Shown: one piece after another, positions 1 through 64,000 of the stretch
Layout: the number at the start of each line of letters is the position of its first letter
How positions within the stretch are numbered: position 1 is the stretch's first letter
NCBI GenBank assembly: GCA_965649765.1
Contig: OZ287758.1
Coordinates: forward strand, 21,266,001 to 21,330,000
Direction of reading: 5' to 3'
From: Bispira polyomma
Taxonomy: Eukaryota
Length of the DNA stretch: 64,000 nucleotides
Notes under the pieces: generated by a model
The model's database searches: none
What the model was told of the DNA's origin: nothing
What the model saw: the letters and a program-made list of their open reading frames with translations, nothing else
Program-made: the position numbers and the translations under genes

Positions 1-958
1 CCACTGAATTCTGTCTATAGCACTTAAGACTGCAGTCCTTTAGATTACTAACTACATACTCCATCTACATGAATGTTACATGTGAAGATAGTCTGTTTGG
101 CATAGACCCTGAATATCCAAAATTATCGAGTTGTGTTCCTCTATTCTTATTCCATGTATTTGTATAAGACTGAATCTCCCAACTTCCACAAACTAACAAT
201 ACACCAATGTCTACTTACAAAGGTCAGTAATTTTAACTAAATTATTAAAAAATAAGATTGATCAACAATCATTAACTCATCTAGTTATTGCAACACAATT
301 CTTCCATTTTAACGAAAGAAGTTTTGCAGAGAATTCTACATCAATGTCTGAACTATCTAGAGCTTATGGCTTAATGAGACAAATGTCTACCCAAATATAT
401 AGATGTATCCCCTCACACCAGCACTTCAAGTACCATGCAGAAGCAATTGTACTTAATTCTCCCTTTTTTAGTTCTGCAGGCAGAGTAAATCCATTCAGGA
501 CTATTGATTTTACATAGCATTTATTAATTAATCCCAGTCAAAAACAGTTTGATATTTACATACTTCTGTGATATATAGATTACACTAAAAAAATAACTCC
601 ACAGACAGAAGTCTTTGTTTTTAGGTCGTCTGATGAAATTAATTATTTTCTAGTGACTACATTCACAGCATAAATTCCAAGATCACTATAAAAAGTGCAC
701 ACACCCTGAAGCTTTACAGTTTGCCACTAAACTTTGTATCCAATGAAAAAGGAATGGGGTGGTTCGAAAAATCAATGACAACCCCCCACTATTGGTGTTC
801 CTCCTCTCTCACACTCATCCCTACTTAAAACCTCCCCCAACAGGCTTTTGTTGTTAGCAATTGGCCCAGAGAGCAAGGATTAACGAATGAATAAACAATC
901 TTTGAAACTCATCGATTTGCTGGACACACGCAGACCCTGCTGGTAAAATTGTTAGATA

Positions 959-1500
959 GTAATTAATCCATGGGTCTGGGACCAGCTAAAAACACGTACA
1001 CACCAGTATAGAGTGTTACTTCATACAGCTGTAACAAAAGGAATCTATAGTTCCCCCCAGTTTTGTGTACATGTGCAGGAAAAGCCTGGATTTACAAAAT
1101 TGTTTTTTTTCCCCAGTCACAAAACACACTACACGGGTACCCCAGCCAACATACTGGCAGATTTATGGTGCACTTATTATACTCGACAATCTTATTTTCT
1201 TCTACATCAACATAAAAAACAAGCAATGTTGCATCTGTTACTCGCAAAGTGAAAGTTGTATGTATAAAAATATAAGCTTAGAGTAGTTAACCCGTCATGT
1301 GTAATTAATCCGTCGGTCTGATATCAACTAAAAACACACTGGTATAATTTCACTTGATGCTGCTGTTAAAAAGCAGAATCTATAGTCACCCAGCTTTTTT
1401 CAGATATACAAGGGGAGACTGGATTTAGAGAGATGTTTTGCCCTAGTCACACCCACACAAAGAACACTGTTGCCCCCGGATACTGTACTGACAGTATAAG
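959..1500. repeat. Degenerate tandem duplication (~200 bp; copies at ~959-1165 and ~1301-1500)
   Basis: Both copies read gtaattaatcc..ggtctg..ctaaaaacac..gaatctatagt..ctggattta..agtcaca in the same order. Confidence 0.6.
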
Positions 1501-4275
1501 TTAGCCATCTGACAAATAACTGGCTCTGCCAGGCGCCTGCTATAACGATCCATCATCTGCAAATTGTGGAGGTCCAATCAAAATGAAAAGACACCTTTAC
1601 AACTGCAGCACCACTGAGACCTTCTCTTATTAATGTAAAATCTCCTTGGGATCCCTTTTAATATAACATGGTAATATAATGGCCTGGTCTTTGATGATTT
1701 AGAACCCTGGATTAAATTACAGTAAACATGATTAACACTGAAATGGGGTTTAAATAGCCTAGAGAACAGATTTACACACAGAATGCTACACGCAGTGGAG
1801 GTTATCAAGTTATTTCAACAAATTGCAATACAATTTTTTTACTGCCCAGAACATAGTTTCTAAGTAGAGACCTGTATAAATATAAATATAAAGCAAATAT
1901 AAATCGTCATTCATTATCTTTAGTCATGCTTTACACCAGGGGCGTAAGGGCCCAAGAGCTTGTGTTGGTACATTTAGTATGAACCAATCCCAGAAACTAC
2001 TCTAACCATAAGTCAGCTGATGTAAACAAAATATATCAAACTAAAATAGCAAATATGCGGGCGAATATTGAAAATTATTAGGAAAACATATTTTAGGTGC
2101 AGGAAGTATACCTAAACTATTGTGTTTACGAAGTGAATTAGTATTATATGTGATGATTTAATAGATCTTAACTATAAAACATTTTCGACTCCACAAATCT
2201 CTACTTTGGCTTTGGTTTCCAAAACAAATTAAGCCTGTTATGGACTAATCTGGAGCCATGTAACACATGCCATGTTACAGGAACATAAATTTTAAAACCT
2301 GATCATAACATTCCAAACATGGATATACATGTATTATTACATGAGTATTAGTTTATACTTAAGGAGAATAACATTTTTTAAAATAACTGATAAAAATGTG
2401 GCATCAATAAATCTGTGTATTGGTGCACCATGTAAAACCGTTAAATTCTATGTGTGTAAACATTTGTCTAGATACAAGTGGCGATCTCAGTAAAACACTG
2501 GCTTCTGTATAACTTTAGTAGCATTTGGTAACTGCAGTCACTGTGGTGTAAATGCTAAACACTGTACCAGTTGGAAATATTCCACATTTAATAGAAAACT
2601 GCTCACAACTTCCTTGTTTATACTTTGAGACAAAAACAGGTCTAGTTTTCAAGGACACTGGGGTTGCTAGGCTAATGATATAAGCACATGACATTTGCTA
2701 TCAAATATCCATTATGATAAAAAAGGGACGAATGAAAGATGGTAACTAAGAGACGAAGGTGACTTGAGGGGTTGGAGAGGGAGGGTGGGGGGATTCTCCG
2801 TGATGACAAGGATGAGGAGGACGGTGGGTGTAGTATTTACAACCTTCTGTCATGTCAATTAGAGGGATCATGTCCTTATCTATCAAATAAGGCCTGCTTT
2901 AACCATCCGGAAATTAAAGTGGCATATTTTAAAGGAGAAAAACAGTGGTATTTCAGTCTTAGCTTAAACTTAAGTTCTCACAATAAAACAAAGAAGTGAC
3001 ATGTGCCCTTAGTTCTTTTTAGCAGGGCTATCCTTTTGTAATTACTACAGGAAATGAAAAGGAGCAATTTATAGTTATAACTAGGAGAACTAAGACCAAA
3101 CACTGACAGAGTGGGGAAAGAGGGGTTAGGGGATGTGGGAGCTGGTTACTCTTCTATGAAGGTTATCCCATCTAACTAGTCATATTGCAGGATCAATTTG
3201 CTGTTTTCCTGTAGTTTTCTGGCAGAGTTTATGTGAAACAAAAGCTGAAGAGATGATGTTTATGAAAGACACATTTTAAAGATGTTTCATCAGACGTGAT
3301 GTTACTCTTGACAAATGTGATATTCTTTGTCACCATTGGCATGTTGGTTGCAACAATCATGTACAACAAAACACATGTAAAACCATATTATGCAAGAGGA
3401 AGAGTTATCAAGATCATTCAAACATTTTGTAGATAATGCTGTAACATATCTTAATACATTAACAAATCTTTAAAATGAAGTCAGCAATTCATATATGATT
3501 AAATAAAAGGTATTGCTTAACTGACTTATAAAGTTATAATCAACCATACTTATTAATGGTATACACTCTGCAAACTTCTTCTACATAAAAGAATCATTGG
3601 TATTTGACCCCACTGTCCTCAGAGGTAAGAGGTTAGTGATATTATAGTAGTTGCTTAGAACCATTAGGCCACTAGGGCTCCTCCATTGGGAAATCAATCT
3701 TTGTTCCAAAGTTTGAAAAGAAGCCAAGAAACATGTGCTACTAACTAGGCCAGAGCAGCGAATAACTTGGAAACACCTTAAAATATTTGTGGTATCATTC
3801 GGTGTTGTCAATATGTGTATTGTCTTTCCAATTGAAATGAATATTGTATAGCCCAGCGCAATGAATAATACAAACGTTTTATGAAAAGTATCAGCAAATT
3901 CTTGAAAGCGGTCATAGTCACTGGGTCACTGGCCAACATTATCATGACCACCGATGTTACCAATCACCCAGGTTAAACTTAAGCGAAGGCTCTGAATAAC
4001 TCCTCTATAGGGGTATAACTAACACATGTATTCATTTCATATAGAGCTTTCAGCGCTGAATTCAAATTTGCAGTCAAAATGTATGTAGCTTTTCACGAGA
4101 CACAGGAAGAACTTACAGTTCAAGTTAGTTGTTGGGCAAGCTTAAAATTTTCGGAGTATTCGGACACCGGCTGCTAACTTGCTATGATAACACCTTATAA
4201 GTGTCAGCAAAGTTTAGTGACACATCTATATCTATCTAGATTATGGGCATAAAATATGTCATGCCAAAAACTTAC

Positions 4276-4370
4276 TCATTGCTTCCTGTTTACTGGATTC
4301 CACTAGATTCAGACGATCCATTTCAGCAATAGCAACATATTCAGAAGTTAAGGCAGATTCACTACTTTTC
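4276..4370 (-). CDS. Internal coding exon of an unidentified - strand gene (KSSESALTSEYVAIAEMDRLNLVESSKQEAM)
   Basis: On - strand: atgtacag|G AAA AGT...GCA ATG A|gtaagt. The 95-nt exon is open when entered in phase 2 and exits in phase 1; entry phase matches the 8978-9017 exon. Confidence 0.65.
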
Positions 4371-6879
4371 CTGTACATATTTGTATGCTCAAAAATAAAT
4401 AAAACAATAACAGGCAATATGCCAAGTTTAAAATATTTAACTCCCTGAAATTGTCAAGAATGTTTACTTTTCATTCATCAAAATATCATATCCATTGATA
4501 CAGTTTATTTGTTCAGTAAATGTCTCTATAGTAAGATTGTAGTTTGCTACAAATTCAAATGACATATGTAATGGTGTTAAGTGTTCTAAATCCAAGCAAC
4601 CATACCACATGAAATAGAATTGTTTAAAATATTAAAGTGTTTGGATGAAGTGCCTCTATAAACCACAAAACCCTCTGCATATATTTAATACATGCACATT
4701 ATTTTCATGGATAGCCAATAAAATTGAAAATAAACAATTGGTTTACAGTTAAACAGTTAATGGTTTTAAAGTCTGGTAACTAATGCTTTCGTACTCCAGC
4801 ACTGTTGTTTTAAGTTTACCAGTTTTAACAAAAAACATATGAACAGTTGTTTCTTATTTTTCTTGGTAGACCCCACATAACTTATACATTGTTATGTTAG
4901 GGTAAGACTTAAAAGGGTAATGCTAAGGTTGTCTAATATTTAAGAATTTACACAAAATAATTATTTAACAACAATCTCTATCACTTTGGCTCTCTCCTAT
5001 TGACCTCTATATGACCTTAATTTTTACTGTAAAATGACTGTTGCATTGATTCCTAAGGCTTTGTATTATACTAATGTATTTTTAGGATATCACAATATAG
5101 AAAAGAAAGGCTGTAGTTGTATGATTCTATGCAGACATCTCGCTCTTATACAAACAGCAAAGTGCTGGTATATCTTCACATGTCTTTGTCTTAAGAATAA
5201 TTGTTTTGTAAATATATCTACTTAATTTTTCTATAGTTTACCCACTACACACGTCAGCAGCATAGTGTTTTGTAAAATAGATAGTTGGTATAAATCAATA
5301 TAAAAATCATGCAAGATCAGAGAAAATATTTTACTTCAAGTGATTAGTGTGTTAAAACATATTTAGTAATTAATGTGTCGCTGGCTGAAACGAAAAAAAA
5401 CGCCATAATTGCATTGAATATTATGGCCGACCTTAATCTCGGTTTTTTGAAATATGACCTCTAATGTTTTAAATCTGGCTGCAAAAAATAATCCTTTTCT
5501 CTACAGCTATATTATAAAAATAAAATAGAACAATACACATCAAATAGTTTGAGTTTAATGAAGCCAAATTAGAACTGACAGAAAAAGGATGGAATGGATG
5601 TGTTTCAAGCACAGACTAGTACAAGTCGATCATGCATGAATAGTATGAAAACAACATCAGCATTGATGATAATATAAAAGCAACACCTGTATGTTAGTGT
5701 GAAATACCCAAATTTACTAGGTCACCCAGATGTTATAGTACAGAAATCACTGTTACCACCACTTTTTTTATTGGAAAGAGTCCACTATACTTTCTATATT
5801 GTCATGATTTCAAATATATTGCTGCATCTGGTACACATATGCACACAGCCATCTTTGTATATCTTAAACTTTTGATTTGAAGTTTTCCTAACTCATTGAA
5901 ATGTAAGACATAACTTGTGTCATATAATTTCATGAACATGTCTGAATTACTTCGATATAGGCATCTTTGCTGCACATCAAATGCTATTTTCTGATCTTAT
6001 TATTATATAGATACACATTTTTTATATTTCTTAAACGTGTGTTTGATGAAAATTATTTATAGAAACTAAGGGAATTAATAACCTGGAAATTTTATTTTAC
6101 CAATCGTCTTTAGATATGGTAAATTACATTGTAGAAATACTAAATGTGCTTGTTGTGGTAAATAGGCCATTGACTATACCAGTTTGTAACTGTACACTGC
6201 CAAAGATTTTTTATGCTCTAAGCATAACCTATATATTACTAATTATAATGAAATTGGAATGTCAAAGGATTGTAAGGATGGTTTGCATAAATATATGTTG
6301 CCCAACACATGACAAAATTGTTTAATTGTGTTCATGCTTACAATACTGGAAACTGTTTAAGATTTAAGAAAATACAACTAAATGCTATGTAAAAAGCATG
6401 TGTCCTAGTGTTAAAATGTTACTATGACACCCCCCTCCCCCTGACATTAAATCTTTATTTTCTCTGTCCAGCTTTAAAAGTAGTTTAAAGAAAATGTTGA
6501 TTTGCCCAGCAGTCCACTTTAGGGGACTGCTGCCTCAGTTACCCTCCTGTCCAATTCTCTTTTTCTAAAACTATTCTTGTGCCAAAAATTCCACACTCAC
6601 TAATTAGGTATGCAGCCAATCAATACCAGACCCACATCAATTAGCGTGGTCATCCCCACATACATTCTCCATTTTGGAAAAGTCATTCCAAGGGTAAACA
6701 ACCATTTTAGAAAAATTCCCACCACCATTCCCCTTCATGCCTCCACTAGGAAACTTTTCATTTAACAAAAGCTCTTATACACAGTTTAATACTTAATAGT
6801 TCATTACATTTGACACAGTCAGGTGTACTAATAGTGTTGGTAACTCGCACTTCAGATGTTTAAGGCTCTGCATTAGCAT

Positions 6880-7200
6880 AGCCCTGGTATTAGTAGAGTG
6901 TCGGTAAGTCGCACTCTAGGCAGTATTCGACCCCGGGACCGTGTGGAGATGGGATTCTGTCTTTCAATCTTTCCTCCGTGGGGACTCAGAGTTGAATAGA
7001 AGCACTGTGAGACAGAATCCCCTCTCTGCTAGGCGATTAGGTGCCATAGGTCACGGGTTCCAATGCTGTCTAATGCTGTCTTAAAATTTGTCACACTGCA
7101 CGTAATATCAGGTTGAATGATATTGAGGTAATATGACTGTGGTTGTATAACGCACTAATATACCAGACTATTGTGTTGACGCGATGGTGGACGTTATAGG
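6880..7200 (+). mobile_element. Degenerate tRNA-derived SINE
   Basis: A-box-like tagtagagtgtcggt and B-box-like gtattcgacccc; internal inverted pair gggattctgtct/agacagaatccc; SINE-like tail ending ggtggacgtta. Confidence 0.55.
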
Positions 7201-8977
7201 CTGTCAAAGGCACATCTACCTGTAATTAACTGGCTTGGCTATTTATAATTGAACTTTGTGGGCTAGTCCCTATATTATTTTAATGTTTAATTTTACACAC
7301 GTTAACTATGTCCGCTTACATGGGCTTTATGTTTTGTTACAGTGTGGGTATATTTTAAAATCTCATATCTTCAATTTTAACCTACTTTTGTACTGTGTAA
7401 TTTGTACATACATACTAACTCTTGCACAAAAATAAATCTCAAAATGGTATCTTGTAGTCTACTTCTCAAGGTCATTTCATAACTTTACAATTCCACCAAC
7501 TTGGTAACTGAGGATTATCGAGATAACAAGAACAAAGTGAAACACTAAATACAGTCATGAATTAACTAAAACAATTCAGCAGATTAAACCATATACAGTT
7601 CGATGTATGTTTATATATTTGTGATGTATCTGGTTTGTACTCATATTAGAAGTTGTTTAACCTCATACATTTCCTCTCAGCATCAATGATTTATGTAACA
7701 TATTGTATTGTATAATATTATGCTGAATAAAAAATTATTATTATTAATTTTTACCGAAATTTTAATCTGTAAGAATTATTATTTCAATATAACTCCCCAA
7801 AAATGTTATGGATATTATCAATAGTGCAGCAACTAAGCAGTTCTGGTGTAAACATGTTATCTTTTCTCTGATTAAAACTGCTCCCACAATGAAAACTGTT
7901 CAGCAGCTGCAGACACACAAAGATCACCCTGCCAAGACTAGCCTGATTTAATGGCTGGGGATGAGTCACGCAGATATTCCCAGGATAATCATCCGGATTT
8001 AATATCCAAAGTTGGGACCATAAATCACATCATGGAGGTCCCACAGAGAACATCTTAATCCATACTCTTAGTGAGAAAACCTATTTCTCTCTCCAATGAT
8101 ATATGGTTGATGTTATGATGTTGTCATCAGGCTAATTGACAATTGTTTTTCGCCGAGAGTCGATAATATTTCAGGAAGAAGTTAATCTATCTAAATATAT
8201 AAAACATTTTAACCAGGCTGTATAATAAGATCATTTTAGGGATACAACACAAAGATGTGAGGATTTAAGGAAAAGTAGATTTTAAGCCTTAGACTTGTGA
8301 TCCCCAGGGAAATGGCACTCAAATGACCCCCTTGTCCAGCTCTATCATCCCCTCTAGCCCTATATGCATGCATTGTGAATGCTCTGTAATTAAAGAGAGG
8401 CACTTGCAGCAGTGTGAAGGGAATTTCAATCTCTTCATTGTTGCAAAATGGAAAACTTGTACAGCTGATGTAAATCTTTGTGTGGCGAGGATTTGTCAGA
8501 ATATAGGAAACTAGGAACATTAGAATGCATGTAATGACAGTTCTGCATCTTGTCTTTTTGCAATTTTAAAACTCTGATCATATTTCACTTATTGTAGACA
8601 CATATACCAACTGCATAAATCAAACTACATCACATCAACATAACTCCTTAAACTGTTAAGGATATTAGCAATAGTGAAGCAAGAAAACAGTCCTATAAAT
8701 ATAAATAAAATCGTCTCTCCCTAAAAATATACCACTACAGTTACTATCCTACCATTGGGCCACTAATGCAATAAAGTATTTTCTTATATTTATAATGTCA
8801 ATCATTGTTTTAAATATTATTAGCACTATAAAATATGTTAAACAAGGGCAATCATTAGGGTGCATACCTTCGCCAAGGTGCAACAAAAAGTAAAAACAAG
8901 TTTTATACCCCATACCAACATAGATTCCATGTAAATTAGTTGAGTAGAATTTGTGTAATCCTGGTGACACCACTTAC

Positions 8978-9017
8978 AAACCAAGATACACGAACGAATA
9001 ATTCTTGTCATGGATAA
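8978..9017 (-). CDS. 40-nt internal coding exon ((x)IHDKNYSFVYLG(L)); putative common acceptor for the alternative first exons
   Basis: - strand: ctttcattgccag|TT ATC CAT GAC...CTT GGT TT|gtaagt. Phase 1 in and phase 2 out, bridging the upstream phase-1 donors to the 4276-4370 exon. Confidence 0.6.
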
Positions 9018-9283
9018 CTGGCAATGAAAGTGGAAACATGTATTAATTAATTTCTGGCCAACTTTTTTATGTATAAAAATGGAAAAAATCACATTTTTTT
9101 ATAAACAAGGCATACCAATTGACTTTGAGTTGAAATAGTCGAATGGTCATATGTGAGCCTGTTATCAACATTCCCCCAAAATGGCTATTAAGACAAGGAC
9201 CGGGCATCAATAAATCATCTGGCAGCACACGCCTGAAATTTGGCAATTTTCTGCATGACTAGCAGTGTGGTGATTTCACTCAC

Positions 9284-9378
9284 GCAGGAAAAATGTACCA
9301 GTTTGGAAATCTCTAAATCCCTAAACTGTGTCCGGCGACCTTGTGATGTAGAGGGCTATGGCTTATTTATATATATAA
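9284..9378 (-). promoter_or_regulatory. Possible TATA promoter and non-coding first exon
   Basis: - strand TATATATAAA (~9366-9378), then an ATG-free stretch ending in a canonical GTGAGT donor (9283-9278), ~270 nt upstream of the 9017 acceptor. Confidence 0.3.
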
Positions 9379-10691
9379 GCTATGCATACTGAGTAAACAT
9401 AGTAAACCCAGCGAATGTACAAACTGTATTAATTAGATAATTCTACAATGTACTACAAATCCATATTTACAACAAACTGGGCAAAGGTCATCGTTTCTTG
9501 GTGGATCAATATTTTGGGGCGTGGCTTCTGAAGAGTGATGAGTCCTTAGTAATGTTTCTTTTTTGGGGAGATTGGGTGGTGAACAAAGAGTTCCTATGGA
9601 AGCAGGCATTCCTGCAGTCACTTTGGTGAATTAAGAATGCCTAATCAGGGGTTCAACAGTAAACCTTATGTTAAGGTCTCTTAAATGTTTGGAGAAAGCC
9701 TCACACAGATTTCGACTGATCCTTTTAAACTGGTACTTACTGCAATAGGTATGCATAATTACCTACTATATTGTGTGGATGACATATCAAATATTTAATG
9801 CATCTATAAATTAAATGAATGCTACTACGCTATTCGAATGTAGTCAGACCAACTATAACCATGCCAATGGACGCTATATATAAGGTCATGGTAGTGCTTT
9901 GGACTGTAGGCAGACATTGGGCTGTTAGTTAAGGTCATTTGTTTGTTGATCACATTAATAAGATGCACAGCCTTGGGCTGAGAGATGGTATAAGATGATA
10001 GGGTTTGGCTGTAAACATTGAACTAATTGTCCTCTTAACTATACCTCACTGTGTGCTCAGATCTCACTATTGGGATTCCCTTCAGGGAGAATGCATCATG
10101 ATATTTACAAATAAGCTGTCCATGTGTTTAGGCATAGATTGCAATAAATACTATAGGCAAATGGAAGTTGGTTGTAACCAAAGATTTAACTTCTTTGCAT
10201 AATGTACAGTTATACAATATTTATTATTAAAACATTTACATAGCTCTCTGCTGATATATCAACCTCTAAGTTGCTCATTCTCTGACATTGATAGTCCTAC
10301 AATATAGCCTGGGTGGGCATCAGTAGGCAATGGTGTGTTCATCTTTGACCACCAGATACACTCCCTAACCACAAAGTCACCAGTGACCCAATAGAACACA
10401 CACTCTACTCATATGTATGACTCTATCGACTCTTTTAAACCATTAAAATCAATATTTTCTATTATAATCGTGATGTCTAAAATATATACTCCTAAAAGTA
10501 AGATATTTTTAATTTGTAGAGGGCAAACCATAAAAACATCTTTTAATTTTAAGTCTTCATGGCCTTTACAAGATATGTTTTTGTAATATTTTTTTGGCAT
10601 CTGATTGTACAAACTGATTTATTATTTACATCTGATTTTGATACAAGCAATAACAAGTCCACCGCGGACTGGTTATTTTCAAACACTATTC

Positions 10692-10869
10692 NNNNNNNNN
10701 NNNNNNNNNNNNNNNNNNNNNNNNNNNNNNNNNNNNNNNNNNNNNNNNNNNNNNNNNNNNNNNNNNNNNNNNNNNNNNNNNNNNNNNNNNNNNNNNNNNN
10801 NNNNNNNNNNNNNNNNNNNNNNNNNNNNNNNNNNNNNNNNNNNNNNNNNNNNNNNNNNNNNNNNNNNNN
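10692..10869. other. Assembly gap (N run)
   Basis: Continuous run of n. Confidence 0.99.
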
Positions 10870-11195
10870 TGCATAGCAACATGATGTACATAACAACGGT
10901 GATATCTAAAAGCGAGACTTTGTTCAGGCTTCATACAAGACAATTACCGCATCAAATATGCATGAAGAACAAGTTTTTACAGAAATGTCGGCCGGGGCTT
11001 TTAGTACCTTGAGTTGTGAGGGGGTTTTTGTAAGACAGAAATGCCAATTTTCCATCCAGCTTGTCGACCTAGGGGTGAGTGAGTCCATGATGGGGTAATG
11101 TGTAATGTTATGGGGGTTATTCATGACACAGGGACTTTTAGGGTTTAAGTAGCATTTTATGTTTAAAAATGATTTATTTACACAAGCCAGGCCAC

Positions 11196-11372
11196 AACAT
11201 TTTATAACCTCATTTCTGTTGGTTTGTGTTGTTTTTTTAAATGCTATCAGATGGCAGTCTTTGACAGGTGTAGGCCTTTTTTAGGCCTAAACATTTTATA
11301 ACCTCATTTCTGTTGGTTTGTGTTGATTTTTTTGAATGCTAACAGATGGCAGTCTTTGACAGGTGTAGGCCT
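11196..11372. repeat. Tandem duplication, 2 copies of ~85 bp
   Basis: aacattttataacctcattt...cagatggcagtctttgacaggtgtaggcct occurs twice, near-identical. Confidence 0.85.
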
Positions 11373-12109
11373 GCCCAGATTCTTGCTCTTGTTATTAGTT
11401 ATTCAGTTGCCAAGTACTGGGTATTTGTGCATTAATAAAATGTAAATTTGTATTTATATAGTGCCTTTTTCAAAGCTTTATACACAGTTTACATCCCCAG
11501 CCTAGGTTTTTCACTTGTAAACCAATTGTTCACTCTCCGCTCCCTAAGAGAGCATACTATCCATGCTGTCACTTACGGTGCAGAGACCATTTGTGAAACT
11601 TCTGAAGAAAACAACAACTACAAACTACTAAATTTTGTTAAAAATGTATATCAGTAAGTAAATAGAAGTACAAATGGCAAATACAGCGAAAACATAACAT
11701 TATCAATTGGATGCCAAATGGGATTCGGAACCACAATGTCCATGTCTTTATTTACCAAGCCGTTAGTAGTGATTTTGCCACTTTTTGAGGTTCTGCCACT
11801 TTTATAGGTTGACATAACCATGTCAGCCTGCATGATTACACAGAAAGTGCACGTCTTGCGGACAACAATCTACCCCACTTTAAAGGTTGGGTCAACACAC
11901 GAATGTAATTAAAGCAGGTATGTGTATTCTCAGTAGACTAAAATGCATTATTTGCACTGAAACTATTGCTATTGCTAATCAGCACTATATCTATCAACTA
12001 AGCCTAACATGCTAATTGAATATACTACTGGTCATGTAACATAACCAAGGCCGAGGTTTTAGCAAGATCCCTTGAGGTTTTACACTGGTAGTCTCAAAAC
12101 TACAATCAA

Positions 12110-12347
12110 TTGAATTGGGATATTTTTAACGTCCACGTTAGTTATATTGGGACGGGTAGTTAGAAACGCTGGAGGAAACACTGCATACAGTTGATCAAGG
12201 TTCTGCACTGAAACCAGCGGCCCACAGTAAGGAACTACCACCTTTCCCACATAGGCATCGACAGGTTTCGAACTCACGCCGCCCAGAGATGAGAGACCAG
12301 TGATTGTGAGGCACAATGCTTGCTAACCACTAGGCCACCGCGTCCCC
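12110..12347 (-). mobile_element. Full-length tRNA-derived SINE with 15-bp target-site duplication
   Basis: - strand head GGGGACGCGGTGGCCTAGTGGTTAG (A box) and GAGTTCGAAACC (B box). Flanked by caaaactacaatcaa at 12095-12109 and 12348-12362. A second copy lies at 62534-62790. Confidence 0.9.
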
Positions 12348-12765
12348 CAAAACTACAATCAAGTCTCCTCAGATTTGAGCACTGTGTGTGCTGAATACTT
12401 AAGTGGACAGTTACTTCCTGAGATAAAGCTGCAGATGCTTTGTTGGAGGTGGAAAGATTGGTAACAAACAGAGCAGCTATTGATATGGTATTTAGATAAG
12501 CTCTTGCCAGCTAAGGCGTGGTTTTGGTTGACCAAAGTCCCAAGAAAATGTTTGCTTCATGACAACAAAGAGAGTTAGATGCAACTGCCTTGCCTACTTT
12601 GTCAACTTATATTTTGGAATATTACCAAGCTCTTATTTACTACAAAGTATGTCATATGGATAATTAGTGGTGTGTACATCTCAGTTGTGATGTCATTAAT
12701 TCTAGGTGACAGTGCGGTGAAAATGAATACAGTTAATGTGCAGCATTTATATAGTTACTACTCTT

Positions 12766-12990
12766 ATTAACCCAGCCAAGGACTGCCATATTCCCGCCCA
12801 ATTACACGGGTTTGTTTGTTTGTTTGTTTGTCGTACACAAAAACTACAGAACCAATTTACATTAAATTTTAGTGGAAGGATTGGACATGGATCGATGAGG
12901 AATCCATTAAGTGTTTTCAGAAAGAGGGGTTTCAGAAACTTTTGTTTACTTTTTGATAATGTGGCATCTCGGATGAGCTATATGGTCTAC
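12766..12990 (+). mobile_element. Non-autonomous Helentron/DINE-like Helitron fragment
   Basis: (gttt)n microsatellite followed by aaaactacagaaccaatttacattaaattttagtggaagg, which resembles the core of this element type. Confidence 0.5.
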
Positions 12991-15489
12991 TGCGTGACCC
13001 TTTTTTAATTATCAATGAAACATGTGGGCTGGCAATTTATGTCCTTACTTTTTTCACTTTAGTCTAAGGACTCAACATTACTTTAGATTTAAGGATTTAC
13101 CACTAGATATAGGATAGATCACCAGCTTGTGTGTGAGATAAACACAATTTGACCTCAGCTGGCTCCATTAACCTATTAATTTAAAATCATAATACATTTT
13201 AATGTCAAAGTTAATTGTTCACTCTGTTTACCATCCTTTAGTGCGTTTTTTTTTAATTTGCAGCCTTAATTATCATAAATTATCATACATCACATTATTT
13301 CCAATCACATTTGTCAAAGTGAAAAATAGGGCAATCGATTGGCTTTTTTTGTTTTCAAGTAATGCCATGGTCACACTGAGCATGTTTTACTTACATTTAA
13401 AATTCCATAAACGTGAGGGAACATAAGTAAACAAAGTCAAAATTTTGAGCGTAAATAGCGGAAGCCAAAATTATGTCCAAGGTGCTTCTATTACGCTTTA
13501 AGCATATTTAATTTATTTTCTTCCCACTTGTTCCGCATACTGACACGCATGGAATGTGATTTTAGCTGCCATTTTAATAATTTGCATTTGTTTAATAATC
13601 AGTATTTGCCATTTTAACAATGGCAGGTAAATAAAAAATTAAATGAAAATGTAGTAAATTGATATGGGTGTACACATGTAAATTTACTTAAAAGTAATAT
13701 GTAAATTAATTACCCGTTTATAGTGGGATACTAAATATAAAGAGGTTTAGAAACAGGTATTCCTTATCTGTCACACATGTGTGAACTAATGGGAAGTACA
13801 GTTATTAATAGTATATTATTGCAAAATACAGCTATCATATTTCAGAGTACATCTTATGTAATACACTAAAGAATGAATGAATAAAAGTATTGAAACGTAT
13901 TAACATTTTATGTTTGTAATTTTCAAACCAAAAATGTAGAGGTTTGTATTGAGCTGTATTTGATGGTTAAGTATTTGACAATACACTTAATGCATCCTTT
14001 CTTGGCTTTATGGAGTAAAAATGATGTTGTTTGGCAGTGGAAGTTTAATAAAACAGCAATCAATAATGTGCACTTGGACATGTCACGCAAATCAGCCCTT
14101 ATTCTGATACTTGGCTCTGTGATATTACAACTAGCATCAATAATTTATTACAGTTAGGCACTGATATTCTGCCTCCAAGCCAACAGATACATTGATACAG
14201 CCACACATACAGATGGTTATCCTAGTTATATATGTATGAGAACTTGAGATATAATAATGAATAATATACACTGCCTTGTATTCAAATGAACTATAAATAA
14301 AAGTAGCAAAAAGATATTAGAGAAAAAATATTAGAGAAAAAAAGATGAAGCAGACTTTTTATAGATGGATTTTTTATGACATTTGATCAAAAGTTAATGT
14401 CGGGTTTTCTTTTGCAGTGAGATTTGTTATGGGACACAAACAGAAGTTATTGAATGCCCAGGGAGTATAACAAAAAAAACTACAATTGTTTGAACTGCTC
14501 TCCAGTTTTCACACACAACTCTTGTATAATAGGCTAAGAAGCCGATCAGTCTTTACTCCTGGGAATTTAACCTCATTGATTGCTTATCAGTGAGTAGGAA
14601 ACTCCAGTTGAAATCCAATTTTTAGTGTCTTCTTTGAAAGGGGGCAAGTGTGGGCTGAAGTGAGTGAGATGAGGGAGATTAAGTGATTACTGACAGGAAA
14701 ATGGGATCAGGGCCTGCTGGTAACAAAGGCCATATTTGTTGTATCAAGTCATTTGATTGGCTGGTGAAACAGTCTGCAGCAATCTGATTGGCAGAAACAG
14801 TGCGCATAAGGCCCCAGGATCTGTTTACCTTCAGATTCTTACAATATATCCCCGTTACGAAGATACAATTCGCAGGTGGGACAGTAATTCACAGTCATGA
14901 TTTCAGCTAGCTTCTAAATTTTTAAGTGCCATCATTAATCAATATGCTGGCCCTAAGATCGTTACCCTGTATAAAGGCAATGTAAAAACACTATTCTGTT
15001 TGTAGATCTACAGGTAAATAAAACCTGTCAGGTTGACCTCAACTAGATGCCCTCTTAAATATGTTACCATGGTATTATTGTAAATTTGGTGATTGTATCA
15101 ATTTTAATGTTTGTGTTGCAACATTACATACAGCACTGACTTGATTACATAAATATCTACAGAACAGTATTGGACGTCAAGAGGCAGTTATCCAAAGATA
15201 TTATTCCAAAATATATTTCTAGAGAGTTAAACCAGGAACACTGTGATTAGCAGGTCAATTCTAAAGCACAAGAGCATGGGAGGCGACAATATTAATCTAG
15301 AAATTTGAATGCTTTAATATAATATAAAAGGTCACACCTTGAACAGCTGTAAAATTTTTAAAAAGTAAGCCACAATGGTGATATGACAAGATGAAACAGA
15401 AAAAGGCTCCTCTAATGTTCAGTAAACTTATCTATCAGTTTACATGATAAATCAAAGTCATGGCTGTAATTGTTATACCCTGATAAACA

Positions 15490-16368
15490 GGGGGGTTCCA
15501 CATTCAAGTTCAATCGGCAAAATGGGCCCGATTTTAAAGTCGGGAAGGTCGGGGCGAAGAAATCAACAAAATCCACTTTTTAGGCTGGAAAATGACAATG
15601 TGTCCCGACCTTGCAGATTGAACTGATTGCACCCTGTTTTGACAGGCCTGCGACCCCGATCTTACTTTACTGGCGATAGGATCTGATGTATCGCCCTAGG
15701 ATCAAACTTATCAGCAATATGATCTGATGAATTCATATCCCCCACCATAAGGATCAAACGTATAAAAAGTCAGGACTGTTATGGTATAATAGTCAGGACT
15801 GTTATGGTATAATATAGATGACAAAATGAGGTTATTGTACTGAAATAAAAGAAATACTACCTGTTTAGACCTCATTTTTTATGAAAGTTTGTCAAAAATA
15901 ACAGCAAAAAAATTCATCATTCATGTACATGAACTGCACCCGAAGTGGGTTTGATGCCGCAAAGGTAAACAACTTTTAAACTGATTTCCGTTATCAGGAC
16001 TAACAAAATGACAAACTAGGCTTAAAATATGTGTCTATATTCTTCCCGACCTTCCAGACCACCCCATTTTCGTCCCCCAACCTATACGTTTTGATGGGCC
16101 AGCTTAGGACAAGCCGGGAGTGATATTAAGCCCTATCATACAAAACGTATCGCCAATAGGATCGAACTTACTCACCGAAGCCGACCTATATGTTTTTGAA
16201 GGTCCAGGACTGAAGTCGGGACACTTTTACAAAATATCTAATTATTTTGATATTCCGATCTTCCCGACCACCCCGTTTTTGGCCCCGACCTATACGTTTT
16301 GCCGATTTTCCTGTTATTGATCACCAAGTCGGGAAGATCGGGACTAAATCCTGAATGTGGAACCCCCA
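15490..16368. mobile_element. Non-autonomous DNA transposon (MITE) with TIRs and subterminal repeats
   Basis: Ends ggggggttccacattca / tgaatgtggaaccccc; many internal tcccgac/gtcggga repeats; 23-bp tandem agtcaggactgttatggtataat inside. Confidence 0.8.
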
Positions 16369-16863
16369 CTTAAGAAATTTAGCTAATCAATTGGTTGAAA
16401 CAAGGTCAGATTTGATAAATCTGCTACCGTCTACTTGACTACACTTTTAAGAATTCACTATTTTCGGTGTAATAAATAAACACTGTCAGGTGAACCCACT
16501 TTATAGCTGCCTTCAGACAAGTTACAGCATACCAGTTTCCATGGTAACCCCAAATATGGTATTTTTTGTTAACCTGTAAAAATCTGCCACATAAAGTACA
16601 AATTCTATTATTACTCGTACAAAGGTAAACACTCACAATTTTATACAAATATGAAAGGTCTTTTTTGAGAATCTACTTCAGGTGAGTCGTGAGTTTGGTC
16701 CCAATTTCACAAAGTCCTGCTACAATTAGTAGGTATTGGCCTACTAAGTCCTAACTTTAGTAGAGCCATAAAAAGGTCCAATATATCGTTTTACAAAGCA
16801 CCAAATAAAGAGGAAAACACCTTTCATACATAAACAAGTTGCATTCCATTCAAAACTATCTAT

Positions 16864-17302
16864 GTGGAGTCATCTTTCGTTTGGGAATCCGTACTGATGT
16901 CACCATACCTCAAGAAACTTCACTGGCTTCCTATTCACTATCGAATCCTGTTTAAAATGCACGCAACCATCTTTAAAGCTGTTGTCTCTCAACAGCCTTA
17001 CTACCTCGCTACTGAACTCTCCTTCAGCAGCCTTAAAAGGGGAAAGAGACTCTCTGTTTCCTCTAAAAAATCCACCAAGAGGGTTGGATCCAGAGCCTTC
17101 TCGGTTGCCACCCCTATGTTATGGAACAGCTTTCCAGTTGAACTTAGACTGTTTGAAACACTTTCTGGTTTTAGTAGAAAGCTTAAAACCTATCTCTTTA
17201 GGCTCGCCTATCCGCCGTAGTCCTCTCCCTGGGCGATGACGCATCCATCCTTACGACCTGGTTATGTTTTTTTTTTTATTTTTCAATACAATACAATACA
17301 AT
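16864..17302 (+). mobile_element. L2-clade LINE 3' end (ORF2 C-terminus) with (caata)n tail
   Basis: ORF 16864-17220 has LHWLPIHYRILFK ... RAFSVATPMLWNSFP ... LKTYLF, typical L2 ORF2 C-terminal motifs; caatacaatacaata tail at ~17284-17302. Confidence 0.85.
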
Positions 17303-17377
17303 AGTAGAGTCACTAGATTATTGTAGCATTCTAGTTTCCATGGTAACCTGAAATAGTTTTGGTACTTTGTGAAACAA

Positions 17378-17622
17378 GGGCCATATTTACAAAATCTCCT
17401 AGTCTTAACTTAGCCTTGAGCCTAAGATTTCGGTTTTTGATTTGGGCCCAAACGGTTAAGGCTTCGGTCTTAGTCACAATGATAGTAAAATATATTTGGT
17501 CAGTGTTGATTTTTCTCTTAACACTAAGACTAGCAGCAAGTAGTAAAGATAGTTAAATATTTCACACATAAATGTTAAGCCTAACACTAAGGCTAGACTA
17601 AGACATTTTGTGAATACGGCCC
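17378..17622. mobile_element. Small palindromic MITE
   Basis: gggccatatttacaaaatctcctagtctta ... tagactaagacattttgtgaatacggccc inverted ends. Confidence 0.8.
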
Positions 17623-17833
17623 CAGAGGCCTGATTTTCATCTTGCCAAGATATTCAAGATGGCAGGTAAAATCCACTAAGGCCGAGCTATTATGAAATAA
17701 ACAACATTTCAAAAAACGAGTGCATGACCTTAGGGAAATAGTGACATGTACTCAGATATTAGACTCTACAAATAAACAAAACCCACATATGTCAGTGAGG
17801 TTAGTAATTAGTTTTCAGCCATTAATTACTTAC

Positions 17834-17882
17834 CCCTCTTTAAACTTTGGCCTTTCAGCAATATTTGTCGCTGATTGTCCAT
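17834..17882 (-). CDS. Alternative first coding exon C (MDNQRQILLKGQSLKR)
   Basis: - strand ggcgccATGG (strong Kozak), 16 codons + 1 nt, then G|gtaagt (phase 1). In-frame TAA 11 codons upstream; Inr-like TCAGTT at 18217-18212. Confidence 0.6.
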
Positions 17883-20236
17883 GGCGCCGACGTTTGTAAT
17901 ATTTATTATCTTTTATTCACCACTTATTTGCTCTTTATTGTGATGTTTAAAACTGTGAATCACATCATGTTAATCCAATTGATACATTGTTTTTTTTTTT
18001 TACTTTTTCATCTAGTATCTGTTATTTACACTTGAATCTACTTTCTTATTTTAACCGGTAAACCTATCCATGTGTACTGGATGCATTGAGTAATCACACT
18101 AACTGCTGCTGATATGGATGTTTTGCTGTACTAATCAGTATTGTATTTTGCTGTGTAAGCTAGGACCTTGTGTTATCCATAACTACACTGTCTCTTTTCA
18201 CATATCCTCAGAACTGACTCAATAAAAGACAAAAAATACCCCCCACTGCCTTGACATTTATCTCTTCTCAGAGATGTGGAGATATTGTAACATTTACAGC
18301 CAGAATGCTCAATGTATATACATAACAACAAACCTACATGCTTGTATTAATCCATAACCTACCCATAGGTTTCCCACTCCCTCATGTCAACAACCTTTGG
18401 GGTAGTTATTTTTCTCCCCATATCTGTGTTACTCAAACACATACAACACATTAATGCCACTCATACCATATATGGAATTGATTGTCATTGACCAATCAAC
18501 CGTGACATGTATGTAGCTGGTACAACAATGAGAGTGAGAGGTGGGGTGTGGGGGTAAAATGTGTCTACACACATATTTCCCTTGACCAATGTAACCAGTC
18601 GTAACTGAATGGGCGATAATGCGGCAGTTTGGGACTTGCTAAAACATGTAATGTTTGTAATTTACGGCTAACAATCATACTTCACTGTACTCTAATGTGT
18701 ATTAATTATCATGTATATATAATTTAATAGCCTCATATTATTGTAGAATAATAAATTATATAACAGTGGAATGCATAAAAGACGTGGTGTTGGGCATTAG
18801 TTGTATTAGAAGTGGTACAAATAGGCACAGTTAAAGGCAATCCCATTGAGGAAATCAATAAGCAAGAGAGAACACACACATACCCGCGAACAGTGCCTCT
18901 ATTGCAGCTATTTACTTCTCCATTGCCAACATGTGTGCCAGTTGAAAATAAATTAATGCAAAAGCCCTTCAATTTTGCGCCAGTTTAACTTCTCGCCTGA
19001 TGATGATGAGAGCTTACTTTTTTTAACTGGCTTCATAAAAAACTACAAATTTTATGTGGGTTTTAAGCTTCAAGGTATCTAGCTGTCAGATGAAAGTATG
19101 TTGTTTGTTGGGGTATTGCCTTTGTTTCAGATAGCACAGGTCCATTTGAAGTACATTACTGTACAAAATTACAGGACAGAGTAGTATGTATCTTTTTATA
19201 TTGGCAATGAAGTAAAATATAAAAAGTGTAAACACATTTTTAAAAAGGTTGGAATAATAGAATAGTAACACATAGACTTCTCAACAGTTCAGCAGTTTCT
19301 GGGTTTTTTTTTTTTTTTCTTCGAGTTTCAGTTTTGGAAACCATATTATTAGCTGTTTAATTTTGTTTAAGCTAAACTTATTATTAACTGTTTCATATTG
19401 TTAAAGCTAAGGTATACTTCAGTTTAAGCTTAGGGTGTGTTTGGGACTAATAATCTATCCAAATCAATCTCGTGTCTTTGCATCTCAAGATAACTTAATT
19501 TTTTTCTGGTAACATACCAGATATTGAATTTACAAACCTAATTTTTGCTATAACTCAACTAGTCCTAACTGTTAGCTGTGCATATATAAACACAAGAGAT
19601 ATATGTGCTTTTTACTTTTGTTATCTTAGTAGTCACTTTCCATAATTTAAAAACATATGACAATTTTGTCAGCAATAAATGACATTTCCAGCTCTATTTT
19701 AGAATAATTAACTGAAACACAATGCAAACATTCAAAGTCTATGACACACTCTAGAGGACAGTTTGAATGGAGTGACAAACAACTATCAGTAATTAACACC
19801 ACATATCTACTTGTTGACATTGAAAGAAGCCACTGACATCATTTATGTTGGTAATTTTAAAAGATATGTATATGCATGCAAGTTGCATATCAAACCATAT
19901 AAACACCATGCATAAGTATGGGTATATGCTGTTGGTATTTAAGGTGAATATTTTCAAAGATGAAAAATTGGATTAAATAATTCCTTTCAGAATTTTTATG
20001 TTTTATTGTAAAGTCTACTAATGACCTACTATTAAATTTTAACAAATATCACATATTCAATCGTTTTCCATACTATCGTTGATATTCCCATAAATAGAAG
20101 TTTAAATCTGCAACTGGTAACACACTTTAATAGGAATAGTTTATGTCTGCTTCAAAATTTCAAGACAACAGATTGAGATGGAAACCAACGTTTCTTCCTG
20201 TCACTTCACTATCAATTACGTTTGAGTGGTACTTAC

Positions 20237-20300
20237 AGTGATTCTTGTCAAAGATGTTTGACACTCTATCCAACAACATCAATTTTTCTTCTGGTTTCAT
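20237..20300 (-). CDS. Alternative first coding exon B (MKPEEKLMLLDRVSNIFDKNH)
   Basis: - strand ATG with in-frame TAA two codons upstream, 21 codons + 1 nt, then T|gtaagt (phase 1). TATAAAG about 110 nt upstream. Confidence 0.6.
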
Positions 20301-22259
20301 TATTTAGTTAATTCTTCTCCACTATATTCCAAAATAGACAAACTAACGCCTGATTGTTCACACTGTTAAGGAATAAGAAAGTAGCAATGTTCTATGTAGC
20401 CTCTGCTTTATATTTGGAAATCAAAACAATCCATCTGTTGCACGTTGGTAATAATAATCCAAATATTTGAGTAAAATATCTTGTAAACCTATAAACATAC
20501 AACCACAATATCTGTCCAGTCTGTTATCTATTTACCTTCACCAAATAGACTGACTGGATCTTATAGCAGGTTATTTAGGGGTGTCTGTGTCGATACATTA
20601 GTAGCTTCAAAAAGAAACACCAGTCTGATGGATTATAAAGATTAATAAGACCATAGAGGTTTGAAGATAATAGACTTAACTCTGTAATGACAATCAACGC
20701 CAAATCAAACTTATAACAGTAATTTTGATATCTAAAACAATTACCTAGATAATTTTACATCAGAAATAGAAGATTAATATCAAACCGTTAGGATACTACT
20801 ATGTACTAAGTTTTGGATACTAAGAAAGGCCTTAAACTGAAGGGGACAGACATAGCAGTCGATTATTGGTAATTGGCTTTGCTACAACAACAGCCAATTT
20901 GTGTCAGTGATTTCTACCAGCACAAGCTTAGGCTACCTTAATAAACCACATATTAAAGTCATGTTAAATAATTGGAACTGCAAAGTCTTTATATGTTTTT
21001 ATAACATAAGTCCCCAATGTGATATGTAACATTTCAAATAAACTTGTAACATACAAGCTTTTATTATAATAATGATCTATTTATTTTTTGTGGTACGATG
21101 TACTTCAGTTTGTGATGTCCATGTCTGTACAATTAGCTATCCCTAATATTGGCTGAGCCATGTGACTGTACAATGTTACTGGAGACTTCTATTGACTGCC
21201 CTCACAATACTGCATTGGCAGATTAGTGCTAGAGTCATTTGTTCCCGCTGAGATTTATGAGGTATGTATACAAAGACATCTGAGCAAATGATAAACATGC
21301 CTTGGTCTTAGAAGTGACGTGCCTCCCTACTTCAGAGGAAGGTGCTTTCATATTGTTGCTGTTCTGCATACGACTCATTATCACCTTTCAATGCATGAAG
21401 ATTATTGCAGCTACGATGATAGAAAGAGAGTTTGTATGCAGTTAATGTCAGAAATTCAGATATATATGTATATCTCACTAAACTATTCTGAAATATAACA
21501 GGCACTAATAAATTATCAATTAAGTTCACCAATATCTCTCTCTTTCTATATAACTACAAATACAATTAAGATGAGACAGCCTCTAACATAATTCATTTAC
21601 AGGTCATATATTTATGTTAGGATAGCCTATTGGCATTTAATAAAAATGTGTTTACATATACAATTTCACATCACTTAAAACACAAACTGTTACAAAAAAT
21701 AGAGCCACAATACAACTTAACAAAGAAACATTTGAAAAGACCGACTTACAGTTTCTTAATATACAGATAAAATTTTAACTATAAATTATTGTTGTTCACA
21801 CATTGAAGACATAATTGGAAAGTGCGAAGAAAGTAGAAGGTGCAAACGTCGGTAGCATAAACTTGGAGTTAATTGATTAAAAATTATCGACAGAAGAATG
21901 GAAGAGAACACAGGAAATTTAAATCCCTTAACTTAAAGTAGGGTGACAATTACGTCAGTAGATGCAGGGGATTAAAACATGAGACAGCTTCATTGCCATG
22001 CCAAGTACCTTATACCTAGCGAGACCAATCAATGCAAATAAATCTTCTATACTAAATAAATTAAAGTTCCGTGTTGTTCCAAGGAATCGCATTGGTTAAA
22101 TTCGTGCCAAAGTAGATTAATTTATCAGCTAGTTATGACCATATGTTTGAGCATTTGGAATCTATGGAATTCTAGAAAGGGAAAAATATCTAGCCTTGCA
22201 TTGACGAGTACCTCTATTGAAGATATTACAAAAGGTATATCTATGTCGTGACATGTTAC

Positions 22260-22440
22260 AATAGCCTTGCGGTTGGAAGAGTTCGTTTTAAAATCACTGG
22301 CCTCCCACCAATATGAGTTCAACTTTGGTTTGTTACTTTATGTGGGAAAGTTTGTTGGGTAGAATCTATGTGCCATCCATACGTAGGTCAATAGTTTCCT
22401 CCAATGTTCAATCTGTCAGTCGTCATATGACCTAAGCTCA
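22260..22440 (+). mobile_element. Degenerate SINE remnant related to the 12110-12347 family
   Basis: aatcactggcctcccaccaatatgagttcaa ... atgtgggaaagtttg ... gtttcctcca ... gtcgtcatatgaccta. Confidence 0.5.
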
Positions 22441-25400
22441 ATTTAAATGTATGTGTAGAAAACCTTCTTCTTGTGTTCCTTTTATAAATATACCACTTTA
22501 GGACTATTAAAATATCTAAAATTTAGGTATCATGTAAATCCTGAGATGACTGGAGATAATACTAAACACTAAACAAAAAACTGGGTTAATAGAGCAATTT
22601 AAGGCATTTTAAAGTAAAATTAAAACTATTGACATTAAATATAAAATAATGTATCAATTGTAAATTGAATAGAATTTAAGCATATTTCAATGTAAACTTG
22701 TACAAATGGAATAAAGGGAATTATATGATAAATAAACATGAATTTTAGGTTTAGGACAAGATCTGTGGTCTGGTGATCCAAAATTAACATATCTTAACTA
22801 TTTTATTATATTGAGATAACTCGGTGAGAAGTGTGAACCTTTTCTTATCTATGTTTGCTAAGTGGCTCTGATGATCACTTAAATTGGTGGTCCTCTGTCA
22901 CGGAGTATTATTTCTAGTAGCAGATTAAAGATCCTTGGTGATGTTGATAAATGGTCATCCTCAAAAAAGCCTCGGCGCCTATAGTGGTAGCACATGAAGA
23001 AGTGCATTTTAAAGAACGCTTTAACAAATGTCCTATTTCATTCCATATGCCTTCGAAATAAAATAATAAAAGCTGAGGTTAATTTTTATTGTGTAAAACT
23101 CCAGTCACTACAATTATGTATCAGGAAGTGCCTGGGAACAAATAGGAAGGTATAAAATAAAAAAAACTATCGAATGTATCTGTATAAGCAGATCCAGTGT
23201 TATTGTAAATCATGATGCAGATATACACCCTGGCACCAACATGTCTCACCATGCCCTTTTAAAGATTTTTACCATCGGGCTCTATCCCAAATGTCATGAT
23301 ATTTCCAGATTCCTACCAATAACGTCCATTGCTATTGATCAAGCTCCTATCTAAGGATTGAAAAAAAACGGGACCTTAAAGGTCGATAGTTCTATATCTG
23401 TTTGACCAATTCTCCCCCAGGTTGATGTATCAGAAGCTTATGTTATTACTGCATAGAAATCTTTAGCTTTTTCTCTATTTTTACCAGGCATGTCATAACA
23501 GAATGTTCAGATTTTTTTTCTTGTAAGCAGCAAAATGTTGCATAATTAATAAACACGAAATGAGTATTGATTATTAATGGGATGATGCCATCGGAAGTAT
23601 AAAGGAAATTATATAAGAAATGTCTGATAAATACACATGTTAAATATAAGGGGTGAATGCTGTCATACAATTATAATATTTGTTCCAGTTTCTTGCTTTG
23701 ACATGGCTCACCATAAGTTTTCTGTAATGTTATTAACAATACAGTGTGTCCTATCATTACACGATACCTGTATAAATTGTAATATCACATTTAGTACATG
23801 AGTAACTCCAAAACAAAATGCCTCTAAACAAAATGCCTCTCGCTGAAAGAACCAATGCAAGTGTTCTATTGCATAACGGATTTTGCAAATAAGTCATAAC
23901 CTACATGAGTACATTGTGAGTCAAAGATGAATACGGACTGTCCATGACAAGATCTGGAATCTGCATCTGTGTCTGAGTCCTTTGAATTTTTCCTAACTTT
24001 CACCAGACAATTATTGTGCACATTAAGTTGGTAAAAATATGGTAGGTTTAATCTAGATGTTTTGATAAGCAAGTCAAAATTACTATAGTATGCAGAGAGA
24101 AATGATTAACATAGAACCAAAATATAATAAACACTAGGAAAAGTTAACATCACCAGTATAGCCATAACAAATATGACTGTTAATTGCATCAATAAAAAGT
24201 TTGTACAGTGCATCTTACATTGCTTTAAAATAAGCAAAAATGATAGATGACATATGCAATAAACATATGGTTTCATCCACCATTTTATAACCATACCTAA
24301 ATTGGTATTACATGCAATACACTATATCTACATGCTTCTAAAGTCACTAAAAAATTACAAGTCTGTACCCCTTAGGATGTCGTGGCACTTTTATATGTTT
24401 GTGTTTATTGTATGTGAATGTAAATTGTACTCAATCATAAGTCCGTGGAAGATCTAACACGATAATGTAACAAACTATCTAATGATGCCAAGTTCTTATG
24501 GAAAATGATGTGAAGAATTTACATAAACATTATGTCATACAGTGAACAGAAATATAACTTGGGACAAAGGTATGTGTGTTTAATTAAGTTGTGTGTTTGT
24601 TTAAACTTACATTTAATAACCATCACAGACTCATATTTTTGGAGATGCAAGTGATTCTTAAGTAATAATTATTTATTGTAATTTTGTCCAAGAAATAAAT
24701 ATTTTACCAATACTTTTATGCAGACAAATCATATTTTAATTATTTCAAAAATAAACATGACATTGCACTGCAGAGTTAATTTAGAGCAACAGTCGAAAGA
24801 GTGCAATCCCATACTGTACAACTATTGTAAAAGCTATATCAGACACTCACTATTTCTACTCAGGGTGTTTCTAGCTGGCTGAGTAGGTGTGGTGGTGGCT
24901 GAAGTCTCTGGCATGATCCTGTCATAGGAGGTGGGTCCAATTAGACTACCTAGGGAGTTGAACCTGTCTGCCAACTTCTGTACTTTCTTCAAACTCATTA
25001 TCAGAACACCAAGCTGACGGTCATGGTAATGATTAAAGTGTCACCAGCAAATAGTTTTTCTTTCAGTAAATGTCCAAAATAAGCTAATTTACTCTTTTAA
25101 ATTTAATGATGGTGTGACCACTTTATTCAGTTTATCCCTTGCAAGATACGTCCGTCACACTGGTTTGAAAAGTTTCTGCAAATGTCACACACCTCTAGAT
25201 ATATTTACAATAATAACACATCCAACATATCCCCCCAAAATGTCAATGTTGCACTATACATGAGGGCAATTTTAATTCTCTATTTGCTTACAGTGATTAG
25301 TTTTGTCGCTTCAACTTGATATACTAATTAAGTTTGTGTGAAGTTCTACTGCATTGACACTCACACATTAAATCCATCAATACAACCTATTCATAATGCC

Positions 25401-28400
25401 AGCCGAAACCGTCTGTCTGTTATGGTTTCTCCTCTAGACTTGTTATGTACTAGTTATGCAATGTTCATTTACTGACTAATCATGTTTATGGGTCCCTTAC
25501 ACAGACAAATCAATAAATGCGTGTATTCTTTATTTACATGTATATGCAGAAAAAGTCTACTGTCTACATTTTTTGTTCACTAACATACTGGCTTGGATGA
25601 GGTAGTCCATCTGTACCTTGCTATAGGAATGGCTATATAATTATTAATATTCCCCGAGGAAGCAACCGTTGACCTTCAAATCCAGTTTGAGGCCGCTTCT
25701 TAAATTATTTAATGTCTGTTACCCAAAAAAGCAGCAAATCAAACGCAGCCAGGCTGTTGTAAAACATTAAGGTTCAAATACCATGAAGAGGTTTTGTGTG
25801 TTCTGCCTATACTTATGGAGTTAATGTATCCACAATGATTAGTCTCCCTGTAAATGGCAAGGGACCAAGCCTACAGCAGTGTATAATCAGGCTTGAATCT
25901 ATACCGTCCCTCTCAGCTTCCTCTTTTCAACAAGCTGTATTTTGTTATAGTTGTTAATATTTGCCTGCAAAACGTGTTTAAACCTTTACCGATTTTTGTT
26001 TTTTTCCTTAATTTCCTTAATATATTAACTGATATATTTACAGCAAACTTTTAAAAAAAACCTGCATTATTTCGAGAGCATTCAATATTTATAGATTTGT
26101 TTATTATGCATCCACAGTTGTAGTACAACCTTATATAGTTGCCCATTACAAGATTAGCTCTGTTAAAGTTACTTAGCAATTAGTATGATTGTATAAGTAT
26201 GCATAGTATAATTTGTAGGTGTTGCACAAGATACTTTTTTTAATTTATTTCCAGATCAACTGCAGGTAACAATTCTGTAACCGTAACACCATGTTTATAT
26301 CAGAACAAAATTCACTTTTTTTGCTTGAGCATCCTTTATTAAGTACAGTTTTATGACTTTCCATAAACCAGTTGACAATAAGATAAAACCTTGTGGTTGA
26401 CACCCGTTGCTATGTAGCCATCACAAGTCAGTGAGAGTTTTACTCAATGTCCCCAACTCTACAGTCTAGCAATGACATTAGCGTGACCACAGATAAATCT
26501 GTCAGTGTTACACTTGCCTAACTTCTCTATAAGCAGTATGCTACTTAGAGAGAAATAAACCACAGGAGAAATGGCAATTATTAATATACCCCATACAGCC
26601 CTTTCCGTCACTCAATAACTTTGTGTGGGCTAGAACTTCCTTTTTACACAAAATAATTAAATACAACCTTTTCTTGGATGTTTCTTGTACTTTGTGTATT
26701 CTACTCACATGAGCAGTGCAGTCTAACTTGCCATATCAAGTTGAAATAGCTTTGAAAAACTTCTTTTTCAAATTCTCTCTCAAACATTCACCCAATACAC
26801 CCTTCTATTATATGTTCTGCTGTGCCTATTCTACACACACAAGCATTGCAGTTTAACTTTCCATATCAAGTTGAAACTTTTTCTTTCTGTTCTATTCCAT
26901 TCCTTGTTTCACATAAAATGTATCATGCTAAATTTAGTTTAACCCCATTTTGCTTTAATTCCGAGGTGCAATTTTAACATCTCAATTTGTCTGCATCATG
27001 TCAAGCAAATAATCCAATTTAAAAAGACTTTAAGAACCAGTTACAAAAAACACAAAAAACACACAAAGTATGTCAATGCGACCATGCTCTCCAAATTTGA
27101 TTTTCGTGTATTTTTTCCTTATTGAATTTGTCACTTAAGGTTTAACTGCATTCCATCACAGATATTCACTCTAGTACTAAACACCCTTCCCTAGACCAAC
27201 ACTCCTTACTGTTAGTGTAGCCCCAAAACACACTACCATCTTTTAAAATTGATAGCCTGTCATACAAGAGCTATAGCTTACTGGCTTGGATGTTCTTTAG
27301 AAGAGCAGAGCCTTAGTTTATGTACTACTTACAGTGTAACTGTTGATTTTTGTGATGTATCTTTAATAGAAACTCACTTAAATTTGAAAACTAGATCATC
27401 CATTAGGGTGCAGTTATAGCTGCCCTGAATAGATGTTCTTATGACTTATACATGGGCTGTTTGTGTTATATATTAAAACTAATGGCAGAATGTTGCAGCA
27501 ATGGGGACACTGAGTCACTGTTCTGTGACCATCATTGTTGATCAGTTATTCCTCCAAGGAAAACAAGATACTTGAATTTGGGGAAAGTAAAGAGCTCCCC
27601 CAGAATGAAATTACTTCTGCTATTCTTGGCAAGCTGTATTCCCTAAAAAGAGCCAATCAATCCAGTTTGGGCTACCACAAAATGGACTCATCAGGGGATA
27701 GTGTATGTAGTGTCTCATCCACAGATAAGCCGATTGTTTTCCCAAACGAGTCACACAAATCTCATCCTGGGGATTCCGTAATCAGGTTCTGGCCTAGCGA
27801 CCTGAAGTCACCAATCTTCATCATTCGAAAGGCAAATGGGAAATCTATAAAACTCTTTCAAGGGGGAGGGGGGAGGGGCAGATGGAGAGTCTCTTTGCGT
27901 GGAAAGGTGTCAAGAACAAGGAGTACATAAATTGGGGAGGGAAAGTTGTGGTGGGCAAATAAATGGACACAATTGCATGGCTTCTGAGGGCAATACTTGT
28001 CCAAAATGGTTGTGGAGTCCATCTTTTAATCTGCATCAAGAGGGCTTCTCACTTTTCTCTTTTTATGAGGGACTCAGTGACACTCATTTGTGAGTAGACA
28101 CTCAATTCTCAATATTTGTAACATGAAAACCATGCTGCTATTTTAGTAGATCTTCATTATGAAGAAATCAATTGTGGGAATATTTATGACACATTTATTT
28201 AAAACATTACAGTTTTTAGTATCACACCGGAGACACATTTTAGGACAAACAGTATTAGGACAAACAGGGAAAACAGAGGATAGGAATTTGCTTAAATGAT
28301 TAGGCCCAACTGTTCTTTGTGTGTGGGTGTTTATTATTACAGCTCTAGGAAGAGTTTATTGGTCTATAGCTACTAATGTTATAATGGATACAGGCCTCTG

Positions 28401-28508
28401 CAGCCCTTGACCCCATATAATCTACCAGACTATTACAACGTTGGCTAGAAATACTATTTATTTGAAAACATCTGGAACCATAACAGAACTGAGAAAAAAC
28501 CTCTCAAA

Positions 28509-28860
28509 GCCTGGTCACACCTACATGTGCTGGAGCCATGTGTGTGACGTTTTGAATTGTTCTGAAAGCTAGTATAAACGTAGTAGAAGGTAATGCAAAA
28601 GTGAGGAATGCTGTTGCATTTGTTCTGTAACGTTGGTTAATGGACGATATCGTTCCAGAAACGTCTCTGTTTTGTCTGCTGCTACGATTGTTTTCAAACT
28701 GTTTGAAACAATTGCGTCACAGCTCCTGTTTCTCCTCATTTCTCTGTTCAACCCCCAACGTTTCCGAAAGTAGCATAGACATATCAGTAAGTAGCTCTAC
28801 ATAGTAGTAGGTATCGAGAAAGTCCCAGTAAGTAATAAGATCGTCTCCACTCGTCTCCGT
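28509..28860 (+). mobile_element. Partial copy of the GGCCTGGTCACACCTACA MITE family
   Basis: Starts gcctggtcacacctacatg; interior matches 29535-29790 and, in reverse complement, ~29900-30140. Confidence 0.65.
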
Positions 28861-28862
28861 TA

Positions 28863-29513
28863 GCCTATGCTTCCTTTCAGCATGTTTTTATCGGCCGATG
28901 TCGGCCGATTTTCCCCTCATTACACAATACTACCAAGTGCTTTTTTTCATCAGATTTGCATCAGATCTGATCATACGTTGGCCGATGTCTGTTTGGCCAA
29001 CAGTTTTTATCTGTCAGGGAGGGAAAAAATCATTAGGGCTGACCGATTTTGAAACAAAAGTGGCTGCAAAATGCAATCATTGGTATAGTTTTTATCCCAT
29101 ACATCCCATACGTTGAAAATTGCAAGAGGAAGTTTCTTTTATTGTGATTACTGTGCTTTTTTTCCCACAAATATCCGTTGAGAAATGGCTCAGATATTTA
29201 AGTTTATAGATGGGTACCCCATTTAACTTCACCCTTTATTGTACATAATACGTCACAGCAACGTCATAATGGCGTTACTTTTGTATCTATGTCACAGCTT
29301 ACAAACCAGGAAGTAGAAATGGGTACCCTTACTTAACTGTATTTATCTTATCCGTTTCTCAACCAAATTTGTTGGGAAAAACCACTGTAATCACAATAAA
29401 ATAAGCTTTCTCAAGCCATTTTCAACATCAACATCCGACGAATTTGTAGTATATATCTGGTGAAAGGAAGCACAACATTGGAATGTCGGAATGTGATGAA
29501 AGGAAGCGAAGGC
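28863..29513. mobile_element. PIF/Harbinger-type MITE with TTA target duplication
   Basis: tta|gcctatgcttcctttca ... tgaaaggaagcgaaggc|tta; internal ggccga repeats. Confidence 0.7.
29112..29428. mobile_element. Fold-back MITE (~110-bp inverted arms) nested in the previous element
   Basis: gttgaaaattgcaagaggaagtttcttttattgtgattac...gggtaccc pairs with gggtaccc...gtaatcacaataaaataagctttctcaagccattttcaac. Confidence 0.8.
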
Positions 29514-29796
29514 TTAGTCAAAAACGTTCACTAATAGCCAAGTCACAACTACACATGCTGGAGCTACACATGTGTGACTATGTTTTCAATTGTTTAGAAA
29601 CTTAGTACAGACGTAGTAGAAGGTAATGCAAAAGTGAAGATCGCTGGTGTGTTCGTTCCCGGAAGTTGTTTAATGGAGGGTATATCGTTCAGGAAATGTC
29701 TCCGTTTGGTCTTCTGCAACAATTATTTCAAACTGTTTGAAAAAATTGTGGCAGACCTCTCCGTTTCTCAAGAATACCTCCACTCGGTCTGTATAA

Positions 29797-30759
29797 TGGC
29801 CTGGTCACACCTACACGTGCTAACGTCCCCCAACGCACCTAAGCAATATACACTGAAAACCTGGCAGTTTTGTATAAAGGTGCAGTCGATTGTGATGTCT
29901 GTGCTACTTTCGGAAACGTTCGGGGATGAACAGACAAACAGGGAGAAACAGGAGCTGTGACTGTAGTGTTTCAAACAGTTTGACGAAACAAAACGGAGAC
30001 GTTTCCAGAACAATACCATCCGTTAATCAAGGTCACGGAACAAACAGACCAGGGATCCGCACTTCCTACTACGTTTCAAAATGTTTCCAAAATTCACACA
30101 ATGTGACACAAACGTAGCTCTAGAACGTGTAGGTGTGACCAGGACATAAGTAGCATAACATAGAATAACATACCAGTAAGTAGCAGTAAGTAGTGAGATC
30201 GTCACCACTCGTCTATATTCGTTCTACTAGGTAGCAAAGAGGAGCAGAATGCAGCCAAAAGTACCATACAGTAAATCTACGTAGTAGTAGGTAGTCATAT
30301 CCTACCAGTAAAGTGATAGATTTTTGCCCCCTGCCTCGTCTGTACAAGTGCCAACATCATCACAAAAACGTCACCAATTGTCACAATCGACTGCACCTTT
30401 GTAAAAATAATGTCACTTTGACATGAAACTACCCGGTTTTTAGATATATTGCTTTGCTACATTGTGGGACGATTGCTACGATTGTAGGTGTGACTAGGCT
30501 ATAAGTAGCAAAAGGCAACAGAAAGCACCAGTAAGTACCAGTAAAGTAGATCCACATAGTAGAAGGTAGTGATATCCTACCAGTAAAGTGTTCGATTTTT
30601 GCCCCCGCTTTGTGTGTGCAAGTACCAACATCGTCACGAAAAGTCACAGAACGTCACAATCGACTACCCTTTTATGCAAATGACGTCAATTTGACACAAA
30701 ACTACCACGTTTTTAGTGTATATTGGGGGACGTTAACATGTGTAGGTGTGACCAGGCCA
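29797..30759. mobile_element. PIF/Harbinger-type MITE, TIR TGGCCTGGTCACACCTACAC
   Basis: taa|tggcctggtcacacctacacgtgctaacgtccccca ... tgggggacgttaacatgtgtaggtgtgaccaggcca|tta; internal TIR-like copies at ~30127-30143 and ~30483-30499. Confidence 0.8.
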
Positions 30760-33700
30760 TTAACACCCAAACATTGGAATGGTATTTTTCTAAAGAAGCA
30801 AGAAACCAAACTAAACCAATACTCAACAATTATGCAAGTTTTGCACTACTTTGGCATAGGAATAAGCAACGATATGCCGAGTTGCTTTGCTCCGAAATGA
30901 AGAGTGGGAAACCTATTGTCTTGAGCACTAGAAAGTTTTATCACCATGTGTAAAGCACTCTTCTTAAGAGCATTTGGGCCCCAAGTCCCTGATCAGAAGT
31001 TAAAGACAGAACTTTATTATCCATCACTTCTAAAAGTTCTTAAAGGTCAAAGTTTTTTAAGGTAAAAGACTCTTAATTTGGTGTTTTATTGTCTCCTTGT
31101 TTTCGGGGAATATACCGTTGATATCTTTACATAGATACATATCTCTTGAAGTTCAGATTATATTTCAGCTTTCCTTTGATTATCAAAAAAAATAATCTAA
31201 ATCAAACATGGTATGCTATAGTGACCTCAACACAGCAGTCAAAATATGACTTAAGATTGTAAAATAAGGCTAAATCTAGAAATTTTATAATACAGTTTTA
31301 ACACGCTTTATTGATGCAGGGCATCCTTCAAAGCACAACAAACTAATCAATCAACCAATTAGCTGTCCTATAATATCCAATGTCCTGTGCTCACATCTTG
31401 TCAAAGGATGTTCTCCCACCAAAGAACCTAGCAACATATGCAGGGGTTGAGCTAGGGACCTTCCGATCACCAGACCAACCCCCTTACCACTAGGCCACCA
31501 GATACCACACAAAATGTGAATATATTTAGTGTAATGTGAAAAACAAACATTCTAGTTGTCTCACTGTGCACTAAAAATTTAATTAGTATGTGAACACTGG
31601 TCAACGGAATTGTAAAGTATAACATTTCTAAAGTTTTTTTACAGTTGATAATAATAACATAATATAATAAAAAAAATAACATAAAGTACTGTTAACTCCG
31701 ATAGAACAAACAAAATGTTCCAGCAACATACTTTTTTGTATCCTAATCGATAACCTCATTTAGAGATTGTCTAAAAGATGCCAAGGAAATGGATAACATT
31801 TGTCACAGACAAAGACTCTGAAGACCACATCTCCCCTGTATTCTGTGGTACATGAAAGCCGCCATCATAAAAAGAACCAGCAATGGTATTTAGGTTTGAT
31901 ATATGGAGAGCTCTGGCTGGGGGTGGGATTATATTGGACGAGGGTTTTTAGCTGTAAGATGTGAGGGCCATTGTGTTTGATTAATAGGGACTGCTTAATT
32001 ATAGGAGAATAATCCTACACTATGTGTCCCCCTCTCGGTCTCTCTCTGCTTTATTGGATCTTTTTGTGTGGGATGTTGTAAGAAAAGGTGAAAGTTCCTT
32101 CTATTTGTAGCCATGGAGGAAATAGATGACAGTATGTAAATGTCTTTCCCCTTGGCTGGGATTTTGGTGAAGCCTGAATGCAATGGTGTTTTTCTCAAAA
32201 TATATGTCCCAGTTTAAATAAAGCAATTGCTGTGGATGACACTATGTAAATGAAATTCCTATTGCCTAGAATTTTAATGAAGGCAATGCAAGGTTGTCTT
32301 TTTGGAATATATCTCCAACAATGAAATTGGCTATAATATTGCTTTATTATACTATGATATTTTGATAAATTTAGGTTTAAACTCCTTTTCAACACACTTG
32401 CCTTATAGCACAGAGGTCAGTTTACTGGTTGAAGAAACCAGAACATGGTAGTTGGTCAGTGTTTCTGCTTTGCAAACCACTAATGTCCATCTAGTCTACT
32501 GTCAATATTTTCCACATCCATGAAAGGGCCCGAACCTATAATCACTGAGATGGGAGACAAGTGGGTTACCACCTAGGCCCCTATACACAACATAATAGTA
32601 ATGGTGATATTGGTCAGTTGTCTGTAATAAGCTACTTTTCAGGATGAGGCCTAGGCATTACAAATGGCTGATCGAAAGTAAATATATCAGAAATTTGTAT
32701 CAACCAGCAACCATAAGACTTATGTAATGTGCAACTGCTGCAGTTGTCTCAAATAAAAAAAAAGTAATAATCATTTATTTTGACAGATATCCTCTCTTGC
32801 TGACGCAATTCCCATTGTATTTCCTCAAAGTGCTTGATGCAAAGAAGCTTAACTTGTAATTTCCTTGAGGTTGTCACGAATGGTGACACTCGTCAGGAAA
32901 TCCCTCCCCCCCCCCCCCCCGAAAAAAATGCCCAAGGTCACATTCTCTTCAATTTGCATCACAGCTTATTCTGTATAGTTTTCTTTTGACTGACTAAAGG
33001 TAGGCAAGAATTACTGCTAAATGTTATATTTTTTGCATTGCTTTCATAAATGTAGCCTAAATATAGAGCACCACCAGTATTAAAAAAGGGCATTTTTAGT
33101 TTTTATTGTATTTTTGCTAGTCTCCAATAAGCACAGGTGTGATTTCACTTTCCTTTTGGTGATGGAGATGACAAAGGCTGGTCTTAATATATTAGAAAAA
33201 GGTAAATCATATCAAATAAAAAATAAGTAACTAAAATTTAAACGGATTTGGTGCTTCTTAGCTATTTGAATTACAAGGGATGTAGGGAACAATTTTCAAC
33301 TGATTTAATGAAATTTCCCCATATGCAAAGTTTACACTTTGTGTCATATATAAGTTAATTGCTGTACTAAATTAGCAGCAACAATAGTTGTAAAATATAC
33401 CATCGATGGATAAGAGTAAATGAATTCCATATAATTATTTATTTATTTTATTATAGTGACATACAGATCTTAAATACAATAATACATTAATACTTAAATT
33501 TGTTGCCCAGGCCACATGGGCTTATTAGTCACTTCAACTTACCACATCATTAGGTTAGGTGACTGATGCACTATACATTTTCAGAATTCCGCAGTTAATA
33601 AAATTTACATTACCAAAGTGAACATTATTTTTGTACAATTGCTTTAACGTCACACTTTCACTATCTTGCACTATACTACCCAGTTGATCTTTTTATTTTT

Positions 33701-33952
33701 ACAATTTAATTTCATATCAATTTTACATTTTCACCTTTTTTGCACTATGTTACCATTTTTTTTATTTTAACAAAAGATTTACATTGCAATATATACCAAA
33801 ACACTTTAGTTACTGTTCAATTTTGGTTACCATTTACCTAATACTGTTTTTGGAGAAACATTTGCCGTCTATTCCATGATGCATTAAGGTAATTTGTTAG
33901 GGCCTTGTCAAAGTGTTTTACAACAGTTTGAAACTTCTCAGTATATACTTAA

Positions 33953-34191
33953 CAGGGGCGTAGCTACCATTAACGCCAGTACGCCCAGGAGTACCAATTT
34001 AATGAGAAGAAAGAAAAAAAATAAAAAAATTTGAAAATAAAAAAATTTGGTACCCCGCCAATTAAACTAAAATATTACCATGATGCCCCCCCCCCCTCCC
34101 TCCACGAATTGAATTTTTGGTAGGACAAAAAGAACATAATATATTGGTTTAATTTGGGAGTACCAGACGAAGAATCCTGGCTACTCCCCTG
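33953..34191. mobile_element. Small MITE, TIR CAGGGGCGTAGC
   Basis: cttaa|caggggcgtagc ... ggctactcccctg|cttaa: inverted ends with a 5-bp flanking direct repeat. Confidence 0.8.
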
Positions 34192-37100
34192 CTTAACGAA
34201 ACTCCATACCCATGTGGACCCTCAAAATGGCTTTGTAAGATAAGAAATGTACATTATCTAGCTTGTACAGTCAAATAAATGCCTTTCAATGTTTGGTTGC
34301 TTCTTAATATAATGTATATTTGTGATGTACATGCTGTGGCTCAAATCTTCTTTTACCTCTGTCCTTATCCACCCAGAAATCTGTCTTTAGACCAATGGAA
34401 ACAAAAAAGTATACTTTCAATTTAAAAGACAAATTGCCACCCTGTGGCGATAAAGCAATCTCATTTACTTAAATTACAACAAATCTGTCAGGCCATCTTA
34501 CATTAATCATAGTCAGTCTGAATGGATTCTTACACAAACAAGAAATACATACTCAGTGGTAAATCGCCATTAAACTGCAGATTTTGTACTGTTATATTGA
34601 TATACTCCTTCTTTTTGAACATATCCCCCCTTCTTTGGTTGACATAATGCCTCAGTTTAAGCAGTCTGTGTACCCTTTCTGACCAGCCCCCTCTCACTGT
34701 CCCAGGGGAAATTAAGCACAGAGTTGCCAGTAAAACTGTGGTCCATAGACACAGAGAAGAAGTAAATACATTGTGCCATCCTGGGCAAAACTTAACAATA
34801 ATTGGATATGTACTAAGCTGGTGTATTGAAAGTATACTGTGACCTTATTTAAACATATTTATCAGGTAATAATGACGATAATTATACACTAATTACATAA
34901 ATACACAAAATTGATCTTACAAATCTGGTCAATACTGAAAATGTTTACTAAGATAGGTTAAACTAAGGCATTCACACCGACACCATACAGAACAGTGAAA
35001 CTAGTAGTTTTAGTGGATTTGTTGGCATTACAGGAGTCGTGAGAAGCAGTGATTACATGGGAAGCAATTGATTACCTTGCAGCCTAAATAATTGACTGTT
35101 TGTTTACCTGTAATTGAAAGTTTATGTATATGTCTACACGTCTTCACGATATTTAGAAAAGAAAAATGATTTTTTTTTGTATAAATCTCATGTAGCTAGG
35201 CTACTATTTACAATGTGCTAATGTCACCTGAAATATGTCTATTTTTGCAGGCTTTCAACTAAAAAATATTTGGTAAATAATACCTGTCTCGAACATTCTC
35301 TTTTTGTGTATACACTTTTAATAGAACAGCTACATAGTTGGCAGTTGGATGTTTATTTCTCCACTCTTCTTTATGGTATGTTTATGTACTTCTGATGGAA
35401 AACCAAATGAACCAAATAAAATATAAAATCACAGATAATAATACTTGGATGTAAAACAATTAGTCTTCATATTTTATATTGGCTATTTCTTACTAGAAGC
35501 AAAATTTATTAAAGAATGAGTTCCAAATCTTTCCAGTGAAGGTCTATTTATAATAGCTATTTTCCAGTGTTCAATTTACCACAAACCAGTAGAGATAAGA
35601 CAGCAGTTTGGCAGAGTCCCTAGAGGATCAAATGTCAGATTACACTGCTGTCTGGATCAGTTAAATTCATTCACTAAAATAGGCCTTTTCCACTTCGTGT
35701 TAGGGGAAAAAAAGTGCAGTGAGTTTAATAGGAAGGGACGTATGAAATGTTCGATTATTTATCTAAAGAGACACGCCCTATATATATTAATCCATGTGTA
35801 AATCATATTCCGAGATCCTTTTAGTCTAACACTATATCAGTGAAAATAGCTGGGTTGATGTGTAGTGTCCAAAATTGGAAATTGTAGGAGTAATGTAAAT
35901 GTCAGTGTTTCACATTGACAGCATGTCACTATAGCAAGATGAATAGTAGGTAAAAGTGTAATTTCAGATAGCAACCGTATTTAATTGCTTGTGAAAATGG
36001 TATTTTTTTTTTTTTATTTTTCACCATTTGGCGTGCAAAATTCCAAATAACTTCTTAAAAAGCCCAAAGCATTTGTACATGTTAATGTAATTTTGTGTGT
36101 TTCATCCCACATCGTAAGTGATTGTCAGATTAGGATGGTACGACACAGATGTTATTTTACACAACCAGTTTATTTAGGGGCCATGTCAGTCCTAATAGCT
36201 ATACTCATATAGTTTTGGAGGGGGGGGGGGGGCGTAGACATTAGTATCATATCTATTTTTGTATTGTAAATAACCTACCCATCCGGAATACCTAATGTAT
36301 TTGACCACGTAAAACTTCTACAAAAAGTATCCTGAGAGGTGATGTGCAAGTTATGGGCAGGAACACATGCAACCATTAGGCCACCCTTAATGTGGCTTTT
36401 AATGGTCTTATTGATGCCAGGCATCCCCTTTATTATAACTGATAAGCCTTTAATCAGGATCCTCATCCATAGTTAAATTGTTATCATGAGTAGACAATGG
36501 TGTGTTATCACCCCAATTACCTAAAATGAGGTTACCAGGAATGGAACTAAGGATGTTCTGATCAATGGACCAATTCCCTAACCATTAAATGGATGTCTTT
36601 GAGATTTAGGACGCTGAACAAAAATCACTTAATATATCTATTTGAGAATTATATCAAAATTTTAAGAGAACAGACATAGCATAATTTAGAAAACAATGAA
36701 AAAAAAACAACATTTAAACATTTAAACTGATGTTTATGTAAAAATATAACATACATTAAATTTAATCTAAAATCAGTTATACGGATACAAATACCAGAAT
36801 ATCAATAACTTCCTGAGCATCAACAACAAAATAGATTGTTAACTATTGTGCGTTACCATGGTACAAAAACTTCTTCCTATGGATGCTAAATAAATAATTC
36901 AATAATAGTTTTCACATTTGACAACAACTAACAATTGATCTTTATAACATAAACTAAAGAAACCAAAACTAAAATTGCAGACAGAGGAGACCTTTTCTAA
37001 ACACCATCTGAACCTTTCGTGCGCCTGGCTGTAATATGCCACATGCACTTCTTTGAACCATGTAAATAACAGCAACGCCCTTGACTTTACAAAAGAACAC

Positions 37101-38389
37101 TCCGTTATCACTCCATCATCGTTCTGCCATTTTATACATTTTGCTCATGGAAATGTCCCTTTGTCAATCACCCTGGAGGGAGACCAAATGAGCTATTCAA
37201 TTAGCCCATTAGACTCATAAATGTCATTTTATGAGGCAAGATCATTTGTTTTGGCTTTTTCAAGTGCAGCTTGATGTGAAACTTATGACTTTTTGAGGAG
37301 AATTTTTAGGAGAAATTGTTGATCGGTAAAACACCACCGAGATGAATTATACAGAGACGATAATCATTGGAGCACTTGCCATGAAGACACTTTGAATAGT
37401 TTATAAGATGATATGGCTTGTTAGCCTCAGAAAAAAACCAACATGTGTTCTGTATGTACGGGAGAAAGTCAAGTAAACAGCAGTAAAAGTACAGTTGTAA
37501 TTGTTTGCCCTTTGCTGTTCAGAAGAGGTTTCTCACAAAAGATGTGACTATGGCTTTAAATATCACTAGTCATGCACTTTTTTCACAAAAGGTGGGCGTT
37601 TGTACTTTTAGTTCAGTAAGAAATGGTATAAAAGTTACATCAGAAACTAAAAATTGGATACATTTCAAATGTTAAAACAGTTTGTGAAAAACATATGTGA
37701 AGAAATTAGAAAAACTTTGTTTGTGTAAATTTTTAATCAGTATGCTGTTGAAGTGAACAAGATTAAGGACAGAATGATGCATAAACTATATACTAATATT
37801 AACAGTACTACAAGGTCCGAATATTACCAAGTAGTTGCCACACCACACCATCAAGTCTAACTTCATGAATGATAAATCATATATGTTCCTCAGAAAGTAG
37901 AGTGCCCACCTGTTTGTAGTACCTGCCATTGCTCAAATCAAACCAATGTATTGAGGATGATCATTTATCAACAACGTCAAAGTCATTTCGACTGTCACTG
38001 GGGATACAATGACATAGGACCGCCAAACCTTTAAGTATCTACCTATACCTAGAACCTTAGTCTGGTAGCAAACCTAGGACCTTTGTTTCCCGAAACTAGT
38101 GTGCTAACTACAATGACAGACATACTTACTGTTAATATTAGCATATAGTTTTTTAGATACATTTACAGCCTTGGTAGCTTCTGTATGACCCTGGCTGAAT
38201 ATACACAAAATCATTAATTAGTTAATTTTTATTATCTGACTGTATGGGCATGGCAAAAGCAACAACAAATCATAATGCAATGTGTTTATCAAATGTAATG
38301 GTAAATCATGGCTGCAAATATTCACTGACCTTTGAGAAGGTCCTTTATGGCCTGTCCCCTGGGAGATGTAATAGATGGTCTTGTTGTAC

Positions 38390-38474
38390 CTGCGGCTGCT
38401 GCTGCGGCGGCTGCTGAAACTAGTGGTAAACTTGTCTGGGGCCTTTGTGTGGCCATAATAAAATCTACATACAT
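38390..38474 (-). CDS. Alternative first coding exon A ((MYVDFI)MATQRPQTSLPLVSAAAAAAAA)
   Basis: - strand ATGs at 38474 and 38456, in-frame TAA just upstream, mixed GCA/GCC poly-Ala codons, GCA G|gtacaa donor (phase 1). Inr-like TCAGTT at 38531-38526. Confidence 0.6.
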
Positions 38475-40629
38475 CCACACACTGGTATGTTAACACTGTA
38501 ATATCCCTCAGTATCTCTATCTTCAAACTGATGAAAGAACACCTAAAAGTATAGATTCACCATTCATTGTTCCATGGAATTATTTATTATCTGTATTTTA
38601 TTTCAATGTGACCCCTTACCTCTTCAAGTAGTTACATCATGTAATTATCAAGTAGAGACAGCTATGAAACAAGTAATGGTCATACAATGTACTATATGTT
38701 CCAATTTAGATATTCTGTTACAATCAGTATATACTATGAATTGCAGAGTTCAATGTACCAGTATCCTGTATATTTATGGATGTACAACTACAACCAGATA
38801 TTAAAATATTTTATCCTTGAATTGCACTGTAACACTGTGACCAAGAAATATCAGCCACTATCCAGAGAGCAATACTTGAGCGAAGCCTTATGATGGATGC
38901 ATTAACTAATCACAAATTACCCTGAGCACAAGCTGCTTTGCCAATAGCTCTCCTCTCCCTCTTTTCCAAGTATCTTTGGATCAAGGCTGTTGTTTGTGTC
39001 AACGTAACTTAAGTTTAACCTCAGTGTTTGTCCACACAACATGTGGTCTTTTGTGTCATTTATTTAGACAAATTACCCCCCTAATGTCCCATAAAAAACA
39101 CAATGCTCCACCCTCGATGACGTCATTTAATTAGTAGCACAAGATCAAAACACAAAAAAAAAAAATGTAAATTTTTTATTGCATCTTAAAAGAAACTAGT
39201 GATCACTTTCAAGTTTAACATTTCTGTTTTCACTCCATATATTTACTCAGTTTTATTGTAATATGGATATAAGTGAATAAAAGGGATTGTTTTTTACTAT
39301 ATCTGAATAATTTACAGGTCTGGATGCAGCCCTTTGTAACAATTACAGTCATCTATGCCAACTATTGCATTGCACAACTAATAACAAAAACAATCAGACG
39401 TGTATGTCATCCTGCAAACCTAGCCCATAAACAGTACTTTTTTCATTTTATGGCTAACCTTACTGATGTACCTGGGCTTGCCAGTCAACCCTTTTCCACT
39501 AATGAGTACGCCTTAGTATTTTATAAGCTCTAATGCAGTTTCCTTACTTTTCCTCTGTATTCTTTTCAGTCTTTACTAAAGCAAACAATTAATGATGCCT
39601 GGATCCCTAATAAACAAACTAGTATTCGAATGTCGTCTGCCAGTTGTGAAAAACGTTCATCTGCAACTAAAATTGAACCCAAATCATGCCCATGCTTGCT
39701 TTTTAGTCAAATATATCAACTGAATGAAGTAAAAAATAGTTATTAAGTAACAGCTTCTACTCAAAAAAGGTCTTGTCAAGTAACAATAGAGTGGAGAAAA
39801 AATATTGCTCAGAAAGCCTTGCATTTATGGATCTATTTTGTGTGAGGTTAAAAGCAATTATCTTCACTGGAAATACAAGGGTGTTCCATTATTACAGGCC
39901 AAGTGTGCCCAGCTATTTTTAGCTTATAGTAAGGTTTTATTAAGTACCAAGGGATAAGCTTCAGCTTACATGAGGATAAAAATCCAATACAAATTCCCAT
40001 TTTTAGTTTTTTACAGCTGGTTTGTTCTCTTGTTTATGCTTTAAACCAACTGAATTGATGCTGTAAGATTAGGGCAAGATTATTTAAAAAAAAAAGTGTT
40101 CTTTGATCTTAAATGTAAAAGAAGAAAACTCAAAACCAAACAGAGATTAATTTAGATTTTCTACTAACTATACTAAGTCATCACTATAAATGCCCACGTC
40201 ATAATAATGGCTGATTTAACAAACCCTGTTGGTGTGTTGTATATACCACGTTTCTGAATTTTGAGTAGAATTTGAATAGTAGAAAGTAATAAGAACATCC
40301 AGGTTCCATAGAATGATATTTAAGTGTTTTTGTTACATCATTGGATTTTTTCTTTCCATTGCAGATAATATACTATTCTAAAGGATGGGGTGGGCAGTCT
40401 TTTATAATACATGGGGCGAAATAGAATATCGGGCGACTTGTCTGGGTAACCCCCACGCCCCCTTGACTCCATAATTTACACCTGCCCTCGGTTACCCAAT
40501 TGCTTCCTCATTTTATTAACAAGTACATTTGGTGAAAGCAGCTCCTTAAATATCAAACACCCCCAAATAATTCCTTTTAAAATATGAGCATCACTTTTGA
40601 TAAAAGAGAAATACCCATATTTGTCCACA

Positions 40630-40715
40630 CAGTGGTGGTGAGAAGTGGGGTGGCGAGAAGTGGGGTGGCGAGACGTGGGCCAGAAGCGAGGTGGTGAGAA
40701 GTACGGGTGGCGAAT
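40630..40715 (+). repeat. Short tandem array (ggggtggcgagaagt)n, like a DNA-transposon subterminal repeat
   Basis: About five 15-bp units sharing the GGTGGCGA motif with the arrays at 42170-42550 and 53200-53252. Confidence 0.7.
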
Positions 40716-42169
40716 AATGGCAATCAGTAGTATCAACATGGATGACGTATGAATAACTGACAATAATTTTTCACATATAATCCTAGGGTACCTTTTGACT
40801 TTCCTTTAGTTACAAGCAAGTAACCTTAAAATTTTAAACTGATTTTCTGAAGATACATTGGACAAAATGATGGAAAACAGGAAAGGAAGAAAACGAAGCA
40901 ATGCATGAATTAAAAAAAAAATATCTGAAGGGCAAAACAATAAAATTATTTATACATTAGCAACCATTAGTTAGTTACTTTATCATTACTTAAATAGTTT
41001 GCTAACTCCAAATGTTTTTTGTTGTTTTGGTTTTGAAGGGTAAGGTAGTTTGCTCAAATATACTGCCTACCCCAACCTCTACGTCCCACTCCCTTACCAC
41101 CTGTTTTCCTTCTTTTTCTTTGTTTTATATTTAAATATTTTCATTTGTGATACAATCCTGCCATTACAAAAACGAATGATGGTACACACATCCTGGCAGA
41201 GAGGTGAACCATTGCAAGCATAAACATATTTAATACAGTAACATGTTTATTACTATACATTTACACATAATATGTTACAGTGACTGTAGCACTTTTAGCA
41301 TAATTATAGACACTAATATTATACACTGTTCATACACCTAAAGGTTACTTATATGCCAGATGAAAGCTTGTATATATTTAATTAAACAAACTTTTACATG
41401 AATTCCAGTTTCTTTCAAACGTTTGTTCATTAAAATTCAATTTTGTCAATAGTTTTTGTTCTTCATATTACTATGGTGATACTATTACTAAAGCTACTAT
41501 TGGTTGATTATTTCAATGTAGTACATAAACAGTTTCTTAACTTCAAATTTAGTTTGGTAAAAATGCATGCACATTTTGTCTTTTTCCTTGCATCCTTATT
41601 TTCGTGCTCAGTAAATACCTGCTTTCCTTCCTACCTACCTGCATTCAATCTCCTTCTTTGTTTAATCCATGCCTCTCTCTAACCTCACTTACTAGGTCCT
41701 ATCTCAAACCTCCTGTACTTGTTCCCTCACTTTTTCCAACCCTGATAACTATATTTCATCTACCCGCTTCGCGCGCTACCTTTTTACCATTTGTTAACTC
41801 CATGTATTCACCCGCATTTCCTTTTGTGCCTGCATAGTTGACAGCCCAAAATACTTTTACCTACTTTCATGAAATAACAATATTATTTGTAACAACAAAA
41901 TTACATATCAAATTAAAGAATATCTTTAATTATGTCTATTTATGTTAAAGCTGTGTACTGAATAGATTTTGTTCATGTCTGTTCAGGAAGCTATACAATA
42001 ATATTTTATAGCCTTGACAGCTGGCTGTCACTGGCGAATAAAGATGCCCCTTTCACAACTAGCCGATGAAAACCCTTTTTTGAGGGGTTAAAGGGAAAAA
42101 AAGGTTAGATATAAAGAGATATTTACCTTAAGTAAATTTGGTGTCACCGACCCATGAAATCTCAAAGAC

Positions 42170-42550
42170 CTCTTGGCAAAAGATAGGGTGGCCATGAGGG
42201 GAAGGTGGCAAAGGGTAGGGTGGTTAAAAGGATGGTGGCATACAAGGGGGTGGCAAAGAATACGATGGCCAATGAGGCAGTGGCGAATAGGAAGGTGGCA
42301 AAAGGTAAGGGGCGAACAGTAGGGCGAACAGTAGGGTGAACAGTAGGGTGAACAGTAGGGCGAACAGTAGGGTGTCCAAGAGGAAGTGACGAAAATGAAA
42401 TCAGGCTGGCGAAAAAAGGTGGCATAGGTGACGGTAGTTAAAAGTAGATGAAGATGGCAAATTGGAGGGTGGCAAACAATGGGGTGGCAAAAACAAAAAA
42501 GGGAGGGTGGCATAGGGTAGTAGGGTGGTGAAAATGAGGGTGGCAAAAGC
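42170..42550 (+). repeat. Subterminal GGTGGC(A/G)AA repeat array including (gaacagtagggy)n
   Basis: Many ggtggcaaa-type motifs; a smaller array recurs at 45431-45540. Confidence 0.85.
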
Positions 42551-42994
42551 AAACTTGTTGAAAGTAAGGAGTTTGGTAAGCAGGACAGCTTTAGGGGACT
42601 GCTAAGTCAGTCGACAAACCCCATTAGTTTGCTCTACGTTAACAATTAATTTTGTTAGAACATACATTAGGTGCACGTTCTGTCCATCCATAGTCGAGCC
42701 AATAGAATTGCTAGAGCCAACCCCTTGTTCTTACTAAAACAATGGACACCATATTAGAATTTGGATTTGAGATGAGAAGAAGTGAATTTTTAAATGCTGA
42801 ATTTTACACAAGTTATTTTAGTGTACAAGTTTACATTGGTTTTAATTATATATGACGTCTGGTACACTACACACATACTGATATGGGAAAGACAACGAAA
42901 ATAACGCTTCAAAGTATAACGAAATCGAAGAAACCAGGGACAAGATGAGCAAAAGTATTAACCCTAACAGAGGACACGGTTCAATAGGTAATAT

Positions 42995-45430
42995 TTTTAT
43001 CAGTCAAGTAGTTGTTCTCATCAGAGGCTGTTAAATAGTGAATCCAATATCTTGAAACTGAATTAAAATGATTTTAAGTGAAAATTATTGCCAATAGAGG
43101 CCCACAATGTAATCATTCAGAATTTAAAGTTCTTGTCACTTTATAATGACCACAAGTATTAATCTTATTGATACAGATGGAATAGGAGTGGAAATATGGT
43201 TTCAACAATACTAATAAAAATATTTTCCTTTTAGTACAAGGAAATACTTTTCAAAAGTATATATAAGTTTACGTTTCAGAGTCAAACAGTAGGAATTTCG
43301 TGTGGCCTACTGTAGAACTATATTTTAGTGCCATTGAGTATAATACTCTGACTAGGTGTATGAATTTTTGAATCAGCCCAGTGTTAGTGGGTGATGTTAA
43401 CCAGGTAACATGGATCACTTACATGGTGTTTTATAAAACAATAGTGTGATATGACATACTTTGCATCAATGTACATTATACATAACATTGTGACGTCACA
43501 AAGCATAATGAAGCATATCTGCCTTTCGGTGAGGTGCACAATATTTGAAATACGTACACCTCAGTTAGGGGTGTGGCAAGCTGCATGAATATATTGATAC
43601 CAGCAGGGTTTGTGGTAGGGTAGGCCCAGATAAAATATAATTCCTGGCGTCTACGCCTAGTGGTAGAATCAGGGTTGATGTCCTCTCGTAGCCATTACAT
43701 CACACTAAAAGCAATGTTTTTCACAGAATGATGGTCCTGTATAAAGTGTTTAATAGGGGGAGACCTCTCCCCTGGCTTCCCTTGCTAGAGTCATCAGTTG
43801 GCATTTTAAGTTTGTTAGACATATCATCTCATAGAGAGTGTGTCACTGCTCAGATTGGTTGCTGGTATGGGTGTACCAGTGGTGTTGAATGCAGTAGTGT
43901 ATTCCACATGTAGGTGGTTAAAGCAGTACTCTAGGCAGTATTATTCACATTCATGGTGACCCGGTGTAAAATAGAATAAAGTTGCTTTATGTAATATATG
44001 GGGTACAATGCCTTATAAAAATATTTTTGTGTTAATTTATATTTCGATCAGTCTAGTGGTTGTTCTCGTCAGAGGCTGTAAAATGATTCTAATAATTCCA
44101 TAAGGTATTAAAAGTGGCTCCGATTGGATCCGGCTGATCCAGGAGTAGGTCCGCCAGATCAGTAGGAGCAATAGTGAATCCAATCTGTTGAAAATAGATT
44201 AAAATGATTTTAAATGAAAATCATCACCAATATAGGCCCATAATGTTCTCATACAGATTTTAAAGTGGTTGTTCAATTCATAATGACCACAAGTATTAAT
44301 CTAATGGATATAAATGGAACAGACATGGAAATATGGTTTCCACAATAATAATGAAAATGTTTTTCTTTTAGTATTTAATAAAAAACTTTTCAAAAATATA
44401 ATTAAGTTTAGGTTTCAGAGTCAAAGAGTAGGCATTTTAGAGTGTCCTATGGTAAAACCAGATGTAGATGGAACAGGCGTGGAAATATGGTTTCCACAAT
44501 GCTAATAAAAATATTTTTCATTTAGTATAAGGAAATACTTTTCAAAAATATAATAAGTTTAACTTTCAGAGTCAAAGAGTAGGCATTTTAGTGTGGCCTA
44601 CAGTACAACCAGATATAGATGGAACAGGCGTGGAAATATGGTTTCCACAATACTAATAAAAATATTTCCTTTTTAGTATAAGGAAATACTTTTCAAAAAT
44701 ATAATTAGGTTTAGGTTTCAGAGTCAAAGAGTAGGCATTTTACTGTAACCTACTGTAGCGCTATATTTTAGTCCTATTAAGTATATTAATCTGACTAATT
44801 GTATATATTTTTGAATCAGCCCAATGGTAGTGGGTAATGGTAACCAGGTAACATGGATCAGCTACCTGGTGTTTTTGGTAAAAAGATAGTGTTGTAATAT
44901 TGTTGTGTTGAAATAAGTTAATAAGTACACTTCGGTTAGGAGGTGGCATACACACACAGAAATATATTGATAACCGCAGGGTTTGTGGTAGGAAAGGCCT
45001 AGATGAAATATAATTCCTGGCGTCTATGCCTGGTGGTGAAATCTTGGTTGGTGTCCGGTCCTTGCCATTGCATAACACTAATAGCCATGTTTTTTACAGA
45101 ATGTTGGTCCTGTGTAAAGTGTCCACTAGAGGGAGACTCCTTCTCTTGGTGCCCTAGCTGGAGTTATCACTTGACCTTCTAAGTTTGTTAGACACATCTT
45201 CTAATATGGAGAGTGTGTCACTGCTCAGATTGGTTGCTGGTATGGTATACCAGTGGCAAGGATGTTGAATGCAGTAGTGGATTCCAAATCTCAGTGGTTA
45301 AAGCAGTACTCAAGGCAGTATCACTCACATTCATGGTGACTCGGTGTGAATAGAATAAAGTTGCTTGATGTAAATGAGCAGGATACAATCACCAACAATG
45401 CCTTGTATAAATATTTTTGTGTTAATTTAT
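42995..45430. repeat. Diverged ~1-kb tandem duplication containing a 3x ~152-bp internal tandem
   Basis: ~43000-44040 is colinear with ~44050-45430; the unit atggaacag..ggaaatatggtttccacaat..tttcagagtcaaagagtaggcatttta repeats at 44314, 44468 and 44619. Confidence 0.8.
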
Positions 45431-45729
45431 AGGGTGGCAAAAATGAGTTCAGGTTGGAAAGAGGGAGGGTGGCACAGAGGAGAGTGGCATATAGTAATAG
45501 GAGTGGCGAAAGAGAGGGTGGCAAAAGGGAAAGTGGCAAAAAGTAAGGAGTAACTTACTACATTGATGTTACTGTAACTGTTATGGTTGCTAAGGTATGA
45601 ATAATTTTAATAAAGACAAAAGTTTTTCTAATATGAACTTGCAGCAAAAATTTTCACAAGAGATATAAATATCTCGCCTAGATTAGCCTTGCCTGCCCTA
45701 TTAGAACTCACCTGCATTTAGACTTTTCA

Positions 45730-47055
45730 CACCTTCCACGAGATTGAACCCCTGCCATCACTGGTTGTTCCTGTATTCTACCTCTACCCCGCGGAAGTAG
45801 CCATTCTCGAAAAAAGTAAAGAAATTAAAACAGCTTCTATTGATCATGTGGGATATGAACCAACATAACTATACTTTGCAGTCCTGTATCTTACGACTGC
45901 ACCACTGGGCTAGATGGAATACCTTGGTATAGTTTTGTACAAGTTGTGTTATCAAATAAAGTAATTAACGTGTTAATTATTTGGCGAAATTACCCTTTTT
46001 AAATAGAGTTAAGCAAATATTTGGATAAACAATGCATGACAAGTTGTAAAAATTGTATTTTTGGATGGTTTTATTTGGGCAGATTTTACATATTGCCTCA
46101 AAAAGCTTAAATGCATATTTCTTTACACTGAAGTGAAACAAAGAAACTCCTTTTCATTGACTAAGATATTAATGTATCTATAAACTACAGATTAGGCAAA
46201 TCTCTGAAAATAATAGCAGATTAATAGTATTGTAAGATCTTTTTAAATTTAATTATATTCGTGAAACAATTGTTATTGAAATAAAAGAGATACTTATAAT
46301 GTTTAAATATTTTTTAAACAAAAACAATCTTTTACAGGATTTAGACCCACTTTATAAGATGATTAGCAAAAACATAGTGTACACTTATATCACTAGTATT
46401 AGTTATGTGCACATTTTATTGCACAGAAGACTGGTAATCAATTGACTATTGATGTTTCAATTGAACATTGATTATTAAAAAAAATCACTAAACACAACCC
46501 TACCTTAAACACGCTGTTGAAAGCATCAGACTTCCTGGTCTAGTGGTAACGGTAACAGTTTGAAACAGATATCAGCATATTCTTTCTCGGATGTTTTTTC
46601 TCCATTCAAACAACATCTTTTCCAAATACATCTTCACTTGCGACCCCGTTACATTCTCACGGAGAGATAACTTTTAGCAAAAGAGCAACAAGAGTCATCT
46701 TTTGAAAAAAATATCTTGGTCAATGAAAAGAAGTTCCTTTGTTTTACTTCAGTGTAAAGTTTTTAATTACTCTATTTTATAACACAACTTGTACGAAACT
46801 GTTGCGAGGTATTTCATGTAGCTCAGTGGTACAGTAGTATGATACATAACTCTAAAGTGTATGAACGTGGGTTCAAATCCAACATGAACAGTAAAATTGG
46901 AAACTTTTTTGATTTCTTTACTTCATTCAAAAATGGCTACTTCCACACTCAAATATACAAAAAAAGATATCAAACATTGTGTCCTCTCGTGGGGTAGAGG
47001 TAGAACGCACGGAGAACCAGTGGGACAACCAAACTGGATTGGCAGGGGTTCAATC
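45730..47055. repeat. Large fold-back (inverted repeat) with tRNA-like arms
   Basis: 45730-45968 pairs with rc 46762-47055 and 46121-46170 pairs with rc 46710-46759. The right arm has tagctcagtggt (A box) and gggttcaaatcc (B box). Confidence 0.8.
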
Positions 47056-47760
47056 CCCGTGAGAAAGAGTGAACCAATGAGACTGCAGGGGTTTAATCCT
47101 TGTGGAGCTCTAGAAGGGACAACCAGTGAGGATTGAGGGTTAAATCCCAGAGGGCTAAGTAATAGAGATGAGGGCTAGGTGAGAATGGGGGGAGCACTAG
47201 GTTAACAAGGTCAGAGAAGAGGGAGTTCTGAGGATAGGAGTTCCTTAGGCGAGAGACCTCTCAGAATGGAGTACAGTCTGAGGGCAGCGCTAGGTATAAC
47301 AAAGGGGAGAGGGCAAGGTTAAACAGGTCTGTGAAAGGGAGAAGAAGACAACTGTGAGAATGGGGGACAGCTACCTCAAACAGCGGTCACATGGGGAAAG
47401 GCTACCAGGGACAACCAATGAGCCCGGAACAGAGCAAACTCCATAAACGCTGGAGGGTTTCAATCTCTTGTAGGCCCAGAAGGGACAACCAGTTAAGTCG
47501 GAGGGTTAAATCCCCAAAGAGGCCTAGAAGGGACTAGCCAGAGGTTTCAATCCCCCCGGATGCATAGAAGGGACAACCAATGAGGCCGGACGGTTAAATA
47601 CCTGGTAAGGCCGGCTGTGGATTCTTAGAATGGACAACTACTGAGGGCACAGGGGTTCAATCCCTATGGAGCCCTAAAAAGAACAAGCAGTGAAGCCGGA
47701 AGTTTCAATACCTCGGATGCAAAGAATGCACAACCAATCAGACCGGAAGGTTAAATACCA
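47020..47760 (+). repeat. Degenerate ~45-bp tandem array, consensus agaagggacaaccaatgaggccggaggg(t/g)tt(c/a)aatccc
   Basis: About 10 units in two blocks (~47020-47150 and ~47405-47760), each ending in a GGTTCAATCC-like motif. Confidence 0.75.
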
Positions 47761-47829
47761 AAAAAAAAAATTTATGTTAAAAAAACCTTTAGTCTTCATC
47801 ACAAATTATTCAGACCTTAGCAACCATAC

Positions 47830-50110
47830 CACAGTTACATAAATGTAGTACTTTTTCCCCACAATTTATAATTCGGTCTGAAATCTTGGAAGGTTTGAAA
47901 GTATGATTCTGTTATGGTCTTTAAAGGTAGTAGAAAGGTTGAATTCCATACATGGTTTTCTAAAAAGGGAAATGGGCTGATCAATGTATTGATACTGCTT
48001 AGTGGCTTTGATTGACTTCTGGTCATTTCTAAATATATTTCTCAGGATTTTACTTTTTCTAGTGATTTCAAGCACTGATTTATTTCGATGTATCAAATGA
48101 GAAAGAATTTTTCTTTCAGTCAAATTAGAAACCTTTAACTCTCCATGATAATGGAATGACAGTTTTTAAGGTATGGTACTGCACAAAGTTTAGATTCCAA
48201 ATAAATATAATGTTGATAGAATCCATATCTAAATGTTTTGTAAAATAAAATAAAGAACATACAACATACTAAACAGATGTGAAATTTGAGGAATCACATT
48301 GAAAACTGTCGTTGTGACCAAATCTGCAAAGTTTTTTTTGCATTTTTTTTTAGTTTTCCTTCTAATTGTCGGCTGTTTTATTCAGAAAGACTGTCTGAAA
48401 ACCAAATCTCACATGTTTTAAATGGTCGGGTATTATATTTTAAGCCTCAACATGTAAGGTATTTTTATGTCTTTGTTATGATTTGTCCCAAAAGGAATGA
48501 CTTCAGTTTTTTCTAAATTTAATTTTAACCCAGATACTACAGAAAAAAGTGTTAAAAATGTAAATAGCTTCACTGATAGATTGAATATCTGATAAAAATA
48601 AAGTGGTAACATCTGCCAATTGGGTTATTTTAATTCGACATCATTTTTTATGTATGCCACGAATAGTTTCAGTTCTTCTCACTTTATTAGCTAAAATTTC
48701 TGCTAATAATATTAAAAGAAGGGCTAGTATAGGGCAACCCTGTCTTATTGAACTTGTTATGTTGAAATAATCACCCAATGTTTCCAACACGTGTTTTAAT
48801 ATTTGTGTATAAGGTTTTGATTCAGGTAATAAAGTCATTATCATAGTTTGAAGCATTCAAAAAAGAATGACCACTCAACACTAGCGAAGGCCTTTTCAAA
48901 ATCAATAAGAGTAATGAAGCCACATCTATTATCCTGTTCTGTCATTACTAAGATACCATCAATGGTTCGAATGGCTTCTAGTACATATCGTTCTTGTATG
49001 TAACCAACTTGATCCGTGTTAACTAGTTTACCTATTACTTTTTGTAATGTATCCGCTAGAACTTTTGTTAAAATCTTATATTCTGTATTGAGTAAACTAA
49101 CTGGTCTCCAATTTTTTAAGTGTCTCACATCTTTGTCCTTTTTTGGTATTAAGTGATATACAGCTATGCATTGCTCTTGTGACAGTTCGCTGTTAGTAAA
49201 CAAATAGTTGTAGCTGTCAATTGATGGATCCTTAATGTTTTGCCAAAGTAATTTGTAAAAGTTTGTTGTAAAACCATCACTACCGGGTGATTTATCATTT
49301 GCTATACAACGAAGAGCATTTGCATAATCTTTATACTCTAGTTGAGCTTCACAAAATAGCTTCTGTTAGTTTAGGAATATTATGACTATTTAAAAATTCA
49401 AATTTTGTTTAATTGGTTTATTAAAGTTGTTTTGTTTAGATGTGTGGAGATTTTCATAAAATTTCTTTTGTTCTTCAATTATTTCATCTGAATCTATACC
49501 TTTACTATTATTACCACGAATGAGTTTTTTAATATACTTTGTATTACGGTTTCTTTTTTTTTGATTAAGGAAAAATTACCTGTTCTTTTCCCCATATTCA
49601 ACATATTTCACCTTTGAGCTTAAAATGGACCATTCAACCTTACTTTTTGAAAATTTTCCCATTCTTGTTTTGCTATTAGCTATTGGTCAAATTTGCTGGT
49701 GTTCATAGCTAACGAATTCTCTAATTCAGATGCAACTAATGCCAGTTCTTTTTTCCTCTTTTTTCTTTCTCTGGCTTTTTTCAAAGAGTAAGTTATTGTT
49801 TCACTCCTTATGTTGCACTTCACAAAATCCTAAAGTTGTGATTAATTTGGCATAATTACGGTTGATTTTATAGACCTTAAACTGTCCTTTACAAGTCTGA
49901 TATAATTTGGATCTGTCAATAGATTATTATTGAAATTCCAGTACTCCCACCCTATTTTTATGTTTTTTAATAATTCAGGTTTTATAGAAATTATACTATA
50001 ATCAGAACTGTTGCCTATTATTTGATAGTCTAATGACATTGAAACTAGCCCAAAATCAATTCTGTTATATTGAGTTAAATCTGGATTTCTTGTTCTCCAC
50101 CACAAAAGTC
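47830..50110 (-). mobile_element. Decayed L1/Tx1-clade LINE ORF2 (endonuclease C-terminus plus reverse transcriptase)
   Basis: Fragments RIDFGLVS..SDYSII..YWNFNNNLL (APE), PKKDKD..LKNWRPVSLLNTEYKILTKVLA..DQVGY..IDFEKAF..VEW and IRQGCPI (RT); stops and frameshifts. Confidence 0.92.
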
Positions 50111-51687
50111 TATTTCTTTAATGCAAGATAACAATCATACCAGCACACAAGTTCTCAAATAAATAAACACACATTCACAGAACATATAACAAAACACAAA
50201 CTCACGGAACATGAAGTTTCAAACAGTACACCAACTATTAAACTAAATACTTAAGTCATAGATGACGCACAAGTAGTACTGAACAGCTATATAAATGGTG
50301 ACAGACAGGACAAGATTATGACGACAGACAGTATATCAGACAGTATATCAGACAAACACACGGATGACAACGAAACTATGAGTTTAAACCAAGTAAGAAC
50401 AAATTCAAGTTTACTGGCCCTGACAGGGATGCAGTAATGCTTGACAACTACAATAAATTAATAAAAGTCACAGAAATTAGACAGGCTTACCAAATTACAA
50501 AAAGGTGAGAATTCCAATTAAGAACGACCTTAACATACCTAATTGGAGGAAATATTTAACAAATTACACCAATACAACACTAGTAGAATATTTGCAATAC
50601 GGTTTCTCTGTATCACTATATGACAGAAATAGGGTTAATGCCCAGTCAGTGAATAATCACCATTCTGCCTGAATTTACCCAGATGAGATAAATAGCTAAA
50701 TAGACAAAGGAGACAGAGGTTAAAAGGGGAGCCATCCTTGGTCTTATAAATAGTAACATACATAATGAGTGTCACTTCTCCCTCTTACTGATGCGTCCGA
50801 AAGACAATAATAAACGCAGCTTAATACTGAACCTTTCACACCTGGCAGGTCACTCAGTAAACAACGGTACTATTGAAAACAGTTATGACGGTACACTTTT
50901 TAAATTGATCCTACCAACAATTGACCAATTTACAACACACTTATAGACACTAGGCAGCAAGGAAATGTTAGCAAAGGTCAATATTGCAGACGGATTTCAA
51001 AATTTAAAAATCGACCCCTACGACTGCCTTAAGTTAGGTTACCAATGGGAGAAAAATTATTACTTAGATTTAAGCGTTACATTCGGATTAACTCGGAGAA
51101 TGGCCATTTTTATGAAGGCCTCTGACGCAGTAACTTATATAATGAAAGAACAGGGTTATAAAGTATGGAATTATATAGACAATTTCATTATTTGCGAAAC
51201 AGAAGACAAGGCCACTTCAGCCTATGAATTTCTACAAAAAGTGTTACACGATCTAGGCCTGCCAATTAATGAAAAGGAACTCATCCCCTAGGAAGTGTGT
51301 AGCTTGCATGGGCATTACAGTAGATTTTCATCACGAAACGCTTGGAATAGACGATGACAAATTAGTTTCCATTTATGGAACAAATAGGAATTCAAAAATT
51401 TGAAGCAGAGTACTGAACACCAATATCAATTCCTCCTATGAAAACTGCTTTATGTAAACAGGTGCATTAAACCTGCACGAGTATTCATTGCTACAAGAAT
51501 CCAGAAGTAATACCATAATTAAACTCACAAAAGAATATCTTAAACATATCTCATAAGGTGATTAATAATTACTTTTTGGCTATTAGGTTCAATTGCAAAA
51601 TACTTAATATACTAAACTCAGGTCTATATCACATCATCACACCATCTGACGTTTTTCTAGCCCCTCCAGTGATCCATCTATTCTAAA

Positions 51688-52173
51688 ATGAAAGCAAAAC
51701 AAACCAAACCAGAAATTCACCAAATTCATCCAACTTCGATAAAACCTAGCAATCTTTGGCTCTGCCCGGTCAGAGCTTTTTCTTGTTTTTGTAAAAAACA
51801 CCATTACCCCCCACAGGGACCTTTATTGGCTGACCCAGCACAAAAAGGAACATGCCTTTCCGATACAAAACTAAGAGACAACCTCAAGAAAATATTAACC
51901 ACTTCAAACATTCCAAAAGAAGGTCAATCCTTTCATTGCTCCAGAAGGTCAGGGGCTTCCCTGGCCTTCAAAAATAACATAAAATTACAACACATTCAAA
52001 AACATGTATGTTGGAAATCTGATGGTGTTTGGTGGTACTTAGAATCAAAATCCCACGCTTCTTCTATCATACACTCTACTTTTGCATCTAGTATACTTCC
52101 TCTCCTTAAGTTTGGCTTCGGCATTTGTTTTTATTTTTTAACATGGCTTAAAATTCTGTATAGATGTACATAA
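51688..52173 (+). pseudogene. Tyrosine recombinase C-terminal domain of the YR retrotransposon
   Basis: LCPVRAF ... SFHCSRRSGASLAF (HxxR) ... HVCWKSDGVWWY (degenerate GxWxSDAVxxY with catalytic Tyr). Confidence 0.85.
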
Positions 52174-52976
52174 AGGCAAAGTTTATGTGTAATAAAATAT
52201 CCCAAACAGCGTCAGAGTTTTTCCAACATCCAAGGTCAAAAAACCACAACTCATACACATAACCTAGTAAAATCATCACTAACTATAAATCTGACCTTTA
52301 TTCCTTAAAGGTCAAACTCTCCATGCTTGTGCAATAGACTGTAATATTCACTGCAGGTACGGCATGGCCCTTAATCGAGGGCACAATATCCCACCCTTAA
52401 CTTACAACAGACTATGTGAGGCATAATATCACATTTTCACTTTAATTTACTTATCAATAATTTGTGTACAAGCTTTACCTCATCAGGGGGAGCTCACACA
52501 ACCAATAGCAAATTGTTTACTACAGGGAGTTTCCCGCTTTTAGTATTGTGGAGTCAAAATTTCGCTAGAAACCAAAGAGCTCGCATCTAAAAAGTTAACA
52601 CACCTCTCCTCACCCTTTAATTTAAAGTGTATACATTATTCTAGGACTATACTCCAATATTTTCTTTACTGATGCACTAGGGTTGCATTACCACCCTATG
52701 CTAGGGTTGTATTTTCGCCCTAAAATTTTTTATATGTTGTTTTATCTGCCGTAGTGGCATTTGTTTTTAAATTTTAACAAGGCTAAAAATTCTGTATAGA
52801 TGTACATATAAGACAAAGTTTATGTCTAAAAAAATATCCCTAATAGCGTCAGAGTTTTTCCAACATCCAAGGTCCAAACCACCACTCATACACATGACCT
52901 ACTAAGATCATCACTAACTATAAATCTGACCTTTATGTCTTAAAGGTCAGACTCTCCGTGCTTGTGCAATAGACTG
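52120..52976 (+). repeat. Split direct repeats: B1 52120-52341, putative A2 52342-52755, B2 52756-52976
   Basis: ~220-bp near-identical direct repeats running ggcatttgttttt ... gcttgtgcaatagactg. Confidence 0.9.
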
Positions 52977-55154
52977 AAAGGGAATTTACTTGGAAGGGAA
53001 CTTTTGGTGATGGGAAAATTTTCTGTAGACTAAAGAGGTTTTATGTTTTAAAAAGTTTTATCAATTCTGTTTCTTCTGTTTCGCTTTTGCCTATGCCTTT
53101 TGCTATTACTGATAATACTTTTGATAAGATTGTTTTTGATTTGTCCAATTTTAATAATTTTATAGGTCCAGGTTTATGAAACCGCCACAGTTCCCTTTCT
53201 CAGCACCCCACTTCTCGTCACCGCCCTTATCGCCACCCCATTTCAAGCCACCATTTCAGGAGTCTGTTTCACCAAATCTATTTAAGTTAAAAGTTTTCTT
53301 ATATATAAGTTTTTCCTGCCTTCTACCCCTTGACCATCTTGTTCATCATCTAGCAGTCGAATAAAATAAATAATATTGCATAGCTCCTTCAGCTTATGCC
53401 CTGGTCCCACCTGATGTACGTTAGTTTATGGAAGTCTCGCAAGGGCCGTGTAAATAATTGCTGCAAAAGTTGATGCAAAACCTAAATATATTGCTTTTCT
53501 TCACATGAAAGGCATCAGCAGACGTCATAATTCACGGCAAAAACTGTAAAGTCCCACAGGGGATGCTTAAGTGCACGTCAAAGTACATATTTTATCCCTT
53601 GTATGGCATGTATAAGTACGCCAATACCTGTAAAAGGACTTAATTTTTTATATTGAAGTATGTTAAATTAGGTTAAACCACTTGATTCACACATTGTGAC
53701 GAATATAGCCGTTATACTACATCACCTCTCGCAAATATTAGTTTAAACCACGTATCAATCTGACGTGGTTTGCGTGTCCAAATTTCAAACAGTTTGAAAT
53801 TATTAATTTCTTACATGTCATATCTTCCGCCAGGTTATGCATGCTTATGTCTATCACGTCAGCTCCCGCAAAAGCTGCACAAATTAATTTTCTAACGACA
53901 GCAAACGTGACGGCCGGTGGGACCAGGACTTTACAGGAATAAAATCGATGTGGTACACTGCTTTTAAAATAAACATATTTTTAAATATTTGGTGTAAACA
54001 GTTGTTGCAAAAACATAATTTGTGATGTCCTGAAAGTCGGTCAATATATTTTTGTTCAGTATAGTAGAATTGCTCTCCATCTGTGGCACAGGGGTTAATA
54101 AGGAGCATTTCCCCAATTGTCATTTACTAATTAAAAGGAGAACTTGAAATTATAAACTCCTTCCTTTTATTAAACCTTTTTTCACATTAAAATACAACTG
54201 TTGCCTTGTCCTAATATGTTACAAGTAGCTGCAGTCACTATCAATATCAGCCTGATATATTTATTTATAAACAGAGAAATGTAATGTACTAACAATTTCC
54301 TATTGTGTTGAACTGAATGAAAATATAATAATACTTTGTTTGTGTTGATTACTTGTTGACAGACATAGGTTCTGGGAATAACAAATGCCCTCAACTCCTC
54401 TATATATTGTCTTATTATTGTTGTATCGTGTAGTCAATGGTCTGTAAAGCAGATTTAACTACACACATTATATCAAGACACAACTATCTCATATATATAG
54501 TGACAAAAGCTAATAATATTTACATCACTTTCTTAATGTAGAGCTTTGGTCACATATAAATATAGAAGCTATTTCCTAACTATTATGACAACAATGGAAT
54601 ATTCATGAAATAGTGTGCTTTATACAACAGATTACAATAATATCAAATTTGAAACAGTCACATTGAATTCAAAATGTATTCAAAAATGTGTGTTCAATAT
54701 ACGGCTGCAAACCACGTGCACATATCCAAAAAAATTAAACAGAATGGAAAGTAAAGGGAGATCTCTTTGTCATATTAAAAGCATATGTGAATTAAGTGAA
54801 CCATAATTCCCACAATGAACACTTTATTACGCCTTTCAAGAAATAGGACAAAATTGCACATTGGGAAATACTGCCCTAATTTGAACATATTGTGTACATA
54901 GTACTTAGTGGGGGTACTAAATATTATCAAATGACATGTACTTGGAAAACAAACACATTATGGATTACTTCTGTGGAAAATTCTAATTAAAAATATACTA
55001 AAAAGAAATGGATTTATTTAAAAAATGATTAATATGTGAAGCTGTATATCAGAATACATAGCCATATGTTGAATGTCATTACCTAGGCACATAAACATCT
55101 TTAATACAAGTTAACTTTACACAGTAATAACCTTAAACAAATGATTATAAGACA

Positions 55155-55226
55155 ATGATTAGAGAAACCACGTTCATCCAAGGTGAGACAAGCATAGTGA
55201 ATGAAGAAGCACAGGCCAAAGGAGAG
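55155..55226 (+). CDS. Putative first coding exon of the ninjurin-like gene (MIRETTFIQGETSIVNEEAQAKGE)
   Basis: acaATG, 24 codons, then GAG|gtagat phase-0 donor matching the phase-0 acceptor at 58843. The donor is only moderate, and an alternative phase-1 donor G|gtgaga lies at 55183. Confidence 0.35.
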
Positions 55227-55699
55227 GTAGATATTCTAATATTCTCATATAACATGGCGCCTATCAAAATGGATATGAAAAGGTTAGTTTTTTTGCTTGA
55301 TTTTAATAGGTTCATTGTTGATTTTATTACTCTTTTAGACAGAAACTAGGAAACACAAACGTTTGTGATTTCAAACACAGGACTTTAAACAGCATCACTG
55401 TACTATACAAACCTTGATTTTACTGCTTTCTAAATACCAAAATAAACTTCAGTAGCAGCTGTAAAGTGTTTGTTAACATTGTGACATAGCATTGTATGAC
55501 GAACAGGAAAGACACAAGGCTAAGGAATAGTTGAATCCAATAATACCACCTGCCCCTTGACACCCCTTCCCCCCGAAGAATGTCCAGTCTCCAATAATGT
55601 CACCCATCAACTGGGTCAAACCATGGATCGACAGAAGGAAGACCATTGGCTGTCAAACCACTTTAATGCAGGAGTAAAGGGAAGAGGGAGAGTTACTGT

Positions 55700-56545
55700 T
55701 CCTTGCCGTATAAATTTAGGGTGGGCAGATCGTCTATCACCAAGTTTGTCCCAGAGATCTGCAAGGCCATTAATCAAGAATATGAGGCAGAAAACCTGTG
55801 CTGCCCTACTTCCCCCGCAGGCTGGATGAAACTTGAAGAAATACACAGAAATAGATGGATCATCCCTCACGCTGTGGCCTTCATTGATGAAAAACATGTA
55901 ACCATCAAGAAACCTCCAAAGGCTGGCAATGAATATTTCAACTATGAAGGGTTTCATTTAATTGTGGTGTCAGCCCTATCTGATAGTGACAGATTTATTT
56001 GGGTGGACCTTGGCTGCAGTCCCTATTAAGATGCTTAAATTATCAACCATTCGGAACTGAATAAAAGTTGGAAGACAGACCAATCGGGCTACCTAGACCT
56101 GAACCACTATTTGATGGGTCCAGACGTGATGTGAACTACTTTCTACTGGGGGACAACCCCTTTGGTCTAAGGCCCTGGTTGATGAAACCTTATTCCAGAA
56201 GAGCACTGATTAATACTCAAACGATATGCAACTACAGAATGTCCAGGGGGTAGGAGGGTTGTTAAAAATGCTTTCGGAATATTGGTCAGCAGGTTCCTGG
56301 TTCTACTGACAACTATGTAACAACAGCCTTTTGTGGCCACAAACATTATGGTAACATGTGTTATATTACCCAAAATCTTAGGAAACCACTGTGGAAACCC
56401 AGCACTGGAGCACCCAAACCCACAAGATGATCCACCTGAGTCTGAGGAGCAACTAATAATGGATCCACTGCCCAATGCAAAAAGAAATCCATTTACACCG
56501 GCAAAAGAGCTGAGGGACACTTTAATGAACTACTTTATGAAGTAA
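55700..56545 (+). pseudogene. PIF/Harbinger DDE transposase (HARBI1-like), decayed
   Basis: FRVGRSSITKFVPEICKAI..IDEKHVTIKKP..YFNYEGFH..RFIWVDLG; YFLLGDNPFGLRPWLMKPY..NYRMSR..VVKNAFGILVSRF; stops and frameshifts. Confidence 0.92.
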
Positions 56546-57414
56546 TCAGAATAACAGAATATGAAGTCTGACCTGAGCCTAACCTTAGCCGGACCTGAAC
56601 AGTAACCACCTCAGCTTGATGAGAAGCCAACCCAAGCCTGAGATGACATAGTAGCTGTAACTCCAAAAAGGTCATTTTCATCACCACCCAAATACAAAAA
56701 AAAAAAAAAAACAATTCATAAGGTTCGAACCCAACATCCATACATGTAATATTTTGGGCCCCACAATTGAAAACATAATAATTGCGAACCCAACATGAAA
56801 TATTCAAGACTCCAACACACACACTGAAGAAAAAAATCCTTATTAAAATAAATTCAAACCAAAGGCCTTCACTGACATAAAAACTTTCTACTGTGGCCCC
56901 CCTTATTATATAACCTAAAGATTCCACAACAATAGACAGGTTAACAGGCCATTGAGTGTCAGAGATCATGGGTTCAAACCGTGTTAGTGGTGTAACCAGT
57001 TGTTTGGGAAAGGGACTGGGGTCAAACCATGTCAATGGTGTGACCACTTGTTTTGGAAAGTGCATTTCGGGAAATGATTTTTTTTCCAATAAGAAACTCT
57101 TTGTATTTCCCAACTGTCAAAATATAGGGTTACAAAGAGTTTATCTTTTTTTTCTAAATTATTTTTTTTTCTTTCTTTTTATCAAAAATTTGAATTTACA
57201 AAGGAATAGGGGCTTCTTTTTCAATTTTGTTATTATTTTGGGTTTTTATTTTTAGGGACAAACACTGTTTATTTTTTACTAGGAGATTTACTGTCATTTA
57301 ATTTTGAGTTGGGTTTGAACTCTGGGCCAGTGGTTAATAAGTTCTGTGCGTGTGAATTGTTTTGTGGGGACCGTGTAATGCTTGTTTGGATTTTTTTATT
57401 AGGGGCTTGAACAC

Positions 57415-57640
57415 TAGGCCTGACATGTCTGACTACGTGCGACCCCAGAAAAAAAACCCATGGGTTTCGACTTCTTGATCTCCAGCTTGTGAAACGGGTG
57501 TGCTGAGACTCCAACTATGCCCTGATGTCTGTAACCTTTAGACCAAAGTTGATTGCAAGCTCATCCCAAAGTCAGTTCTTCAGTGAGCGGTCCTTGCATT
57601 GCTCATTCCTCTTGTTCCTGTTTGTCACGACATGGGTCAT
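57415..57640 (-). pseudogene. Harbinger accessory Myb/SANT (MADF-like) ORF, decayed, convergent with the transposase
   Basis: - strand reads NKRNEQCKDRSLKN*LWDELAINFGLKVTDIRA*LESQHTRF...FLGSHV, a MADF-like pattern; convergent two-ORF layouts occur in Harbingers. Confidence 0.7.
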
Positions 57641-58843
57641 CTTGCCTGTTTTCTTAACTTTACCATGAGACTGGGATGACTCTGTTGATTTTAATCCAAT
57701 CTCTCAACCTGTCACTCTGTTGCGGGGTAGCCCTGTCATCTCTTCTCTGTGTTTCTGAATCCTCACATGAAACCCCACCTCAAACTTTGGATTTGACTAC
57801 TTTTTTATCCCATTCCCTTCTCTCTCTTGCCTCTAGGTATGATAAATGTTGTATGTAATAAAAAACCTATGCTATAAAATCGTCCCTAAACTCAAAACTA
57901 TTAAAAATAATAAAAAAAACTTCCTAATAAAAATACAACATGAAACACCAACCAACAGTCTGCAAATATGAAGAGTGTGGAACTGCCGGGACCTATTTAT
58001 ACCGAAAACCTATTGGTTGGGAGTATATACGTCACATCCTACAAGTTTAATTGTATGTTTCCCCGGTTCGATCTTTTAGCTCCTCCAGCAGATCCTGTAG
58101 TCTTAGACGTTCTGTCCTACTCTGGCCACTTTAGGGTAAAAAACGTATTACGTTTAAGTTATAATGGGGTAGCTATAAGTTCAATCAGGGTGCAGTCTGT
58201 CAAATTGGGATGTCAAGTTCGATCGCCCATTCTGTCCTACCCAAACAGGGGGAAACTCCCAGTAGGATCAAATAAGCCAGTGCTAGGACATGTCTGGAGT
58301 GCGATAAGACAGAACGAAATGGCAATATGATGGAACATATGTGTTTTTTGGGTCAGGGAAGCTAGTCCGCAAGAGTTTTCCGGCAGACTATACAAACTCA
58401 AATGTTTTCGGCCCGCATCTCAAAAAAGGCAAATGTGTAATCGCTACATAATGCAAAAAACTCCTGTGTAAATGTTGATATATAGCACATATTACCTTTA
58501 TGCCCTGGTTATAGTAAAGGCGATTTTAGTATATTCTTTGTGTAAGTCTATACATTACCCAATAGTGCCATAGAAATCACTTGTTATTAAAACTATGTAT
58601 TTCTTTAGTTTTAATTCAGTTTAATGATAGAGGAAGTCAGAAAATGGTAGTTGGTCAAGGTTTTCTGCTCTCTTAATCACTGTGTTTCAACAGGTTTATT
58701 GCCAACGTTACCTTGGTCCAAGATTCGAAACCTTGTAGGTGTTTTATGCCAATTACATCATGAAAATGATTATTGATGTAACCTAACAAATTATGTTTGT
58801 GATAATATTCTAATATCCAATTATATGTGTGTACAATGTACAG

Positions 58844-58995
58844 GGTAAAGACAAAACCAAACCAATAAAGACAATTCAACCAGACAGCACAGAGAATGAC
58901 CAAGTCAAAGCTGAGGAGAAGAGGAAGAAGCTGGAAAAGAAGAAACAGAATGTCAGTATAACTCTGGCTGGATTGACGAAAGACACTGAGGAAAG
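58844..58995 (+). CDS. Ninjurin-like gene exon: charged N-terminal segment (GKDKTKPIK...EEKRKKLEKKKQNVSITLAGLTKDTEE)
   Basis: atgtacag|GGT acceptor, open frame, ending GAA AG|gcaagt (GC donor, phase 2) that joins exon 59587 in frame. Confidence 0.75.
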
Positions 58996-59586
58996 GCAAG
59001 TGGTGGTTTATCACTATGTACACAAGTTTACAACCGTTTTATTAAAAACCGAGCTATGTGAACGGTGTGATGTTGTATTCCAGTGCGATTGTACGGGTAG
59101 ATGTCACTTTACAATTACCACTGTTTTTTAATTAGCTTGTTTGCCATGGACACATATTGTTCAATGTACCAAATTAAATTTTGATGCATATATGTATATT
59201 TCTCCTGCTGTGTAGTGTTATCACCATGCTATCACTCTCCTGACAGGCTCAGTTTGTTACTGATTTGATTGTACAGCAACAATAGTCACTCGGGTATTTG
59301 TTCTTTGCTATGCACTCCACTGCTGACCCAAAACACGCATAATGCAAACTTTTTGTGGTTATCTTCAATTCTGTAACTAAATATGACGCCAATTTAATAA
59401 AAGCCACTCGGTGTGCTGTAGGTCTGACATAAAAACTTACATTACACTTGATCATATACTTCTCTAATGAATTCATTTTCACCTCAGCAATAAATATTAA
59501 AGATACATTTTTTATAAACTTAAAAACGTTAAAAACGTCCATTTATAATGTATATTCTATTGCATTATATTATATAATACAATCAG

Positions 59587-59746
59587 GTCGAAGTCCATTG
59601 AACAAACCAATCAGCGTACTCAAATGGCCACTGCTACAAGCATGTTTATTGTCCATGTGGGCATCCTACGGACAGTGGTCAACTCAGATGATGTCCAGTA
59701 CTATGACATACAGGTGGGATTGGTCGTCACAGCACTGATCCTGCAG
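59587..59746 (+). CDS. Ninjurin-like gene exon: amphipathic region plus first half of TM1 (..MATATSMFIVHVGILRTVVNSDDVQYYDIQVGLVVTALILQ)
   Basis: aatcag|G acceptor and CTG CAG|gtaatt donor; aligns with NINJ1 LKAVV..FYVPLVVLISISLVLQ. Confidence 0.88.
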
Positions 59747-60240
59747 GTAATTAGTCTCGGTGATACGCAGTCAACACATGGTAGCGGTAGCAAATTAGTT
59801 GTTTTCAAATGGTTTGGTAATGGTAGCAAATTGGTCGTTTTCAAATAGTCTGGTAAATTAAACATTAGTATTTTATTGTATTACAACTACAACCTTTTAG
59901 CAATGTTCAATTGCCATCACAATTTATTGTAGTTTATTGGGCTATAAACCAATAATATTTTAATTTATATGATTTGCAGAACCTTTAAGAGTGAATTAAT
60001 CTTACAATATGGTAAAGAAAAAAAACAGTAAACTGCTGAAAAGCTGCTATCTCATAGCTCATTACTATTTGAGCAATCTATTAAAGGTTATTTCTGTTCC
60101 TTTCTAAGTTATTGGTAGATTACTAACAGTATATATTTTACCTCTCTATTCAATGTTATTTGAGTTCTTTTTTTAATTTATTGCTGGATTAGTAACAGTA
60201 TATATTACCACTCTGTTTTATATTCAACTAATTTCTGGAG

Positions 60241-60714
60241 TACTGGCAGTCTGTATACTATTTGTGTTTTAGCTCATTGCTGAATACTGGTAGACTGTAT
60301 ACTATTTGTGTTCTAGCTCATTGCTGAGTACTGGCAGTCTGTATACTATTTGTGTTCTAGCTCATTGTGAATACTGGCAGTCTGTATACTATTTGTGTTC
60401 TAGCTCATTGCTGGATACTGGTAGACTGTTTAGTCTCTGTTTTCTAACTCATTGCTAGATACTTGTAGTCTGTATACTCTCTGTTTCGCAACTCATTGCT
60501 GGATACTGGTAGACTGTATACTCTGTTTTCTTGCTCATTGCTGGATACTGGTAGTCTGTATACTCTGTTTTCTTGCTCATTGTTGGATACTGGTAGACTG
60601 TATACTTTGTTTTCTTGCTCATTGCTGGATACTGGTAGTCTGTATACTCTGTTTTCTAAGTCATTGATGGATACTTGTAGACTGTATAATGTTTGTTTTC
60701 TAGCTCATTGCTGG
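60241..60714 (+). repeat. Intronic minisatellite, 11 units of 42-44 bp, each a copy of the splice acceptor plus exon start
   Basis: Unit tactggtagactgtatactctgttttct(ag)ctcattgctgga; the last unit is the real acceptor (AG 60702-60703) running into the exon. Confidence 0.92.
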
Positions 60715-60871
60715 TTTACTAGCTATCTATATTGCTGTTGTGAAACAATACTACACTGAACACCGTGGGGATGTTACAGAGGACTGTGTCAAGATCTGCT
60801 TCCCCTGCTCATGTATTCCCGTTCAAACCTGGAACAGGCAGAAGATGCAGTGTTCAAATATTGATATATGG
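60704..60871 (+). CDS. Ninjurin-like gene exon: end of TM1 plus Cys-rich loop (LIAGLLAIYIAVVKQYY...DCVKICFPCSCIPVQTWNRQKMQCSNIDIW)
   Basis: tgttttctag|CTC acceptor, 56 open codons, TGG|gtaaaa donor; phase 0 at both ends. Confidence 0.85.
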
Positions 60872-61434
60872 GTAAAATATTAGTATTGTTTTCAAATATT
60901 AATATATAAAATTTTTCTTCTACTGTTGGATATGCCATAAATAACCAACACTGAGTGAGAGGTCTAGGTGTGTAGCTCAAATCGTTGGTCTCTGGTAAAG
61001 TCGCCACTAAAGCGAACTCCGCTCCAGTCATACCAATTCTTCATAACAAACTCATACCACAGAGGTTTAGTTAACATTCACTGAATAATTATTTTGTAGA
61101 AAATTAATTCTATAAATCCTTATTAAACACTATAAATGTATCTTTACATTAGGGAGCAAATGCACTTTGGCGGTATCAATTATGTACGTTTGTTCATAAA
61201 CGTTTTTCAAAATGGCAAAAAGAATGTGACCTAAAAGTGTCTTTTCTGAATCAAATTTTACACAAAATGAGATAAAAGTAAGCGTTAATAGATAATTTAT
61301 GACAGTTAGAAAGAAATAGTTTATAGTAGTTCAGCAAAAGATAGAGGCAAAGCCCCAAGACCCCTCATTAAAATTTTGAAGTGGAGTTAGTGACGTCATA
61401 CTGTACTAAATGCCCTTCTGTTGTCACTCTATAG

Positions 61435-61812
61435 CTACAAGACGACACAAAAGAAGCCCATCATGCCCCTGAGATAGAGGCTGACCACCCAACTATTAGG
61501 TGCTGTCCATATCACTGCCTCTGTCACCAGTATGAACCAGAGGAAAGAGAGGTACTGAATGTCCACCAGAGATGGCAGGAAGACATGATCAAGTCCAAGC
61601 TGAGAGCTGTGATGTGTGACGATGAGGAAGAGAACAGAGATATGTTAGACCTTCAGGGAGAGATACTCGGGGGCTATGTGCAGGAGATCAGAAGGAACAA
61701 GATCTTAAGGAGAGCCACATTCTGGCAGAATGTTATGGCATTGGTGGTGTTCTTTGTGTTTGTACTCAATGCCCTCTTCACTGGGTTTGGACTGATCAAA
61801 CTGGGAGGTTAA
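61435..61812 (+). CDS. Ninjurin-like gene last coding exon: rest of loop plus TM2 (..RCCPYHCLCH..FWQNVMALVVFFVFVLNALFTGFGLIKLGG*)
   Basis: gtcactctatag|CTA acceptor in frame with ORF 61585-61812; VFVLNALFTGFG matches the ninjurin C-terminal VVVNIFITAFG motif. Confidence 0.88.
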   Translation, partial: LQDDTKEAHHAPEIEADHPTIRCCPYHCLCHQYEPEEREVLNVHQRWQEDMIKSKLRAVMCDDEEENRDMLDLQGEILGGYVQEIRRNKILRRATFWQNVMALVVFFVFVLNALFTGFGLIKLGG

Positions 61813-62533
61813 AACTAAGAGAGGAACAGATAGAGCTACCTGCATTCTCGTAGAGAAATACTTCTAAAGCATCTCCTCTAATGTAATGCCTATAGCATAC
61901 ATCCAATGTACATATCTGCACCAAATGAACCGGTTTTAAATGTTTAACACATTTAACTATCTCCTTTCGATAACAGAATATATTATGGGAAGTACATATT
62001 GAAAGTATATTGTTTATTCCAACAATATTAAGTCGGAATCTTTGGGGAATGGTTTGCATTCAAAACGATACCGATGTGAGGATGGTCTGCTTGTAGTGTA
62101 GAAAATGTAACATTGCATTGTGTTAGATTCACATTCATACTCACCGCATTGATCTACATTTGCAACAATTCTAAAATTCACTGAACAGTCAGGGTATTGT
62201 TGGATTTCGGTAAAAATAATTCTAACATGTCACAGCTGTGTCTGCAATTGTGATTGGCAGAAAGCCCCAGTAAAATGCTGCATATACACATGATGGAACA
62301 GCCGGTGTTTGTGTACAAACACCGCCTTAGTGGGCCTAAACCTTAAATCATGGTAAAATTCTGTGTATACCATGCTTTATCAGGTGTTATTCCTATAATA
62401 TACTAAAATACCACTAAATTCTTATGCTGTAATAGTAGTAACTATTTTCAAGATGGCGGCGCCCTGTGAATTTTAGAATTTAGCCTTCTTTATGTGGTAT
62501 TCAAAGCAGTATTTAACTGTGTCTTGGCTGCCA

Positions 62534-62790
62534 GGGGTCGCTGTGGCCTAGTGGTTAGCAAGCATTGCGCTTCACAATCAGTAGTTTTTTACCCTCTAGG
62601 ATCCACTGGCGTGGGTTTGACTATCGTCGATGCCTATATGGGAAAGGTCGTAGTTCCTTACTGTGGGCCGCTGGTTTCAGGGCAGAACCTTGATCAACAG
62701 TATGCAATGTTTCCTCCAGTGTTTCCAACTACCCATCCCAATATAACCTAAACAGGTACTAGAGTGGACATTAAATATCGCAATTCAAAA
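62534..62790 (+). mobile_element. tRNA-derived SINE, same family as 12110-12347
   Basis: ggggtcgctgtggcctagtggttagcaagcattg ... atgggaaaggtcgtagttccttactgtgggccgctggtttcag; degenerate flanking repeat tgtcttggctgcca / tgttctgactgcca. Confidence 0.9.
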
Positions 62791-64000
62791 AAACAATGTT
62801 CTGACTGCCAACCCAAGTAACTGGCATTTTCCTAACTAAAGACAGAGGGATAATGATGCCACAATTTATCAATGTCCACAATATTTGTAATCCAGAGGAC
62901 TACTGTTTTAAGTGGTCTTCCAATCCGCTATATATCTCCTTGTACATGGTCGCTCTAGGCTAGGAATGAACCCAGGTCCTCTGCATTTCTATCAGAGTGT
63001 GTTGCCCAATATGCGACAGTGGCAGATAATACTGGGAGTTTATAGATTGATAATTTTGGATACTGTTTGTACATAATTCTTTATTGCTCATTATTTAGAC
63101 TGAAGGTGAAAGTTCTTAAAGCTAGCATGCTGGGATATTGAGCAGTGATATTAGATTGTTAATGTATTATTATGACTTGGCTATGTATGATAAAATGGGT
63201 TCGCATACTTTTATGTTCATATTCTAATGACCTATAAAAGTATAATTAAAACATTACCAGATGTTAACTGTTTACTCGAATACACTTAGCTGCCTTACTT
63301 CCTCTGTCAGAAATGACACATATATGTGAAGAATAGACTTTATAAGTATTGATTTAAACTGTACCAAATCACAACCACAGCATTTACCTCTAATTGTGTA
63401 TGTGTATCGTCATGTTATGTATCATAGAAAGTATATCCACATATTTTCATAGAGTAACTAGCTATTAATATAGTCGTTCATAGGGTTTAAATAGATAATG
63501 ACATGTCTGTTTAAACTGGACGGATATACAGCTGATCAACTATCTTCTCACCCTGTTTTTATATACACTTGCTATACAATCACAAGGGTCAAACTGTACA
63601 GTTGGTGAGATTTATTATATTTTACGAATCCAAATAAATGGTCTAAATTTAAAAAAAAAAAAAAAAATTGTGCTATTCCTGTATATATGCAATAACTGTA
63701 CTCCGTGTTTTATGCAATAACTGCAATCCGTGTATATATGAGCACATTTTAAAGCAAAAGTGGTATATGTGTGTACATCATGACTTTATCTATTAGTTAC
63801 TGAATCAGGAATCTTCTAAGGTATAAGGACACTAAGGTATAAGGTGTATGCAGAATCATCTAATACTCAAGTGTAATTCTAGATTATAAACTACTTGAGA
63901 TGCATTAAAATGTCCTGACAACTTTAATAATTCATATAGTTCAATTATAAACATGTGACTCGAATAATTAAAGAAGAGTTAAAGAAAAACCAACTTGTCT

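Follow-up and report, generated by a model that had tools for sequence, protein, structure and literature searches.

A ninjurin-like gene of Bispira polyomma with a large Cys/His-rich insert between its predicted membrane helices

We describe a gene in a 64,000-nucleotide stretch of Bispira polyomma DNA (contig OZ287758.1, positions 21,266,001 to 21,330,000; hereafter the window, within which all positions are numbered) that in all probability is intact, is under purifying selection and belongs to a 'long-loop' branch of the ninjurin family, with the large Cys/His-rich insert proposed when the sequence was first read. NINJ1 is the executioner of plasma-membrane rupture in dying cells, and NINJ2 reportedly cannot rupture membranes (Sahoo et al., Cell 2025, by its title as cited in PMC13475620). 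To our knowledge, the switch that activates NINJ1 is still unclear, and all of its known moving parts are outside the cell or within the membrane.

Gene structure in the window

The gene consists of four phase-consistent exons on the forward strand, together 858 nt, or 285 codons and a stop. This model, drawn from reading of the sequence and comparison with an orthologue, is confirmed as a real observation; the preliminary description had proposed four phase-consistent exons and a 285-aa frame, and both the phases and the sum agree. Exon 1 (58844..58995; acceptor tacag/GGT, donor AG/gcaagt) is not the first coding exon; it encodes a K/E-rich N-terminal segment, GKDK...GLTKDTEE, and ends 2 nt into a codon. 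Exon 2 (59587..59746; acceptor tcag/G, 1 nt plus 53 codons, donor CAG/gtaatt) carries a predicted helix region, SIEQ...MFIVHVGILRTVV (approximately 59594-59680), that appears to match ninjurin alpha1/alpha2, followed by the first half of TM1, IQVGLVVTALILQ (59708-59746). The second half of TM1, LIAGLLAIYIAVV (60704-60742), opens exon 3 (60704..60871; acceptor ttctag/CTC, donor TGG/gtaaaa) and leads through a YY..H..D linker into Cys cluster 1, DCVKICFPCSC (60785-60814); the same exon holds a lone Cys (60851-60853) and an NIDIW motif. Exon 4 (61435..61812; acceptor ctatag/CTA) begins with an acidic/His linker and encodes Cys cluster 2, CCPYHCLCH (61501-61527), a short helical hairpin or stalk (approximately 61534-61713), TM2 (FWQN...LNALFTGFG, 61720-61791) and the stop codon TAA (61810-61812). 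All of the ninjurin-like TM1 and TM2 motifs and Cys cluster strings reported earlier are present in these exon translations.

Intron 1 is of the GC-AG type, with a GC rather than a GT donor at exon 1, and the exon 1/exon 2 junction is in phase only with this donor. GCAAGT is the customary form of a GC donor. An alternative exon 2 acceptor at 59593, which would have mended the apparent phase clash between exons 1 and 2, was dropped in light of the AG/G split codon of the orthologue and the GC donor. The exon 1 frame is closed upstream and contains no in-frame ATG in either the gene or its orthologue, which means that the model lacks one or more 5' coding exons. We searched for the missing sequence by blastn and tblastx, comparing the 14.8 kb before exon 1 (window 44001-58843) with the 5 kb that precede its orthologous counterpart, and found nothing. 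Thus the proposed exons stand, while the proposed gene is incomplete at its 5' end and its first join requires the GC donor.

The stretch is contained in three public runs, all of them DNA contigs that are continuous through the exon-intron borders (no RNA run matched), and the exon sequences are identical across independent DNA contigs. Two of the introns contain repeats. A minisatellite in intron 2 (60231..60714, forward strand; 44-bp unit, 11.2 copies) has a unit whose end comprises the acceptor of exon 3 and the exon's first bases, and short DNA contigs fragment at this site. Intron 3 harbors a high-copy interspersed repeat (61108..61449), where three DNA runs show a summed contig depth 20-100x that on either side, with many loose ends. 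The neighbourhood around the gene is rich in transposons.

Orthologue and selection

A related genome contains counterparts of each of the four exons, but its introns are unalignable. Exons 2, 3 and 4 have 74%, 71% and 77% amino acid identity to L001 4885-5043, 9225-9392 and 9917-10249, respectively, with the same exon ends, and exon 4 has 69% identity to a second locus, L002. The corresponding dN/dS values are 0.115, 0.112 and 0.131, and 0.125 for the three exons jointly at a dS of 1.17, which is saturating. The counterpart of exon 1 lies 9.5 kb upstream in the related genome (L013 5065-5207, GK...GLTKDTQR); it has the same phase and exon end, a donor AG/gtgagt, and a tblastn match of 55% over 22 aa (E 0.026). 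Conservation of the Cys residues among orthologues had been set beforehand as a check on the insert, and 7 of the 10 are retained in every orthologue available at that position, including all five Cys of exon 3 in L001. Exon 4 C23, C24, H27 and H31 are kept in all three sequences of the orthologue group, together with one of C28/C30.

This pattern of conservation argues against an artefact or pseudogene, whether chance frames joined over introns or a decaying copy of a family member. We consider such an origin very improbable: three exons each have a dN/dS of 0.11-0.13 (with dS saturating), the orthologue keeps the exon ends and phases, and the match to full-length relatives described below is collinear and complete. 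The features that would fit it are the start codon that was not found, the restriction of the public runs to DNA, the transposons nearby, an in-frame TGA in one paralogue and the non-canonical donor at exon 1, although the last has the form usual for GC donors.

Relationship to ninjurins

Searching Pfam with each exon on its own yielded no match to Ninjurin (PF04923) at E up to 10, and phmmer with exons 2 and 4 against the PDB returned no ninjurin, only a chance match to a connexin (E 0.9). The argument for family membership is therefore a transitive one, made through profiles. As its first step, phmmer with exon 4 identified 39 proteins, many of them full-length (228-373 aa) and with the same layout; 17 full-length relatives sharing this layout make up profile A3, which defines the long-loop ninjurin branch (E-values at Z = 1e6). 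The exons match this family profile at hmm 4-45 (exon 2; 30.5 bits, E 1.2e-5), hmm 47-84 (exon 3; 39.6 bits, E 2.1e-8) and hmm 115-168 plus 220-278 (exon 4; 96.3 bits, E 1.1e-25, skipping 169-219), and are collinear with it through TM1, Cys cluster 1, Cys cluster 2, stalk and TM2.

The second step links the relatives to ninjurins. When a 15-member family profile was compared with the PDB, the top five matches were four NINJ1 entries (E 5.5e-6 to 1.1e-5) and one NINJ2 entry (8e-5); the next hit had an E of 0.15. The profile aligns in two stretches, NINJ1 61-100 and 116-145, which flank the insert, and exons 2-3 and exon 4 of the gene fill the profile regions aligned to NINJ1 alpha3/alpha4. Relatives also score above the PF04923 gathering score of 26 bits: P0038 (36.0), P0017 (35.5), P0033 (34.4), P0024 (30.2), P0023 (29.8), P0020 (29.2), the L007 ORF (27.8), P0034 (27.0) and P0004 (26.4), with Pfam alignments that extend to profile positions 4-6. 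These results support a predicted ninjurin scaffold with a large Cys/His-rich insert between its membrane helices, and the earlier proposal of such a scaffold is upheld in two steps, the exons fitting the profile of the relatives in order and that profile matching NINJ1 and NINJ2.

Alternatively, the family may not be homologous to ninjurins at all and may represent an independent two-helix membrane protein that resembles them in hydrophobic composition. Hydrophobic helices can produce spurious profile scores, the alignment covers only ~70 residues, and fold searches (Foldseek against the PDB; VIA-align wide) gave generic coiled-coil and helical-hairpin matches, with NINJ1 not among the matches listed. 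However, the best five PDB hits are all ninjurins and are separated from the next by four orders of magnitude in E-value; both helices align in order and keep the polar landmarks Q91, G95, N133, T137 and G140 (NINJ1 numbering); at least nine relatives score above the curated Pfam threshold; and a Pfam control scan on 14 other genomes gave no hit. We therefore give chance resemblance very little credence and treat the family as a branch of the ninjurins.

The long-loop family

A six-frame PF04923 scan of this genome gave 13 hits, 12 of which pair with an exon-4-like last exon; the long loop is visible within the ORF of the best hit, L014. The gene in the window is absent from this list because an intron splits its TM1. 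Overall, the long-loop architecture is common to at least 14 loci in this genome and to many relatives elsewhere.

Long-stalk relatives (P0003, P0006, P0038, P0039 and others, and the paralogues L005, L007 and L014) have the same order of elements as the gene and both Cys clusters, and share with it the NI(D/E)xW motif, the QGEIL..YV..I.K.RVLKR.TFWQ lead-in to TM2 and the TM2 motif. They differ from it in several respects. The coiled-coil stalk of most relatives is much longer, the mid-stalk of the gene and its orthologues being ~50 profile positions shorter, as it also is in P0004 and P0017. Unlike the long-stalk relatives, the protein carries His in cluster 2 and ends 6 residues after TM2, without a glycosylated tail. 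Finally, the gene has an intron within TM1, where the paralogues examined have one exon. By these sequence features, the gene belongs to a short-stalk subtype and has gained the TM1 intron.

Other searches added little to this picture. A word-index protein search with exon 4 returned only two ORF fragments; the same search with the family alignment returned only two of its own members and so says nothing about relatives. An ESM Atlas search with P0038 gave no usable match. The architecture had been noted as unfamiliar from described ninjurins, and a literature search likewise found no description of it; as far as that search shows, the long-loop branch of the ninjurin family is undescribed.

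The insert and its orientation in the membrane

The stretch between the helices (exon 3 K14 to exon 4 T95) is 138 aa long and contains 10 Cys, 7 His, 26 D+E and 18 K+R, in agreement with the Cys/His-rich insert of ~140 aa given in the preliminary description. Cys cluster 1 (C-x3-C-x2-C-x-C) lies just after TM1 and is followed by a variable acidic linker, a second C-C-P-aromatic-x-C cluster and two antiparallel helices that enter TM2. AlphaFold2 models of two relatives, P0006 (pLDDT 74.9) and P0004 (pLDDT 72.5), both show TM1, then a Cys region of low confidence, then a helical hairpin that runs on into TM2; the P0006 model also has a helix at residues 2-33.

The relatives provide information on the side of the membrane to which the insert belongs. 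Their C-terminal tails contain 4.4 N-x-S/T sequons per 100 aa versus 0.43 in the loops, K+R per 15 residues is 2-6 before TM2 and 0-2 after, and ~124 of 136 Cys are within the loop. From the sequon density and charge bias we infer a cytosolic position for the insert. Secreted domains are typically rich in Cys, and with the opposite topology the insert would be an extracellular or luminal disulfide-rich domain. This arrangement is hard to reconcile with a tenfold higher sequon density in the tails than in the loops, with positive charge concentrated on the loop side of TM2, with long K/E-rich coiled coils in the relatives, of a kind typical of cytosolic proteins, or with the NINJ1 N terminus being outside (PMC10307626), and we consider it highly unlikely.

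Most likely, the Cys clusters would be S-acylated and would tether the helical hairpin by its base to the inner leaflet. In the family, cluster 1 varies in Cys number and spacing (CCPCKC, CCCKI, CHCKL, CCSQLCSNLC), which fits acylation better than a fixed metal site. Alternatively, the two clusters could form one small zinc-binding module, with two C-C-P-x-x-C knuckles and His in this orthologue group, that clamps the base of the stalk and possibly acts as a metal or redox switch. Consistent with such a module, nearly all of the 17 relatives retain one Cys per cluster and the cluster 2 Pro, the exon 4 Cys and His residues listed above are kept in the three sequences of the orthologue group, and the clusters of the P0006 model form short paired strands (E91-94 with E143-146). 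The P0004 model, however, lacks the paired strands (with a confidence there of 56-63), the His residues are not family-wide, the variation in cluster 1 is wide, and no zinc-finger family in Pfam matched the single exons or the relatives. A complex prediction with exon 3, exon 4 and zinc as separate chains scored 0.02 and gives no verdict either way. We regard a zinc module as the less likely but still plausible explanation, and S-acylation as the preferred one; the palmitoylation, metal-binding and redox roles put forward in the preliminary description stand as hypotheses.

Discussion

By analogy with the packing of NINJ1 protomers, the helical hairpin may be a cytosolic handle that sets or senses the side-by-side packing of the membrane hairpins. 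A more far-reaching proposal, which we offer as speculation and think rather unlikely, is that the insert is a putative control handle that triggers or blocks ninjurin polymerisation from inside the cell. The at least 14 paralogues would then be separately wired rupture executioners of an invertebrate, the short-stalk copy having a different set-point, and possible signals would be acylation state, zinc or redox changes at the Cys knuckles, or cleavage in the acidic linker. An expanded and conserved ninjurin branch with a predicted structured cytosolic domain in its hairpin turn would amount to a natural experiment. If long-loop proteins polymerise, the insert shows how the hairpin couples to intracellular events; if they do not, they show the role of the ninjurin scaffold apart from lysis. 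Mutagenesis has direct targets in the conserved Cys knuckles and in the two stalk lengths, short and long, that occur within a single genome.

The Cys clusters resemble juxtamembrane poly-Cys S-acylation sites, a general class among membrane proteins in which adjacent Cys lie no more than ~15-25 residues from the point where a membrane helix ends on the cytosolic side. Like these sites, the clusters of the relatives are variable in number and spacing and often precede a basic stretch. Cluster 2 differs in lying at least 50 residues from TM1 and in its conserved Pro and aromatic residue, which such sites usually lack.

As in NINJ1 and NINJ2 (PDB 8cqr, 8sza, 8uip, 9bia and 8szb), a predicted N-terminal helix region is followed by two hydrophobic helices, and the topology that we infer for the long-loop branch is that of NINJ1, which has both termini outside and the turn between its helices in the cytosol. 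The end of TM1, L-x-L-Q-x-x-x-G, corresponds to NINJ1 Q91 and G95, and the TM2 pattern F..N...F.....N...T.FG to F117, N120, F127, N133, T137 and G140, whereas the gene encodes A, A, L and G in place of NINJ1 T123, I134, F135 and A138. NINJ1 filaments are held together by the K45-D53 pair (PMC10307626); an ungapped extension of the alignment places N and A at these positions, a mapping that is unreliable because the PDB alignment does not begin until NINJ1 residue 61. The Cys clusters and the cytosolic helical hairpin are both absent from NINJ1. In NINJ1, alpha3 (79-103) and alpha4 (114-138) are joined by a turn of only 10 residues (104-113; PMC10307626), compared with 138 in the gene described here and 117-244 in its relatives, and this long inter-helix turn is the feature that sets the long-loop branch apart.

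Gene model and exon boundaries

Four open segments bounded by splice signals can be read on the + strand of window positions 58844-61812. Exon 1 (58844-58995, +) lies between the acceptor tacag|GGT and the donor AG|gcaagt, exon 2 (59587-59746, +) between tcag|G and CAG|gtaatt, and exon 3 (60704-60871, +) between ttctag|CTC and TGG|gtaaaa; exon 4 (61435-61812, +) follows the acceptor ctatag|CTA and ends with the stop codon TAA at 61810-61812. The predicted exons sum to 858 nt, or 285 codons and a stop, with phase-consistent ends, in agreement with the 285-aa frame of the preliminary description. The stretch between TM1 and TM2 of the predicted protein was counted at 138 aa, of which 10 are Cys and 7 are His, matching the Cys/His-rich insert of about 140 aa proposed there.

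The junction between exons 1 and 2 was settled by an orthologue in a related genome. A GT donor for exon 1 was rejected, since each nearby GT leaves phase 0, yet exon 2 requires two preceding bases. The orthologous exon 1 ends ...CAG AGA AG|gtgagt and exon 2 starts ttacag|A TCT, which indicates a split codon AG|G in the window and a window donor of the GC-AG type. GCAAGT is the usual form of a GC donor. The donor is GC in the window (gcaagt, 58996-59001) and GT in the orthologue (gtgagt, 5208-5213 of L013, a piece of the related-genome contig), a predicted GT-to-GC change at a conserved junction as seen from DNA. The exon 3/exon 4 junction is supported because the conserved NI(D/E)xW motif ends exon 3 and, in P0006 and P0004, two relatives without introns, the loop runs straight on from it. 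No in-frame ATG is found upstream of exon 1 before the frame closes, in the window or in the orthologue, and the model is therefore short of at least one 5' coding exon. This exon was not found when window 44001-58843 was compared by blastn and tblastx with the 5 kb upstream of orthologous exon 1.

Repeats surround the coding segments. A minisatellite at the end of intron 2 (60231-60714; 44-bp unit, 11.2 copies, 86% matches) has a unit that includes the exon 3 acceptor (ttctag) and the first exon 3 bases (CTCATTGCTGG), so that about ten decoy acceptors closely precede the real one; contigs from short-read DNA fragment here. Intron 3 carries an interspersed repeat of very high copy number (61108-61449), where the contigs of three DNA runs reach a summed depth of 470-7200 versus about 15-70 in the flanks and show many divergent loose ends. 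Further upstream are a decayed Harbinger-type DDE transposase broken by frame changes (55808-56536, +; 49-59% identity by tblastx to DDE_Tnp_4 ORFs of L001, another piece of the related-genome contig) and a reverse-transcriptase fragment (48844-49203, -; RVT_1, 54.6 bits). These remnants mark the region upstream of the gene, the expected site of the first exon, as transposon-rich.

Conservation and paralogues

Two ORF fragments in public assemblies match exon 4 alone, one of them on a 1.7-Mb contig of the related genome (L001/L013). Exons 2, 3 and 4 are present there at full length by tblastn (74, 71 and 77% identity, respectively) with ends identical to those in the window, while the introns are unalignable and one is four times longer. 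In that genome, orthologous exon 1 (GK...GLTKDTQR) precedes exon 2 by 9.5 kb. Nei-Gojobori comparison of the window with the related genome gave a dN/dS of 0.125 at a dS of 1.17 for summed exon counts, and 0.11-0.13 per exon, Cys-rich exon 3 included. Exon 4 is matched at 69% identity by a third sequence, the 746-bp contig L002. Three public DNA runs also hold the stretch, with contigs that span exon-intron borders and show zero differences. Related-genome matches and DNA contigs thus confirm the sequence of the stretch, which holds a predicted gene.

Six-frame searches of the 1.04-Gb Bispira polyomma genome (75 contigs), in which the window occupies C11:21266001-21330000, were made with exons 2, 3 and 4 and PF04923; they identified 14-15 loci, spread over four contigs and partly arranged in tandem. 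Nearly all PF04923 matches (12 of 13) pair with an exon-4-like last exon 0.6-3.3 kb away. The best PF04923 match of the whole genome (38.2 bits; L014 1316-2086, -, equivalent to G000:C11:21244315-21245085) is a paralogue about 80 kb upstream of the window gene on the opposite strand; its ORF also has a long loop, and its cluster 1 is very rich in Cys (GCCYGMLNCLTCCCRTC). The six-frame search, which a gene split into small exons could escape, turned up no canonical short-loop ninjurin. At the paralogue loci L005 and L007, a single exon encodes the N terminus, TM1, the two Cys clusters and the greater part of the stalk (the helical part before TM2), and compared with these the intron inside TM1 (LILQ|LIAG) is peculiar to the window gene and its orthologue. 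A paralogue adjoining the L005 gene (G000:C3:71224537-71224803), a possible pseudogene, carries an in-frame TGA within the part that resembles exon 3.

A family of long-loop relatives linked to ninjurins

Searching exon 4 against 1.84 billion representative proteins with phmmer gave 39 matches, many of them full-length (228-373 aa). The relatives share an N-terminal helix (S/T)IEQAKDRAQITAATSMSIVHVALLK, YY and a TM1 ending L-x-L-Q-x-x-A-G, Cys cluster 1 (Y...Y..D...DC.K.CCPC.C), a variable and mainly acidic linker, Cys cluster 2 (C-C-P-(W/F/Y/C)-x-C), a long coiled coil followed by QGEIL..YV..I.K.RVLKR.TFWQ, and a TM2 ending LNAFITGFG. A 17-protein profile fits the window exons collinearly (exon 2, 4-45; exon 3, 47-84; exon 4, 115-168 and 220-278), the window gene being without about 50 profile positions of the stalk. 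Four exon 4 matches of about 200-230 aa (P0015, P0028, P0029 and P0032) have the coiled coil and TM2 motif only, without TM1 or Cys clusters, and could be either tail-anchored derivatives of the family or pieces of split genes picked up as ORFs. None of the 10 relatives looked up has a name in its source.

Searched singly, the window exons match neither Pfam Ninjurin nor the ninjurins in PDB. The link runs in two steps, from exons to family profile and from family profile to NINJ1/NINJ2, and this link, though transitive, is strong. Against all PDB sequences, a 15-member family profile had NINJ1 in four of its five best places (E 5.5e-6 to 1.1e-5) and NINJ2 in the fifth (8e-5), the sixth match having an E of 0.15. 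NINJ1 aligned as two stretches (61-100 and 116-145) flanking the insert, and with the fit of the exons to the family profile this bears out the ninjurin identity first suggested for the gene. Nine relatives exceed the curated Pfam cut-off for PF04923. By the family-PDB alignment and exon reading, the window protein keeps the NINJ1 landmarks Q91 and G95 in TM1 and F117, N120, F127, N133, T137 and G140 in TM2.

Topology, Cys clusters and predicted fold

Topology was assessed on 15 full-length relatives. Per 100 aa, N-x-S/T sequons number 4.4 in the tails that follow TM2, 0.43 in loops and 1.1 in N-terminal parts; K+R number 2-6 in the 15 residues preceding TM2 and 0-2 in the next 15 beyond it; and about nine tenths of all Cys are located in the loop. 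This fits a cytosolic insert with both termini outside, as in ninjurin topology, and disulfides would then be unlikely.

All five exon 3 Cys are kept among orthologues, and in exon 4 all three sequences share C23, C24, H27 and H31. C28 and C30 each give way to Trp in a single orthologue, C61 occurs in this species alone among orthologues, and of the seven His conservation extends to three. Cys conservation, proposed earlier as a test of the insert, therefore holds for exon 3 and for C23 and C24 and fails for C28, C30 and C61. Across the family, one Cys per cluster and the cluster 2 Pro are nearly invariant and the remaining Cys differ in number and spacing. Because of this pattern of Cys and His conservation among orthologues and family, we lean towards the clusters being putative S-acylated membrane anchors; that they form a fixed zinc site seems rather doubtful.

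The AlphaFold2 model of the long-stalk relative P0006 (17-row alignment; pLDDT 74.9) has a helix at 2-33, TM1 at 41-75, short, mutually paired strands at the two Cys clusters (91-94 and 143-146), and helices 152-201 and 205-281 as an antiparallel hairpin continuous with TM2. The short-stalk P0004 model (pLDDT 72.5) has the same plan with an outgoing helix of 26 residues, and shows no strands at the Cys region, where confidence is low. Our preferred reading of the helical hairpin is that of a putative cytosolic handle attached to the membrane hairpin. Fold searches were uninformative, the matches being generic coiled coils and helical hairpins.

Comparison with described ninjurins

No description of long-loop ninjurin proteins was found in the literature searched. 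NINJ1 has helices alpha1 (44-55), alpha2 (58-74), alpha3 (79-103) and alpha4 (114-138), with the K45-D53 pair the most prominent in the filament interface (PMC10307626); by these limits its turn is 10 residues, versus 138 in the window protein. The predicted protein is built on a ninjurin scaffold and is homologous to ninjurins, but lacks the short inter-helix turn that defines described members and is thus best filed in a separate long-loop branch. There the gene is a predicted short-stalk variant: it is about 50 profile positions shorter than most relatives, its protein has no tail after TM2, His residues occur in cluster 2, and its intron in TM1 is new.
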